Below, in pieces: positions 1 through 64,000 of a stretch of 64,000 bases of DNA. How positions within the stretch are numbered: the first letter of the stretch is position 1; each line of letters begins with the position of its first letter. The stretch covers positions 26,662,001 through 26,726,000 of the forward strand of contig CM097885.1 of assembly GCA_044892525.1 (NCBI GenBank), read 5' to 3'. The DNA comes from Schmidtea polychroa (taxonomy: Eukaryota). A program made the translations under genes and the position numbers. The notes below the pieces were generated by a model. It ran no database searches. It was not told the origin of the DNA and saw nothing but the letters and a program-made list of their open reading frames with translations.

Positions 1-41
1 TACAAACATACGAAGCAGAAAGAGTAAAGAGAGAAATAGAA

Positions 42-1532
42 ATGTACAAAACCATGTATGAGAAAAAGCAACAAGAATTAGAAGCGGAGAAGGCGGAAGC
101 ACTAGCAACAAAGGAGGAGTGGATGAAACAGGTAGAGGAATTAACCGAGGATGTGAGAAATACCTCAACATACCAAGAATTGGAGGAAGAGCTCTCGAAT
201 TTACGAACTCAGCGGATTATGGAGATAGTTGGGTTATGCGGAGAGATAATAATGCAGAAGGCACAAATTAGGGAAGCAAAGGAGCAATACGAGGAGGAAC
301 AGCGTAAAACGGAACGAATAAAACTACAAGCGCAACAATGGAAACTAAAGTACGAAACCCTCCAGACAAGGCAGAATGATAGTCACGAACATCAAATACG
401 GAATTACAAGGCCGAACTAGAAGAAGTAAAGGGCAAATGCGCAATGATGAAAGAAAAATGGGAAAGATGCAAAAAGACCCTAAACGAAGTCAGAGGGCAA
501 GGGAGGAGAACACCGCATAGAGAACCAATTGTTAGAGATAACGTATTAGAGCGAATTAACACACAAATAAAGATACAAGCCCAGAAATGGAAGTATAAAT
601 ACCTAGGAAGTCAAACTCAAGTGCTCTATTGGAAAATCAGTAGCAAGGAACAACTGCGATTACGAAAAGCAGACCAAGAATTTCACGAAACAAGAGCTGC
701 ACAGCGAGAAGAAGAGGAAGTAGAGTGGAGAAAACGACAGCAGAAAACTGAGGAAACCGAAAAGTGTCTCAAGCATCAAGCCCGAAAATGGAAAAAGAAT
801 TGGAAAGAGACCAAAGAGGAGTTAAGACAGTTACCAATAAAACTGATGGAAAGAGACGAATTTAAAATATGGGAAACGATAGAAAACCAAAAAGATGAGA
901 TCAGCCGATTGAGTAGAGAACATAGAATCAAGACGCGGATCAGCGACGGTAGACAGAGAATCATAAAGAAACAGACTCGAGAAATAAGAAGGTATGAATT
1001 CCAGGAAAAGAGATGGGAACAACAATTGACAGACCAAGATCGACAGATCCGACAATTACAAACCGAAGTGGAAGAAGCCAATCAAGAGATGAACGGATAT
1101 AAAGGTATGTACACCCAAAGGGATGTGAATTGGAGGCACCAGATTGAGCTTAATGCGAAATATAGAGAGGAGTGCGACAAGACAATTCAACAAACCAAAC
1201 AGGAAACCGAGATAATAAAACGATGCTTCGAAGAAAATGAAGCAAATTTGAGAGCGGAAATTGAGAAACTAAAAACGCTCGAAAGAACCCAACGATTGGA
1301 AGAGGAATTAAACGAAATGATAGAAAACGAAGGTAGATTAACGTTTTTATTGGATGAGGAAATAAACATCTCAACGGAACTACGAGAGGAAATAGATCGG
1401 TTAAGGAGACAACCACCAATATTATTAATGCCACTCTACCCGTTCCCGTTGCAAGTGCCACAGCCTGCCGAAGTCACCACAGATGAAGGCTTCGATGAAA
1501 ATAACGAACAAAATAACGCAACATGGAGTTAG
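42..1532 (+). CDS. Long coiled-coil protein, probably a retroelement accessory ORF; frame is open upstream to the window edge
   Basis: 496 aa E/K/Q/R-rich heptads with recurring KxQAxxWK motifs (KLQAQQWK, KIQAQKWK, KHQARKWK). No introns. Confidence 0.65.
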   Translation: MYKTMYEKKQQELEAEKAEALATKEEWMKQVEELTEDVRNTSTYQELEEELSNLRTQRIMEIVGLCGEIIMQKAQIREAKEQYEEEQRKTERIKLQAQQWKLKYETLQTRQNDSHEHQIRNYKAELEEVKGKCAMMKEKWERCKKTLNEVRGQGRRTPHREPIVRDNVLERINTQIKIQAQKWKYKYLGSQTQVLYWKISSKEQLRLRKADQEFHETRAAQREEEEVEWRKRQQKTEETEKCLKHQARKWKKNWKETKEELRQLPIKLMERDEFKIWETIENQKDEISRLSREHRIKTRISDGRQRIIKKQTREIRRYEFQEKRWEQQLTDQDRQIRQLQTEVEEANQEMNGYKGMYTQRDVNWRHQIELNAKYREECDKTIQQTKQETEIIKRCFEENEANLRAEIEKLKTLERTQRLEEELNEMIENEGRLTFLLDEEINISTELREEIDRLRRQPPILLMPLYPFPLQVPQPAEVTTDEGFDENNEQNNATWS

Positions 1533-1564
1533 TCGAAGGGAGATGTTGCCTGTAAATAAGAATG

Positions 1565-1623
<59 letters not shown>
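1565..1623 (+). repeat. Poly(A) tract of about 59 nt
   Basis: Direct read; lies between ORF1 and ORF2. Confidence 0.95.
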
Positions 1624-1625
<2 letters not shown>

Positions 1626-1690
1626 AAAACCAAATAAAAATTACAAAACCAAAAAATTCAGAATAAAAAGAAGACAAAAGGAAATATGAT

Positions 1691-2476
1691 ATGTATATTT
1701 TTGTAGATATGAATTATTTAAAAGAAAGAGAATCAACGAGTAACGAAGGAAAGTCAAACGACCAACCTGAACAAAACCAGGATATGATACCAATCAAACA
1801 AGAACCGATGAAATATTATAGCAATAAATGGAGAGTCAGCAAGAAGTTGTTCAAATTAAAGATTGCAAATCAAAATGTAGAGATTACGAGATTGAGGCAG
1901 CATATTGTTCAATCAAGACGATTAATAAACACTGTCAAGCAAGAAATTTTGAGGGAAATAAAGGAATCGAAACGAAAAGAGACAGAAAATAAAAACCTGA
2001 GACAAGAGATAGTAGAGTTGAGAGCTCAGGCAGTAATCGAAGATTATTGGAAATCAGAAACAAGGAAGTTGAAAAAGATTGTGAATATCGACCAAGTCTA
2101 TATCGAGCAGTTAGAAGCACAATATGCTTATGCAAAAACAAGAGTGCGAGAAAGTAAAAAAGTCGAGAAGAGAAATGTAAAACTCAAGGAAGAGATCAAG
2201 GAACAAAGAGAGGAAACAGAAAAACAATGGAAGTTGAAAGAAAATTACCGGAGAATCTTAAATCAAAAACGACGAAGCATGCAAGCATTGCAGACGGCAA
2301 TAACCATCAAGCAGAGAAAATGGAAAAGTAAAGAGAAGCAATTACAAGAAATACCAGAATTAAAGAGACAGTTGATAGCAACGCAACTCGAAGTAATAAG
2401 AATGAACGAGTTGAGCAAAAGACGAGCACCTGAACCTCCCGTAAAATTAAGGGATGAGGTCGGTGGCTCCCAATAA
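1691..2476 (+). CDS. Basic coiled-coil protein (accessory ORF2); start may be the ATG at 1709
   Basis: 261 aa K/R/E-rich ORF. TTTTTGTAG lies just before the second ATG. Confidence 0.6.
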   Translation: MYIFVDMNYLKERESTSNEGKSNDQPEQNQDMIPIKQEPMKYYSNKWRVSKKLFKLKIANQNVEITRLRQHIVQSRRLINTVKQEILREIKESKRKETENKNLRQEIVELRAQAVIEDYWKSETRKLKKIVNIDQVYIEQLEAQYAYAKTRVRESKKVEKRNVKLKEEIKEQREETEKQWKLKENYRRILNQKRRSMQALQTAITIKQRKWKSKEKQLQEIPELKRQLIATQLEVIRMNELSKRRAPEPPVKLRDEVGGSQ

Positions 2477-2552
2477 ATGAGACAAAATAACCGTGTAAAT
2501 AAATTGTAAATAAAGCCAAGTAATTATTATTAACATATATGTATATGTAAAG

Positions 2553-3539
2553 ATGAGAAGCCTAATCGTGATGATGATTATAATGACAATGCCAAAAATC
2601 CTGCAAGCAGAAGAATCAATGATCAGATGCCAGAAAGAATACCCATATCGCAGAGAAGATAGTACATGTAGTAGCTTTAAATCGATCTGCGAAAAACCCA
2701 ATGAGGAATGCGAACAAATCAAGTTACAATGTTCGCAATGTCCACAAACAACTGAAAGTTCGACGGAAGTGCAAATGGCTCAGACAATAAAAACAATGTT
2801 AGAACAAGAAATGAAAGTTATCAGAACCCAGATGGCAACATTAGCCAAACAATGTCAAAGTCAGAAATCAAAGAGAGAATCCCAAACAGATCCAGCCGCA
2901 ATGAGAATGATGGTAATAATATTAGAGGAAATAAAACAACAGGTAACAGCAACCGCCTATGGACGTTCAAGCAATTGCGAAACAGTAGTAAAATCTTTGG
3001 AGGAAATGAAAGGAAAAATAACTTCCATCATCAAAGAGGAACCCAGCATTAAAAATGAGGTAACGAAAACCTTGAAAGAAATGACAAGGGAAATCCTAAC
3101 TACCATAAACAAAAACCCAACGAACTCCGAGAAGATGATTAAAACCCTTGAGGCAATAAAGAAAGTTGTCACCTCAGAAGAAAACAAATTCAATAAGCCC
3201 GAAAAATCAGAAACGGCGGATACAACCCAATTAAAAGAAATTATGAACAAACCCAAAGTAATAGAACCGAGAGAGTCTGAATCCCTCACAATATTGATCC
3301 TATTAGCGGCGAGCCTAATGATAAACATCACCGTACTGAGCCTGATTGCACTCAAACCCAATTCCAGTAAAGAAAGAAACAAAACCCTCAAACTAAAGGA
3401 ACAATCAAGAAGTATTCGTATCCCAATGGAAGAACAGCTAGTCCAAACAACGAACCAACCAAGCTACTTCAAATCTTCCCCAAACATTGAAACCAGAGCC
3501 GTCATCGAGACGAGATCCCGAACAACCGAATTTTATTAA
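2553..3539 (+). CDS. Predicted type I membrane protein in env-like position
   Basis: Hydrophobic N-terminus, Cys cluster, about four ~25-aa amphipathic repeats, TM segment LTILILLAASLMINITVLSLIAL, basic tail. Confidence 0.65.
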   Translation: MRSLIVMMIIMTMPKILQAEESMIRCQKEYPYRREDSTCSSFKSICEKPNEECEQIKLQCSQCPQTTESSTEVQMAQTIKTMLEQEMKVIRTQMATLAKQCQSQKSKRESQTDPAAMRMMVIILEEIKQQVTATAYGRSSNCETVVKSLEEMKGKITSIIKEEPSIKNEVTKTLKEMTREILTTINKNPTNSEKMIKTLEAIKKVVTSEENKFNKPEKSETADTTQLKEIMNKPKVIEPRESESLTILILLAASLMINITVLSLIALKPNSSKERNKTLKLKEQSRSIRIPMEEQLVQTTNQPSYFKSSPNIETRAVIETRSRTTEFY

Positions 3540-5899
3540 TGTGACATCACGACAGTATAAACATTTCATGACATTATAAAACATTATCAAACAATCATGA
3601 TTTCAAAGACTGAGACTGATTATGACTAATAACATTGATTCTTGAGCATGATAATTTTATTTTTGTGTGGACCGACCTCGGTCGTTCTTTTTCTTCATCT
3701 TTCAACCCATCCGTAGAATGTAGTATAATAGTAGCCTTTTTATGTATGTGGGTATTGAGGTCACGACCCTGTAGCTCGTAGACCCAATTTGCATGTAGGC
3801 ACTTGTAATATAGTGCAAGTATTCTGAAAAATAATTTTCTTCATCTTGTGATTTAAATTGCGGGTCGCAATTTTATGGGCCCCCGAGTGTTTTATGTTGG
3901 GCTAGAACTGATTTCTAGACCCAAAATACTAATTGTGACTGAAACGCGTAGGTACACAGCAAGTAAAAAAGCACCAAGTATAGTTAAATATTAAAACCTA
4001 CACCAAATAAACAATATTAACTAAAGGAGAAAGCAACAAAAACATAAACAAAGAAATTAAACAAAATTATACAAAAGCAAGAAGTGATGCAAAAATCTAA
4101 CTCAAAAATAACCAAATAAACACAGGGTTACAAAAAACAGACTCGAATAACTTAAAAGACGATAAAAACAGTAAAACATTCCAGAAAAACCCAGAACATT
4201 CTATAAAAATGGCGATGACCATCACAAAAGTTATCTAGAACAACAAAAGTTAAGGAAAATAAATAAATTAGTATTAAAAATAATAAATCTTTAAAAGAAA
4301 TTCACAAAACATCAGTTAAAATAAAAATTAAATTAAAAATAAAATAGAATGTTCTGGAACCGTTCCAAATCCATCATGGACGGCAAATTAACGAAAAATA
4401 ATTAAAAAATAAAAATATAAAAATAAAAACAAAAATTATGGCACAAAAATTGTCATTAAAAATAGCAAAATCGCTAAATAGAAAATTCTGGAATAAAAAG
4501 AATTCGAGTTTGTTTTAATGCATCAATACATACACGTGTACTAAATAGGTATATATACTGACACGTTTCAGTCACAATCAATCACTTTTATGCCAAATTT
4601 TTGTGACAAAATTTCCAAAATCGATAGTAAGCATTGATCTTTATTTGTATATTAATTGTTTAATTATATAGATGGTATTTTAAATTTATTTTTGCTTAAA
4701 ATTTTTTTTTGCGATGTATGAGTGATCAACGGCGTACTGGTATTCCTGCGTCGTTGTTCAGTCCTGCATCCAATTTATTAAAATCGTTATTAACAAGACA
4801 TGCAGACACGCATTATCGTTATTATAGTGATATTTATTATATGATTTCCTTTTGTTCGGGTCAGCCGGAGGTCGAACTACTTCATGGTCCTGCCATGGAG
4901 TTAGGTCGAGGAAACCCTCCGCCTGACTCTTCGTATTTATTTAAGGTCAGCCGTAAATGGTTGACTTAGCACACAACACTAAGGTTTGTGGACGTGGTCA
5001 CAGTGAGGCCATGAAAGCAATATTCTTCCCGACTCATTGCGTAATATACAATTAAACTCAACACTTAAAATCCTGAACAATAACTCTACACTAAGGTTCT
5101 AATTTGAGTAGAGCTCGTACCTAAAATTACACAATTCTACACTCACATTAATGTAGCTAGTTGATTCATAATGGTAATTTCAATTATACTTAGACATATG
5201 CCGAACTAGATTTTGTAGTAAGGATCTTTGATAAAGTAATAGAAAAAAGAGAGATATTCGGCATACGTACAGGTATAACTTGATCTAGATATGTTGATTC
5301 CGAGTAAAGATAGACATTTTAAATCTAGCTCCCACTTTAAAATGTTTGTAAATGTGTAGGCTCTTAGTTGTAATATTCTTGTTGTTAACTATAAAACTAT
5401 AAGTTATAAATAATTACGATAGCTAGGTACAAACCACGTCGATCCTGAAAATGTAAATTGTTAATGGAGAAAGTCTGATCAGAGATAGTAGTAAACAATT
5501 TTCGTATAAAAATCAACTTAGGATTGGTTACAGATAGGCGATAGACGCGCTAGAACCCTGAAGTTTAATCCACAAATAGGACCAGGAAATCTGTAAGTAC
5601 TGCGGAAAACAATGTTGATCATAGAAGGAAGTTGTAAGAAGTATATTCCGTCGACTAAAAATTTCAAATTATAAAGTATGAAAATACGAATTACAAAAGT
5701 ATAAATTTTAGATTATAAACTTATAAATTATAAGTTAAGCAATTATAACTTATAAAATATGAATGTATAAATTTCAAAATATGAAATTAATTATAAATTA
5801 CAAGATTGTAAATCCCTAAATGGAAAAATTTTAAATTATAAATCGAAAATTATCAAAGTATAAATTATAAAACATGAATTTATAATTCTAAAACATGGG

Positions 5900-6255
5900 A
5901 TTATAAAATTATAGTTATCATAATCCTGATCATTTCCCTTGTTATTACTATTAGCAGTATCAACATTATCATCACTATTAGTATTATTATTCTTATTATT
6001 ATTATATTATTATTATCATTATTATGAATATCATAATTAGCATTATTATTATTATCATCATTATCAGTACCATTATAAAAATTTATTATTATTCTTGTTA
6101 TTACTATTATTAGTATTATTATTATTACCATTATTAAAATTTATTATTATTCTTATTATTATTACTATCATTGCTATTATTAATATTATTATTATCATTA
6201 TTATTATTATTATTAGTATCGTTATTTCATTGTTATTATTATTGGTATTATTACA
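5900..6255. repeat. Degenerate (ATT)n low-complexity tract, preceded by degenerate TTATAAA-like repeats (~5660-5890)
   Basis: Direct read. Confidence 0.9.
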
Positions 6256-6771
6256 GTTAACTACAAAAAATCGATATCCCAATCCGATATCGATCACCTG
6301 GAAATTTAGAAATTAGCAAATTAAATAAATTACTTGTATGCAGAGCAAACCACTCATAACGAGCACAACCGAAGGAAAGGTAAGCAGACGAAGAGCTTAG
6401 TTCGTTGCTAGTACCTGTCGCCCCAGCGTGCCCGAATTTAGTGGCCTAAGAATGACGATCAAAAAGGAAAAAATTCACATTTTATTAATATGTAAATTAA
6501 AATTTATAAATAGTAATTAAAATTACTACTCAGTGGTAAACAAAATTTTGAATGGAAATGATTAATTTAAACAAACGAATTTTGACGAAAATTTTTTTTT
6601 GTGTGTTTGTTTTGATAAAGTAGGAAATCTTATTCCACTGCTCCTAAACTTATAGATGGTAGTCTTAAAATAAAATATTTTTTTTTTTAAAGGGAAAAAG
6701 GGTCAACAAAATCTTGTGGTTGACGTCGTATCTCAATCAGTATAGAGGGGCTTGATTATTATTTTGTAGAA

Positions 6772-7137
6772 ATGTCCTACTCTGACAGCGATAGCCACGA
6801 AGAAGCCGACCGACAGATGCTTACCAGACTCCGTACACGGTACATATGGCACCGTATCCATGATTGGAATCGGGGTTTGGACCTCGACAACTTTGGCCCA
6901 GTAATCAGGAGTGGGCCGGAGCCGGACGCTCCGGCGTGGGTAAAAACAGAGCCCACAAACGATTTTTTGCAAGAGGCCCGCGACCGAGCGGCCATCGAGG
7001 TAGAAGCAGCTCAGATGCGACTCAAGAAGATCGAGCTACAAATCCAAGCAGAAAAAGAGGGAAAAACCGTGGAGGACCTAGAAGAGGCCGAGGCAACCCC
7101 GCGGAAGAGGGGAAGGCCTCGCAAGCGACTGAACTGA
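6772..7137 (+). CDS. Small AT-hook protein (121 aa)
   Basis: GC-rich ORF in AT-rich flanks, short coiled coil, C-terminal TPRKRGRPRK canonical AT-hook. TTTTGTAG acceptor-like site precedes the ATG. Confidence 0.7.
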   Translation: MSYSDSDSHEEADRQMLTRLRTRYIWHRIHDWNRGLDLDNFGPVIRSGPEPDAPAWVKTEPTNDFLQEARDRAAIEVEAAQMRLKKIELQIQAEKEGKTVEDLEEAEATPRKRGRPRKRLN

Positions 7138-7347
7138 CTCATCGTCAAAATTTTGTTTTTTGCAAATTAACATTCAGTTGCGATTTTATTAAACTTTGAT
7201 TTTAGTGATAATTATTTCAGTCCTTTTAATAAACCATCTTGTGTATTGCGTGCTTAACATCCGAAACTATGTTTATTTATAATATTGATTTTATTTTATA
7301 ATTGAATGAATAGTAGGCTGCAAGAATATAATCGTTGAATTTATCTA

Positions 7348-7818
7348 GTGTTCAGACTATTGGAAAATCTGCGAAGAGATAGGGCAGAAGCTCAAAAACA
7401 GTCCGAGGAACTCCGCATACGAGTAGACAAGCTCAAGGGACGGTGCCGGGAACTAGAAAGCACCTGGTTTAGTCCCGAGGATATGAAAAAGAAGGTGGCG
7501 CAGGTCCTTCAACTGCAGACTCAAGCCGCGCAGGATCAGATGGAGATCCGGGCACTGAAGCTCCAGCTCCGCGCGCTAGAAACCGAGCGAAATGAACAAG
7601 TAGTTCACGGAGCCGCCATAAGCCAAATCCGGCCGTTGACCGTGGAACTAGCAGCAAAATACCCCCCGGCCGCGAAAGAGAAACCCAAAAGAAAGCGGTT
7701 AGGCCGAAATATTCGGGAAAAATTGAAGAAAGCTAGACTGGCCGAATACGAGCGACAAGCAAATTTGTCACTAGCAGCTGCGACGAAATTGGCCAGTCCT
7801 ACCAATAAGCCTGTTTGA
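7348..7818 (+). CDS. Coiled-coil protein with basic NLS-like segment; 5' end probably spliced
   Basis: GC-rich 156-codon frame, KEKPKRKRLGR motif, weak similarity to the ORFs at 22776-23509. Confidence 0.55.
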   Translation: MFRLLENLRRDRAEAQKQSEELRIRVDKLKGRCRELESTWFSPEDMKKKVAQVLQLQTQAAQDQMEIRALKLQLRALETERNEQVVHGAAISQIRPLTVELAAKYPPAAKEKPKRKRLGRNIREKLKKARLAEYERQANLSLAAATKLASPTNKPV

Positions 7819-8221
7819 ACTTATATTCGGTTTTAGGTGTTTTGTAGTATTTTTATGTATTGTGGTAGTCTTCAAATAATATGTTCCTTGTTAAAATACT
7901 GCACGTTTTGTAGTGATAAAATAATGACTAGTACAGTTTATGATTGCCTGGGAAATGAGAGTTTGTGCATAAGGTTGGGAAAACAATTTTGATAAAGGGA
8001 CCTGAGAAATCGGACACACACCTTCTATCGGTAGTCCGTGAACCCACGGAGTACTCGACAACTATAGTGCTTTGATGCGCTCACTTTTTGCGAGTACTCA
8101 ACCCTTGGTACAGTACCAACGTTGATCACTCAACGGGTACCAAGCGGAAAAACAATGTTGTATTTTGGGTTACGCTGGTAACAGCACTCAATCATTCAAC
8201 CACCAGTAACCCACCAGAGCA

Positions 8222-8893
8222 AAATAATTTTTTTCATTTTTAAACTTGCAAAGAGATCTATGAAGAAATGAAAGAATGTAATATAAAAGCGAATTTTAAA
8301 ATATTTCTACCAAAATTGGATATACTAATTACATATTTCAATGAAAGAATTTATCAATTTGATGATCTTAAACCGTCTTTTGATTTATTTTGTGATCCAA
8401 TTACTATTGATATCAACTCCGTTGATCTTAAATATCAAATAGAATTATGCGACCTGAGGCCGACCCATTTTTTATATCTCGTGGAGTAACTGGAATAGAA
8501 ATATTCAAATTTTTCGATAAAGAGAAATATCCAAAATTGAGAGATTTTGGACTTCAAATTGTATCAATGTTCGGAAGTACATATATCTACGAGCGTGCAT
8601 ACTCCGATATGAAATATATAAAGTCAAAATATAAAAACAGTTTGAAAGATTCCACTCTTGAAGATATAATTAGACTTGCCACAACAAATATTGATGTGGA
8701 AATAAAAGATATTGTTGATAAACAAATACGGCTACAATGTTCTGATTAATATATTACGAATATTTTAAAATTTTCTTTTTAGTATAAATAAAATATTTTT
8801 TTAAACTGACTTTTCATTTATCAACATTCTTGGCTCTCGAAATGTTCGGTGAAGAAAATATGGCCCTCGGGCTATGATAAGTTGGACAGCGCT
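8222..8893 (+). pseudogene. hAT (GTF2IRD2/SPIN/Charlie-like) transposase C-terminal remnant with 3' end
   Basis: FGSTYIYERAYSDMKYIKSKY dimerisation-type motif across two frames. Ends TGGCCC...AAGTTGGACAGCGCT. Confidence 0.75.
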
Positions 8894-9263
8894 ATACTAA
8901 GACATACTCCCAACATCAAATCAGTGACACATTCTCAACAACTCTCAATAATTAGGTTAAGTTTTATTTTTTCCTTTGTAATTAAATTATTTTCTCTTCA
9001 CTCTTTAATTAAAGATATTTAGTTTTATTAATTAATTAATAATATTTTATATATATTTTTAATTAATATTTAATATTTTATTAATTTTTATTTATTTATA
9101 TTTGTATTTTTATTTACACAATTGGTTATCATAATACAAAACTTTAAAAATGTAATAAAAAAGGCAGTTTTTCAAATAGACAAAGCTAGTGTGAATTTAA
9201 ATGATCACCCCTGAATAAACAATCTTTCGAATAGTGTTGAGGTTATAAAGAAATATAGTGAAT

Positions 9264-9430
9264 ATTAAAAAGTTTGAAGACTATTAATCAGTAAATATAT
9301 CGATTTTTTGATATTCACGAAAGGCAGTACCGCAAATTCGTGAATATGAAAACATCGATATATATATATACTAATTTATAGTCTTCAAGTTTTTTAATAA
9401 ATACAATGGAAAAGAAATCAGTAGTGAAAT
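9264..9430. repeat. Palindromic non-autonomous repeat (Crypton-like), with a second, internally deleted copy at ~19020-19110
   Basis: ~60 bp inverted arms ATTAAAAAGTTTGAAGACTA...GATATTCACGAA / TTCGTGAATAT...TAGTCTTCAAGTTTTTTAAT. Family assignment is by resemblance only. Confidence 0.6.
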
Positions 9431-10457
9431 TGCAAAATAAATAAAATATAGTGAAATTTATAAAGATATAGACATAAAATAATCAACTATTGAAGGATTA
9501 AGGAGAAAGTTAAGGAGGAACAAAACAAAGATTACTAAAGCCAAAATCCAAAGGTCCATGTGCATAGAAAATAACTGATTTGGATTCTAAGTCGACGACT
9601 TCATGTACATAATCATTACTTGATGGTCTATTGAACTGTTCTAACTTAAATCGATTTTGATATTTTAATTAAGTAAATAACTAAATTGTTTAAATGTTTA
9701 AAATTCCCATGATAATCAATCACCAAGTGAATGAAAATGTCGGTACGATTGAATGTTTGGTCTTGTAAAAACCACCCTTAATGATGTGAAATTACGGATG
9801 GCGTGAAAATTTGCCGTTGTAAAATGTTTATTAGGTTTATTAGTTCATGTTTATTTTCAAATATTTTAATTGAGTTTTATTTAAATGAGAAAAAATAATT
9901 GAATTTTCTTATTGGCTACTTCTGCGTGAATTCATCAGAAACAGAAGCGAATTTTTGTACCTTGTATGTTATTTCTCCAAAATTATTTTTTTTCATTTGT
10001 ATCATATAAAATCCTTGCAGACTTCTGAAACGTCATAAATTTTTATTACTGTTGTTAGTGTTGGTCATCAATAAAAGAAGCATTCTGCATTTTTACAGCA
10101 ACCTAACATTGTATATAATATTCTCGGGGGACATGTATGGGAATCTGACAAATGAAAAGATAAATAAAGATATATTTCTATTAAATCAATTAGAGGTTAT
10201 TTAAAAATACAAACTAATTAAATAAATAATTAAAATAAATCAATTTAAAAATAAAAATACCACAGCTTAATCAGTATGAATGAATAAATGGGTGAATTTG
10301 GCTTATAGACAGGAACGGCCGGAGGCCGATGGAAACTGTGCAACCGTACAAGGCCCTGCGTCGTTCCGTTTTTAAATAAAATTTTATTAATAAATTATTT
10401 TTATCTTTTGTTTTTGAAAAACATTCCATAAATAACTTTACAATAATTTAAAAGATA

Positions 10458-10661
10458 TACCGTATTAGCCCGAATATAACGCGATCCAGAATTTAACGCA
10501 ATACCAAAATTTTCATTAAGATTTTTAGAAAAAAATACTCATAAAAAAATTAAAATTAAGGTCGTTATTTAAATTACATTACCTAAACCCCGAATTTAGC
10601 GCGAGTCGATTATTTAATAAAATGTTAAAAAATGTCGCGTTATATTCGGGCTAATACGGTA
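10458..10661. mobile_element. Tc1/mariner-pogo type MITE (~200 bp) with TA target duplication
   Basis: Perfect 25-bp TIR CCGTATTAGCCCGAATATAACGCGA, flanked by TA on both sides. Confidence 0.9.
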
Positions 10662-11281
10662 ATTAATTATATTAATAAAGGTTTTTCTAATGTTATTTTA
10701 ATATATATTGTAATATGTATAGAGTAAAACTAAAACAATGATTTTTCGTCACATTTCGTCACTTTTCAATGCTTACTCATGCCAAAATTTTGATTTTGAA
10801 TTTTCTGAGATTGTAAGAATTTTTCATTAATATATGAGTTATCATGTTTACAGATGATTTTTTTTGTCTTCAAACCTTCACCAATGATTTAGAGGGATTG
10901 ACTGAGATCCCCGTTGTTGACAATTTCAACACGAGATCCCAACCAATCCGGCATCTATAATATGATATGCGGTCCACGACCTGCAAATGCAAGAACTAAA
11001 ATGATTTACCAACCCGGAGTGGCGGTTGACTGCACTGTGTATACGGTGTAGTGTTCTGCTTAAAAATACTTCGAGGTGATCAACTTAGTTGGTGATAAAT
11101 ATGTTTCAAATTGATTTATTTGCGGTTACAACGGGTTTTTTGGTTCGGCTGTAGCTGCATTACTTACATAATAATAGGGCTTATTGCAGTGAGCACAGTG
11201 TGACCACGAAATTAAGCAAAATAATTTTATTAATTTAACCTTTTTCATGCAGTAATCATATATCTAATCATACATTCAAAG

Positions 11282-11637
11282 TTATTTACTACGACACAAC
11301 ACTAGGACATTAAACATTAAATCTTGATTCTGATTGAGAAGTTCTTGTTTTAAACCTTGTCCCAAATATTCTTCAACTTCTTTTGTAGGTTTAATTCCAT
11401 AAGAATCAAAATATATAATTTTATTATAAACCCAAACCCAATGAGATCCTTTTTTATCTGAGTTTTGATAATTGATTATTTTATTATTTTTCTTTGTTTT
11501 TCCAATCTTGTGCAAAAATCATTCATTAATATTTTAATTGGTAAATTTAAATAATTTGCATAGTCTTTTAAATCAAAATTTGTTTTTGTATCAATTCCAA
11601 ATGTTTTTAAAAGATCCAATATTGAATACTCGGTCAT
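11282..11637 (-). pseudogene. Adenain-like cysteine protease (frameshifted, C-terminus lost)
   Basis: TNFDL..YA..L start, then INYQNSDKKGSHWV and YFDSYG motifs. Catalytic Cys region not recognisable. Confidence 0.8.
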
Positions 11638-11703
11638 TTTGTTTTTAAAATTTTTTCAAAATTTTAAAAACTTAAAGTGTATATTATTAAATATAATCAT
11701 TTA

Positions 11704-12140
11704 TTAACGAGTATATTTATTAAATTTATCTTGTGAAATTATTCAATGTTTTAATAATTTTTTAGACATGTTTAAAATATCACCATTCAAATTATTATGA
11801 CCTGCTTTCTTTGCTGCTAATAATTTTCTTAGTTGAATAAAAAGATTAATAAAATTTCTTTTATTAAACTTGTTTTAGTAATAAAAGTTCCTTTTCCTTC
11901 TTTAACAATATAGCCCATTTCATTTTGATTTATATAATTCTTTAAAGTCTGTATATGTTTTGTATTTGATTTATCTCCCACCATTTTTATGAAATCTAAA
12001 TATATTTTAATTTCATTTTTATCATCTAAAGAATATCCTTTAATTAATTGATCCAAATCTTTTGTGTATTCTATATTTATACGTTGGTCTTCAAAACTAT
12101 TTTTAGAACGAATATATGGTTCACCATTATTATCATACAA
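11704..12140 (-). pseudogene. Conserved Polinton small ORF, broken
   Basis: ORF 11829-12140 followed in another frame by LLAARKAGHNNLNGDILNM, resembling a Maverick ORF C-terminus. Confidence 0.45.
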
Positions 12141-12379
12141 TAGAACTTTTTGTTTATTAATTCTGATAAATTGAAATCCATTCTCAATAGAAAATGTTGG
12201 TTTAATTGTTTAAATTTTTATTAGGTTCTGTGCTGTCAATAATTTATGGTTTCATATCTCGATTAATTTCTTTACCCTCTTTTGATTTACAAATACAACC
12301 ATTTTTCAAAAACTTGCATATTTTTTTTAACTATCTTTATCTTTTGAGGATAAATCAGATGATGAAATTTGATTTTTGA

Positions 12380-12765
12380 GAAAATCATTCAAACCTCTAC
12401 CTTTGTAAGGATCAAGGTATAAACCCTGTCCTACGCGTGTTGTATCAACACTTGAAGGGCCTGCTCCTTTTTTTTGGAATTGAATCAATTTCCTGTTGTA
12501 ATTTTTGATTTTCTAATTCAGTTTTTTGAGCTTCTTTAGATTTTTGAACTGTAGTTGCAATCCCTCCAGCTATTCCAGCAGCACCAGATAAACCTGCAAT
12601 GATTGCTGGTATTAAAGCAGCCAAGGGTAAAATACCACCTTGTTTAATTTTCTCGCGCACTTGCTCCTTGACATTTTTTGTAACAAAATATTTCTTCCCA
12701 TCAATTACTACTGATTTACTTTTGTCTGAATTTATTAATTCTTTTAGAGATTCTTCAGTCGTCAT
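12380..12765 (-). pseudogene. Polinton structural/membrane-active protein (GG-ILPL amphipathic type), frameshifted
   Basis: KQGGILPLAALIPAIIAGLSGAAGIAGG, then GQGLYLDPYKGRGL in another frame. Confidence 0.65.
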
Positions 12766-12780
12766 TTTTAAATAAATAAA

Positions 12781-13536
12781 ATGGATATTTTAAATCAAAA
12801 TAAAATTTTGAATCAAAATAATATTTGGAAACCAATTATAATACGGCACAAAAGTAAATTTAATAATAAAATTTTTCCTGATAATTTTAGATTATTAATT
12901 GTTGGTTCTTCAGGTTGTGGAAAGAATGTACTTCTTTTGAGAATGCTACTCGAGGATTGTTTTCTAGATTATAATAATTTAATATTTTATTCTACAACTA
13001 TAAACCAACCAGAATTACAACTTTTGAAATGTGGATTTGAAAATAAATTAACTAAAAAAGGAATCATTGATATTTTTAAAAATTAACACAGATGTCCCAA
13101 TGAAGTTTTTCAACCATGTGATATGGTTGATAGGTACAAGGAAAATATTTTAGAATCAAACATTCCTAATAAAAATGATTATGTTAATAATAACGAAACA
13201 ATACAGGTTTTATTCTTCAACAAACCTGAAGATGTAGTACATTGTGATTTTCTTTCCAAAGATAAAAAGAATCTAGTTATATTTGATGATGTTGTAAATA
13301 TGAAAAATCAAGAAATTCAAAAAAGTTATTTTACTCGAGGACGTCATAATAATTGTAATGTGATTTACATCTCTCAAACTTATTATGCTTTGGATAAAAA
13401 TTCAATTAGAAACAACTCCAATTGTTTCATCTTTTTTAAATTAGATAAGCGTGACAAGAATATGATTTATAGTGATTTATTTTCAAATGTTGAACCTGAC
13501 AAGAACATGTTTTATATGATAGTTGCTAACCATTGA
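12781..13536 (+). pseudogene. A32/FtsK-like packaging ATPase with in-frame stop at 13084-13086
   Basis: Walker A GSSGCGK, Walker B LVIFDD, TRGRH...YISQ, IRNN. Both ORF pieces share one frame. Confidence 0.9.
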
Positions 13537-13655
13537 AAAAAAAATACAATTATATTTATTTGGATAGAGAAAGGGATGAGATGCAGAAAAGCTTGTTTTG
13601 ATATGATAAAGTTTCTTTATTATATTAAAACCTTGTTTTAAAAACTTTTGATTTT

Positions 13656-14750
13656 AAAATACTGTATGATGTATTTTATTTATAATAAAAATTTCATTTG
13701 TCCATTTCGCTGTGAATCCTTTTTAAAATTTATTTTTATATTTAAATATTCTTACTCGTTCACCAATTTTAAACTTTGGTTTTATAAGTGTTGTATCAAC
13801 GCTCATAAAAACTTTTTCTACACCATTTTCAATATTTATTTCTTTAACTCTTTCAGGGTTTGTAGAAGCATTTAAAGGTGTTTCTTTGATAGAACTGTGT
13901 ACATCATTATTATATTCATTTACCATCTTTTGTAACAATTCATTGTTCCATTTTTGTTTTCCAATAGCAGTAAAATATTTCCACATTTCATTTTTTAATG
14001 TTCTATTTAATCTTTCAACTACGACTGCTTTTCCTTCGTTTTCTGTTGAATATAATTTAATATCATTTTCTTGCAAAAAACTTGCAAAAACTTTGTTATA
14101 AAATTCTGTTCCTTTATCACACCATAAATATTTTAGAATTCTTTGATGTTCTTCAAATATATTTTCAAATGAATCTGTAATAGAATATCCTGTTTTATTT
14201 TCTAAACATCTTGCAAAAGCAAATCTTGTATATAAATCTATTACAGTTAAAATTATTTTATATTTTTCGGGGTCTGATAATTTGGTTGGCATAAGGACTA
14301 AATCAGCAGACCAAGTATGATCTTTTTCATAAACTTGAACTTTTAGATATTTTTTATTTTTTCTAAATTCATGGTGTAATTCATTAGCATATTTTATTTG
14401 TGATTCTGCTGGGATTAATAAACTTTTAAAAGAATTAGTCTTGGATACATGCTTTTCAATGTCTGCTTGTTCAATAATCTTTTTATTAGCAACATCTTTT
14501 GCCATCCTTGGTACTCCTGCACCTATGAAAATTTTACCCTTCATTGCTAAGTTAACTAGAGCTCTTTGAATCTTTTCTTGGGTTGATGGATTTTGTATAC
14601 TATTTAAATCATGTATTAAATTAACATCAGCAACATGTCTATCTCTAAGATTTTTTGAATTGTAAGCAATGTCATGTTTCAAAGCAGCTTGGTCAATTCT
14701 ATTTATTGGTTCCTCTCCTTGTTTGGGATTATTATTTTTTTTATCAAGTC
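13656..14750 (-). pseudogene. Parvovirus-type PLA2 domain fused in frame to Polinton retroviral-like integrase
   Basis: PINRIDQAALKHDIAY...RHVAD, then WSADLV, VIDLYTR, CDKGTEF, VERLNRTLK. Stop at 13723 interrupts KF*KGFTAKWTNEIF. Confidence 0.85.
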
Positions 14751-15147
14751 TAATATCTGTTTCTCAAAAGCAAATCTACTTGAAGGATCGAAATCTAACC
14801 ATGGAATATTATTTGAAGATGAACTTTTATTACCAGAACTTGTTTTGGTAATAAAAGAAACTATTTCACCTTCAAAATTATTTGATGGAATATTATTATT
14901 ATTACTTAATTGAGTTAAATTCTCTCTCTCTCTAAAGCAAGTTTAGATCATGAGAGGTGTTTTTTAGTTTTAAGATGACTCGCTTTATGGTGTGTTGTAA
15001 CATCACAACAACAAGTTTCACATCTCCAATAACTTTTAGTAGTCATTTTTAAAAAGTTAAAATTTAATTATAATAATTTTCTTTTACTAAAACTTGTTTT
15101 CTTAATAAAATTTGTTTATTTCTCCAAACAAGTTTGGAGAATTAAAC

Positions 15148-16434
15148 TTAATCTCTAATATTCTCAATTATTGAAATCTTTCCACCATATAACTTCATTT
15201 CTATTTTCTTTTCTTCAAGAAATTATGTATATATTTTTGCTTTAAAATTAGAATCCTTTGTTTTATGAAGAGTAACATCAACATTATTTATAGCTAATCT
15301 ATCATCTTGATCTGAAACATTTATACAGAATATAGAATACAAATTTTTGAAATCGTCTAAACTTAATTGTGGTTTTATTTTGAAGTCTTGGCATGTTTGA
15401 ATATAATTTTCATATGGGAATATATTTTCATTGTTTTCTATATTAAACTCCATTCTATTTACTGGATAATAACTATTATTCAATTGAATTTGAATTGATT
15501 TTAAATTATCATCTCCAATCTTTTGAATAAACAAGTTGTTATTTTTTTGAAAGGATAGATCTATTTCTTTGAATCCAATTAAAATATATCTTGGTCGATA
15601 TGCTAAATTTGCAATCTTTATAGAATATGTTGAACCTTCTCTCATGTCAAATACACTACAAATTCTATTTAAATAATTAACATTTATGGACTTGTTGGAA
15701 TCTAATCTTTCCAAGAGTTTAATTTCAGCATGTGGATTTAATGCCCATTCGGGTATATGTAATTCAATTGTTGTAAATTTTAATTTAGCTTTTGTATCTG
15801 CAGCTCCATAAAATAATACTTTATCATCTAGTATTCTATTACAAAGTAATTCTATAAAAACATTATGAAGTATACGATTATAGTTTTGAAGGAATCCAAA
15901 TAAATGTTTTAATTCGAAATAACCTTCAAACTTTTTAGATTTGTAAAGTTTTACACGTTTATGATAACCATAATTTATATCTAAACCATCTTTATCTGTA
16001 TCACCTTTATTTACATCAGGGATCCAACCGGTTAATTCACCATAGTCATTTTTGTAATCACAACCAGTCAAAACAAAATTTAACATTGAAGAATATGCAC
16101 CTGGATTCAAAATATTTTCAACTTCTGAGGGTCCTAATTTTAATCTCATGTTGGAGAAGAAATTTGGGAAAAAATTATTTTCTAGGATTATATCTTTGTT
16201 TGCTTCAATCTCTAATTCAATTTTGTAATATAATTTTGCATTACAAATATCTATAGGGTTTGATGTTTGAAGAGATTGAAAAACTATGTCACCTGAACGA
16301 TTTAAATTTGAAATGGAACCAGAGGTTGGAAAAATTTTAAGTACATAATTTTTCTTGATTTCATGAATAAACTGTTTATCATAATTACGATTTAATTTAT
16401 TTTTTTCTGAAATCTCGAGATTTATATTGTTCAT
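15148..16434 (-). CDS. Polinton double jelly-roll major capsid protein, with a premature stop near the C-terminus at 15223
   Basis: 403 aa with LKHLFGF, PRYILIGF, IQLNNSYYP and YSIFCINVS motifs in Polinton context. Frame continues 24 codons past the stop. Confidence 0.8.
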
Positions 16435-16544
16435 TTTTATAATAAAAATTTCAATTTTTCAATTTTTGTATTTTATTATTTTTATATACCCTCTAATTTT
16501 TAGAATTTTATAAATATAAAATTTTAAAAAATGACAAAAGTCTG

Positions 16545-16700
16545 AATCCTGATAGCGCAGTGGGAAAAGACTCAATCAGTAGTAAGAATAGGCAGCGGTT
16601 CAAATTCCAAGTCAAACTATTTTTTTATAAATATTATCAGTGGGAATAGACTGGCACAGTGGTTCAAATAAATTGTGGTTCAAATCCCAACTGAAATTAG
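16545..16700 (+). promoter_or_regulatory. tRNA-like Pol III A/B-box unit with a partial tandem copy
   Basis: A-box TAGCGCAGTGG (16553), B-box GGTTCAAATTCC (16597), downstream T run. Second copy GGTTCAAATCCC at 16677. Confidence 0.45.
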
Positions 16701-18147
16701 TTTTTTTCAACATAAAACAATATTAAAAATTTGAAAATATAAAATGATGATTTGATGATAATTGGCTCCCTTTGCTACTCCTTCATAATAGTCCTAAACT
16801 TTGTTTGTCTCCATTAATCATGTTGTCATGATAATGGCCTTCCCAGATTCTCATTTTGTTTACTTTTCATGTTAATCGAGCTCGGGTTTCCTTCATCTCT
16901 CGGGTTCTCCATTGACTCGTGTTTTTTATTAGCTCGGGTTTTCTATTAGCCAATTAATTAATTAATTAACGATTTTCTGTTTTAACATATTCGAATGCTT
17001 TTCGAACCTTTCTAACCATTTTCTGATAAATCCCTAATCATAATCTTATTGACCATTAGCTAATCTATACCTGTCCCGTTTTCTCAATTCAATTTCGATA
17101 ACTTTACAATTTATTGATTTTTTCGGATTTCCACATTCTTGCCTTTCGCAACTGCTTTTGCCATTTCCTAATACTGCTTCCATCATTGCTCCATCACTGT
17201 CCTGGAGATAACATGTCCTGAAGGTGGCATATCACACTACTGATAAATCATTAATCATATTTGAAACATTTTTGAAAGCAGTCGTTTTTTAAATATTTAA
17301 ACGAAAAAGTTTTTTAAGGTAATGTATTCTTTATTTAAATTCCGAAACACAATAAAAATAACAAATAAAGTTTATTTAATTTTTTTTTATTTAATTATTT
17401 AATGGAAACTGTGGGTCATGCTGGTATTATTTTCGGAATGATTACGAAGGATCATGAAACAATCGTTTCTGAAAAATTTTTTAAAGATAAGGAATATATT
17501 TTGGCTGGAATTTTGTCAGATGAGATGAGAATAATTGCCCAACGTTATTTGCTAACTTTGCAAGAGTCAATTCCAGTTGTTCAATTAGCTACACAGATCT
17601 GTCAGTTAATCCATGCTCATACTATGTAGGGTGGTCTTGAAATAATTTATACAAGCATGATGAAATGGACGTGGATATTCAAAAGGATTTATATACGATG
17701 ACAATGAGGAATTAACAGATATAGTTTATTTGGTCACACAAAAACAACAAAAGTATAAAATACAAATATAGAACATTCTTATCTAAGTAATTATCAGCAA
17801 CCAAAAATGTGCATAGCTTTCAAAAAACTAAAATTGCCCTTACAATGTAGATGATCACAGTTTGGGTGGGATAGAATGAAAGTCTGGCATATGGTAATTA
17901 TATGATAGTCAATAAAGGTAAATTCACAGAATAATCACCAAACTGCTGATAAAACTCCTTATTAAACTGTTCATCAAATCAATGATATGTTTCTAATTGT
18001 CGACTGAATAAATGTATACTCATATATTTGTTTTGTTGTTATTATTTATTGTCATATTCGTAATATACCATATGTCAGAATTGTGGTATATAAACTGACT
18101 AGCCTTTATGATTATTAAAAAATATATAAAACATGTTAAATAATAGA

Positions 18148-18279
<132 letters not shown>

Positions 18280-19303
18280 CAATAAAACAATTAAATTTTT
18301 TATAATCTTTTATTATTAAAATTGATTGATAAAAAATAATTTAAATAAACAAAAATAATTATAAAATAAAAGTTAATATTAATAAAAATAAAATTGATAA
18401 AGTTAAAATAAATAATAAAATAAAATAATTAAAATACAATAAATAATTAAATCGAAGTAAAAGATAATTAATCATAATTTACAATCCAAGTAGAATTTGT
18501 TTAGTCACTTATACGAAATGAAATATTCAATAGTTATTGTTATTAAGTATATAGTAAGGAGGGAAGTATCAGAAAGTACACCAGATAAGATACTTTTCTC
18601 AACTTACAATCATTAGAAAAATAAACGAAAAATTAAAAGAATTCAAAATGATCTATCGAGATTGAAAGAAGGTTGTTTATATCTATGAAAAAGTTTTTAA
18701 TTTAAAAGTGGTCATGTAAAATATTAATAAAGTAAATTCCAATTTTTAGCTGTAAACTATTTTTATAATAAATATTTTAAACACTAAATTTATTTTATTT
18801 ATTTAAGAATTAACATGTGAGTATATTAGAATTTCAGTAGATTTTTTATTGATTTAATCTTAGTATTGAAATAGGACAATAAAATAAAAGGTGTTTAAAA
18901 TTGAATTAAATAATAAATAAATAATAAAATATTTTATTAATTAAAATTATTTATTTATTTCGCCTAATAAAATTATTTTAATTTTAATTAAAATGTTCTA
19001 ATTAGAAATTTATTTATTTATTAAAAAGCTTGAAGACTATGAATCAGTAAATATATCGATGTATTCAAGCTTTTTAATAAATATCATGGAAAAGAAATCA
19101 GTGGTGAAATTTGAAAAAAAGACTTATAATATTATTTATTTATTTATTTGTATATTTCTTTTTCTTATTATTTTTCCTATTTTAAATCATATTTAATAAA
19201 ATTTTAATAATTTTAACCTCTCCAAAATAGTCAGTCATTTATTATACGGCAAATGTTAATTAACAATGTGAATCTGACAATAAATAACTACAGCAATAAG
19301 GCG

Positions 19304-19845
19304 TGTTTGCCTAGGACTTATTTCTAGGCCCAAAAACTAGATTCGTAGCTGAAATGTGTCGGTATATAGCATGCAACTCAGCCTTAAGTTTAGTTAAAAT
19401 CAAAACATATAAAACATCAATTAAACAATAATAATAAAGAGAACCACACACAAAAATTAAAACATCTAAATAAAAATAAAATAAAACATGGCAAGAATTA
19501 TTACACGTGTTGTACTCAAATATAACCGAAAAACATAAAACAACCGTAAACAAATCCGAATAACGGCGATTTGAAAAGGTTAAAGAGAAGAATTAAATAT
19601 AAACGTCATAAAAACTTACTAAGAGAAAATTACAGCAAATTTCAATTTTAAAACCCAGAACAATTCATAAAAATGGTGAAATCCATCACGGCTTCCAAAA
19701 TACCTAATAAAAGTTACAAAAATTAAATATTTTAGTTAAAAAAATAAAAGTTTTTAAGAAAAATTTGCAGAAAACAATTTAAAAATTAAGAATTAGTTTA
19801 AATTAGCATAGAATGTTCTGGAAATGCCCAAATCCATCAAGCATG
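19304..19845 (+). repeat. Diverged, truncated copy of the 5' end of the 3888-8221 LTR-like unit
   Basis: Collinear motifs: CTAG.ACT.ATTTCTAG.CCCAAAA, AAAACCCAGAACA...TAAAAATGG, TAGAATGTTCTGGAA...CCAAATCCATCA. Confidence 0.7.
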
Positions 19846-20599
19846 TAAACTTTCATTAAATGACTACTCTTTCCACGAATAATTTACATATCTAACCCGA
19901 CATTAAACATCTTATGAAATTACATGATATTATGAGCTTAAGCGGGGAAGAACACAAGACTCAAAATTATTACACTACACATAATGAAATGATTCATACT
20001 TAACAATTACTGATTACTCCAAATGTTTATATGCTATTATTAACTTATCATTTATTTACCCAATTAATTTTATAAAGTATTAGAATCAACACTAGAATCA
20101 ACATTCGTAATGAATACCGAAAATTGATAATTACTCAAATTGCTTATTTGCTATTATTTATTTGATATATAAATTGTACATAAATTTATAAAAATTATAA
20201 ATTATGTTTTATGAGCTTAATATAATTTACAATAGTAGTCAGGAAAAATTACAAATAAGGTTTTTGAGCCTGTTTCAGATCTCTCTTTTTATGCTGTTTC
20301 TGAGAGGGCAATTATCTTCAGAATTGCAATCAATTATCTCCCGGGAATCCTAGGTAAACATTTGAGGGTTTCCAAATTATTTTAATTTGCTTATCCTAGA
20401 TTGGCGCTCGGAATATTCCCTCTCTTATCTGATCGATCGGGTTTCCCATTACAGATTAATTAATTTGTTCTTTTGCATTGACTTTCTCTGTCAACCCATT
20501 ATTAAATTTTCATTATAATTTCTGGTCTCGTCTATCAATTTGACGTTCAATATTGATTTTTAGTATGTTTTAATTAATTTTACCAATATTTGTTATGCC

Positions 20600-20604
<5 letters not shown>

Positions 20605-20651
<47 letters not shown>
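20605..20651. repeat. (TA)n microsatellite
   Basis: Direct read. Confidence 0.95.
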
Positions 20652-20653
<2 letters not shown>

Positions 20654-20982
20654 TTTTGCACTAACCCCAACAGAAGGATAAAGCAATGAGGATGATAAAA
20701 TGGTTTATAAATTATTTTTTATTAAACAACAATTGCTTTCTTTTGTTTAAATGGAATAACTTTTCAAATAGTTTCTGTTGTAATTTTCAATTCTTAACAT
20801 AAAAAATAATTCAAGTAAAACGCAAATTAAATAGAAAGTTTTATTAATAAATATAAATAACGCCAAATCTAACAATAATACCAATAAAAGATCTACATGA
20901 TTCTTACGTTAATTATTAAATGAGATTTCCTTGCTAATAAAATGCTAATAATAAATTCACCAAAAGAAAATAAACAAAGTAT

Positions 20983-21882
20983 CTAAAAGTGTTCCGAAGC
21001 GCTGTAATCGGCAACTCCGAGAGCGACAACACAAGTCTCTTTTACTACCTGCTCCTTGTCATTGAGATATTTGTGCAAGATTTCCTTGCATTTAGCATCC
21101 CCGATTGCTCCTAGAGCTTCTCCGCTTTCATGTCGGACCATTCCGAGCTCGTGCAAATTTCCTATTGCTTCTTCCAATACATGAATTAATTCTTTATTTG
21201 CGATTTGCCCTATCACAAACGCCACTTGATGACGAAATAACGCACTGCTCGGGCATTTTAATGCCTTTCCTATAGCAGTCAAAGCTGCTCCTGCATCACT
21301 TCCTTTTGAATGAGCTACTCTTCTCAAGGTAAACAAAGCTCGATATTTATCAAAGATATCTGCTTTCGGATTTAGCAAAATTTCATTTAAATCATGCACT
21401 GATTTCTCATTGATTTCATATTCAGGAGCTGGATCAATTGAATGGAATTCATTTGGAGGAACATTGGATTTATGAGATTGAAAAAATTCAATTCTTTTAT
21501 AACCCAAATAACACGTTTCAGCGAGTTCTTTATTCGAGTCTTTACTGTGCTTCTTTAAAATATCCAAAGCATCTGTATGACCAATTGCAGCTAACCCTTC
21601 GCCAGCTTCATGACGAACAATTGGTGCCTCTTTTTCATTGTCAAGAATATCTTTCAATACTTTAATTGCATGCTCATTTGCCATTTGACCAAGAGCATAA
21701 GCTAAATCATGTTTCAATAAATCGGATTTGCTTGAAAAACATTTTGTAATCAAATCGATGGCAAGATCACTTTTTGAATGTCTTAAACCTTTTAAAGCCT
21801 TGTATCGTTCTACTAATGGCTTACTACCATCATTTAAGACATCTCCCCAGGCTTTTAAATCGTGTTCCGTAACAGCTGCCAT
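20983..21882 (-). CDS. DOHH: Deoxyhypusine hydroxylase-like HEAT-repeat di-iron protein (intronless CDS, 299 aa)
   Basis: Two-fold HEAT dyad with LLKHDLAYALGQ, IVRHEAGE, SIDPAP linker, YRALFTLR, LFRHQVAFVIGQ, MVRHESGEALGAI and ETC motifs. Confidence 0.9.
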   Translation of the reverse strand: MAAVTEHDLKAWGDVLNDGSKPLVERYKALKGLRHSKSDLAIDLITKCFSSKSDLLKHDLAYALGQMANEHAIKVLKDILDNEKEAPIVRHEAGEGLAAIGHTDALDILKKHSKDSNKELAETCYLGYKRIEFFQSHKSNVPPNEFHSIDPAPEYEINEKSVHDLNEILLNPKADIFDKYRALFTLRRVAHSKGSDAGAALTAIGKALKCPSSALFRHQVAFVIGQIANKELIHVLEEAIGNLHELGMVRHESGEALGAIGDAKCKEILHKYLNDKEQVVKETCVVALGVADYSASEHF

Positions 21883-22775
21883 GTCTAAATCGATTCAATA
21901 ATGTTATTAATAACGTCACGTAATATAAGTTTCAGAAAGGATTTTTAAAAGTTTAAAAGTGTATATCTAATATAATTGCACAATTAAAACACATAAATAT
22001 AGGCAATTTATTTAATTTAAATTTTATGATAAATGAAATGATATTATTTAAATATAAAGCATTTCATTAATTATGATATCTATATATGATTGAAATTATT
22101 TTAATTTTTAATATATAGAATTTTTTAATTAGAAAATTCCACTGAAAGCATAAAAGATCAGTTTAATGCAGTGTTTTCTAAAATGCCATTTTTTCTTTGG
22201 CGGAACTCCAGCAATTAGAAAGCTCAAAATTTACAGATTGGGAATAAATTTATTTTAATAATATTATTGAGAGGAATGGCACTGATTTTCACAGCAAATA
22301 TTTTCAATTCGAGGCTAAATTGACGACAAGCAAACTGTTGGGCACCTGGAGCTGGATAGTTGATGAATGAGATGATTAGGGGTGGAATTTTGACTAGTGA
22401 TTTCCCCAGATACCCAAAATGATGGTAAAGGATATTCCCTCCGATGCACCCATGACACTGAGCCTAACCCCCAGTATTCGCGGTACGGGTTCCTGACTGC
22501 CGTAGAAGGACTTACGTTTATCCCAAACCCTCGGGTCCAAGTGAGGTTTTCTCGTTCCCGATTACTCAAGCGTCTCAGAGTCTCAACAATAAGGTAGTCA
22601 ACAACTCATCGTTCTCAAGACATTTATTCATCGAGCATGCGTAGAAATTACAAAAAACATCAAACGACTACTTTATACACAGATATAATTTTATTGTACT
22701 CAATGATTCTAATCTACAATTATCATGAAATGTCGAATGTACAGATCCATAGAGCTAGCTGACGATTCCCGTCAA

Positions 22776-23509
22776 TTACCAATCTCCTTCCAACAGCATC
22801 GCTACGATGTCTGTTTCCAATGCCGGGTCGGAAGCTATCTGAGAAGTTGTGGCTGGCACGATTCTTACTGCAGAATTTGCGTTTTTCGAAACGACCGGCT
22901 GAACCGATGTTGCCGCGAATAGAGTGGCTTTCAATGCCGCGAGCTCTTCGTTTCGTTTTATAGTTTTTTCGGCGCGGATCAGCCGCTTCTTCTTCTTTGC
23001 CTTAGGAGGATCGGCTTGGATGTCCCCTCGAGGAACGCAAGTAGTTCCTGGAGCCACATTAGAAGTCGTGGACTTGTAAATTTCTGACATTAAGATGTCT
23101 GGCAGATCAGGTGAGGTTGCAGTAGGTCCATGAGAGTGACAAGGTGAAGAGTGGGATGGGCCCACGTGATCTGTTCGATGATAGAGGGGAAAGATGTTTC
23201 CCTTGTCCATACCAGGGTACTCGGCTGCTCTGGACTTAAGCTCGGCGTCGGAATATATGCGGTGTAGGACCGCTGACTGAGCTTTAATCTTCGGCTTTCC
23301 TCGAGCAAACTGTCACGGCAGTGCTCGAGCCTAAGGATTTTCGTCTGTGCTTCTTTCATGGCGGCTGGATTGAGACAGGTGCCTTTCAATGTGTCGATTT
23401 TTCTCTTCAACGTTCCGATATAATTGGTTAATTTTCGCAATAACACGTTTTTATCCGCGCACAAGAAGCACGATCTCGGGCCGGTTGCTGGCAGATTGGG
23501 TTCAGACAT
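22776..23509 (-). CDS. Coiled-coil/basic protein inside the LTR-like unit, split over two overlapping frames
   Basis: CFLC, RKIDTLKGTCLNPAAMKE, then PPKAKKKKRLIR. A GT...TTTTATAG 45-nt intron-like stretch ends 3 nt before the ATG. Confidence 0.5.
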
Positions 23510-24171
23510 TGTCTATAAAACTAAAGAAAATTCTTCAGAAAAGCAGTTACATCATACTGGTAAAATAACTGTCATTCGGCATTCATTCGACCCCCCGAGC
23601 TATATCTATCTCTTGGTCAGTTCTATGCGGAAGGGATCATTAAATTTGGAGGGGCGGTGGAGTATGGGGAGCAGGGTTTCGATCGAACGATGCTGGATGT
23701 TACTAACTCTTTTTGGGTCGCGCAAAATTTACCGTCAAACGCATTAGGTAGACCCCGATCTTATTAATCTTCAAATTGTCGGTTCGGATGGTAGCTGTAA
23801 GGAATCAAGTATAGTAATGGCCGGAAAAATAGCTACAACCCGAATAGTCACTGATGACTATAAAAGAAATGACAATTTTAACAGGGTTACTTATCTCCCT
23901 CATAACAGCAGGAATATATATCATGATGCTAACACACAACATAATAATCGTCCCAATAACCTCAATTTCAATGATTATAATGATAATAATTCGGGTGGTA
24001 AAGATTTTCCTATTCAGGGAATTAATAGTAGTGCTATTAACCAATCTTTATCCTGACGTCAACCCTGATAATCTCAACGCTAATGATTTTAATACTAAAA
24101 CCCTAACAATAATAATACGGACAGCCTCCCTTATGATAATATAAATCCTAGAATTAAAAGTCGTCGTGCTC

Positions 24172-24418
<247 letters not shown>

Positions 24419-25334
24419 TACTAGTAATGATAAAAATCACGACATTTATCTATTGACCGGGAAATGTAGCCAATCAGCGGTGAAATTTCGATAACGACTA
24501 CGGAAGATGCGTTGTGTAAGGGTTAGGATTGTGCATGTAGAAATGGTTAGTGTGAGGTGCTTATGTTAACTCTATTGTGATTCTGCTACCGGCCGTAGTA
24601 GATGATTTATTAGTGATCGTGTCGCAATTGCCCCGAGTGACTCGGTTGATGATGAGGATCACAATGGTCAAGTATAGATGCACGTTATCGTCCTACCGTC
24701 GGTTTCATCGCATCCTATTATAGGTCAATGATAAAATCTACCGTGTTTTCCGATTGCACTGATGTTCGGTGATAATCCCCAGAGGTAAACACCTGTTTAC
24801 TAATACTGGGCCGGTGTAACGTGTTAACCTGTGGATAGATGAAAATGAATATTCCGAGTGTGTTCGTGTCGTAACAGATAGTCTCATCTAACTAATCATC
24901 GACAATCTGTCGCTATGTGTTTACTGCTGCTGTCACTAGTCAACGAAGAATCTAGACACTAAGTGGTGAATATTTACTGTAATTACCTCGACGTCAATCG
25001 TCGCTTGCCCAATTGTTTATTTTAAAATCTGCTCAGTTGTTTATTTCAAAATCTCCAAAATTATTATCAGAAGACGCGATTAGATTCTCCATGTGATACG
25101 ACGGGTAGATGAACAATTCGTTTACGATTCTCGGCATTTACTCGTTGGCGATCAAATCGCCGGAAAGTACAACCTATGGAATTTACGAAGACGTTCAACC
25201 TCACGAAATTGGCATCGAATTTCTCTGGCTAAGATCGTTACTTCCTCCCAATCTCCTAACACTCCTGCTTGTGCCGACTGAGTTTCCATCTGTTGATCCC
25301 AGGCGCGTACGCAGGATGAATCCATGGGGGGGTT

Positions 25335-26555
<1,221 letters not shown>

Positions 26556-26616
<61 letters not shown>
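26556..26616. repeat. (TA)n microsatellite
   Basis: Direct read. Confidence 0.95.
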
Positions 26617-26622
<6 letters not shown>

Positions 26623-28514
26623 ATAATCAAATTGAATATTTCATTACATCATGACTATATATGTTATCAACGATTAAGAATTAAAATTAACCTGAATTAT
26701 TATCATAAATATAAACTCAAGAAATGAGAACAAACACATTTAATGTTCATTTTTTAATTTATCGATATAGTAAAAGTATTCATTAATCCAATACAAATGT
26801 ATCAATAAAAGCAAACGGTCCTGTTGCAAATTCGTCGAGTTGATAACTGAATGTAATCCGAATGTAATAAGTGTGAGTCTCGATATTAATTTATTCCGCG
26901 AATACTGAATATGTGGTTAATGGATTGACGTTCGGTAGTGCCTTAAAATTAATTTTAAAAACTGCGCTTAATTAATTTTCTCCTTACCTTAAAATTAATT
27001 TTAAAAACTGAACGATTTGTCAGTCTGTTCCCTTATATACCAAATTCTGTCCAATCAGAATTCAGTAAGTTGTAATTTTATAATTTTATTCTTTTTCCTC
27101 TCTTTTATTATTTTTATATATTTTCTTTACTTTTCTGTAACTTTATTAATAAATAATTTTAAGTATTCTTATTTTCTTTTCTTTTGAGGGTTTTTAGGTA
27201 TTTTTATCGTATTTTCTTATTTTTTATTAATTATTATTTTTATTTTCGGATTTGTCATTAGTATGTTAATTTTTATTATTTTTATTATTCTCTTTGTTTC
27301 TTTCTTTCTAGGTGTATTTTATTTAGAATTTCCGTGGTTATTTTATTTTAACTTATCCGCTTCTTATTTTCCCCATTTGTTCCCTTATCTTTAATTCTTA
27401 TTTTAGTTATTTACATGATTTTGATCCCATTCAGTTATCAGCCCAACAAAACTCTCATTTCCTGGTCAACCATCAACGATGCAATTTATGTGATGAAACT
27501 TGACGAATAAACTTAAATTTTTAATTTCATTCAAAAATATCCGTTGGAGAAATTTTTAAATTGGCAATGTCTAGTGTCAGGGCTAATTATTCCATGGAAC
27601 CCTTGAGTTCCAATTTTGGGAATCACTGGTTTAATGTATATGATATCAGTTATCTACAAACGATGGTCAGATAATGGTGATTTGGAGATTTATAGCATAT
27701 TTATAAAAAAGACTGCAAAATTACTTCAAGCAAGGGCATGAAATAAAGATGTTTAATTGTGGGTGAGCTTTGGTTAATGCTATTTGGAATTTGATTGCTT
27801 CTTAGGTTACAGATGCCCATAGTCGTGGCCATAAAATCTTCTCTATAGAGCTATCCCATACCGTGGATTATCTATCAAATGAAAGTAAGTATCTCTTTGG
27901 GAACTCATAAATTCAGAGCCCCTGGGGAGTACTTGACTACGATTACTAACCATGATTGTTCTGAAATTTCAACTATCAAATAATATGAAAATAAAAAATA
28001 TAGCGGATTATAGACAGATCTAAACTATAACCTCGCACTGTTCGATAGACGATCTTTGTCCACATTAATTAATTATCCCTCCAATATTTTCTCAATTGTT
28101 TAAATATTAGATTTCACACAAATTAAAAAGATTGAGAGCTTTAATTCAATAAATTCGGGCTTCTTTCCACACCATGAGACAAACTCACTTGCACGTACCT
28201 TTGTAACTCATTCGATGTCGTTGAAACCCATTGATTGGTGCCCTGGGCGAGAAATAATTCTCCTAGATCCTCCCTAGATCCTAAAAATATGAATTGAATT
28301 ATTTGACCCTCGTTTACTTCTTACCACCCTCAGTTTCAAACTTGCTGATTCGTAGCTCGAGAGTCCGCATTTCGACATGGTTTCGCGTGACCTGTTCTTG
28401 TAATTGACTTACCATCATCTTCTGTTGTTTAATCGCCCCAGGTTAAAACTAAGTGCCCTCTTATTCTCAACACTTTATTTCTGGCCCGTCAAAGGTCACT
28501 CACAAGTCCTTCAA

Positions 28515-29228
28515 TATTTTCTCAACTAAATTCAAGTTAAAACATCAAAATTGCATTCAAATTTTTGGAATTGCATTGCAACGAAAATTACAGTTGACGA
28601 ACAAACCCAATTTAATTGTGCACAAATTTTAAAAATTATTTACGATAAACAATTAATTGATACTTTTCCAAATTTATATACATTATTAAAACTTTTCCTT
28701 ACGATACCATTACTAATTGCGAAGCAGAAAGATCATTCTCAAGAATGAGTTACATTAAAAATAAACAAAGAAATAAAATGAATAATGAGAGATTAGCGAA
28801 CTTGATAATTTTATCAGTGGAAAGTGATTTAACGAAGTCATTGAACTATGATGAAGTTATTAAGGAATATGCCGAGAAAAAAGTCAGAAAATGCGTCATT
28901 AATAATTTTAAAATTTAATAATCTGTTATTGTAATTGTATTGTATTTAATTTCATTGAGATTGTACTTAATATATGTTTAATGAAAATGCAATAAATAAT
29001 TGTGATTGTACTTTAATATCCTTGTGTGTACTTCTTAATACATTTAATAAGAATGTAATAAATAATAATTAACCTTTAATACTGTCTTTTATTTTTAAAA
29101 TTTTTTATAGTCAATGGCGAAGGCGTGAGTCAAAGCCAATAAAGAATAAGTAAACATTTTTTTTGAAATGTGTAGGGTCCCTTGGTATTTTTAAGCCCTG
29201 GGCCCCCATAAAGCTAGATCCGTCCCTG
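28515..29228 (+). pseudogene. hAT (ZMYM1-like) transposase C-terminus and 3' end
   Basis: TFPNLYTLLKLFLTIP, frameshift, then TNCEAERSFSRMSYIKNKQRNKM. Ends GCTAGATCCGTCCCTG. Confidence 0.8.
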
Positions 29229-29729
29229 ATTATGTTATAAATTTATTAACTTGCATGTGTTGGCTGTGGGCCCGTAAACTGTGCATGTGCGTAGTTTAAT
29301 ATGAAAAATGATTTCTATAATGAAACAATTACAAAAGAGAACAAAATACTCACTGATTTGTTCACAACAAGGCATAAAAGATACTTTTGCATTAATTTTT
29401 GATGAAAATGCGTCACAATATATAACTTATTTAAACGTATGTCCGAATTGTTGTGCGTACACTGATTCATGAAAACAAATTAGATTTATTTTTATTCAAT
29501 CTATTACTTTATTTAATTCTTATCATATTTAGAGGCGATTTTCCGATAATTCGTATTTATTTTATTTCCAAACTTTTATATTTAATTTAATTTATCGGAT
29601 TGTGACTCCATAATGGATATCGGGAACTTTCTATAATTTTCTCTTGAATTTTGATTTAATTTATTTAAATTACATATTTTCTTTATTTTTCTATTTTATT
29701 TTCTGATTCTATATGTAATTGTAAAAAGC

Positions 29730-30100
29730 CTGATCGTTATAGTAAAGATTTTTTAAACGCCTCATTAGATACCATCTGATATTCATATTTGCCGTTTTTC
29801 AAAGATAGCTGCATTCAATTTTTTTGAATAGGTCGTGATAATATCGCCAGGGGGCAGAACACCCTACAAAATACTCCTTGTAGAATTCCAAAACAGACTC
29901 AGAATGAATTTTTTGTTGGTAAGGATGACTTTTGATTCCGTCACGGCTTGAATTCCAGCACATCGCTAAGACTTGTGAAGTTGGTGGCCACTGTTCCGCA
30001 AATAAATCCAACTTTCATCAACAGTGTTAAGTAAATGCAGGAAATTGTTGCAGTGGTACTGTTAAAGTAGGTGTTCACACGCTGTAACTCTTTCTGTCTT
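29730..30100 (-). pseudogene. Degenerate mariner (Mos1/SETMAR-like) transposase fragment
   Basis: Fragments KKFILSLFWNSTRSIL*GVLPPGDII and KKLNAAIFEKRQ, upstream NTVDE; multiple stops. Confidence 0.5.
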
Positions 30101-30303
30101 CGCTGCATCGATTAGCGTATATGAACATGCTCTGAGGCAAACCGTGCCTTCACCGAGGGTGTAGTTGATTTCTTTATGAATTTTGTCAGTTGACAGTCCT
30201 CTATTCTACACCAAACACCACTGAGATACGTTCTCTGCGTATAGTGGTTGTTGGCGTGTAAATTCACTCACCAATTTATTTACCAATTGTAATTGGTTGT
30301 AAT

Positions 30304-32804
30304 TACTGTTCCTCAATTACCGTATGTTTTATTTTACCGGTAAACGGTAAATTAACAATCGTATTACCGGTAAAACCGGTAAATTTCGGTAATAAACATT
30401 TTACCAGAAATTAAAACAAAATCATGGTTTAATTGAAAAAAAACATTACAATATGTTTATTTCATACATATTATATAAAAGAAATCATTCAAGAAAAGAA
30501 CTAAATACAAAAATTTTAATTATTCATTATTTTTGTTAACATTTTGTTTCAAAAAGAAATATTTAAGGAAAACGATAATGTGCAAATTTTCATCCGATAA
30601 CCTAGTTCTTATTTTAGTGCAAACTCGGCTCGCCATGGAGAATGTTCTTTCATTGTCTGTAGATGTTGGTTTTGCGGTTTGCAGAGCTTCGAACAAAAGT
30701 GTGAGATTATGACTTTTTTCCCCGGATACTTCAAAAAATAAAAACTCTTTCTGGACTGATGATAATAATCCTACTGGAAATGGAAACCATAGCTGTAGAA
30801 ATAGCTTTTTGAAATTGAGATTTCAAGTCAGTATTTAAAAGGTCGGTCTCGACATTATCTTCTGAATCTGATTCTGCTGACTCATCTGATTTGAATAATC
30901 TTTCAATTATTTTTTTCCCAAATGCCACTGTCGGTAACTTTGAACAGTAATCAAAGTGAACATTTCGTTTCATTAAATTTTTTGGATGAAGCATGTACTG
31001 TACAAGAGATAATAATTTAATATTACGTCTTTTATCAATTTCTCTTTTCAAACAAACTAAGAAGTTAGAAGTTATTGGTGAATCGGTATTTTTTTCCAAT
31101 GTTGAACATAACAATTCAATTACACTTTCCGCGGTAAATAGTGTAGCATCATTTCTTGCTAAGGTTTCTGCGGCAATCCGAACTGGCTCTAAAATATTTT
31201 GAATGTTTATCAAATATTTTTCGTCTATTCTGGCTAACAAATGAAGAGAATTAAAATATTCTAAGGCTTCTTTTACTTCTTCTTTTACTTGTAAATATCG
31301 TTCTATCATGGGTACGATGGAATTCCAACGTGTCTTTATATCTATTTTTAATTCCAGTTCTTTGCCAAGTCGAGTTTTTATCTTCTCTTGCAAAAAATCA
31401 TTTTTCAATGACGATAATCGAAAATATTTAATGACGCTGCGTAAGGCTTGCAATTGAATGAAAAAAATTGAATGACTGTATTCATCATTTTCAATTGCCT
31501 CGTTTATCTTTTCAATTATCATATGGTTATCTGGTTCAGCAGAGTCACCATCATCAATGTCAGCGTCACTGTCATATTCCTCTTCCAAAATAATGTCTTT
31601 CTCATTTGCAATTGAACTCTGGTCAGTTTCAACATTTTTTGGTAGAAAAACTTGGTTACTGATAAATGTAGGGCATGGTTTAAGCATAATACCGGTTCAA
31701 CTGGACTTTCTCTATTATATTTTTGCATTACTGCTGCACCATCGTTGATTGAACATAAAATATGATGATCAAAATCTACGTTGAACTCATTTAATCGGTT
31801 TCTTATTATTGCCTGAATATTTTTTGCATCACATTTTCCAGTTATTCTTGCTAAACCAAGATTGTAATTTTCTTTGTCATCATACAAAATAATATTGCAA
31901 TATCTTCTATTTTTGATGCTTGTCCATTCGTCTACAGACAGTGAAAATCGTTTCCCAATAGAAATTTTGGACTGTAATTGTTCTACAAGTTGTATTTTTA
32001 TATTTTCGTAATAAACTTTTACCAATTCCATCGTGCCCGTTGAATTTTTTGGAAGCTTGTGTCCTTGTTTATTTATACTTTGCCGAATGAAAGACGAATT
32101 TGTGACGCCATAATAAGAGAAACCATCTAAAGCAATTAGTCTAGACACAATCTCTTCTAAAGTTTCACGTTGTAAATAACTGGATATTAATATTTTATCC
32201 TTTTTAAATGTAGAGGCAGAAGTACTAGGACCTGCATCATTATCAACTGCTTTTTTGATCAAAATTTTATATACAAGTTTAAGGTGCGAAATCATTCCAC
32301 TTGTTGAACCACCATCACATTTAATAGATTTTTTACATAATCTGCATATAGCTTCTTTATTACTGTCTTTTCGCTTTTCAAAATGCTCCCAAACATTTGA
32401 AGAACCCATATTCTATTTAAACAATATTCTATTTAAACAATATTCTATTTATTAAAAAATATTAATTTTTCAATATAATTTTATTTTAATAATAAATCAA
32501 TAACGTTATAGATAAATCTTATATTACTTACGAGATTTTTTGTTTTCTAAAAATTTGTTTCTATGTATTACGAAATATTATTTATTTTAAATAAAAAATC
32601 ACAAAATCACATGCACAGTTCTTTAAGTAATTCAGTTTTACTGGTTTTTATATTTATTGTTATAGGATAAATATAATATTTTTTTATTTTGCACAATAAC
32701 CGTATTACCGGTAATTTAGTAAATATTTTTACCGGTAAACGGTAATGTAAAAATGCGCAATTTACCGGTAAACGGTAAAGGTTTTTACCGGTAGAGGAAC
32801 TATA
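30304..32804 (-). mobile_element. Full-length hAT (Ac-like, BED finger) transposon with 8-bp TSD GTTGTAAT
   Basis: TSD at 30296-30303 and 32805-32812. TIRs TACTGTTCCTC / TATAGTTCCTC. Multiple subterminal TTACCGGTAA palindromes at both ends. Confidence 0.92.
30527..32409 (-). pseudogene. hAT transposase with two frameshifts (~31640, ~30740)
   Basis: BED finger VWEHF...CRLC...HL, SVDEWTS, CLNHALHL, TRWNS, PTSTDNERTFS...RTRLSD. Confidence 0.9.
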
Positions 32805-32861
32805 GTTGTAATTGTAAATCATCTTTATCAATTTATCATGTCTCATCATTTATATATTTTG

Positions 32862-34243
32862 GAAATTTATTTTAGCCATTTGCAAATGGCTTTCAAGTAA
32901 TTTTTTTATTTAAATTAAATTTTAAGACTAGAATTCTGATCCATATGAGATATGAGATAATTATTCAAGTTCTTAAATATTACTTTTAATCAACAATATA
33001 ATTATAAATTATTTTTAATTAATTTCCAGGGATTTTTTTAGGAATTTTATGACATTTACCTTTATTTATTTTGGAATTATTTCGAAAAAATGTGAGTCCA
33101 ATATATTTTTAATTATAATTAATTAAATAAATAAATCAATCACCTAAAATGTATTTTCTTAAAACATTTTGGGGAAAATCGATGATTGAAATAATTTTTT
33201 TAATTTTTGTAATTTTTTTTCTGAGCTCAATATGAGGGGCTTCTTTCAGGAAATCAAATCTGGATTGAAAGGATATTGAACCAAATTAATCTGCTCTTGA
33301 TATTTTCATTAAAAATATAATTTTAAAAATTTTCAACCATCTTTTTTTTCTAAAAATTGTCTAAAATAAAGTTTATTATAGAAACGTATCTCATCGTTAC
33401 ATTTCTACGAATCAAAAGTTTGTATGTGTTTCTTAATATTTGTCGCGTTTGTGTGCAGTTTTTAATTTTTCTTCCACTTTTCAGATTTCTACACCAAACG
33501 CCACTGAGAACCATTTCCTATAATATAACAAAAAAATCAATAATCTTACATTATAGAAACATACATACTTACTTTGATTTCACGTTGATGTTCTCATTTA
33601 TAGCTCAATGAGATACATCTTATATTATAGAAATCTGAAAAGTGGAAGGAAAATTAAAAAATGCACACAAGCACAACGCATAATAAAAAATACATACAAA
33701 CTTTTGATTCGTAAAATTGTAACGATGAGATACGTTTCTATAATAATTCTATTTTAGACAATTTTTAGAAAAAAAAGATCGTTGAAAATTTTTTAAATTA
33801 TATTTTTAATGAAAATATCAAGAGCAGATGAATTTGGTTCAAAATTCTTTTACTCCAGATTTGATTTCCTTTAAAAATCCCCTCATATTGAGCTCAGAAA
33901 AAAAATTACAAAAATTAAAAAAATTATTCTAATCAGCGATTTTTCCCAAAATGTTTTAAAAAAATACATTGATTGATTTATTTAATTAATTATAATTAAA
34001 AATATATCGGACTCACATTTTTTCGAAATAATTCCAAAATACTTTAATAAAAGACATAAAATTCCTAAAAAAGCCTGAAAATTAATTAAAAATAATTTAT
34101 AATTATATTGTTGATTAAAAGTAAAATTTAAGAACTTGAATAATGATCTCATATCCATATGGATCAAAATTCAAGTCTTAAAATTTACTTTAAATTTAAT
34201 ATCTTACCTGAAAACCATTTCTAAAATGGCTAAAATAAATTTC
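32862..34243. repeat. Long foldback: ~620 bp imperfect inverted arms around a ~140 bp spacer
   Basis: 32862-33490 is the reverse complement of ~33628-34243. The spacer recurs inverted at ~34430-34571. Confidence 0.85.
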
Positions 34244-37200
34244 ATGGTGTAAAACATACGTAAAACAAATTACTGACAACTTTGCTCAACAACAATTTAT
34301 CATCAACATCAGTATAAAATTCATCAGTAAATTGGTGAGTGAGCAATCACTCTACACGCAAACCACCACTATAGAGAACGTATCTCAGTGGTGTTTGGTG
34401 TATAGAGAATGTATCTCAGTGGTGTTAGATGTATAATATAAGATGTATCTCACTGAACTATAAATGAGAACATCAACGTGAAATCAAAGTAAGTATGTAT
34501 GTTTCTATAATGTAAGATTATTGATTTTTTTGTTATATTATAGGAAACGGTTCTCAGTGGTGTTTGGTGTAGTTGTAATAAATGATTTTTTGAATATCCT
34601 CTCAAGAAAACTCCATTTTCTGTACGAATACTGGCGAAAAACATGATAACATTAATGATGAATTTAAACAAATTAAATATTTTATAATTAACTATGTTTA
34701 GAAATTTTTTAAAATTCTAATATATATTAATAATAGAACTAATTCACTGAAATAATTTCAGAATGTAGAGTAAAAATTTAATTAACCACGAATTCATTGG
34801 CAGAAACTTTCAAGCCAAATATATTTAAAATGAAATCGACCCTTAAAATTTTTTTCCCAATTGAAAACCTTGAGTGCGTGCTTGATCTGTATAATATAAT
34901 TAAGTGCTATGCGACGTTTTTATGATAAATAAATGGGATATAGTCAATCTTTGAGGCACTGCAAGACCTCGCCTGGTGACCTTAAAAGGTTTGTGAAAAC
35001 TGTCTATATATTATTGGTTTATGAATTTTTGATAACATTCGACAAACCTATATTTTTTTTATAAAGCATAAAAATAAAAATGAAAACGATTAGTCATGTT
35101 GAATTGGGGTTTTCTTATCCTCCCGGCACTCGTGTATTTGATTCCATATATTTTATTATCAACCTTGATTTGAACCCTAAAAGAATATAAAAAACATAAA
35201 CAATACTTATTCCAATATATTTTTTAATTTAATGCATCAGAAATTACGGTACATTTAATTGTCAGTAGCCAATAATTGAAATCCATTCATTAATCACAGG
35301 GTAATAAAACTTTTCAAAATAGATTTGTATAGACCCAGATTTGCCTACCATCCTTTCATGAGGATATGAGGATATGAGGATAACAATATCTACAACGCAT
35401 TAACAGTATATTAACAGTATATATTTTTAAAGATGGCGTTAGATAAAAGCAAGAATGTAAACTTGATATTATAAAGGCATGTTTCAAAGATTATTCACAC
35501 TATTTACTACTTATAAATTTACAGTTGTTTTAAAAATAAATTTTCGGGCATATCGAAATTATTATTTGTAAAATTATTAAAAAAATTAATCAATCCGATT
35601 GCTATTTTGAGAATATTTGTTAAAGTTTTTATAACATTTGAGAATAAATCATCATTTATAATCTACAGTCGCCCTCCGCCGCCGCCGCCGCCGTCAGGCT
35701 CATTCAACGATAAGTCTGTCAACAATAGCTCAGTTGTAACATAGAATGAGTTGAGTGAAAAGAATTATGAATTAATAATTTAATTTTATCTGGAAATTTA
35801 ACTTTTAAAAATTAAATGTTCCAGGAAATATGAAAATATCTGATAGCAATATGCAAAGCACGAAAAACAAATTTATCACAGATTCAGATAAATGTTGAAT
35901 GTGATTTTTGATGATTTATTTTTATTATGTTTTGATTAGTTTTTTCAACTGACATCAGAATGCAACAGCACGCGTTTATGTCAATTGAAAATTTAATTAA
36001 TAAACAAAAATAGCATCAGCTCCATAACAAAAACTCGGATTATTTTTTATTATTAATAAATTTCAAGATTTATAAAAGTTTATTTGTAATCAATCAGTAA
36101 ATTAGTTTCCGCGATTTGTGATTGGTTGACTTCGTCTGGATGCGGAACGGTAAATGATCTCTCAATGGATAACTTTCCGGGTATTGAAACAAATTATGTA
36201 AAACATTTTATTGCAATCAACCATTATTTTTCCCTCTAAATAATTTTTAGAGTTGAAATTAAATTGTAATTGAATGAAGAAACGACTGGCGAATATGCCC
36301 AGTGACAAAGAAGTTTCAACCTTAATTCATTTAGTTTCTGTATTGTTTTAGTTGTAGCATTTTCGCACTAAAGAAGTAATGTTTTCTTTGATTTTCATAT
36401 CCAAATACATTAGGTGTTCACGTACACATAGGTAGTTATTGTTTTTTCTTAGAGACTCGAGCGCAAATATATTGGTTATATGTTATTCCACAAGATACTT
36501 AACATTATCCTTCTTTAATGTGGTAAGTGTTGGTTGTACTAGTAAAACATTTTAAGTGTTACATTTTGTAATATTTTTTTTCATTCTTCGGTTATCAAAA
36601 GTTCCAAAAGAGATGTGCCAAATGTTAAATAAATAAAACTATTGATTTATATTTTGAAATGAAAAGAATAGAAAAAGATAATAAAACTAATAAATCCATA
36701 GTAAAAAAAATTGAACATATTTAGCGTACACATTCAAGTTACAGAAACCAAGTTGGATCCAAAATCAGATTAAAGATTTTTTCACAGCTTTTCTACTAAA
36801 TCAGTGTTTCCCGACGTTCTTTATACCATGCCCCATCGTAGTATTTTTAAAAGTCATATGCCCCACCAGCCCCTTTGAAGTAACTGTCAAACTTCGATAA
36901 TAAGTATTGTCAGTATGCAAAAATAACGCCAAATAAAATTTAATTTAATTTAAAAATCAAAAGTGTTACATAAAATTACCTATTTCTAAAACATAAAAAT
37001 TAACCTTAATTTACAATACATAAATTAGCCTTACCCAAATAAAGGCGCGGCAAAAACGGCAAGGACAATAAAGGCACGAATATTAAAAGCGCAGATGGCT
37101 AGTCCATATATCCTTTTTTAATCTCTATATGCCATTTTTAAAATCTAGTTATAAATACTTAATTCACAATTTGATATAGATTTATATGAACCTTTATTGT

Positions 37201-37879
37201 CAGTGCAGTTCCTCTGACTTCCACTTTTATCAATTTAATATTTGAACACAAAATATATTTTTTTACACGAGATGAAGAAAATATTCTAAAGCAGGAGTGC
37301 TTAATTGACTTCTCGTGGGCCACATGTAGCTTTCCACATCCTCTCAAGATATCCCGGATCAATTAAACTATATTTTGTGATTTTTAGTTCTATAGTACTT
37401 ATTTAAATTTCATTATTCAAAATAAAAGAACAAATGAAACACTGAAAAAATTTCAAAAATAGTTATAGTTATAAATATACACTTGATAAAGGCTATGTCA
37501 AAATATCGTGGACCTTATATATTGTTTTGATCTATAGTCTTAAAACCATTAATATGAAAATTATAGATTTAAAAAAAGATCAAAAAGCTGAAACCAAAAG
37601 ATAAATATGATAGTTATTTTTTCGTTTGAATATTTAATGAAAAATGCTCTTTTCCTCGAACAATTTCATAAAAAATAACTAAAAATAAATAAATTCACTG
37701 TTATGAAATAAATAAAACAATGTTGTTAGCATTGTATTTATATTACAATATTTATCAGTTATAATTTTAAAAATTTAATTGTCAGTTGTGTATTAAATTT
37801 GTTAAGTGTTTGTGTTATTATCACATTATTTCACACTATTTTTGACAAATTAGTTAACTGAATAATTTTATTTTTTTGA

Positions 37880-39345
37880 AGAACCACAAGTGGAAAAATG
37901 AATAAAAAATAATGAAAATTATATTTTCCAAGAATGAAGGACAATGGCTTACTTTGTAATGAGTTCAAAACAGAATTATTTGTTGAGTTTGGCGGGAAAT
38001 TATTACTGGTTTAAAAAAACAGTATTAAAAGGTATTATGATACAAAAAGAAATTTAAATAAGGAAATCTATCTATTGTATTAAGAGTGAAAAAGTTGCCA
38101 TTTTAAAGAAAACTATATATGCAGAATAAAATGTATTCAGTAAAAATGTGGATAAGAGCTTCCTAACGTTTTGTGCATGCTTTGGCTTCACATGAGAACC
38201 ATTTAGAAGGAGGCTAATCAAGTCGTCTTTTCTTCAAGCTGTCGATAACATTAGTGCCAATATTCCAGTTTGAAAACATTTACCTTTATAAGAATTGTTT
38301 ACTTAAGAAATGTGTATACACCAAATGCATAATTTACGGAACGTTTAACCATAAATTAAGTATATGAAAAATTATATTATATATAGAAAACACTTGAAAT
38401 AAGGACAAATATTAAAGGTACTATCATCAATTTAAAGTAAAGTAAAGCTTGTAATGTTTATATTATTTTAATGTTAGACATCCGTAAAAATTTTACACCA
38501 TTAAAGTAAAGTAAATTAAAGAATTTATTGGCGACATACGGGTAGAATTCTGTGTAATTACTAAAGTGAGATTCGTTGATTAAGCAGCGGAAAGTTTTGC
38601 AACGATTCTACAATCTTCATCAAAAATATTGTTTTTCGCGGAGATAAAAGATAATCAGATTCCACAGTTGGTGAATACCCATTTCATTTTAGACTTAGTC
38701 TTTATGGTTTACATCTCAGCTAATCTAAATAATATAGCGTTACGGGGTAATGATCAACTAATAGACAATCTTCATGATTACTTTAAAATATTTCAAGTCA
38801 AACTCAAACTATGAGAAAACAAATTATAAAAAGGTATCACAGTCCTTTTATCAAAACTTTATGAAAGCGAAATTGATACATATTTGGAGAAAACTAGGAT
38901 GTATACCGAAAGAATGTAAATTCTGAGAACAATGTTTTAAAGGTTGAAAATTTATAATATTTGCAGATCATGGACATGAATTTAAATTACTTTCAGATAT
39001 ATTCAATTTGATAGCACCACATTCTATTCAAATGAAATTGATTGAACTTTATTGCAATAATGATCTGCACAGAGAACATCACGAAGTACTTTTGGTTCAA
39101 TTTTATAAACTTTATATCTCTCAAGAAATATTTCCATCAATTCGATTTTATGTTCTAAAAATGGTGCCACTTTTTCCAAGCACCAATTTACGTAATCAAT
39201 TTTTTTCAACAATGAAACTAAAAGCAAAAACAGATGCAGATTGATTGATGAAAATCCTTCAAATCCACTTCGTGTGAAACTATCAAGGATCAATGCCAAC
39301 ACTTCCGAACTATGTCATGACAAAAGATCCCAATCGTCACACTAG
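37880..39345 (+). pseudogene. Highly decayed hAT (GTF2IRD2/SPIN-like) transposase
   Basis: LDLVFMVYISANLN...FQVKLKL; IQMKLIELYCNNDL...LFPSTNLRNQFFSTMK. Confidence 0.65.
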
Positions 39346-39486
39346 ACTTGTGTCATTGTTTTCATTTTCCTTAGAATAATATATAATGGTGTACCTTTTA
39401 TAACTGGATTTATTAGATAACTTAAAGTTTTTTATTACCCATAGTTTGAAACTGTAAAGGTTTATTCATTTAAAATTTTAAATGAT

Positions 39487-39493
39487 AATAGTA

Positions 39494-39592
<99 letters not shown>

Positions 39593-39597
39593 TAATA
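39487..39597. repeat. (AAT)n microsatellite
   Basis: Direct read. Confidence 0.95.
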
Positions 39598-39880
39598 GTA
39601 GTGAAAACTTTATCGAAAGTATTCTTCATTTTTGACTGGCCCTTGACAACATCCATAATTCTTAACCAGTCCAAAATCATTACAAGTTGTGAACACTTAC
39701 GCCAAAAGAATTTAGGTTACAAAACAATTAAAAAAGTTAAAGCTTTCTGTATTTCGAGAGAATTTATTTTACTTCCTACCTTTCTCATTCCTTTATGTCT
39801 CTCCTTACTTTACCAATTATCCATTTTATAGAGAAAAATCCCCCTTCTTAGGGGACGTCCTTAATTGATGGTTCCTAAAG

Positions 39881-40010
<130 letters not shown>

Positions 40011-40688
40011 TAAATCTAATTAATTTCATGATCCTCTGTAATCATTTTAAATTTTGATTGTTTTTTAGAATAATTGTTACAGAATGATATTTAATACTGT
40101 AAATTATATGACTGACCAAATATTGGACTGATTATTATTTGATAGAGTTGACCAACAAAACTTGTAAAGTCCTTCATTTAACATGTCGCTGTCAAGGCTG
40201 ACAACTGAATGTTATAATTTATTATTTTATGTCTGAATTTTTAAAAATAGTCATTTATGAATTTTAAATCTTAGGCTTAGACTAACCTGAAAGCTTGGTG
40301 ACACATAAAAGACATATATTATTGAATAAAAGGATTTTCCCAAATGTTACAACTATCAAAAATCTTGCAGTTAGGGTCGTATGGTCATGAATATAAGCAT
40401 ATCTTGTCAGTAAACATCATTTATATTTAAGCTTAGAAGTCAGTCTCTATGAACTTCGGTGGGCTTGGATATATGTAAATGGGATAACATGTGCAAATAT
40501 ATAAGATATAAAGCATTTAACTTTTTCATTGATGAGAAAATGATTTTGCGATTTTAAATTGCTTTAATTGCATAACTTATTCCCAGAATTCAGAGCAACT
40601 TATGCGTGTAAAAATGCGACAGTTAAAACAAACTAAATGCCAAACAATGAAATATGTATTATGCTGAATAAATCACAGAAATTTAGTT

Positions 40689-42749
40689 TCATTTAAGATA
40701 GTTCAACTCGACTTTACAACAAACGTAAGGATAATATTCTGGCTCTCCCAACAAATTGGCAACAAAATCGTCCTCACTGTCAGGAGAATTGTCCTTCTAA
40801 ACAAACCGCATTAAAACTGAATGGAATTCCTCAAAACAATTACTCTATCAAATTGACTTGTAAAATTATCCAAATGCCTAAACATTTTTCTGAGTTTCAA
40901 ATGGACTTTTTTCTCTTGATTTTTCGACAACGCCACGAGAATCGATAGAAAATTCACCGGCAATCCATATCTATGAAAATATCAATCAATAATTCACAAT
41001 GCCAATTCTGTGTGCAATTTTCCGATTTTATCTTATCGGATTTCATTGAAATCAATTGTTGCGATCATTGGAAAATTCACTCGAAACGAACAATTCGGAA
41101 CGATGAGATAATAACAAAAAAAAATTAATAATTATTATTATCAAATATTATGTAATATCCGAGCTAATTTGTTTATTTTTGAAAAGTTTTTCTCAAAAAT
41201 TTACAAATTTTTATCGAGATTTTTCTCCTTCCAATAATGAGTATTGATTTTTAAAGAAATTATCTATATTTTTATTATTTTTTTTAATAATAATTTTTTA
41301 ATTAATCAATAAAAAACTTTAATTTTTTCTCCATTAATTAATCGATAATAATAATATTTTTTTAAAAATGAAAACCTTTAATCGAACCTCAATACGGATT
41401 CTACAAATATTCTCATGGACTTTATGTGAAGCAAATATCCAATGGAAATTTTGAATTTATTTGTCAACCAACGGAATGTGTTGATCTGAAAAAGGAAAAA
41501 AAAAATTTTTTTTTAATAAAAAATTAAATTATTACAAATTCTTTTTTCTTTTCCAATTTCAAATTCGTCAACATTAGCCGATTTTCGTCGATTTTCGTTT
41601 CATCATATTGAAAATCTCGAACGAAAAACCTTTGAGAAAAATTAATTTCCTATTTGATTTGAAAGAAAAATCTCTACTTTTTTTCTTTTGCGATTGTCGT
41701 GAAAATGTTAGCGAATCGTTTAAACAAAGTTACCGTAAATAAGCCGTGCTCATTATCTTCATAAATCAACCTAAAGATATTTATAAAAAAGGAATTAGAT
41801 GCTTTTTTTTGGTTTCTATGAGTTTACTCGCTGGATCCCGGCACAACGAATTCTGTCAATTTACCGTAACCAGTCCGCCAGGCATGGAAATGGATTCTGA
41901 AAGTTATAAAGTTCATAAACTATCATTTGGCATCCTTCTAATCTACTTGGCAACGACAACTAGAAGGGTTATTAAGTTCTCGGATTCTAATACGAAATGA
42001 TCCTTTTTCACCAAATCCGCGAGATTTCTTGTTAATAAACTTCCACTGAAACAGATTTTAAACAAATTCATTTCTTAGGAAAGAAATCTTTTCACCTATT
42101 TTTTCTCTCGATATTTTCTATGTCCAATTTAATTTTTGTATAGAATTTTGATTTGATTTTGAATTCAATATCGATTTCATTGATTTTCTTTAAAAATTAT
42201 TATATCAATTAATTTAATCAATAATTTCTGCGGAAAATTACATCGTTTATTGATAAATAACTCTTTTCTATTGGTTCTTTCGATGAGAATTCCGAATTAT
42301 CCCAATGAAATTTTCGAACAGATTTCTCAAAAGGTTCTTCATGGTTTTAATGAAAGAAATTATGAAACTACATGGCTACCTTGGTTTATTGTTAAATAGG
42401 TTGACAATTTGCTCTTTTCCTCCTCCATTATTTCATTGGTGAAGTGAACTAACTTGCGTATAATTCTATAGGGATGCTTAGAATTCAATTAATTATTACA
42501 AAACAAACTCACGCGTCTGTGAAATTGTCTAATTTGAGGAGTTTATCCGATAATTCCATCAGATTATCAAATGTGCCGACCTAGTTGGAGCAAAAGATTA
42601 TATTAACAATTTATTTAATTTACTTTCAATTCTGGGACAGAGAACTTTACCACATCCCCTAGATGATGTTTTACTGATAAATATTGATGGACTTTGTCGA
42701 ATACATTATTTCCCCCTTCATTCGGTACAGAAATAATTAAATATTCCAT
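40689..42749 (-). CDS. ATP6V1C: V-type proton ATPase subunit C, 12 exons, 384 aa. Exons: 42624-42749, 42513-42580, 42380-42465, 42242-42336, 42096-42187, 41947-42045, 41828-41896, 41678-41770, 41536-41629, 41388-41485, 40844-40970, 40689-40796
   Basis: Manual GT-AG splicing gives an open 1155-nt CDS. Motifs: [76 protein letters not shown]. Confidence 0.95.
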
Positions 42750-42857
42750 TATTAAATTTAATTAAATAGATTTCCTCTTCAAGTCAAATCAAATATACTT
42801 AATATAAACAAAGTTTAAAAATTTTATAAAAATATATTTATATTTATATATTTATCA

Positions 42858-42978
<121 letters not shown>

Positions 42979-44230
42979 CTAAATATAATTTGAATTTACT
43001 ATTTCACATTTTGATTTTTTAAAAATGATTTTTGAAAATTTTATATTTTATTTCTTTATCTAATTTTAAAGTAAAATTTTCAAATATTTATTATTATTCT
43101 TATGTAGTTGTTTAAACTGATTAAATTAACCGATTGTCATAGAAATATAATCAAGTGTAAACAGAAATGTGATAGTTTTCATGTTATTTTATTTAATAAT
43201 TATTTTTTTATTTAAATTAATGTGAAAAGATATTAGTTGTAATTTATGCATGAAAAATTAACAAAAGAAGCTTGAGTAATATTTACTATTTCGAATGATG
43301 AGAACTGTACTGGATACAGATGGGAAACGTAAATTCCATTTCAAATAATATTTATAATATTTACACAATAATATTTATTCGAAATTGATACAAATTACAC
43401 TTCTCTTATTGCAGACATTAATGAAACAATGCCAATTTAAACAATTTTAAATAATTCTTTGCTCGGCATACTTTCAATTTCTACCTGAATCTTGCACAGG
43501 GATAAATCTTAGAACGGGAGATATATCTTTTTGTCACGCAGGATTCAAAACGAATTGGTTAGCGTTAAGTTAAATTCGCTTTTGCTTCCCTTCGCTATAT
43601 CACTTTTATTTCTTCGACCAACTGGTCATTCTGTTTACTCGCCAGTCGTTTTAGTACATACCTCGTAATTTTATTATCTCTTTATCAAATTAATTTGGAT
43701 ACTTTTCTCCGGGCTTCCTCGTACCAACCTAATTAGTTTGGACAATTTATTCATTTTTTGATAATCGACCCCAATTCGATTGCCTATACCTAATTTGATT
43801 GACCAATCGGGTCCTATCACACTGCTCGGGTTTTATATTAACTAATTAATTTTAGTTTTTTTGTAATTATTTTGTTCTAGGGACCCCATTAGCTTTATTT
43901 TTTATTATGTTTGAACTCTTCTCATTGTTCGGCATCCACCTATAAAAATTTCCCCCGGAAAATATTAATTTTCATTTTTCATGATTTTTAATTAATATGT
44001 TTGTACTTTAAATTATCATTGTGAATTTGATGTTTTTATCGATTTTCGTCTCGTTTTTGTGCCTCTCTCGTCGAACCACAGGAAGATTGCCTTCCGAATG
44101 CCACACTTTCTATTTGGTTCAGGAACAGATGGTATGGTGGCAAGTAGATAGACAGGGCACCGCTGAATCAGGACTCCGCTGTATCACATACCCCCACCCC
44201 CACTGGGAAAATTTTTTCAAGGTCAAGGTT

Positions 44231-46512
44231 TCAGTGCCTAACATCAAGAAAAAAGGAGTCAGTGTCGCCGGCTACGATACTTATATCACATTTAAATTCG
44301 TTCCTATATTTAGTCAATTCCACATACTGAAGTTGGTACATCCTTAGTTTAGACAAATCTAACACTGTTTGACCAATATAGCTAGACCTGTCTAAACATA
44401 TACAATCTTTATCCAGATGAGCCGCAATCAGATCATCATCAATTTTGATAGATTTTCTGAAAGTAGGCTTTGATGCATATACAATCATTTTTTCAGCTGA
44501 ATTGCATAACCTCAAATTCATCATTTTTTCAAGGTTTTTTACGGATTTCCCATACAGACTATTATTAAATAATTTATACAGATCTCTATATAGCTCGCAT
44601 GTAGAATTGGCTCGCAAATTAGTGTTTGTATCTGTATACTGTTTGAAAATGGGTGCGTGTGTGAATTTAATTGCCCTATGTACATTATTAATTACAGCCC
44701 CCAATTCTATATACAGCTTGAGAAGCCTCCAAAGAAGAACATGGTTCTTCTTGGGCCAATGCTTCTCAACTTCTGAATTAGGCAGATACATTTTTTCCGG
44801 AGCAATCGGAAAATCATTCAGAAACTCATGCAAACAATCAGGGATATCAATATCAACCTCCATAGTATAGCCATATGGAAGGATTTCAATGTCATAATAC
44901 ATACACTCATTCAAGACAGCATCAAAATTATCATAAACCCATAAAAAGTTAACCTACGACAGATTTTGGCTAAGAGCCTATCTATACAAGTTATTAATAT
45001 CTATATACAAGAGTTCTGTGTTTTCAGAACTTGCAACATAATGTTTGTTAACAATTGTTCACCAACCTCGTATCCATCCTTCATAGAAAATAAACATTTC
45101 TATGTCCTGTAAAAGTTCAATCGGCTCTTGTAACATCATGAGTGCTGAGGCCCATGACATACCAGGAATGCCATAGATATTAAGAGGTTCAAGACCATTG
45201 TATGCAACGGTGTTTTCACATAATTGTTGAAAATAATCTGCGACTAATTTAAGGTATGTTAACATATAGTCTAACATGTTGTTGCAATTCTGCTGAGTCC
45301 AAAATTCTTGGGCTGTAGCGTACTCATCATTAGATACAAAATCCCAAATAGGAGGTAATTCAAGAGTCGATTCCAGAACCTCAAGAGATGTAGCGAAGTC
45401 ATAAGGAAAGATACCTTTGGCTCGAAAAATTGCGCCATCAAAAACAAAAGAAGTTAAAGACAGATCGGAAAGAGTCATAACAGCTTTTACGAGTGATGAA
45501 TTAACGAACGGCATGCTATCAATATAACGAACAGGCAATTTGTTAATATACGCGATGATGGAGATGGATTTTTCAGTAGTGGTCGGAATAATATTTAATT
45601 CCCAAGCAGGAAAATTATTAAGACCATACTTTAAAATATGATGGAGGTCATACCCCCTCATATTTTGAAAAACCACAGGTAACTGTCTCTGAAATCGCCG
45701 AGACACATAACATTTCTTACAAGCAGCACCTAAATACTTACCTGAGAAGTGGCAATGGTCCAAACCTTTATCTTTAATGAATTTTACAAAGATGGCAGGT
45801 CCTGGAATCTCGAAAGGCACGCTCTTCAATGAACGACAAGGTATTAATAGGCTTTTCCCCATTAATCTAGTAATACGGCAAGACAATTGTGACAGCAATT
45901 TCTTCCACCTTACGAAGGAAAGACAACACAATCAGGGATATCAATATCAACCTCCATAGTATAGCCATATGGAAGGATTTCAATGTCATAATACATACAC
46001 TCATTCAAGATGTAGCGAAGTCATAAGGAAAGATACCTTTGGCTCGAAAAATTGCGCCATCAAAAACAAAAGAAGTTAAAGACAGATCGGAAAGAGTCAT
46101 AACATAACCGTCAGATGGGGATGAAGTTCAAAATCTCGCAGTTTACACCACTCGAATTCTTACGCTTCCCCGACCGTAAAGTAAGTCGTCTACAAACGAT
46201 TTAATGCCAACACGTAAATCATTAAAAATGATTCAAACATCCAAACTATTTTCATAGAATGGTTAGAGTTTAAATATATGGCTAAGCCACATCCACTAAC
46301 TTGCGTTAATGAATAATAAAATTGCCTCATTACGAGGATGGCACAAAATATCATGATTTTTAGGCGAGATTCAGACTTAGAGGCGTTCAGTCTTAATCTC
46401 TCGGATGGTAGCTTCGTGCCACTGACCTTTCGATCAAGCACATTTACCAGTGATCCGAATCTGCGGTTCCTCTCGTACTGAGCAGAATTACTATTATCAT
46501 GACAAATTATAT

Positions 46513-46558
<46 letters not shown>

Positions 46559-46608
46559 TGTTCCCTATTAGTGGGTGAACAATCCAACGCTTTGCGAATT
46601 CTGCTTCG

Positions 46609-46646
<38 letters not shown>

Positions 46647-46940
46647 GACGTCGCTATGAACGCTTGGCCGCCACAAGCCAGTTATCCCTAGTTGAGCTTC
46701 CCTTGGGACATCTGCGTTACCATTTGACAGATGTACCGCCCCAGTCAAACTCCCCACCTGACACTGTCCTCAAAACAGTTCAATTGCATCCGAAGATCGC
46801 TATTTTTTCACTAAAAAAAATTAACAAAAGTTAATTATACTGCATCATTGAGTAAGTAGAGAAACAATCAGAGTAGTGGTATTTCACTGTCGACCGAAGT
46901 CTCCCACTTATGCTACACCTCTAAAGTTTCCCTACAAAGT

Positions 46941-46974
<34 letters not shown>

Positions 46975-47950
46975 ACCGCTATAATTTCCAAGCTATAATT
47001 TCCAACAAACTTATAATAAAATCTTGTGTTATTATAATTATTAATTAGTAACATGCCTGCTGTTATTGGCATGTTTTTTGGTGGTGGGTGATATCCTCGG
47101 GTAAAATAGCCTCAAAATCGGCATATATAACGAATGGTGGGGCTGTGGTCTTCGCATAATTTTGAAAAATTAAATTTTTCTCTTTCGGGAGTGTATATAA
47201 AGTAGTACCTATCTGGTTCTTACTCCATAGTGCAACATGTACGTTAAATGCTTTTTCATGTCAAAATCCATTGAGACATGGGGACACCTATTTACTCTAT
47301 TCTAAAGATGGCAGGAGCAACGGGGGTGTGAGTTCCTTAATTTTTAAGTAAGTTTAAAACTGCGGTGTAATGGAAATTAGCACCGTCTTCCAGTAAAAGT
47401 AAGTATATGGGTTCACCACCTATAACCTTAGATCGGTGAATGATATCTAATTGGGGATGATGTGGAATATAATTATTGTCAACTACATTTTCAGAAGGCT
47501 TAGTTGGGGTCTTTTTATAAGTTAAAACATTTATTGATAAATTTAAATCACTATTTTTCTTTTCAAATTTAGGGATGTCGCACAATTTCATTGGACAATC
47601 AGAAATTGGGTCAAAATTTAACACGTCAAGATAATTTTCATAGGAACTAACTATATTTATATTTATATGTACTACATTACGTTTTAAAAGTGCTAAAATA
47701 CTTTATATAAAGCACATGTCATCGGTGTTTTTGATGTTTACTATTGCTTTTGGAATATATAAAGCCGATGGTGTGGGGATAAAGCTGTCTAGCTAGCTTA
47801 TTCATATGGGTAAATTTTGTTAATATAAAATCTATCACTTTGATTTTAACCACCCGCCATCCACTACCAAAATATGTGAATTTTTTTATGGCATATATTT
47901 GTATGATCATTTGATGACACGATGATGAATTATAAATATATATCAAATAT
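44231..47950 (-). pseudogene. Polinton protein-primed family B DNA polymerase, fragmented and interrupted by 28S rRNA
   Basis: GSGW, SINVL, VIYADFE (ExoI, ~47120), DHCHFSGKYLGAAC, KGIFPY, LLYIDINNLY, KLFNNSLYGK, YIGQTVLDLSK, GDTDS. Confidence 0.9.
46104..46992 (-). rRNA. 28S (LSU) rRNA 3'-part fragment with an internal deletion; non-functional copy
   Basis: Universal LSU tracts (AAGAGCCGACATCGAAGGATCAAAAAGC, CCAGTCAAACTCCCC, sarcin-ricin CCTCTCGTACT, TCAAGCTCAACAGGGTCTTCTTT). Sequence jumps after AGTTATCCCT at ~46689. Confidence 0.93.
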
Positions 47951-48969
47951 ATTAATAGATTTAAATATTAATGGTTAGAAAATGTTGCATTTATATTTAA
48001 TGTCTTTATTAAAAATTCTTATTCCGTTTTTATAGCATAATAATTATAAAACGGAATAATAATCGGAATATCTATATAATTTGTTGTAATATTATTATCA
48101 GAGGTATAAAATATGGGAGGTATAAAATCATAAATATTATTATTATTACTATATAGAGAGATTAGTTTAGTGCTCAATACATACTACGTTGAACAATTAT
48201 TATTTTCAAAGTATTATTTCTATTCAATTATTATTTTCATAACAACTTATTAATATCACCATCATTTTCAAGAACATTTTCATAATTTTCAGCATTTTCA
48301 AAATTATTTTCAACATTTTCATAATTTATAAGTCGTTATGAAATATACCTAATTATCAAACTCAATTTTAAATCAATTTTTAAAATAATAATAAAATATA
48401 ACTAACATCTTGGTTCAATATCGGAATAATCCCCATAAGAACCAGGGCATGATTAATTTCTTCCTCAATAGATGTGAGGGCATATTCATCAGAAACATCA
48501 TAATTTAATTTTGTTCTCCGTCCATTTTGACAAATTGGTTTTGTAAAGTTATTTTTTAAAAGTGACGAATCCGAAAATTGTAAATGTTTATAAAGAAACT
48601 GAATACTTTCCTGACCAATCAAAATTAAGGAAGTGTAAGAAAAAAGTAAATACATTACATTGCAGTATTTTAAAAATTAAATATATTTTAAAAACACATT
48701 TTGACGCTAAAGTTGACTTATTTAACAAAGATTTAATAAAACTAAAATTATTAGATTAAAGATTCAATAATTAAAACAAAATATATGACATACGGAACAC
48801 ATTAGATATTTGATGGACAAATCTTCTATAAGATTATAATTATTCATTGATGTATTTATCAACAAAACCTCAAAATAGAGAAAAATTCAATATTTAACAC
48901 AAAACAACTGTGCAAATAAAATTATAATCAGACTAATTGATAGAAAATTAAATTCTATATATTAATGAT

Positions 48970-49470
48970 TGTACTAAAAGTTCTTTAAAACTACGAAAAA
49001 TTGCTGGAAAATCTAAATTTACGATAAAAAATAAATGTGCATCACATAATATATAACATATACCAATTCTAATCATATCATTTATTTTTAAATAGTTTTA
49101 ACATGTGAATAAAATATTCTAAAAAGATACTTTAACTGTATGAAAATAACAATTTATCATACAAAACATACGTGTAACACATATAAAAACACGAATCAAG
49201 TCATTTTAGAGAAAATTAAATTTATGTATGTAAATATAAACTTTAAAAGTTACCTTAACCATGTGAAAAATACAAATTTATTGTAAAAACATGTGTATAT
49301 TACACATAAAATAAGATAAATAATTTTAATCAAATAATAATTTTTATTTTATAGGAAATTAAATTTTATCTATATAATATATTAATAAAATTCCAAGAAA
49401 AGTACGTTAACTGCACGAAAAATACAAATTTATCGTAAAAACCTGTGTGTATTACACACAAAACAAGACA
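48970..49470 (+). repeat. Four degenerate ~125-150 bp tandem units
   Basis: Recurring AAAGT..TTAAC...GAAAAATACAAATTTAT.GTAAAAAC.TGTGT..TTACAC at ~48975, 49120, 49245 and 49400. Confidence 0.55.
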
Positions 49471-50945
49471 CATACAAACACTAATTTGCGAGCCAATTCT
49501 ACGTGCGAGCTATATAGAGATCTGTATAAATTATTTAATAATAGTCTGTATGGGAAATCCGTAGAAAACCTTAAAAAACGGATGAATTTGAGGCTATGCT
49601 GAAAAAGATGATTGTATATGCATCAAAACCTACTTTCAGAAAATCTAACTTAAGCCCAACTTCAGTATGTGGAATTGGCTAAATATAGGAACAAATTTAA
49701 ATGTGATATAAGAATCGTAGCTGGCGACATTGACTCCTTTTTTCTTGAGGTTAGGCACTGTAAGCTTGACGCTCTTTTATCGGCAATGATTTGTGACAAT
49801 CTTTTAGATACTTCCAACTATGACACTGTACTCGAGAAACCTTGATTCTGTGATAGGGAAGTTAAAAGATGTGTTGAAGATACCTAAATGAAAAATAACA
49901 TAATAAATAAATAAATTACCTGGGGGAAGTTAGCCATGACAAACGGGACGATCTATGGAAACTCAAAAAAGAAAATGGAAGTAAGAAGAAATTAAAAATG
50001 AGAAAGATAAATCAAATAAAAGGAAACAAACAAGAAATTAAAACAAAGGTCATTGTTAATTAAGAAGTACAAATGAATGTGGAATTTCAAATTCCAGAAA
50101 AACAAAATAGGGGAAAAATTCGTATCTTGACAACTTGTCAAAGATAGCGAAATTGTCGGGAGAAGGCGGCTTAACAAAAAAGGAAAATGGAAAATATCTT
50201 GATATCTGTCAGAGATAAGGCTGACGTAGAGGAAAAGGAAAATGGAAAACAAAATCTGTCACCAGTGCAACAAATAAAATAACTATATAAGGGAAAACTG
50301 GTGGACACGAAATCAGAACAAAATTTGGAAAAGTGGGAACAAAAATTGAGACAATTTGAGAGACAATTTGAGAGAAGATTTGAGAGATAATTTGAGAGAT
50401 AAAATTATTGGAAAAATTTAGACAACGTCGAACGAAACGTTATTGGAGAAACGATTTGTGAAAAAGAATTGTAAAGAAAATAATTGTGAAGAATAATTGT
50501 TGGAGAAGATTTGAAGAAAAGAATTAGTTGAAAAAATTAAACGAAAGTAAGTTACTTGAGTATTTGAATAGAGTTTGAAAGAAAGTCAAAGAAAACAACC
50601 AACTCAAAGTCCCAGTTGATAAACCAATCAGTAATTTGTGATCTTTTAATCCGGTGTTATACGCAAGTGCTATTTCTCACTGAGTTTTGTAATAAGCATT
50701 GTATAGTCACCAAGCAGAGTGTTGAATTGATTGTCGGTGTAAAATGAAAGTTTATTTGTGATTATCAATAAAGATTTCTGTTGTCAAGTGTTATTTCTGA
50801 ATCGGTCAAAGACACGCTTGGAGTCAGAGTAACATTCACCAACTCAATAACCCAACAGATGAAAGTAAAGGTCTCGGGTATAAGGAGTGGGTTTCCTTAA
50901 GACTCAAGTGTTATAGTTTGTTAGGGGCTAAAATTAATTTAAAAG
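49471..50945 (+). pseudogene. Second pPolB fragment (opposite strand), split by a solo LTR
   Basis: Near-identical to the reverse complement of ~44233-44630 (KLFNNSLYGK, AGDIDS). Removing the LTR restores GKLKDESKG...LRLKCYS. Confidence 0.85.
49872..50857 (+). mobile_element. Solo LTR (986 bp) with 4-bp TSD GATG
   Basis: TGTTG...CAACA ends. GATG at 49868-49871 and 50858-50861. Confidence 0.88.
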
Positions 50946-53900
50946 CAAAGGGAGTCAAATTGATAGGGACTGAAATTTTGCAATGAATTCATTATTGTGA
51001 ATGATGCGGTATCCAGCCAAATTCAAATTTGCTGTGACTTCTTTTATAAAATGTTGGTAGGTGTCTTTTTTGCAGGATCCTACAAATAATTTCTGATAAA
51101 TTAGTTCTTTTACGCCAATAGCAAGAACTAATAACATATAAAAGATTTTTTGATTATAAAAATATACAATTTGAGGGATTTTCTGTCGTTTTATCACATT
51201 CCAACTTTCCATGAGTAGTTGAGAAACACAGGGGAACAATTTATATAATAAATGTATTTAAATTACAAATTTAAAACATTATTAGAATTTTTGAAAATTA
51301 TGCTAGATTGCCGAAAATTATAAGAAATATAGAAGAAAACATCGAAAACCGTAATTTAGAATTGAAAGTAATAAATTAATTTTTTTAATATTCAGAAATT
51401 GATAAGAAAGTTTGATCGAATTCATGGAGAAAATTACTGCATTCAAATAAAAAAAATTCCGAAATTATTTCTAATTGAAAAAAATTATAATTCCCTCAAA
51501 AAAGTATTAAAAATCCAATTTCATAAATCTTACCTTTTTCAAAAAATATAATATAAATTACCTGAAATTCATTATAAATACAAATTTTAATTAAAAAATG
51601 TAAATTTAATCAAAAATATAATTATTATTTATCATTTTCAAATAATATGTCTTTGTTGAACATAATTAATGCGATTTTGTGTATCAAAAATTATTAATAA
51701 TAAATAATTAAAACTCAAAAATTTAATATTACAAAAATGAAAAATTACTTCAATTACTACTTGGAAATATTTCTCAAAAATTAATTTGCTTAAAAATGGG
51801 TATCTTTTTCATATGGTGTATTTTATCGTTTGTGTGCATGTTTGTTTTATTATCGAAATCGCATATGCTATGCTTGTATGTTCAATAAATGTTTTATACT
51901 TTGGAATCCTATAATCATTATAATAATGAATCGTTAGGTGTAACTGCTATTGAATATTTAGCACATAGGAAAGTTTTTATGTATCTTATATTATAATTTA
52001 TTGATTATTATTTTATATTATAGGTGGTTTTTATATTTTGCGACGCGGAGTATTATATTATATTTATGTAATATTTGTTTTCTTATTTAAAAATTATGTT
52101 TTATATTATAATCACATATGTAATAAAATAACCATTGTTGGTTACTTAGGGGTGTGTCATTTTAAATTTTTAAATGCATTAGGGGTAATCATATATATTC
52201 ACTCGACTCTTTCCTAAGCACCTCCATGACTATTGCAATTTAACCATTTGTGTACCCATGGCGACGACCATGTTGGTACTGTACACAAAGGCGAAAAAAC
52301 AATGAGCAGGTGAGCTCTATTGCTAAAACTACTCCCCATTGTATTTTCTTTTCGGGTTCTAGACTGCCGATAGAAGGTCTTACGTCATTATTCACTATTT
52401 TTGGATCGTTGTTGGTCCTCAATTACGGGTATTTCTAATTGTTCTCTTATAAATTTTTGTGCGGGGATCCGCCCTTATTTTCCAGCTAATAATTATTGTT
52501 CTACACTTCCTACAATATCTAAATTATCCTTTGAAAAATTTGAGCAGGGATTGGCCCTTATTTTCAAGTTAATCCACGCTTCCCATGATATTTAAGTTAT
52601 ACTTCAAAAAATTTGAGCAGGGATCTGCCTGTATTCTCAGTCATAATCTACATTTGACCACGGTACTTCCAGCGATAGGACCCGTGAGGAAGCCCCCACA
52701 TTCCGGCCCAATCCAGCTGCGCGATTGAAAAACCAGCATACCCACCAGTCTGAGAATCCCGAAGGTACCTCAAACCATGATATGCTGAATCTCAATTCAG
52801 CGGTACTAACGTTCGTAATCAGTTAGTAAAAAAAAATTGAGCACAATAAAAATTATTATTTAATACCTACAACTAAATGAAATTAAACAATTAAAAGAAA
52901 ATAACAAAAGAAAATTTAACTAAAAATTTTATTGCATATTAAATTAAATCATCTCGTAAAATTACTACAACAATAAAAAATAAATTACCAAATCCACGTT
53001 GGCATAAAATCGAAAACTGAGAGCTTCACTGTCTACCACTAAATTTTGATGTTAGAGAAAAAGTAGTCCTTTTAAATGAATGTGTGATCAGTATTTATAC
53101 TGATTTTTCATGCATTTGCTGCCACTCTATCCAATCAGAGTGCGAGAAATTTTTAATTAGTCTTGCATACATGCATGAGTGTGTGCAATTGTTTATTTGT
53201 TTTAATTCAATAAATTTAATTAATTTCTTATTTAATTTTTTTTTTAATTTTAATTTTATAAATTTTATAATTTAAATAATTTGAGAAATATTAATTTTTA
53301 TTAATTTAAACATTTTTATTCTTTAAATTTAATAAGTCAAATAACCATTTAATTCTATAAACTTTACAATTTATCTAATGCTAACTAATTTTATTATTTT
53401 TGACGATTTAATTTTTATATTGTTTAAATAATTTTCAACTAATTCTATTTTATATTTTATTATTTTTCTATTTAAATTTTTAAGTGTTGAATTTTTTGTT
53501 AAATTTATTTATCTCTTATTCTATTATACGGGGTTTATTGGTTCTTAATGTGTGATGTAATTTATTTCATTTATTTTAAATTAAACCTTGGTCATAAATT
53601 TTCCAACTTTGCGGTTTTTGTGTTCGGTATTTTCGATCGATTAAAACAAACTCTCAGTTCTCGGCTTCAGCCCAACACCATTGTTAAATTATAATAAACG
53701 CAATAGTAAAAAATACAATAAAATATACTTACTATTTATAAATATAAGTAATTATAAGAATATAAATAAAACAAAAATATTATGTACCAAGAAAAATGTG
53801 TTTTAATAAACATTATTGCCAATCGATGATAATTTAAAAATTATGGAAAAAGTTCGTGCGATTGTTTAATACTATAAATAATACAACGAGTTTTGAAAAT

Positions 53901-54859
53901 GAGTGATAAATATCGGGTTAACCTTAGAGTATGAGTGTATAGTGTCTCCTATCGGTACCCTGAAATCGGAATTTAAGTCAAGCTACACAATACCAACATC
54001 AATTGTGACTGTGTGATTTAGTTGAAATCGTGTTTTAACAGTTAAAATTCGAGATATAGTAAAGATTCCACAATTGGAAGAAGTCAAGAATCAATGATAC
54101 AAAATTAGAACAACAGCCACAATCCCACAAATAGGAAATAATAGAAACTGAGAACATACCCACTTGATGTGGTTAAAGATCCAAACAAAACTTAAATACG
54201 ATTGACATAAAACTTCACAAAACATATCACTTTCAGAAATTGCGTATTTCAGATATTTGTATATAACAATGTACTTATATCATACAAATTGTATAACAAT
54301 ATAATATAATAAGATATACTTAACATTTATATTATATATTAAACGCGTCACCTGCGACACGCTTCACTGAATTTTGTCATTTAATTAGTCAAATGATTAC
54401 TTTCAATTAAAGTAACCTTATAATATTTACAGTGATTATTGGAGATGTCTCGAAAATTTCATGTAAATGTTTTTCATGAAAATTATACTTCTACCCTTCC
54501 TATGTGACACGTTACAGGGTTCTTTTCGGCATATTAACTCATCCCTAAAATTTAAATAAATAATAAATAAAATCAATAATTATCCTTTGTATATAAAAGT
54601 ATGACAACTTAAATGAAATACGATTAAAAATTTTAAAAATAAAAAGCTGAATATATTAAAACAAATATATTTAATAAAATTCATTCACAACCTTACATAT
54701 ATTCTAAAAAGGATCATCGCCAAAATCAGTCATTGAGGTTTAAAAAAATCTAATTTAACGAATATTGAGAACAACTGAATAACTTCATCAGTATGAAATT
54801 CAAATTTTGATTTTCTATTACATATTAATTATTAAAATAAATTTGTTTTTAATTCATTA

Positions 54860-55384
54860 CAATAGCCTCCTCCTCAAGACGTGGACCCTTAATAGAACTT
54901 ATTTGCAAATCTCTTTGACAAAATACGGGTTTAAGCCGCGACAAATTAACCGCCATCGATCCTTGATGTGTTTCAATTCTGGCAATTTTGTGATTTAGGT
55001 TGTAAGGACCATCATATATTGGCGACTGAGATGAATGTTGCTCTGAACGGACCAAATCCGCTTCGCAAATTGAAAAATTCATATGAATATGCGGACTATT
55101 AGCTGTGGCAGTCTAGTAAATAGGATTCATGTCCAAGGTGCGGAAATAAAATCTTGCAAGGTTTTAATCAGCTGGCGTTGAAGGTTTTGGACTCTGTAAC
55201 AGATTTTCTGGTATTCTGTCGATGTTCCAAATAACATTTGAGCTGGAAAGCTTTGGCTGTGTCGGAATATGTGTTTCTCCATTCCAATAGTACTAGAGCC
55301 AGTGCTCTCATTCAATCATACTTGCTTGGCAATGTCCTCAGTTAGTTCGTAGTCGTTTAAAACCATATGACTTGGATAAGTTCC

Positions 55385-55463
<79 letters not shown>

Positions 55464-56411
55464 ATTCGTACTGGGTCCCTTGATCCACAAAAACAAACAT
55501 TGACACACTATATCCCGCGATTCACTAGCTAACAAAAGTTGGCATTGATTGAGCTTTTGTGAGAAAGCCCTAGTTGAATTGATGTTGCGATCCTCCTATA
55601 GCTACGCCTGAAGCATCTGTAGCGAGATATAATTCAGCATATCGGACCGAAAACGCTAAAGCTACTGTCTGCATTAGAGCATATTTGGAGTTATTAACAT
55701 CTTCTTTTCTTGCTTTTGTCAAAGTTTCAAAATCAAGCTTCGTACCATGTGTTAGACGCAATTAAATTCAAATCTTCTTCAAGCATTTATTTTTATAACA
55801 ACTTCAAAATTGTGTCGTTTACCAGCGTATTTAAACACCGAGGCGTGATAATTATTAATATTATTGTAATTACTGGTCCTACATTTAATTGATTTAATTT
55901 AATATAATTTAATATAATATGATATAATTTAATATAGAATTTAAATATAAAAATTTAACAGAAATAATTAATTCTACTAACTGATCTCACTTCTACCATT
56001 TAACCATAATAATTTTATATAGGGGTTTACTAACTCCTTACACCGTGCCTAATTGCAGTTAGAGGAGCCAGAATTTCAGAGCTGCTCTTAATAAATTGAT
56101 GATAGAAATTAATCATACCTACAAATGTGCGCATTGTGTTAATTTTTGAAATCTGTGAAAGTCTTTGACAGCTTTTACCTTCTCTAGTAGAGGTTTTAAT
56201 CATGATCCGCCTATAATATGCCCGAGTAAGGCTACTGATGACTGGCCAAAAGAGAATTTTGATTGATCGATGTGTAGATTTTGATCTTTAGGTCGACTGA
56301 AAATTTCTGATAAACGTTTGATAAATCTGTACAAATGTCTGTGAAGGCTTTCATAATGGTCTTAACTCTTTATTTTATTATAGTCATCCAAATATGTGGA
56401 ATTTGTTCGAT
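54860..56411 (-). pseudogene. Old Ty3/gypsy pol fossil (RT/RNase H/integrase pieces)
   Basis: TYLDD (~56385), LLGHII, FVGMINFY, LATDASGVAIGG, YDGPY; many stops. (TA)n at 55387-55460. Confidence 0.65.
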
Positions 56412-56644
56412 GTAATTATTAGGAGATTCATCCTGTAAAACATTAAAATCAGTTTTTGTTTCCATAAATTTTATTTCAGTAAATATCAGAATCAAATTAT
56501 ATCGTCTTTAAACTTTCTTATTTAAACAAATTTTCTACGAAGATATTTTTAATTAAAATATCTTCTTATTTTGTTTTTAAAAATTAATCTAAAATTTAAT
56601 TTTTAAAATTTTCAATTTAAAAATTTCTTCATCATAAAACTTCC

Positions 56645-59340
56645 TCATATCCCCCTTCTTAAGAAATTTTTAAGTTTTTCCACATTTCTTTCGATCCTTT
56701 TTCCATCTTCATTTCTTAAGATGTATCGTCTGTCATGCACTTTCTCTATCACTTTGTACGGACCTTCATACCTGTCCTGGCCTTTGTGGCGTGTTTCTAC
56801 TTTTACTAATACTTCTTCTCCTACATTGAATTTTCTCCTTGTTTGTTCTTCTAGTTCTTCCTTTATCGGTATTTCTTTGGACCCGTACCATTTTTCCCTG
56901 CTAATCTTTTTTCCAAAAACTATCTCTGCCGGGCTTTTCCCTGCCGTTTTTTGTTTGGTTGCATTTAAAGTGAATTCGACTTCTGGTAATATCTCTGCCC
57001 AATCCGTCTTCTTTCTATCCTGTAAAGTAGCATTTATCAAATCCCGTATTGTCCTGAATTGTCTTTCTATCTGACCGTTTGTTTGGTGATGGTATGGACT
57101 CGAAAAACATAATTTAATATCTAGCATCTTTGTGAATTCTCTCATCATTCCTGATTCAAACGCCTTTCCGCAATCAACTCTTATCTCCTTTGGGCATCAA
57201 AATCTTAAAATCCACTTTTCTAAAATCGTTTTCTTTATTGTTTCTTCGTCTTGTTTTGTTATCGCTGTCAAGACTTGATACTTACTATACTGATCTATTA
57301 TGCCCAATATATACTTCTTACGTCCTTTTGTTTCTGTCAACGGTCCACATATATCCACGAATATAACTTCGAACATTTCCTTCGAATCTTGTTTTTTTAC
57401 TGGTTCTTTCGTTGTTATTGTTAAAGCCTTAGTTTTTTGACAAATCTCACAACTTCGAACAATTTCCTGAATCTGACTCCACAGGTGTTTTCCAACATAT
57501 CTATCTTTCATATAATCGGCTATCTTCTCGACTCCAGCATGACACAATAGTCTATGTATTTCCTTTATTGTTTCTTGTAATAGTTCCGCCAATAGTTCCT
57601 TTCCTGTAATACAATATCCTTTCTCGTGGCTCGTCATCGAGTGTGATCCATACGCAATTACTCTTTCCTTTCCATCTTTATCTCTTTGTGAAAGTACTGC
57701 TCCAATGGTATCGAAACTAGCGTCGGTATCTAAAATGAACTCCTTTTTCAGATCCGGAAAACATAAGATTGGCGCCGTCGTGAGTGCTAATTTCAATCCC
57801 TCAAACACGCTATTCGTTCCTTCACTCCATTCTGATTTTTTGTTACTTGGTCCGCTACATAATTGTTCTAACATCCTTGCCTTCTTTGCATAATCACTGA
57901 TGAATCTTCTATAATAATTGCAAATACCTAAAAAGCTTCGGAGTTTCTTTACGCAATTAGGCTTCCCAAAGTTCTGTATGGCCTGAATTTTAGATGGATC
58001 TGTCTGTACTCCTTTCTTGCTGATTATGTGTCCTAAGAATCTGATTTCTTCCTTTATTATTTGGCATTTTTCTGGATTAATCCTTAGGCCTGCTTCCTCA
58101 ATCGCCTTTAACACTTCTCCGAGTATTGTATAGTGTTTCTCTTTACTGCTTGAATAAATCAAGATGTCGTCCAAATACACCATTGCTCCCTTTATTTTGC
58201 CTAATACTTTTGTCATCATTTCTTGGAACGTACCTGGTGCTGCTGCAATTCCAAACGGCATTCTGTTGAAACAATATTGTCCGTTCTTTGTTGAGAAAGC
58301 TGTTTTCTCCTGTGATTCTTCTTCTAGTTCCACTTGGTAATATGCATTACCTAGATCGATTGAGCTGAAAAAGACGGATCCTCCTAACAAATCCAACATC
58401 TCGTCTATATTTGGCATTGGAAATGCCTGCCTCTCTGTTACCGCGTTCAGCTGTCTAAAGTCCAAGCATAGTTTAATATCCTTTTTCTCTTTTTTCCATA
58501 CACATATTAGCGGTGTATTCCATGGAGAGTTACATTTCCGTATAATTCCATTTTCGAACAAATTTTGTATTGCTTCTTCAATCTTTGATTCCAAATTTAG
58601 TGGTTGGCGATATGGTTTTATGTTTATCGGCTCACCTCTTGTAACTATCTTGTGTTTTACCAAATGTGTGCGACCCACATCCCATTTATCTGCCATAAAC
58701 ACGTTTCCACTGTTTGTTATAATTTCCTTTAATTTGCTATCTTCATTGATCTTTAACTGTTCCAACGCTCGTATCAATCGTTCTTCATCCTTTATTTTTC
58801 TGCCAAATTTTGCTTCAATGTTACAAATATAGTTCTTGTCTTTTTCACTAGCCTCGATATCTTTAATTTTTAACAGTCTAAATCCAAATATTTCTTGTAA
58901 TTCGATTCCTCCAATCACATCTGGTGTCACTTTCTCCGCCACAATGAATATAACTTCCTTCGAAACATTTCCAATGGTTACTTGCACCTTCGTTTTTCCT
59001 ATTGTCTCGATCGTACTCTCGTTTGCGCATCGTAACTTATCGTCACTTTTCGTCAATTGTTGTCCTCGTAGCTTGTTAAAACAGTTGACACTCATTACAT
59101 TGATTCTTGCACCAGTGTCTAATAAACATTCGAAATTTTCCCATTCATCCTTACTATTATACTAGGCCTTCCTTGCATTTTGTTATACAAAATTTCAACA
59201 ACCTGCTCCGTTTCAATGGTTCCAATTCTTTCCACTTCCTCTTCAAACATTTCTCTCTTTAGGAACCTGTATACTTTCTCGCTTACCCTTCCAGCATTCT
59301 CCCACTTTTCTGCCCCTTGAGGATATCCCATCAAATTTTC
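56645..59340 (-). pseudogene. pol (PR-RT-RNaseH-IN), disrupted
   Basis: LLDTGA, LCLDFRQLN, YLDD, DTDAS, HHCC finger, ERQFRT, GPY. Frameshift at ~59140, stop at 57197, RNase H C-half deleted at ~57590. Confidence 0.92.
56650..56660 (-). promoter_or_regulatory. Polypurine tract
   Basis: AAGAAGGGGGA immediately 5' of the 3' LTR on the minus strand. Confidence 0.85.
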
Positions 59341-59342
59341 TG

Positions 59343-60437
59343 TTAGAATATGGCTCCAACCAACTCATCTACTGGTGGAGCCCCGTTGTTTGGGTACGTC
59401 TTCCTAAAATTATCTTCATTTGTCTCTACACACGATTCCCTTTCTTCTTCTTCCTCGATACCATTTATCCGACTGTATCTGTTTCCCGTGAATCTTTGTC
59501 TCTCCGTCGCTCTCCCGTACCTCATCTTTGTATAACACTCCTCGGATCTATGACCATTTCTGCTACATCTTTCACAACGTATTTCCTGACACAATCTTCT
59601 TATATGACCTTCTTTCCCACACCCAAAACATCTTGGAGCTTTTTTATCTGGACAGTTTCTACTTATATGTCCGCTTCTATGACATGTCCAGCATTCTATT
59701 TTACCTTTTATTGGACAATCAATTTTCGTGTGTCCTATTTTGTGGCATAACCAGCATTCTGGCATTTCTCTTCGGATACTTTCTTCTCTCTGTTCTTTCT
59801 TCTTGTATTGTACTCTTCTATGTGGTTCCTGATAGACCACTCTGGCGTAACTTTTCATACTGTTTATCTGATCTCTTTGCTTGTCTACTTTGTCCATCTG
59901 AATTAGTGTTTCCTTTATTTCTTCTGTGCTTTTTATCTTCCGTAGTATCACTTCTTTCTCCACTTCTTTATTCTCCGCACATACTATTAACATCCTTGCT
60001 GTTAATTTCTCTTTGGTAAATTCTTTATTTTCAAACAACCTAACAACAAGGTCCTCCACCTTTTTAAAATACGTTTCTATTTCTTCACCCTTCCGCTTGT
60101 AATTCAACAAGTTTTGTAGATCCTTTAAAACATCTCTTTCGCGATCGAATTCCAATCGCAACCTAGCCTGGAATCCTTCGGCTTTTTTCAGTGTTTTGGC
60201 ATACACTTCCAGGAGATCCTCATCAATCATGCAAGATGTTAATCTTTCCTGATCTTTCTTCTGCGTGATTCCCTTGGCGTCGAAATAAATTTCGCATCTT
60301 TTAATGAACTTTTCCAAGTCGTCACCTTGGCAGAATACCTTTGGTAGCAATCTTTCGGTGATTGCGTCAGTGTTCACCGCTGCCACCATATTAGGAGGTT
60401 CATCCTGTAAAACATTAAAATCAGTTTTTGTTTCCAT
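59343..60437 (-). CDS. gag: gag with four CCHC zinc knuckles
   Basis: CWLCHKIGHTKIDC, CWTCHRSGHISRNC, CFGCGKEGHIRRLC, CERCSRNGHRSEEC. First ATG (60437) lies inside the 5' LTR. Confidence 0.9.
   Translation of the reverse strand: METKTDFNVLQDEPPNMVAAVNTDAITERLLPKVFCQGDDLEKFIKRCEIYFDAKGITQKKDQERLTSCMIDEDLLEVYAKTLKKAEGFQARLRLEFDRERDVLKDLQNLLNYKRKGEEIETYFKKVEDLVVRLFENKEFTKEKLTARMLIVCAENKEVEKEVILRKIKSTEEIKETLIQMDKVDKQRDQINSMKSYARVVYQEPHRRVQYKKKEQREESIRREMPECWLCHKIGHTKIDCPIKGKIECWTCHRSGHISRNCPDKKAPRCFGCGKEGHIRRLCQEIRCERCSRNGHRSEECYTKMRYGRATERQRFTGNRYSRINGIEEEEERESCVETNEDNFRKTYPNNGAPPVDELVGAIF
60375..60388 (-). promoter_or_regulatory. Primer-binding site, tRNA-Leu type
   Basis: TGGTGGCAGCGGTG directly after the 5' LTR, complementary to a tRNA-Leu 3' end (...CACCGCTGCCACCA). 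Confidence 0.8.
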
Positions 60438-61251
60438 AAATTTTATTTCAGTAAATATCAGAATCAAATTATATCTTCTTTAAACTTTCTTATTTAAACT
60501 AATTTTCTACGAAGATATTTTTAATTAAAATATTTTCTTATTTTGTTTTTAAAAATTAATCTAAAATTTAATTTTTAAAATTTTCAATTTAAAAATTTCT
60601 TCATCATAAAACTTCCTCATAGTAATGGAACGAGAAATAACATATCAAAGATTGACACTAGCAAATAAACTTTTGAAAGAGTTAATAAAAAATATGAGAG
60701 ATTACATGAAACACTATTTATGGTCGAGCAAAAGTACAATGGAACAGAAGATAAATTAAGATATGTGAAAAAAGAAGCAAATTTACAATAAATAAAATAT
60801 ATTAAATAATTTCTATTTATTTAATTTTGTATCCTTTAAATCAATTTTTAGACATGCAGTTGCTTGTCATTTATTTTGAGTCAAAATACTTTCAAAATTT
60901 TCATTTCTATTTTATATCTTTATTCGATATTTATGATGTGATGGAATAATTATCGAAGAGTTAAAAATTATTTATCAAATTGTAACAAAATAATAAAAAT
61001 ATTGCTACAGAGTAATCAAATATTAAAGTGAATTACAGCAGATATACCATTGGAAATATTCCGTTACTGTTTGGAGATCAGATTCAAGAACATTTAAATT
61101 TGTTGGGCAATAAATAAGCAAGAAATATTGCATTATTTTGTCCAGCCAAATCCTTTTAATTATGTTTTTTGTAGTTTGTTATCCGTAAAAGGTATCATCA
61201 GATTCATGTTCATTTTCGACAATGGTTGATTTCATTATGTAATTAAGATAT

Positions 61252-61690
61252 AGTAGTTGAGGTTGGTGTGTGTGTGTGTGTTGTACTATAGAGTAATTAA
61301 TAGTACTGGACTCTCACTGTGAGAGTCTCACATAATATCAGTCAGTGTGTTTGTGTGTTTGTGTTGTTACTAGGTGGAGACAGTTAGCAACCAGTGACCA
61401 CTAAGTATGACGACACAGTAACCATGGACAGTATATTGAGTCATCAGTACGTGGTCAGTTAGCAACATGTTTGTATATGACGTAATGAGACCGCGATTGG
61501 TCAGTTATTAACAATATGTGTATTACGTAAAGGTCACACGAACGGTCAGTTATCAACAGTGTGTGTGTATTATGTAAATGTCACGCGTGAGATCAAATAG
61601 CAACTACATTTATATTATGTAATAGCCACGCGAATGGTAAGTTAGCAATAGTATGTATATTACATAATCGGTCATTATTCTGTAATCACA
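61252..61690. repeat. TG-rich tract plus ~47-55 bp minisatellite
   Basis: About six GGTCAGTTAGCAAC...TATTACGTAA...CACGCG-like units; palindrome GACTCTCAC-T-GTGAGAGTC at ~61310. Confidence 0.7.
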
Positions 61691-63052
61691 ATACCCCCTT
61701 GTATCTGGCGGGCTTTGAAAAATTATATCTCCCTCCGTAATCGCCATCTTTAAATCCTATTGAGAATATGTTTACAAAATGAAAAAATAGTCATAAGAGT
61801 GAATCCGCTCAACGAGATATCATTGATGATGTCTATATAAAAAGCAGGTACCTTGCTAACTACTAGCGATTGTGAAGGTTATTGTAGACATGTTTTTTCA
61901 TATAAATCCACTTGTACGGATTCAGAGGTTATTGAATATTGAATGGTTTTGCTTATTAAAAATTATGTCATTAATCGTTTGAGGACGGAATTAATTTTAA
62001 TAAGTAGTATTTTGATATATTATTTTTTAGCACAAAATCTTTTAGTATACGAATGCCCGATATCGTGGTATGATTTTTTTAAAGTTTGGCCAGCACTGCT
62101 GGCCATTATACATTGTAAAACATCTGGAACAAAATTTGTGGCCAGTAGTGCTGGCCTACCGTCCGCAACCGGTTAATAAATAATATATGAAATCTTAATA
62201 GTGGGTCACAGGTAATCCACATTTTACCCGTTCGTGCCATTTCCGACGCAACCCAAGACATAAAGACTTGTTTAATCATTCGATGCTCGTTGAGGCATCA
62301 ACGTTGATAATATGTTGTATGGGCAAATACTGGCGAGACGTGAGTGTACCTCTGTACACTATAATCGCCGAGCATTCGAATGGGTTCATGGGCTGCCGAT
62401 AAAAGGCCTGTACCCGACTTCAGTTAGGTCCCCTTACTTTATTCTCCATTGACGCGAACCTTAGAAGATCTGCTTCCCTATTGCTTTTAAATCTTTCACT
62501 TGAAAAACGCGACCACACAATACACAAGTTTATTACTATATCCACACATTGTTTAAGTGACTGTCAGTCATATGAGTCAAGAACAAGTTGAGCGCCTCGA
62601 GATTCGGGTTTCTTTGAAAGTAAAGTTAAAATTTACTTTTGAAATTTTGACAGGGATCTGCCCTTATTTTATTCATTTAAGCATGATGATCTGACCTATG
62701 ACTTCAACTTATATGATTGATATTACTCTGGTATTTCTATTGTGTTCTGTTAGGAATTTGAGTCTAGAATAGTTTAAATGCTCGTTAATCAAATACTCAA
62801 TCAAATACAAATAGTAAGTTTGATCTACAAAATTATTCCTCAGAATTGGTTCACAAATGTGATTCACAAAATGAAAAAATAATACGTTTGAGTTCAACTC
62901 TTTTTACTAACTAAAATCGAGTTTTACTCGAAATAAATAATGGAATTAGAATTTCCTGAAAATCAAATTAGTTGAACAGAGTCTATGAGCCTGTTTAATT
63001 ATTTTGTTTCTAGGGAAAATGCCGTTTACCAAATTGTTTTACTGAGAGATAT

Positions 63053-63408
63053 TGTTGCGTGATCCAATTATTTTGAAAGAGAGAAACCTATACAGAGGAG
63101 TGACATTGTAAAACAGTTGTCAGTTTGGTCGAGAACAGAAAAGAGAAGAACTCAAAGAACAGTCGATAAGAAAGAAGAGCTAATTGATCAATAAAAAGTA
63201 CTTAACAAAAATACATAAACGGTTTCCGTTTAGTATAACTACGTATAATATATCTTTAAAAAGAGTAGATCAATTTGAAGTGTAGTTAGCGATATTGCAA
63301 AATTGTTTTGAAATTGAATAAAATATTTTGTGTTGTTTTAGTCGATTATTTGAAACAAAGAGCACAAGAAGTCAGACTCTTTACCTACTTTACGATAGTA
63401 ACCCAACA
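63053..63408 (+). mobile_element. Probable solo LTR (356 bp)
   Basis: TGTTG...TAACCCAACA ends like the 49872-50857 LTR. Flanks ATAT/GTAT match at 3 of 4 positions. Confidence 0.5.
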
Positions 63409-64000
63409 GTATTTATTTTTCTTCCAAACAGTGAATTTCTCTATCCACTTATAGTGTAAGAAATCGTTGATTTTAAGTTTTTGCTAAGGCTCATAAACAC
63501 ACATTTATTATATGTATGAGTAATTTATATTATTGAATCTTTAAATCAATGTCATTTTTGTCATCAACAATAGCGTTTTTGTATATTGATCCAATAATAA
63601 TTTGTAAGTTTTAACTATAATACATAAACATATTTGATATAGGTTAGTTTTATTTTTATTGTTGAAACGCTAAATATGTAAATTACCCGCATCAATTTCG
63701 GTTTTGGTGTAAATAAAATTATACTAAAAATATAACAAGAGAAGTCTAATATACATATATTCTTGTTGAAATAAATAGAGCTCGAAAAATATAAATCTAT
63801 ATCAGAAAATTTTAAATGTTTATCTAACATACGTAAAATCACTAAAATATTTAAATAAATATGTAAACATGTATATAAATTTCTCTAAAATAATAATAAA
63901 ATTCTAATAATAATCTTCACAGACACCTCGATATAAAATATGATGCGTAATCAATCAAAATCATCCAATTAAAATAATTCAGTTAAATCAACTTTTATAT

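Follow-up and report, generated by a model that had tools for sequence, protein, structure and literature searches.

Results

At 3895-8216 (+), the window, by which the whole analysed stretch of 64,000 nucleotides is meant, contains a 3' LTR, which belongs to a Burro1-type Ty3/gypsy element that is young and 34 kb long. The features that delimit this LTR were as follows.

1..3539, + strand: the final accessory ORFs in the interior of that element (3-1532, 1667-2476 and 2514-3539)
3895..8216, + strand: 3' LTR of 4,322 bp with TG...CA ends, in an element of 34,077 bp
8217..8220: 4-bp TSD, of which a copy also precedes the 5' LTR

The 5' LTR was located outside the window at G000:C1:26636140-26640461 and was identical to the 3' LTR over 4,322/4,322 bp, the paired direct repeats with TG...CA ends being 29,755 bp apart. 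TSDs of 4 bp were also detected in 3/3 other elements checked. The original prediction had drawn a TG...CA-bounded unit of 4.3 kb from 3888 to 8221. The unit itself exists, but these two ends were ruled out by the TSD and by the comparison of LTR ends at 30 loci, which set the true ends at 3895 and 8216. Before 3895, unrelated DNA was found in 16/30 loci and the internal junction of the element in 14/30, and after 8216 the loci diverged at once in 16/30 and continued into the PBS in 14/30. The PBS sits 8 nt from the LTR end and is complementary at 17/18 positions to the genome's tRNA-Pro(TGG) plus CCA, and the junction preceding the 3' LTR, which was checked for a polypurine tract, was conserved but mixed, without a plain purine run. 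The proposal of a Burro-type LTR was supported, since a 5' partner copy, TSD, PBS and gag/pol were all found.

The interior of 25.4 kb encodes Gag, Env and then PR-RT-RH-IN, Env being placed between Gag and protease, and the polyprotein of ~4,800 codons is in two frames, with a frame change between RNase H and integrase in the copy in the window. Gag-CCHC, TRAF/MATH, BIR, RING, ankyrin and further accessory ORFs were identified in the interior, and several of the accessory ORFs have an AG directly ahead of the likely ATG. No BCL2-, Ubl- or dUTPase-like motif was seen in the element by Pfam at E<=0.01.

Within the LTR, the ATT tract, the 121-aa ORF with PRKRGRPRK, the second ORF and the acceptor-like AGs were all present as first noticed.

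5965..6253, + strand: degenerate (ATT)n microsatellite, dispensable and differing from lineage to lineage
6772..7137, + strand: ORF1, 121 aa from ATG, predicted to form two long helices, with an AT-hook-like PRKRGRPRK at the C-terminus
7349..7818, + strand: exon of ORF2, with acceptor AG at 7347-48, then TG

The PRKRGRPRK of ORF1 covers residues 110-118 (nt 7099-7125). The acceptor-like AG of ORF1 is at 6768-69, and in the lineages inspected the ORF1 ATG was preceded by an AG at a distance of 1-2 nt. ORF2 spans 159 codons stop-to-stop (7339-7818) without a start codon of its own, and its predicted shape consists of long helices flanking a TW-F-x-P kink, then the basic helix KPKRKRLGR.

Comparison of diverged lineages showed purifying selection on both LTR ORFs. 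The dN/dS values of the two ORFs across copies lay between 0.10 and 0.34, in agreement with the earlier view of them as protein genes; among unsaturated pairs they were 0.15 (p 1.7e-7) and 0.29-0.34 for ORF1 and 0.10-0.16 for ORF2. Between lineages, the ORFs and a few blocks could be aligned and the spacers could not. In near-identical young copies, ORF2 showed 7 nonsynonymous versus 3 synonymous codon variants, which is close to neutral. Such near-identity leaves the youngest copies uninformative as to whether the ORFs are chance open frames spread by recent amplification. That idea retains practically no probability: it was refuted by the selection test, in which dN/dS was far below 1 with synonymous sites saturated, and in 500 base-shuffles of the LTR two such ORFs appeared in 0 and a [RK]GRP[RK] word in 0.4%. 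Here and below, counts across LTRs are not independent, since the LTR copies share kinship.

Single-sequence and profile searches gave no result for the homology of ORF1, and a search of PDB sequences also gave none. One of the Atlas searches was without matches and the other returned only low-recognition coiled-coil look-alikes. ORF2 matched none of the viral folds, and the Rfam search was also without result. No sequence or fold match of the LTR ORFs was found to Rev, Rex, Rem, Tas, HMGA or solved proteins, and a clear leucine-rich export signal was not identified in ORF2. Two sister families have ORF2 homologues in their LTRs, and the homologues from another genome carry the Arg-rich RNRRRRERRR at the position of the basic helix. 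Judged by sequence, the two LTR ORFs are protein genes under selection that belong to no known family.

The residues RGRPRK were invariant in 9/9 aligned ORF1 proteins, down to 31% protein identity, and the N-terminal helix RLR-x-R-x-IW-x-x-IH-x-W was as invariant as the hook. Since ORF1 gave no AT_hook match in Pfam at E<=1, the AT-hook call rests on conservation and on RGRP, the core of AT-hooks. The single RGRP motif without a Pfam AT_hook score, together with the equally invariant helix, would also suit a protein that works via this helix and in which RKRGRPRK is only a nuclear/nucleolar import or RNA-binding signal. This alternative was considered improbable, because G, R, P, R and K are invariant at 31% identity and a plain basic import signal would need neither G nor P. 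In AT-hook proteins of the HMGA type, basic residues and prolines flank the RGRP core; ORF1 has the same core, but as one hook ending an otherwise novel helical protein. ORF1 is predicted to bind A/T-rich DNA.

In a further proposal, the element would be guided by its AT-hook protein to insert into (AAT)n or AT-rich DNA, with the ATT tract as the targeting module. In its favour, (AAT)4 was found within 20 nt in 3/115 flanks versus ~1 expected, and the tract was absent in 16/16 LTRs of hook-less sister families. However, the AT content of the flanks (70.5%) was not above background (71.0%), hook-less families having 72-73% (p 0.17), and five LTRs whose hook ORF is intact lacked the tract, yet it was found in 6/8 ORF-less LTRs. 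The targeting module was therefore not supported and is judged very improbable.

The genome holds ~2,700 LTR starts, roughly two thirds of them without a matching interior junction. Among 40 unpaired LTR starts, 16 were solo LTRs with TSDs, and in 5 both ORFs were open, so solo LTRs do carry the ORFs, as originally envisaged: because the ORFs are inside the LTR, some solo LTRs still hold them intact. No solo LTR was confirmed among the first 13 seemingly unpaired young copies, 5 of which had one end outside the stretch examined or an unmatched end key. Database gene models included chimeras fusing LTR exons to host genes.

The LTR also contains the following promoter, splice and RNA features.

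3895..4581, + strand: inferred U3, rich in A (56% for the greater part)
4347..4359, + strand: HSE-like motif of three units, with a second copy at 4481-4493
4550..4557, + strand: TATA box, present in 25/25 LTRs
4582..4626, + strand: predicted leader exon with an Inr-like start ~30 nt past the TATA box and A as last base
4855..4932, + strand: hairpin 1 in the predicted first intron, z -5.4, conserved, also in the ORF-less subfamily
6349..6445, + strand: hairpin 2, not an exon, z -3.0, conserved
7227..7232, + strand: candidate poly(A) signal AATAAA after ORF1, its case weakened by the A/T-rich context
7975..8216, + strand: last 240 nt, PBS side, strongly conserved, also in ORF-less LTRs

Blocks of 50 nt in U3 were mostly 80-100% identical between lineages with diverged ORFs. 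Two HSE-like motifs were found in 17/17 ORF-lineage LTRs, the motif at 4347-4359 resembling the heat-shock-element consensus. A second, upstream TATA at 4202 was rejected as not conserved, being present in only 4/17 ORF-lineage LTRs. Directly 3' of the predicted leader is the donor GTAAG at 4627. The last base of the leader was A in 15/16 LTRs with a detectable donor, with variable positions -2 to -4, and in the one deviating LTR, L184, an upstream ATG is in frame and open. For the ORF-less subfamily, position -1 of the donor was T in 8/8 at the first match and A in 2/8 using the second GT. The ORF2 acceptor read YAG/TG (the slash marking the joint) in 17/17 LTRs bearing ORF2, under a search pattern that required a Val codon and hence imposed two of the four junction letters. 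A leader ATG was rejected as the general start, since roughly half of the LTRs lack it or have it out of frame or followed by a stop.

Directly past 4594, the between-lineage identity dropped from ~80-100% to ~50-85%, as expected for a U3/R junction. In sister family B, the leader exon was repeated exactly, starting ~30 nt past its own TATA box. Since the ORFs lie downstream of the conserved HSE-TATA-leader-donor block, they are probably within R/U5 and not U3, with transcription of the LTR probably starting near 4582. As an alternative, the ORFs could be U3-type 3' accessory genes such as nef, sag and bel, that is, last exons of a whole-element RNA, with a start close to the LTR's 3' end; they do prolong the interior's run of accessory ORFs preceded by an AG. 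This arrangement is most doubtful, because the final 300 nt of the LTR are without a conserved TATA or AATAAA, whereas a conserved TATA, leader and donor stand 2.2 kb upstream of ORF1, at a sharp conservation boundary.

An A(A/T)TAAA was found <=150 nt from the ORF1 stop in most hook-bearing LTRs, and none in L190. The contigs of the presumed-RNA runs X1, X3 and X6-X9 showed no GT-AG joint and were uninformative on splicing. Run X6 had poly-A loose ends at 4248-4287, upstream of the predicted promoter, which may be due to oligo-dT priming in the A-rich tract; if they were true 3' ends, a second promoter or regulated read-through would be needed. Both hairpins are downstream of the donor and have compensatory changes, with double changes at 5/38 pairs among 18 sequences in the region of hairpin 1 (4850-5035) and at 10/31 pairs among 5 sequences in hairpin 2. 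A small internal exon at 6345-6379 was rejected, as its donor was not conserved and the block behaved as a covarying hairpin.

Discussion

Our work identified two selected protein genes inside the LTR of a giant planarian element, and we lean towards the view that they are spliced from the LTR's own promoter and act as nuclear regulators of the element. A short leader from the LTR promoter would be spliced onto either ORF1 or ORF2. Joined to the ORF1 acceptor, the leader would serve as 5' UTR, and for ORF2 the leader-final A and the acceptor TG would form its ATG. As a guess from motifs, the AT-hook of ORF1 would help to keep the promoter active by acting on U3, which is A-rich, or on A/T-rich chromatin elsewhere, and the basic helix of ORF2 might engage a conserved hairpin of the LTR and so move the balance of RNA away from spliced and towards unspliced, exported forms. 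Both factors would then be supplied in trans by any LTR on its own, whether 5', 3' or solo.

The same selection and expression anatomy would apply if the LTR ORFs acted on the host, for example as anti-silencing or chromatin factors countering PIWI-directed repression, in the manner of the apoptosis/ubiquitin cargo of the interior (TRAF/MATH, BIR and RING). BURRO1 is described in the text of PMC8532177 as under repression by SMEDWI-2. Such a role was judged unlikely: neither ORF has a link to a host target, and the ORF2 basic helix next to conserved intronic hairpins is a better fit to RNA handling.

ORF2 is predicted from its motifs to be a Rev-like RNA-handling factor. As far as the text of PMC3856414 describes Rev, Rex and Rem, ORF2 would share with them a small size, a spliced origin, a nuclear type of protein with a basic helix, a structured intron RNA and the need for both spliced and unspliced RNA. 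ORF2 differs in that no homology was detected, in its long coiled coil and in being encoded by a Ty3/gypsy LTR. The predicted start of ORF2 can be compared with that of env in errantiviruses (Drosophila gypsy), whose start codon is reportedly made by splicing and split between a leader exon and the acceptor; in the LTR of the window, however, donor, acceptor and ORF are all inside one LTR.

MMTV sag, HIV nef and foamy-virus Tas/Bet are spliced accessory ORFs in or reaching into the LTR, where they are located in U3, upstream of the promoter. The ORFs of the window are likewise in the LTR, but appear to lie downstream of the promoter, and no sequence similarity to the LTR ORFs was found in these viral genes. 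The analogy to sag and nef was hence only partial: the location within the LTR stood and the placement in U3 did not, as, judged by sequence, TATA, leader and donor are upstream of both ORFs. Promoter, intron and ORFs would consequently be together in each LTR.

A fuller reading can be offered tentatively, in which regulatory genes of Burro moved into the transcribed part of the LTR as a stress-inducible, alternatively spliced two-gene cassette. The cassette would encode an AT-hook activator resembling Tat/Tas, together with an export factor of Rev type whose start codon is made by splicing, and would be copied via strong-stop DNA of ~3.6 kb. Hundreds of solo LTRs would supply both proteins in trans after loss of the element body, and a control circuit as in complex retroviruses would have evolved in Ty3/gypsy independently of vertebrate retroviruses.

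According to the text of PMC6431247, Burro1/GYPSM1 is a giant gypsy-like LTR element of Schmidtea mediterranea, >30 kb long with an interior of ~25 kb and a polyprotein of ~4,900 aa, in which BCL2-, Ubl- and dUTPase-like motifs were annotated by HHpred. It has in common with the element of the window the length of >30 kb, the 25-kb interior, Gag-CCHC and MATH, an Env placed ahead of protease and after Gag, PR-RT-RH-IN, ankyrin, BIR and accessory ORFs. The Burro1 description in that text mentions no LTR protein genes, promoter-leader structure or AT-hook. The LTR ORFs may already be drawn in Grohme 2018.

The usual view is that LTRs do not code for protein and that a solo LTR is a spent promoter. 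If the ORFs are expressed, recombination to solo LTRs would leave the regulators of the element unsilenced. Gene predictors join the LTR exons to host genes. ORF1 and ORF2 are testable candidates for the control of many spliced RNAs in a giant env-bearing element of a regeneration model.

Boundaries and content of the LTR unit

The window (G000:C1:26662001-26726000) was drawn from a genome of 781 Mb, and the ends of the LTR unit were determined from 30 matching loci on each side. At the left end, 16 loci carried unrelated DNA immediately before position 3895 and 14 carried the internal junction of the element, while at the right end 16 loci diverged immediately past 8216 and 14 ran through 8 nt into the primer site. 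Therefore, the unit was placed at 3895-8216 (TG...CA), which corrected the ends given in the original prediction. The ATT-rich tract and the two ORFs described there were all present:

5965-6253: ATT tract
6772-7137: ORF1, 121 aa, with the AT-hook-like PRKRGRPRK at residues 110-118
7339-7818: ORF2, coiled-coil/basic, 159 codons from stop to stop

In 500 base-shuffles of the LTR, one frame of 137 codons was found in 3% and the word [RK]GRP[RK] in 0.4%, and two frames of ORF1 and ORF2 length were found in none.

Identity of the element and family size

A second LTR copy was located 29,755 bp upstream with identity across all 4,322 bp, and the pair was bounded by a 4-bp target site duplication (TSD), as were three other elements checked. 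The primer site matched the genome's tRNA-Pro(TGG) plus CCA at 17 of 18 bases. The 25.4-kb interior contained, in order, a RING ORF, zinc knuckles, MATH, a viral fusion glycoprotein (E 2e-69), protease, RT, RNase H, integrase and ankyrin repeats, followed by TRAF/MATH, BIR-RING and coiled-coil ORFs, and the polyprotein of this copy changed frame between RNase H and integrase. This layout matches that described for Burro1/GYPSM1 in PMC6431247. By layout, the element is assigned to the Burro1/GYPSM1 type, and the predicted giant Burro-type element with paired 5' copy, primer site, gag/pol and TSD was recovered. In the whole genome, 2,708 exact LTR starts were counted; the 3' internal junction was present in 437, and the primer spacer directly followed 420 LTR ends. 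The best 150 scored ORF1 matches were all open and 99-100% identical.

The primer site was set 8 nt off the LTR end, with a similar distance in sister families. No plain polypurine tract preceded the 3' LTR, and the bases just beyond both LTR ends (L013:7462-7469 and window 3887-3894) were partly inverted repeats; these features suggested unusual end processing. The primer tRNA-Pro(TGG) occurred in a long tandem array of 475-bp units with one gene each (G000:C1:130.90-130.94 Mb, L237), and its pattern had 2,291 matches across the genome. At least 21 of 60 primer-site loci belonged to family C (L108, L114, L119 and others), a possibly non-autonomous family with ORF-less LTRs of about 1.6 kb and the same primer site. 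A perfect poly-A run of 59 nt (window 1565-1623) separated two interior accessory ORFs.

Selection on the LTR ORFs and their presence in solo LTRs

Older lineages were sampled from 40 unpaired LTR starts and from 60 primer-site loci among the first 100 in the list (of 1,082), and dN/dS was calculated by the Nei-Gojobori method on open-frame copies only, the pairs being not independent. For unsaturated pairs, dN/dS of ORF1 was 0.15 (window and L157, p 1.7e-7) and 0.29-0.34, and that of ORF2 was 0.10-0.16, in agreement with the predicted conservation of both ORFs. Between lineages the synonymous sites were saturated (pS 0.68-0.90), while pN was only 0.11-0.28. When the window was compared with loci L109, L112 and L120 by BLAST, the 5' 1.2-1.4 kb, ORF1, ORF2 and the last 240 nt were aligned, and the spacers flanking the ORFs gave no alignment with any of the three. 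In near-identical young copies, 9 nonsynonymous and 7 synonymous variants were found in ORF1, and 7 and 3 in ORF2; these ratios, counted against the selection reading, are as expected for changes after insertion. Judged by dN/dS across the older lineages, both LTR ORFs are genes under selection.

Sixteen of the 40 unpaired LTR starts belonged to complete solo LTRs flanked by a 4-bp TSD; for the other 24, no TSD-bounded end was seen inside 6.2 kb. The RGRP frame was open in 8 of the 16 solo LTRs and both ORFs in five (L184, L190, L194, L205 and L218), in line with the proposed carriage of the ORFs by solo LTRs. An ORF-less subfamily with the same ends made up 7 of 15 Burro1-type primer loci.

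Predicted promoter, leader and splicing

Twenty-five LTRs were scanned with motif consensuses. A TATA box was found in all 25 at 610-720 nt past the left end (4550 in the window), and all but one of them had a GTRAG-type donor 75-106 nt farther downstream. Two heat-shock-element-like motifs were located upstream of the TATA box in 17/17 ORF-lineage LTRs, and a YY1-like word, AAAATGGCG (4209-4217), was kept in 24/25. Inter-lineage identity was mostly 80-100% up to 4594 and then dropped immediately, also where the ORF1 proteins compared were only 31% identical. Exchange of U3 during strand transfer, with R beginning near 4582, would be expected to give such a pattern. In LTRs of sister family B (L107, L111, L128, L150 and L161), the leader exon started about 30 nt past the TATA box and was repeated exactly after a short intron, both copies having lineage-specific sequence; in most of these LTRs, ATTAAA lay between TATA box and start. 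This repeat supports a putative transcription start at the homologous place in the window LTR.

ORF1 had its own ATG 1-2 nt past an AG, and no ATG was present near the ORF2 start. The ORF2 acceptor read YAG/TG in 17/17 LTRs, related copies in which the search pattern had fixed 2 of the 4 junction letters. The last base of the predicted leader (4582-4626) was A in 15 of 16 LTRs with the donor, again related copies, and the sole exception carried an open in-frame upstream ATG. Splicing would therefore create the ORF2 start codon from the leader-final A and the acceptor TG. In the ORF-less subfamily, the base before the donor was T in 8/8 by the first match, and G/T/A in 5/1/2 by the second GT. 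Likewise, an AG directly preceded the start of several accessory ORFs of the interior. Two hairpins in the predicted intron had folds much more stable than those of shuffled sequences (z -5.4 and -3.0) and had compensatory pairs, so this stretch of the LTR is selected as RNA.

No splice joint in the LTR was seen in the read runs, which are only guessed to be RNA. In one such run (X6), the depth was very high at 4200-4281 (above 12,000 within 4200-4290), with pure poly-A loose ends at 4248-4287 and AATAAA at 4258 and 4262. These ends may reflect priming in the A-rich tract, or a real poly(A) site upstream of the promoter, which would complicate the promoter and leader model. Spliced expression of the LTR ORFs is likely.

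ORF1 and ORF2 proteins

Across nine ORF1 proteins with identities as low as 31%, RGRPRK and an RLR-x-R-x-IW-x-x-IH-x-W helix were invariant. In the predicted model, residues 6-31 and 64-96 formed helices and the tail was free (pLDDT 69, pTM 0.32). The L120 ORF1 was a mosaic, its first half like the window lineage and its second half like the L112/L109 lineage, which points to probable recombination within the LTR gene. The ORF2 homologue in two sister families with the common primer site was the single LTR ORF, 250-270 aa long, of LTRs that measure 3.8-4.2 kb. It shared invariant K, TW, P, K and E plus the basic helix; an AT-hook ORF was absent from both families. A profile search of 1.84 billion proteins with ORF2 gave 15 relatives, most of them chimeric gene models that included unrelated host domains, and several read RNRRRRERRR at the basic helix. 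One relative was only 31-51% identical to its matches in this genome, which indicated that the family also occurs in another genome. Searches for homologues, solved relatives and fold matches lent no support to a specific family.

The other features of the window were as follows:

8432-8749: hAT transposase dimerisation remnant, adjoining the insertion site
13723-16458 (-) and 44231-45931 (-): Polinton-like pieces (integrase with phospholipase A2-like N-terminus, double-jelly-roll capsid, protein-primed polymerase fragments)
44504 and 49468: inverted arms, 132 nt, of the Polinton-like pieces
20983-21894 (-): intronless 303-codon HEAT_PBS-repeat ORF resembling deoxyhypusine hydroxylase
22776-23312 (-): further ORF2-family member, sister-family type (hhalign probability 98.7%), probably the remnant of a different Burro-like LTR
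30731-32412 (-) and 33148-34572: zf-BED hAT transposase in two frames, adjoining a cluster of long inverted repeats
56417-60621 (-): small gypsy element with 233-nt LTRs 98% identical, gag and deleted pol

Discussion

The anatomy of this LTR is nearly certain. No paper describing protein genes inside Burro LTRs was found in the literature searched, including PMC6431247, PMC8532177, PMC11410931 and PMC3856414, and the figures of Grohme 2018 and Jurka 2007 may draw them. By word search, the main text of PMC13524379 mentioned neither Burro, AT-hook nor accessory ORFs. The giant element is known, and the two selected protein genes, which lie in the probable transcribed portion of its LTR and persist in solo LTRs, are real and apparently undescribed.

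An AT-repeat targeting module, as originally proposed, was not supported. The A+T content of 100-nt insertion flanks (n=115, some elements with both sides) was 70.5% versus 71.0% in the background, and that of 33 flanks from hook-less families was 72-73% (p 0.17). (AAT)4 was found in 4/115 flanks versus 1.9% of background windows. Because five hook-keeping LTRs (L112, L120, L190, L194 and L205) lacked the ATT tract and 6 of 8 ORF-less LTRs had it, the tract is a variable microsatellite rather than a required module. Self-regulation of the element by both proteins is our preferred reading, as an informed guess: ORF1 would be a DNA-binding factor acting on the A-rich U3, and ORF2 may be a Rev-like factor for unspliced RNA, which is consistent with its basic helix, the hairpins and the splicing load.
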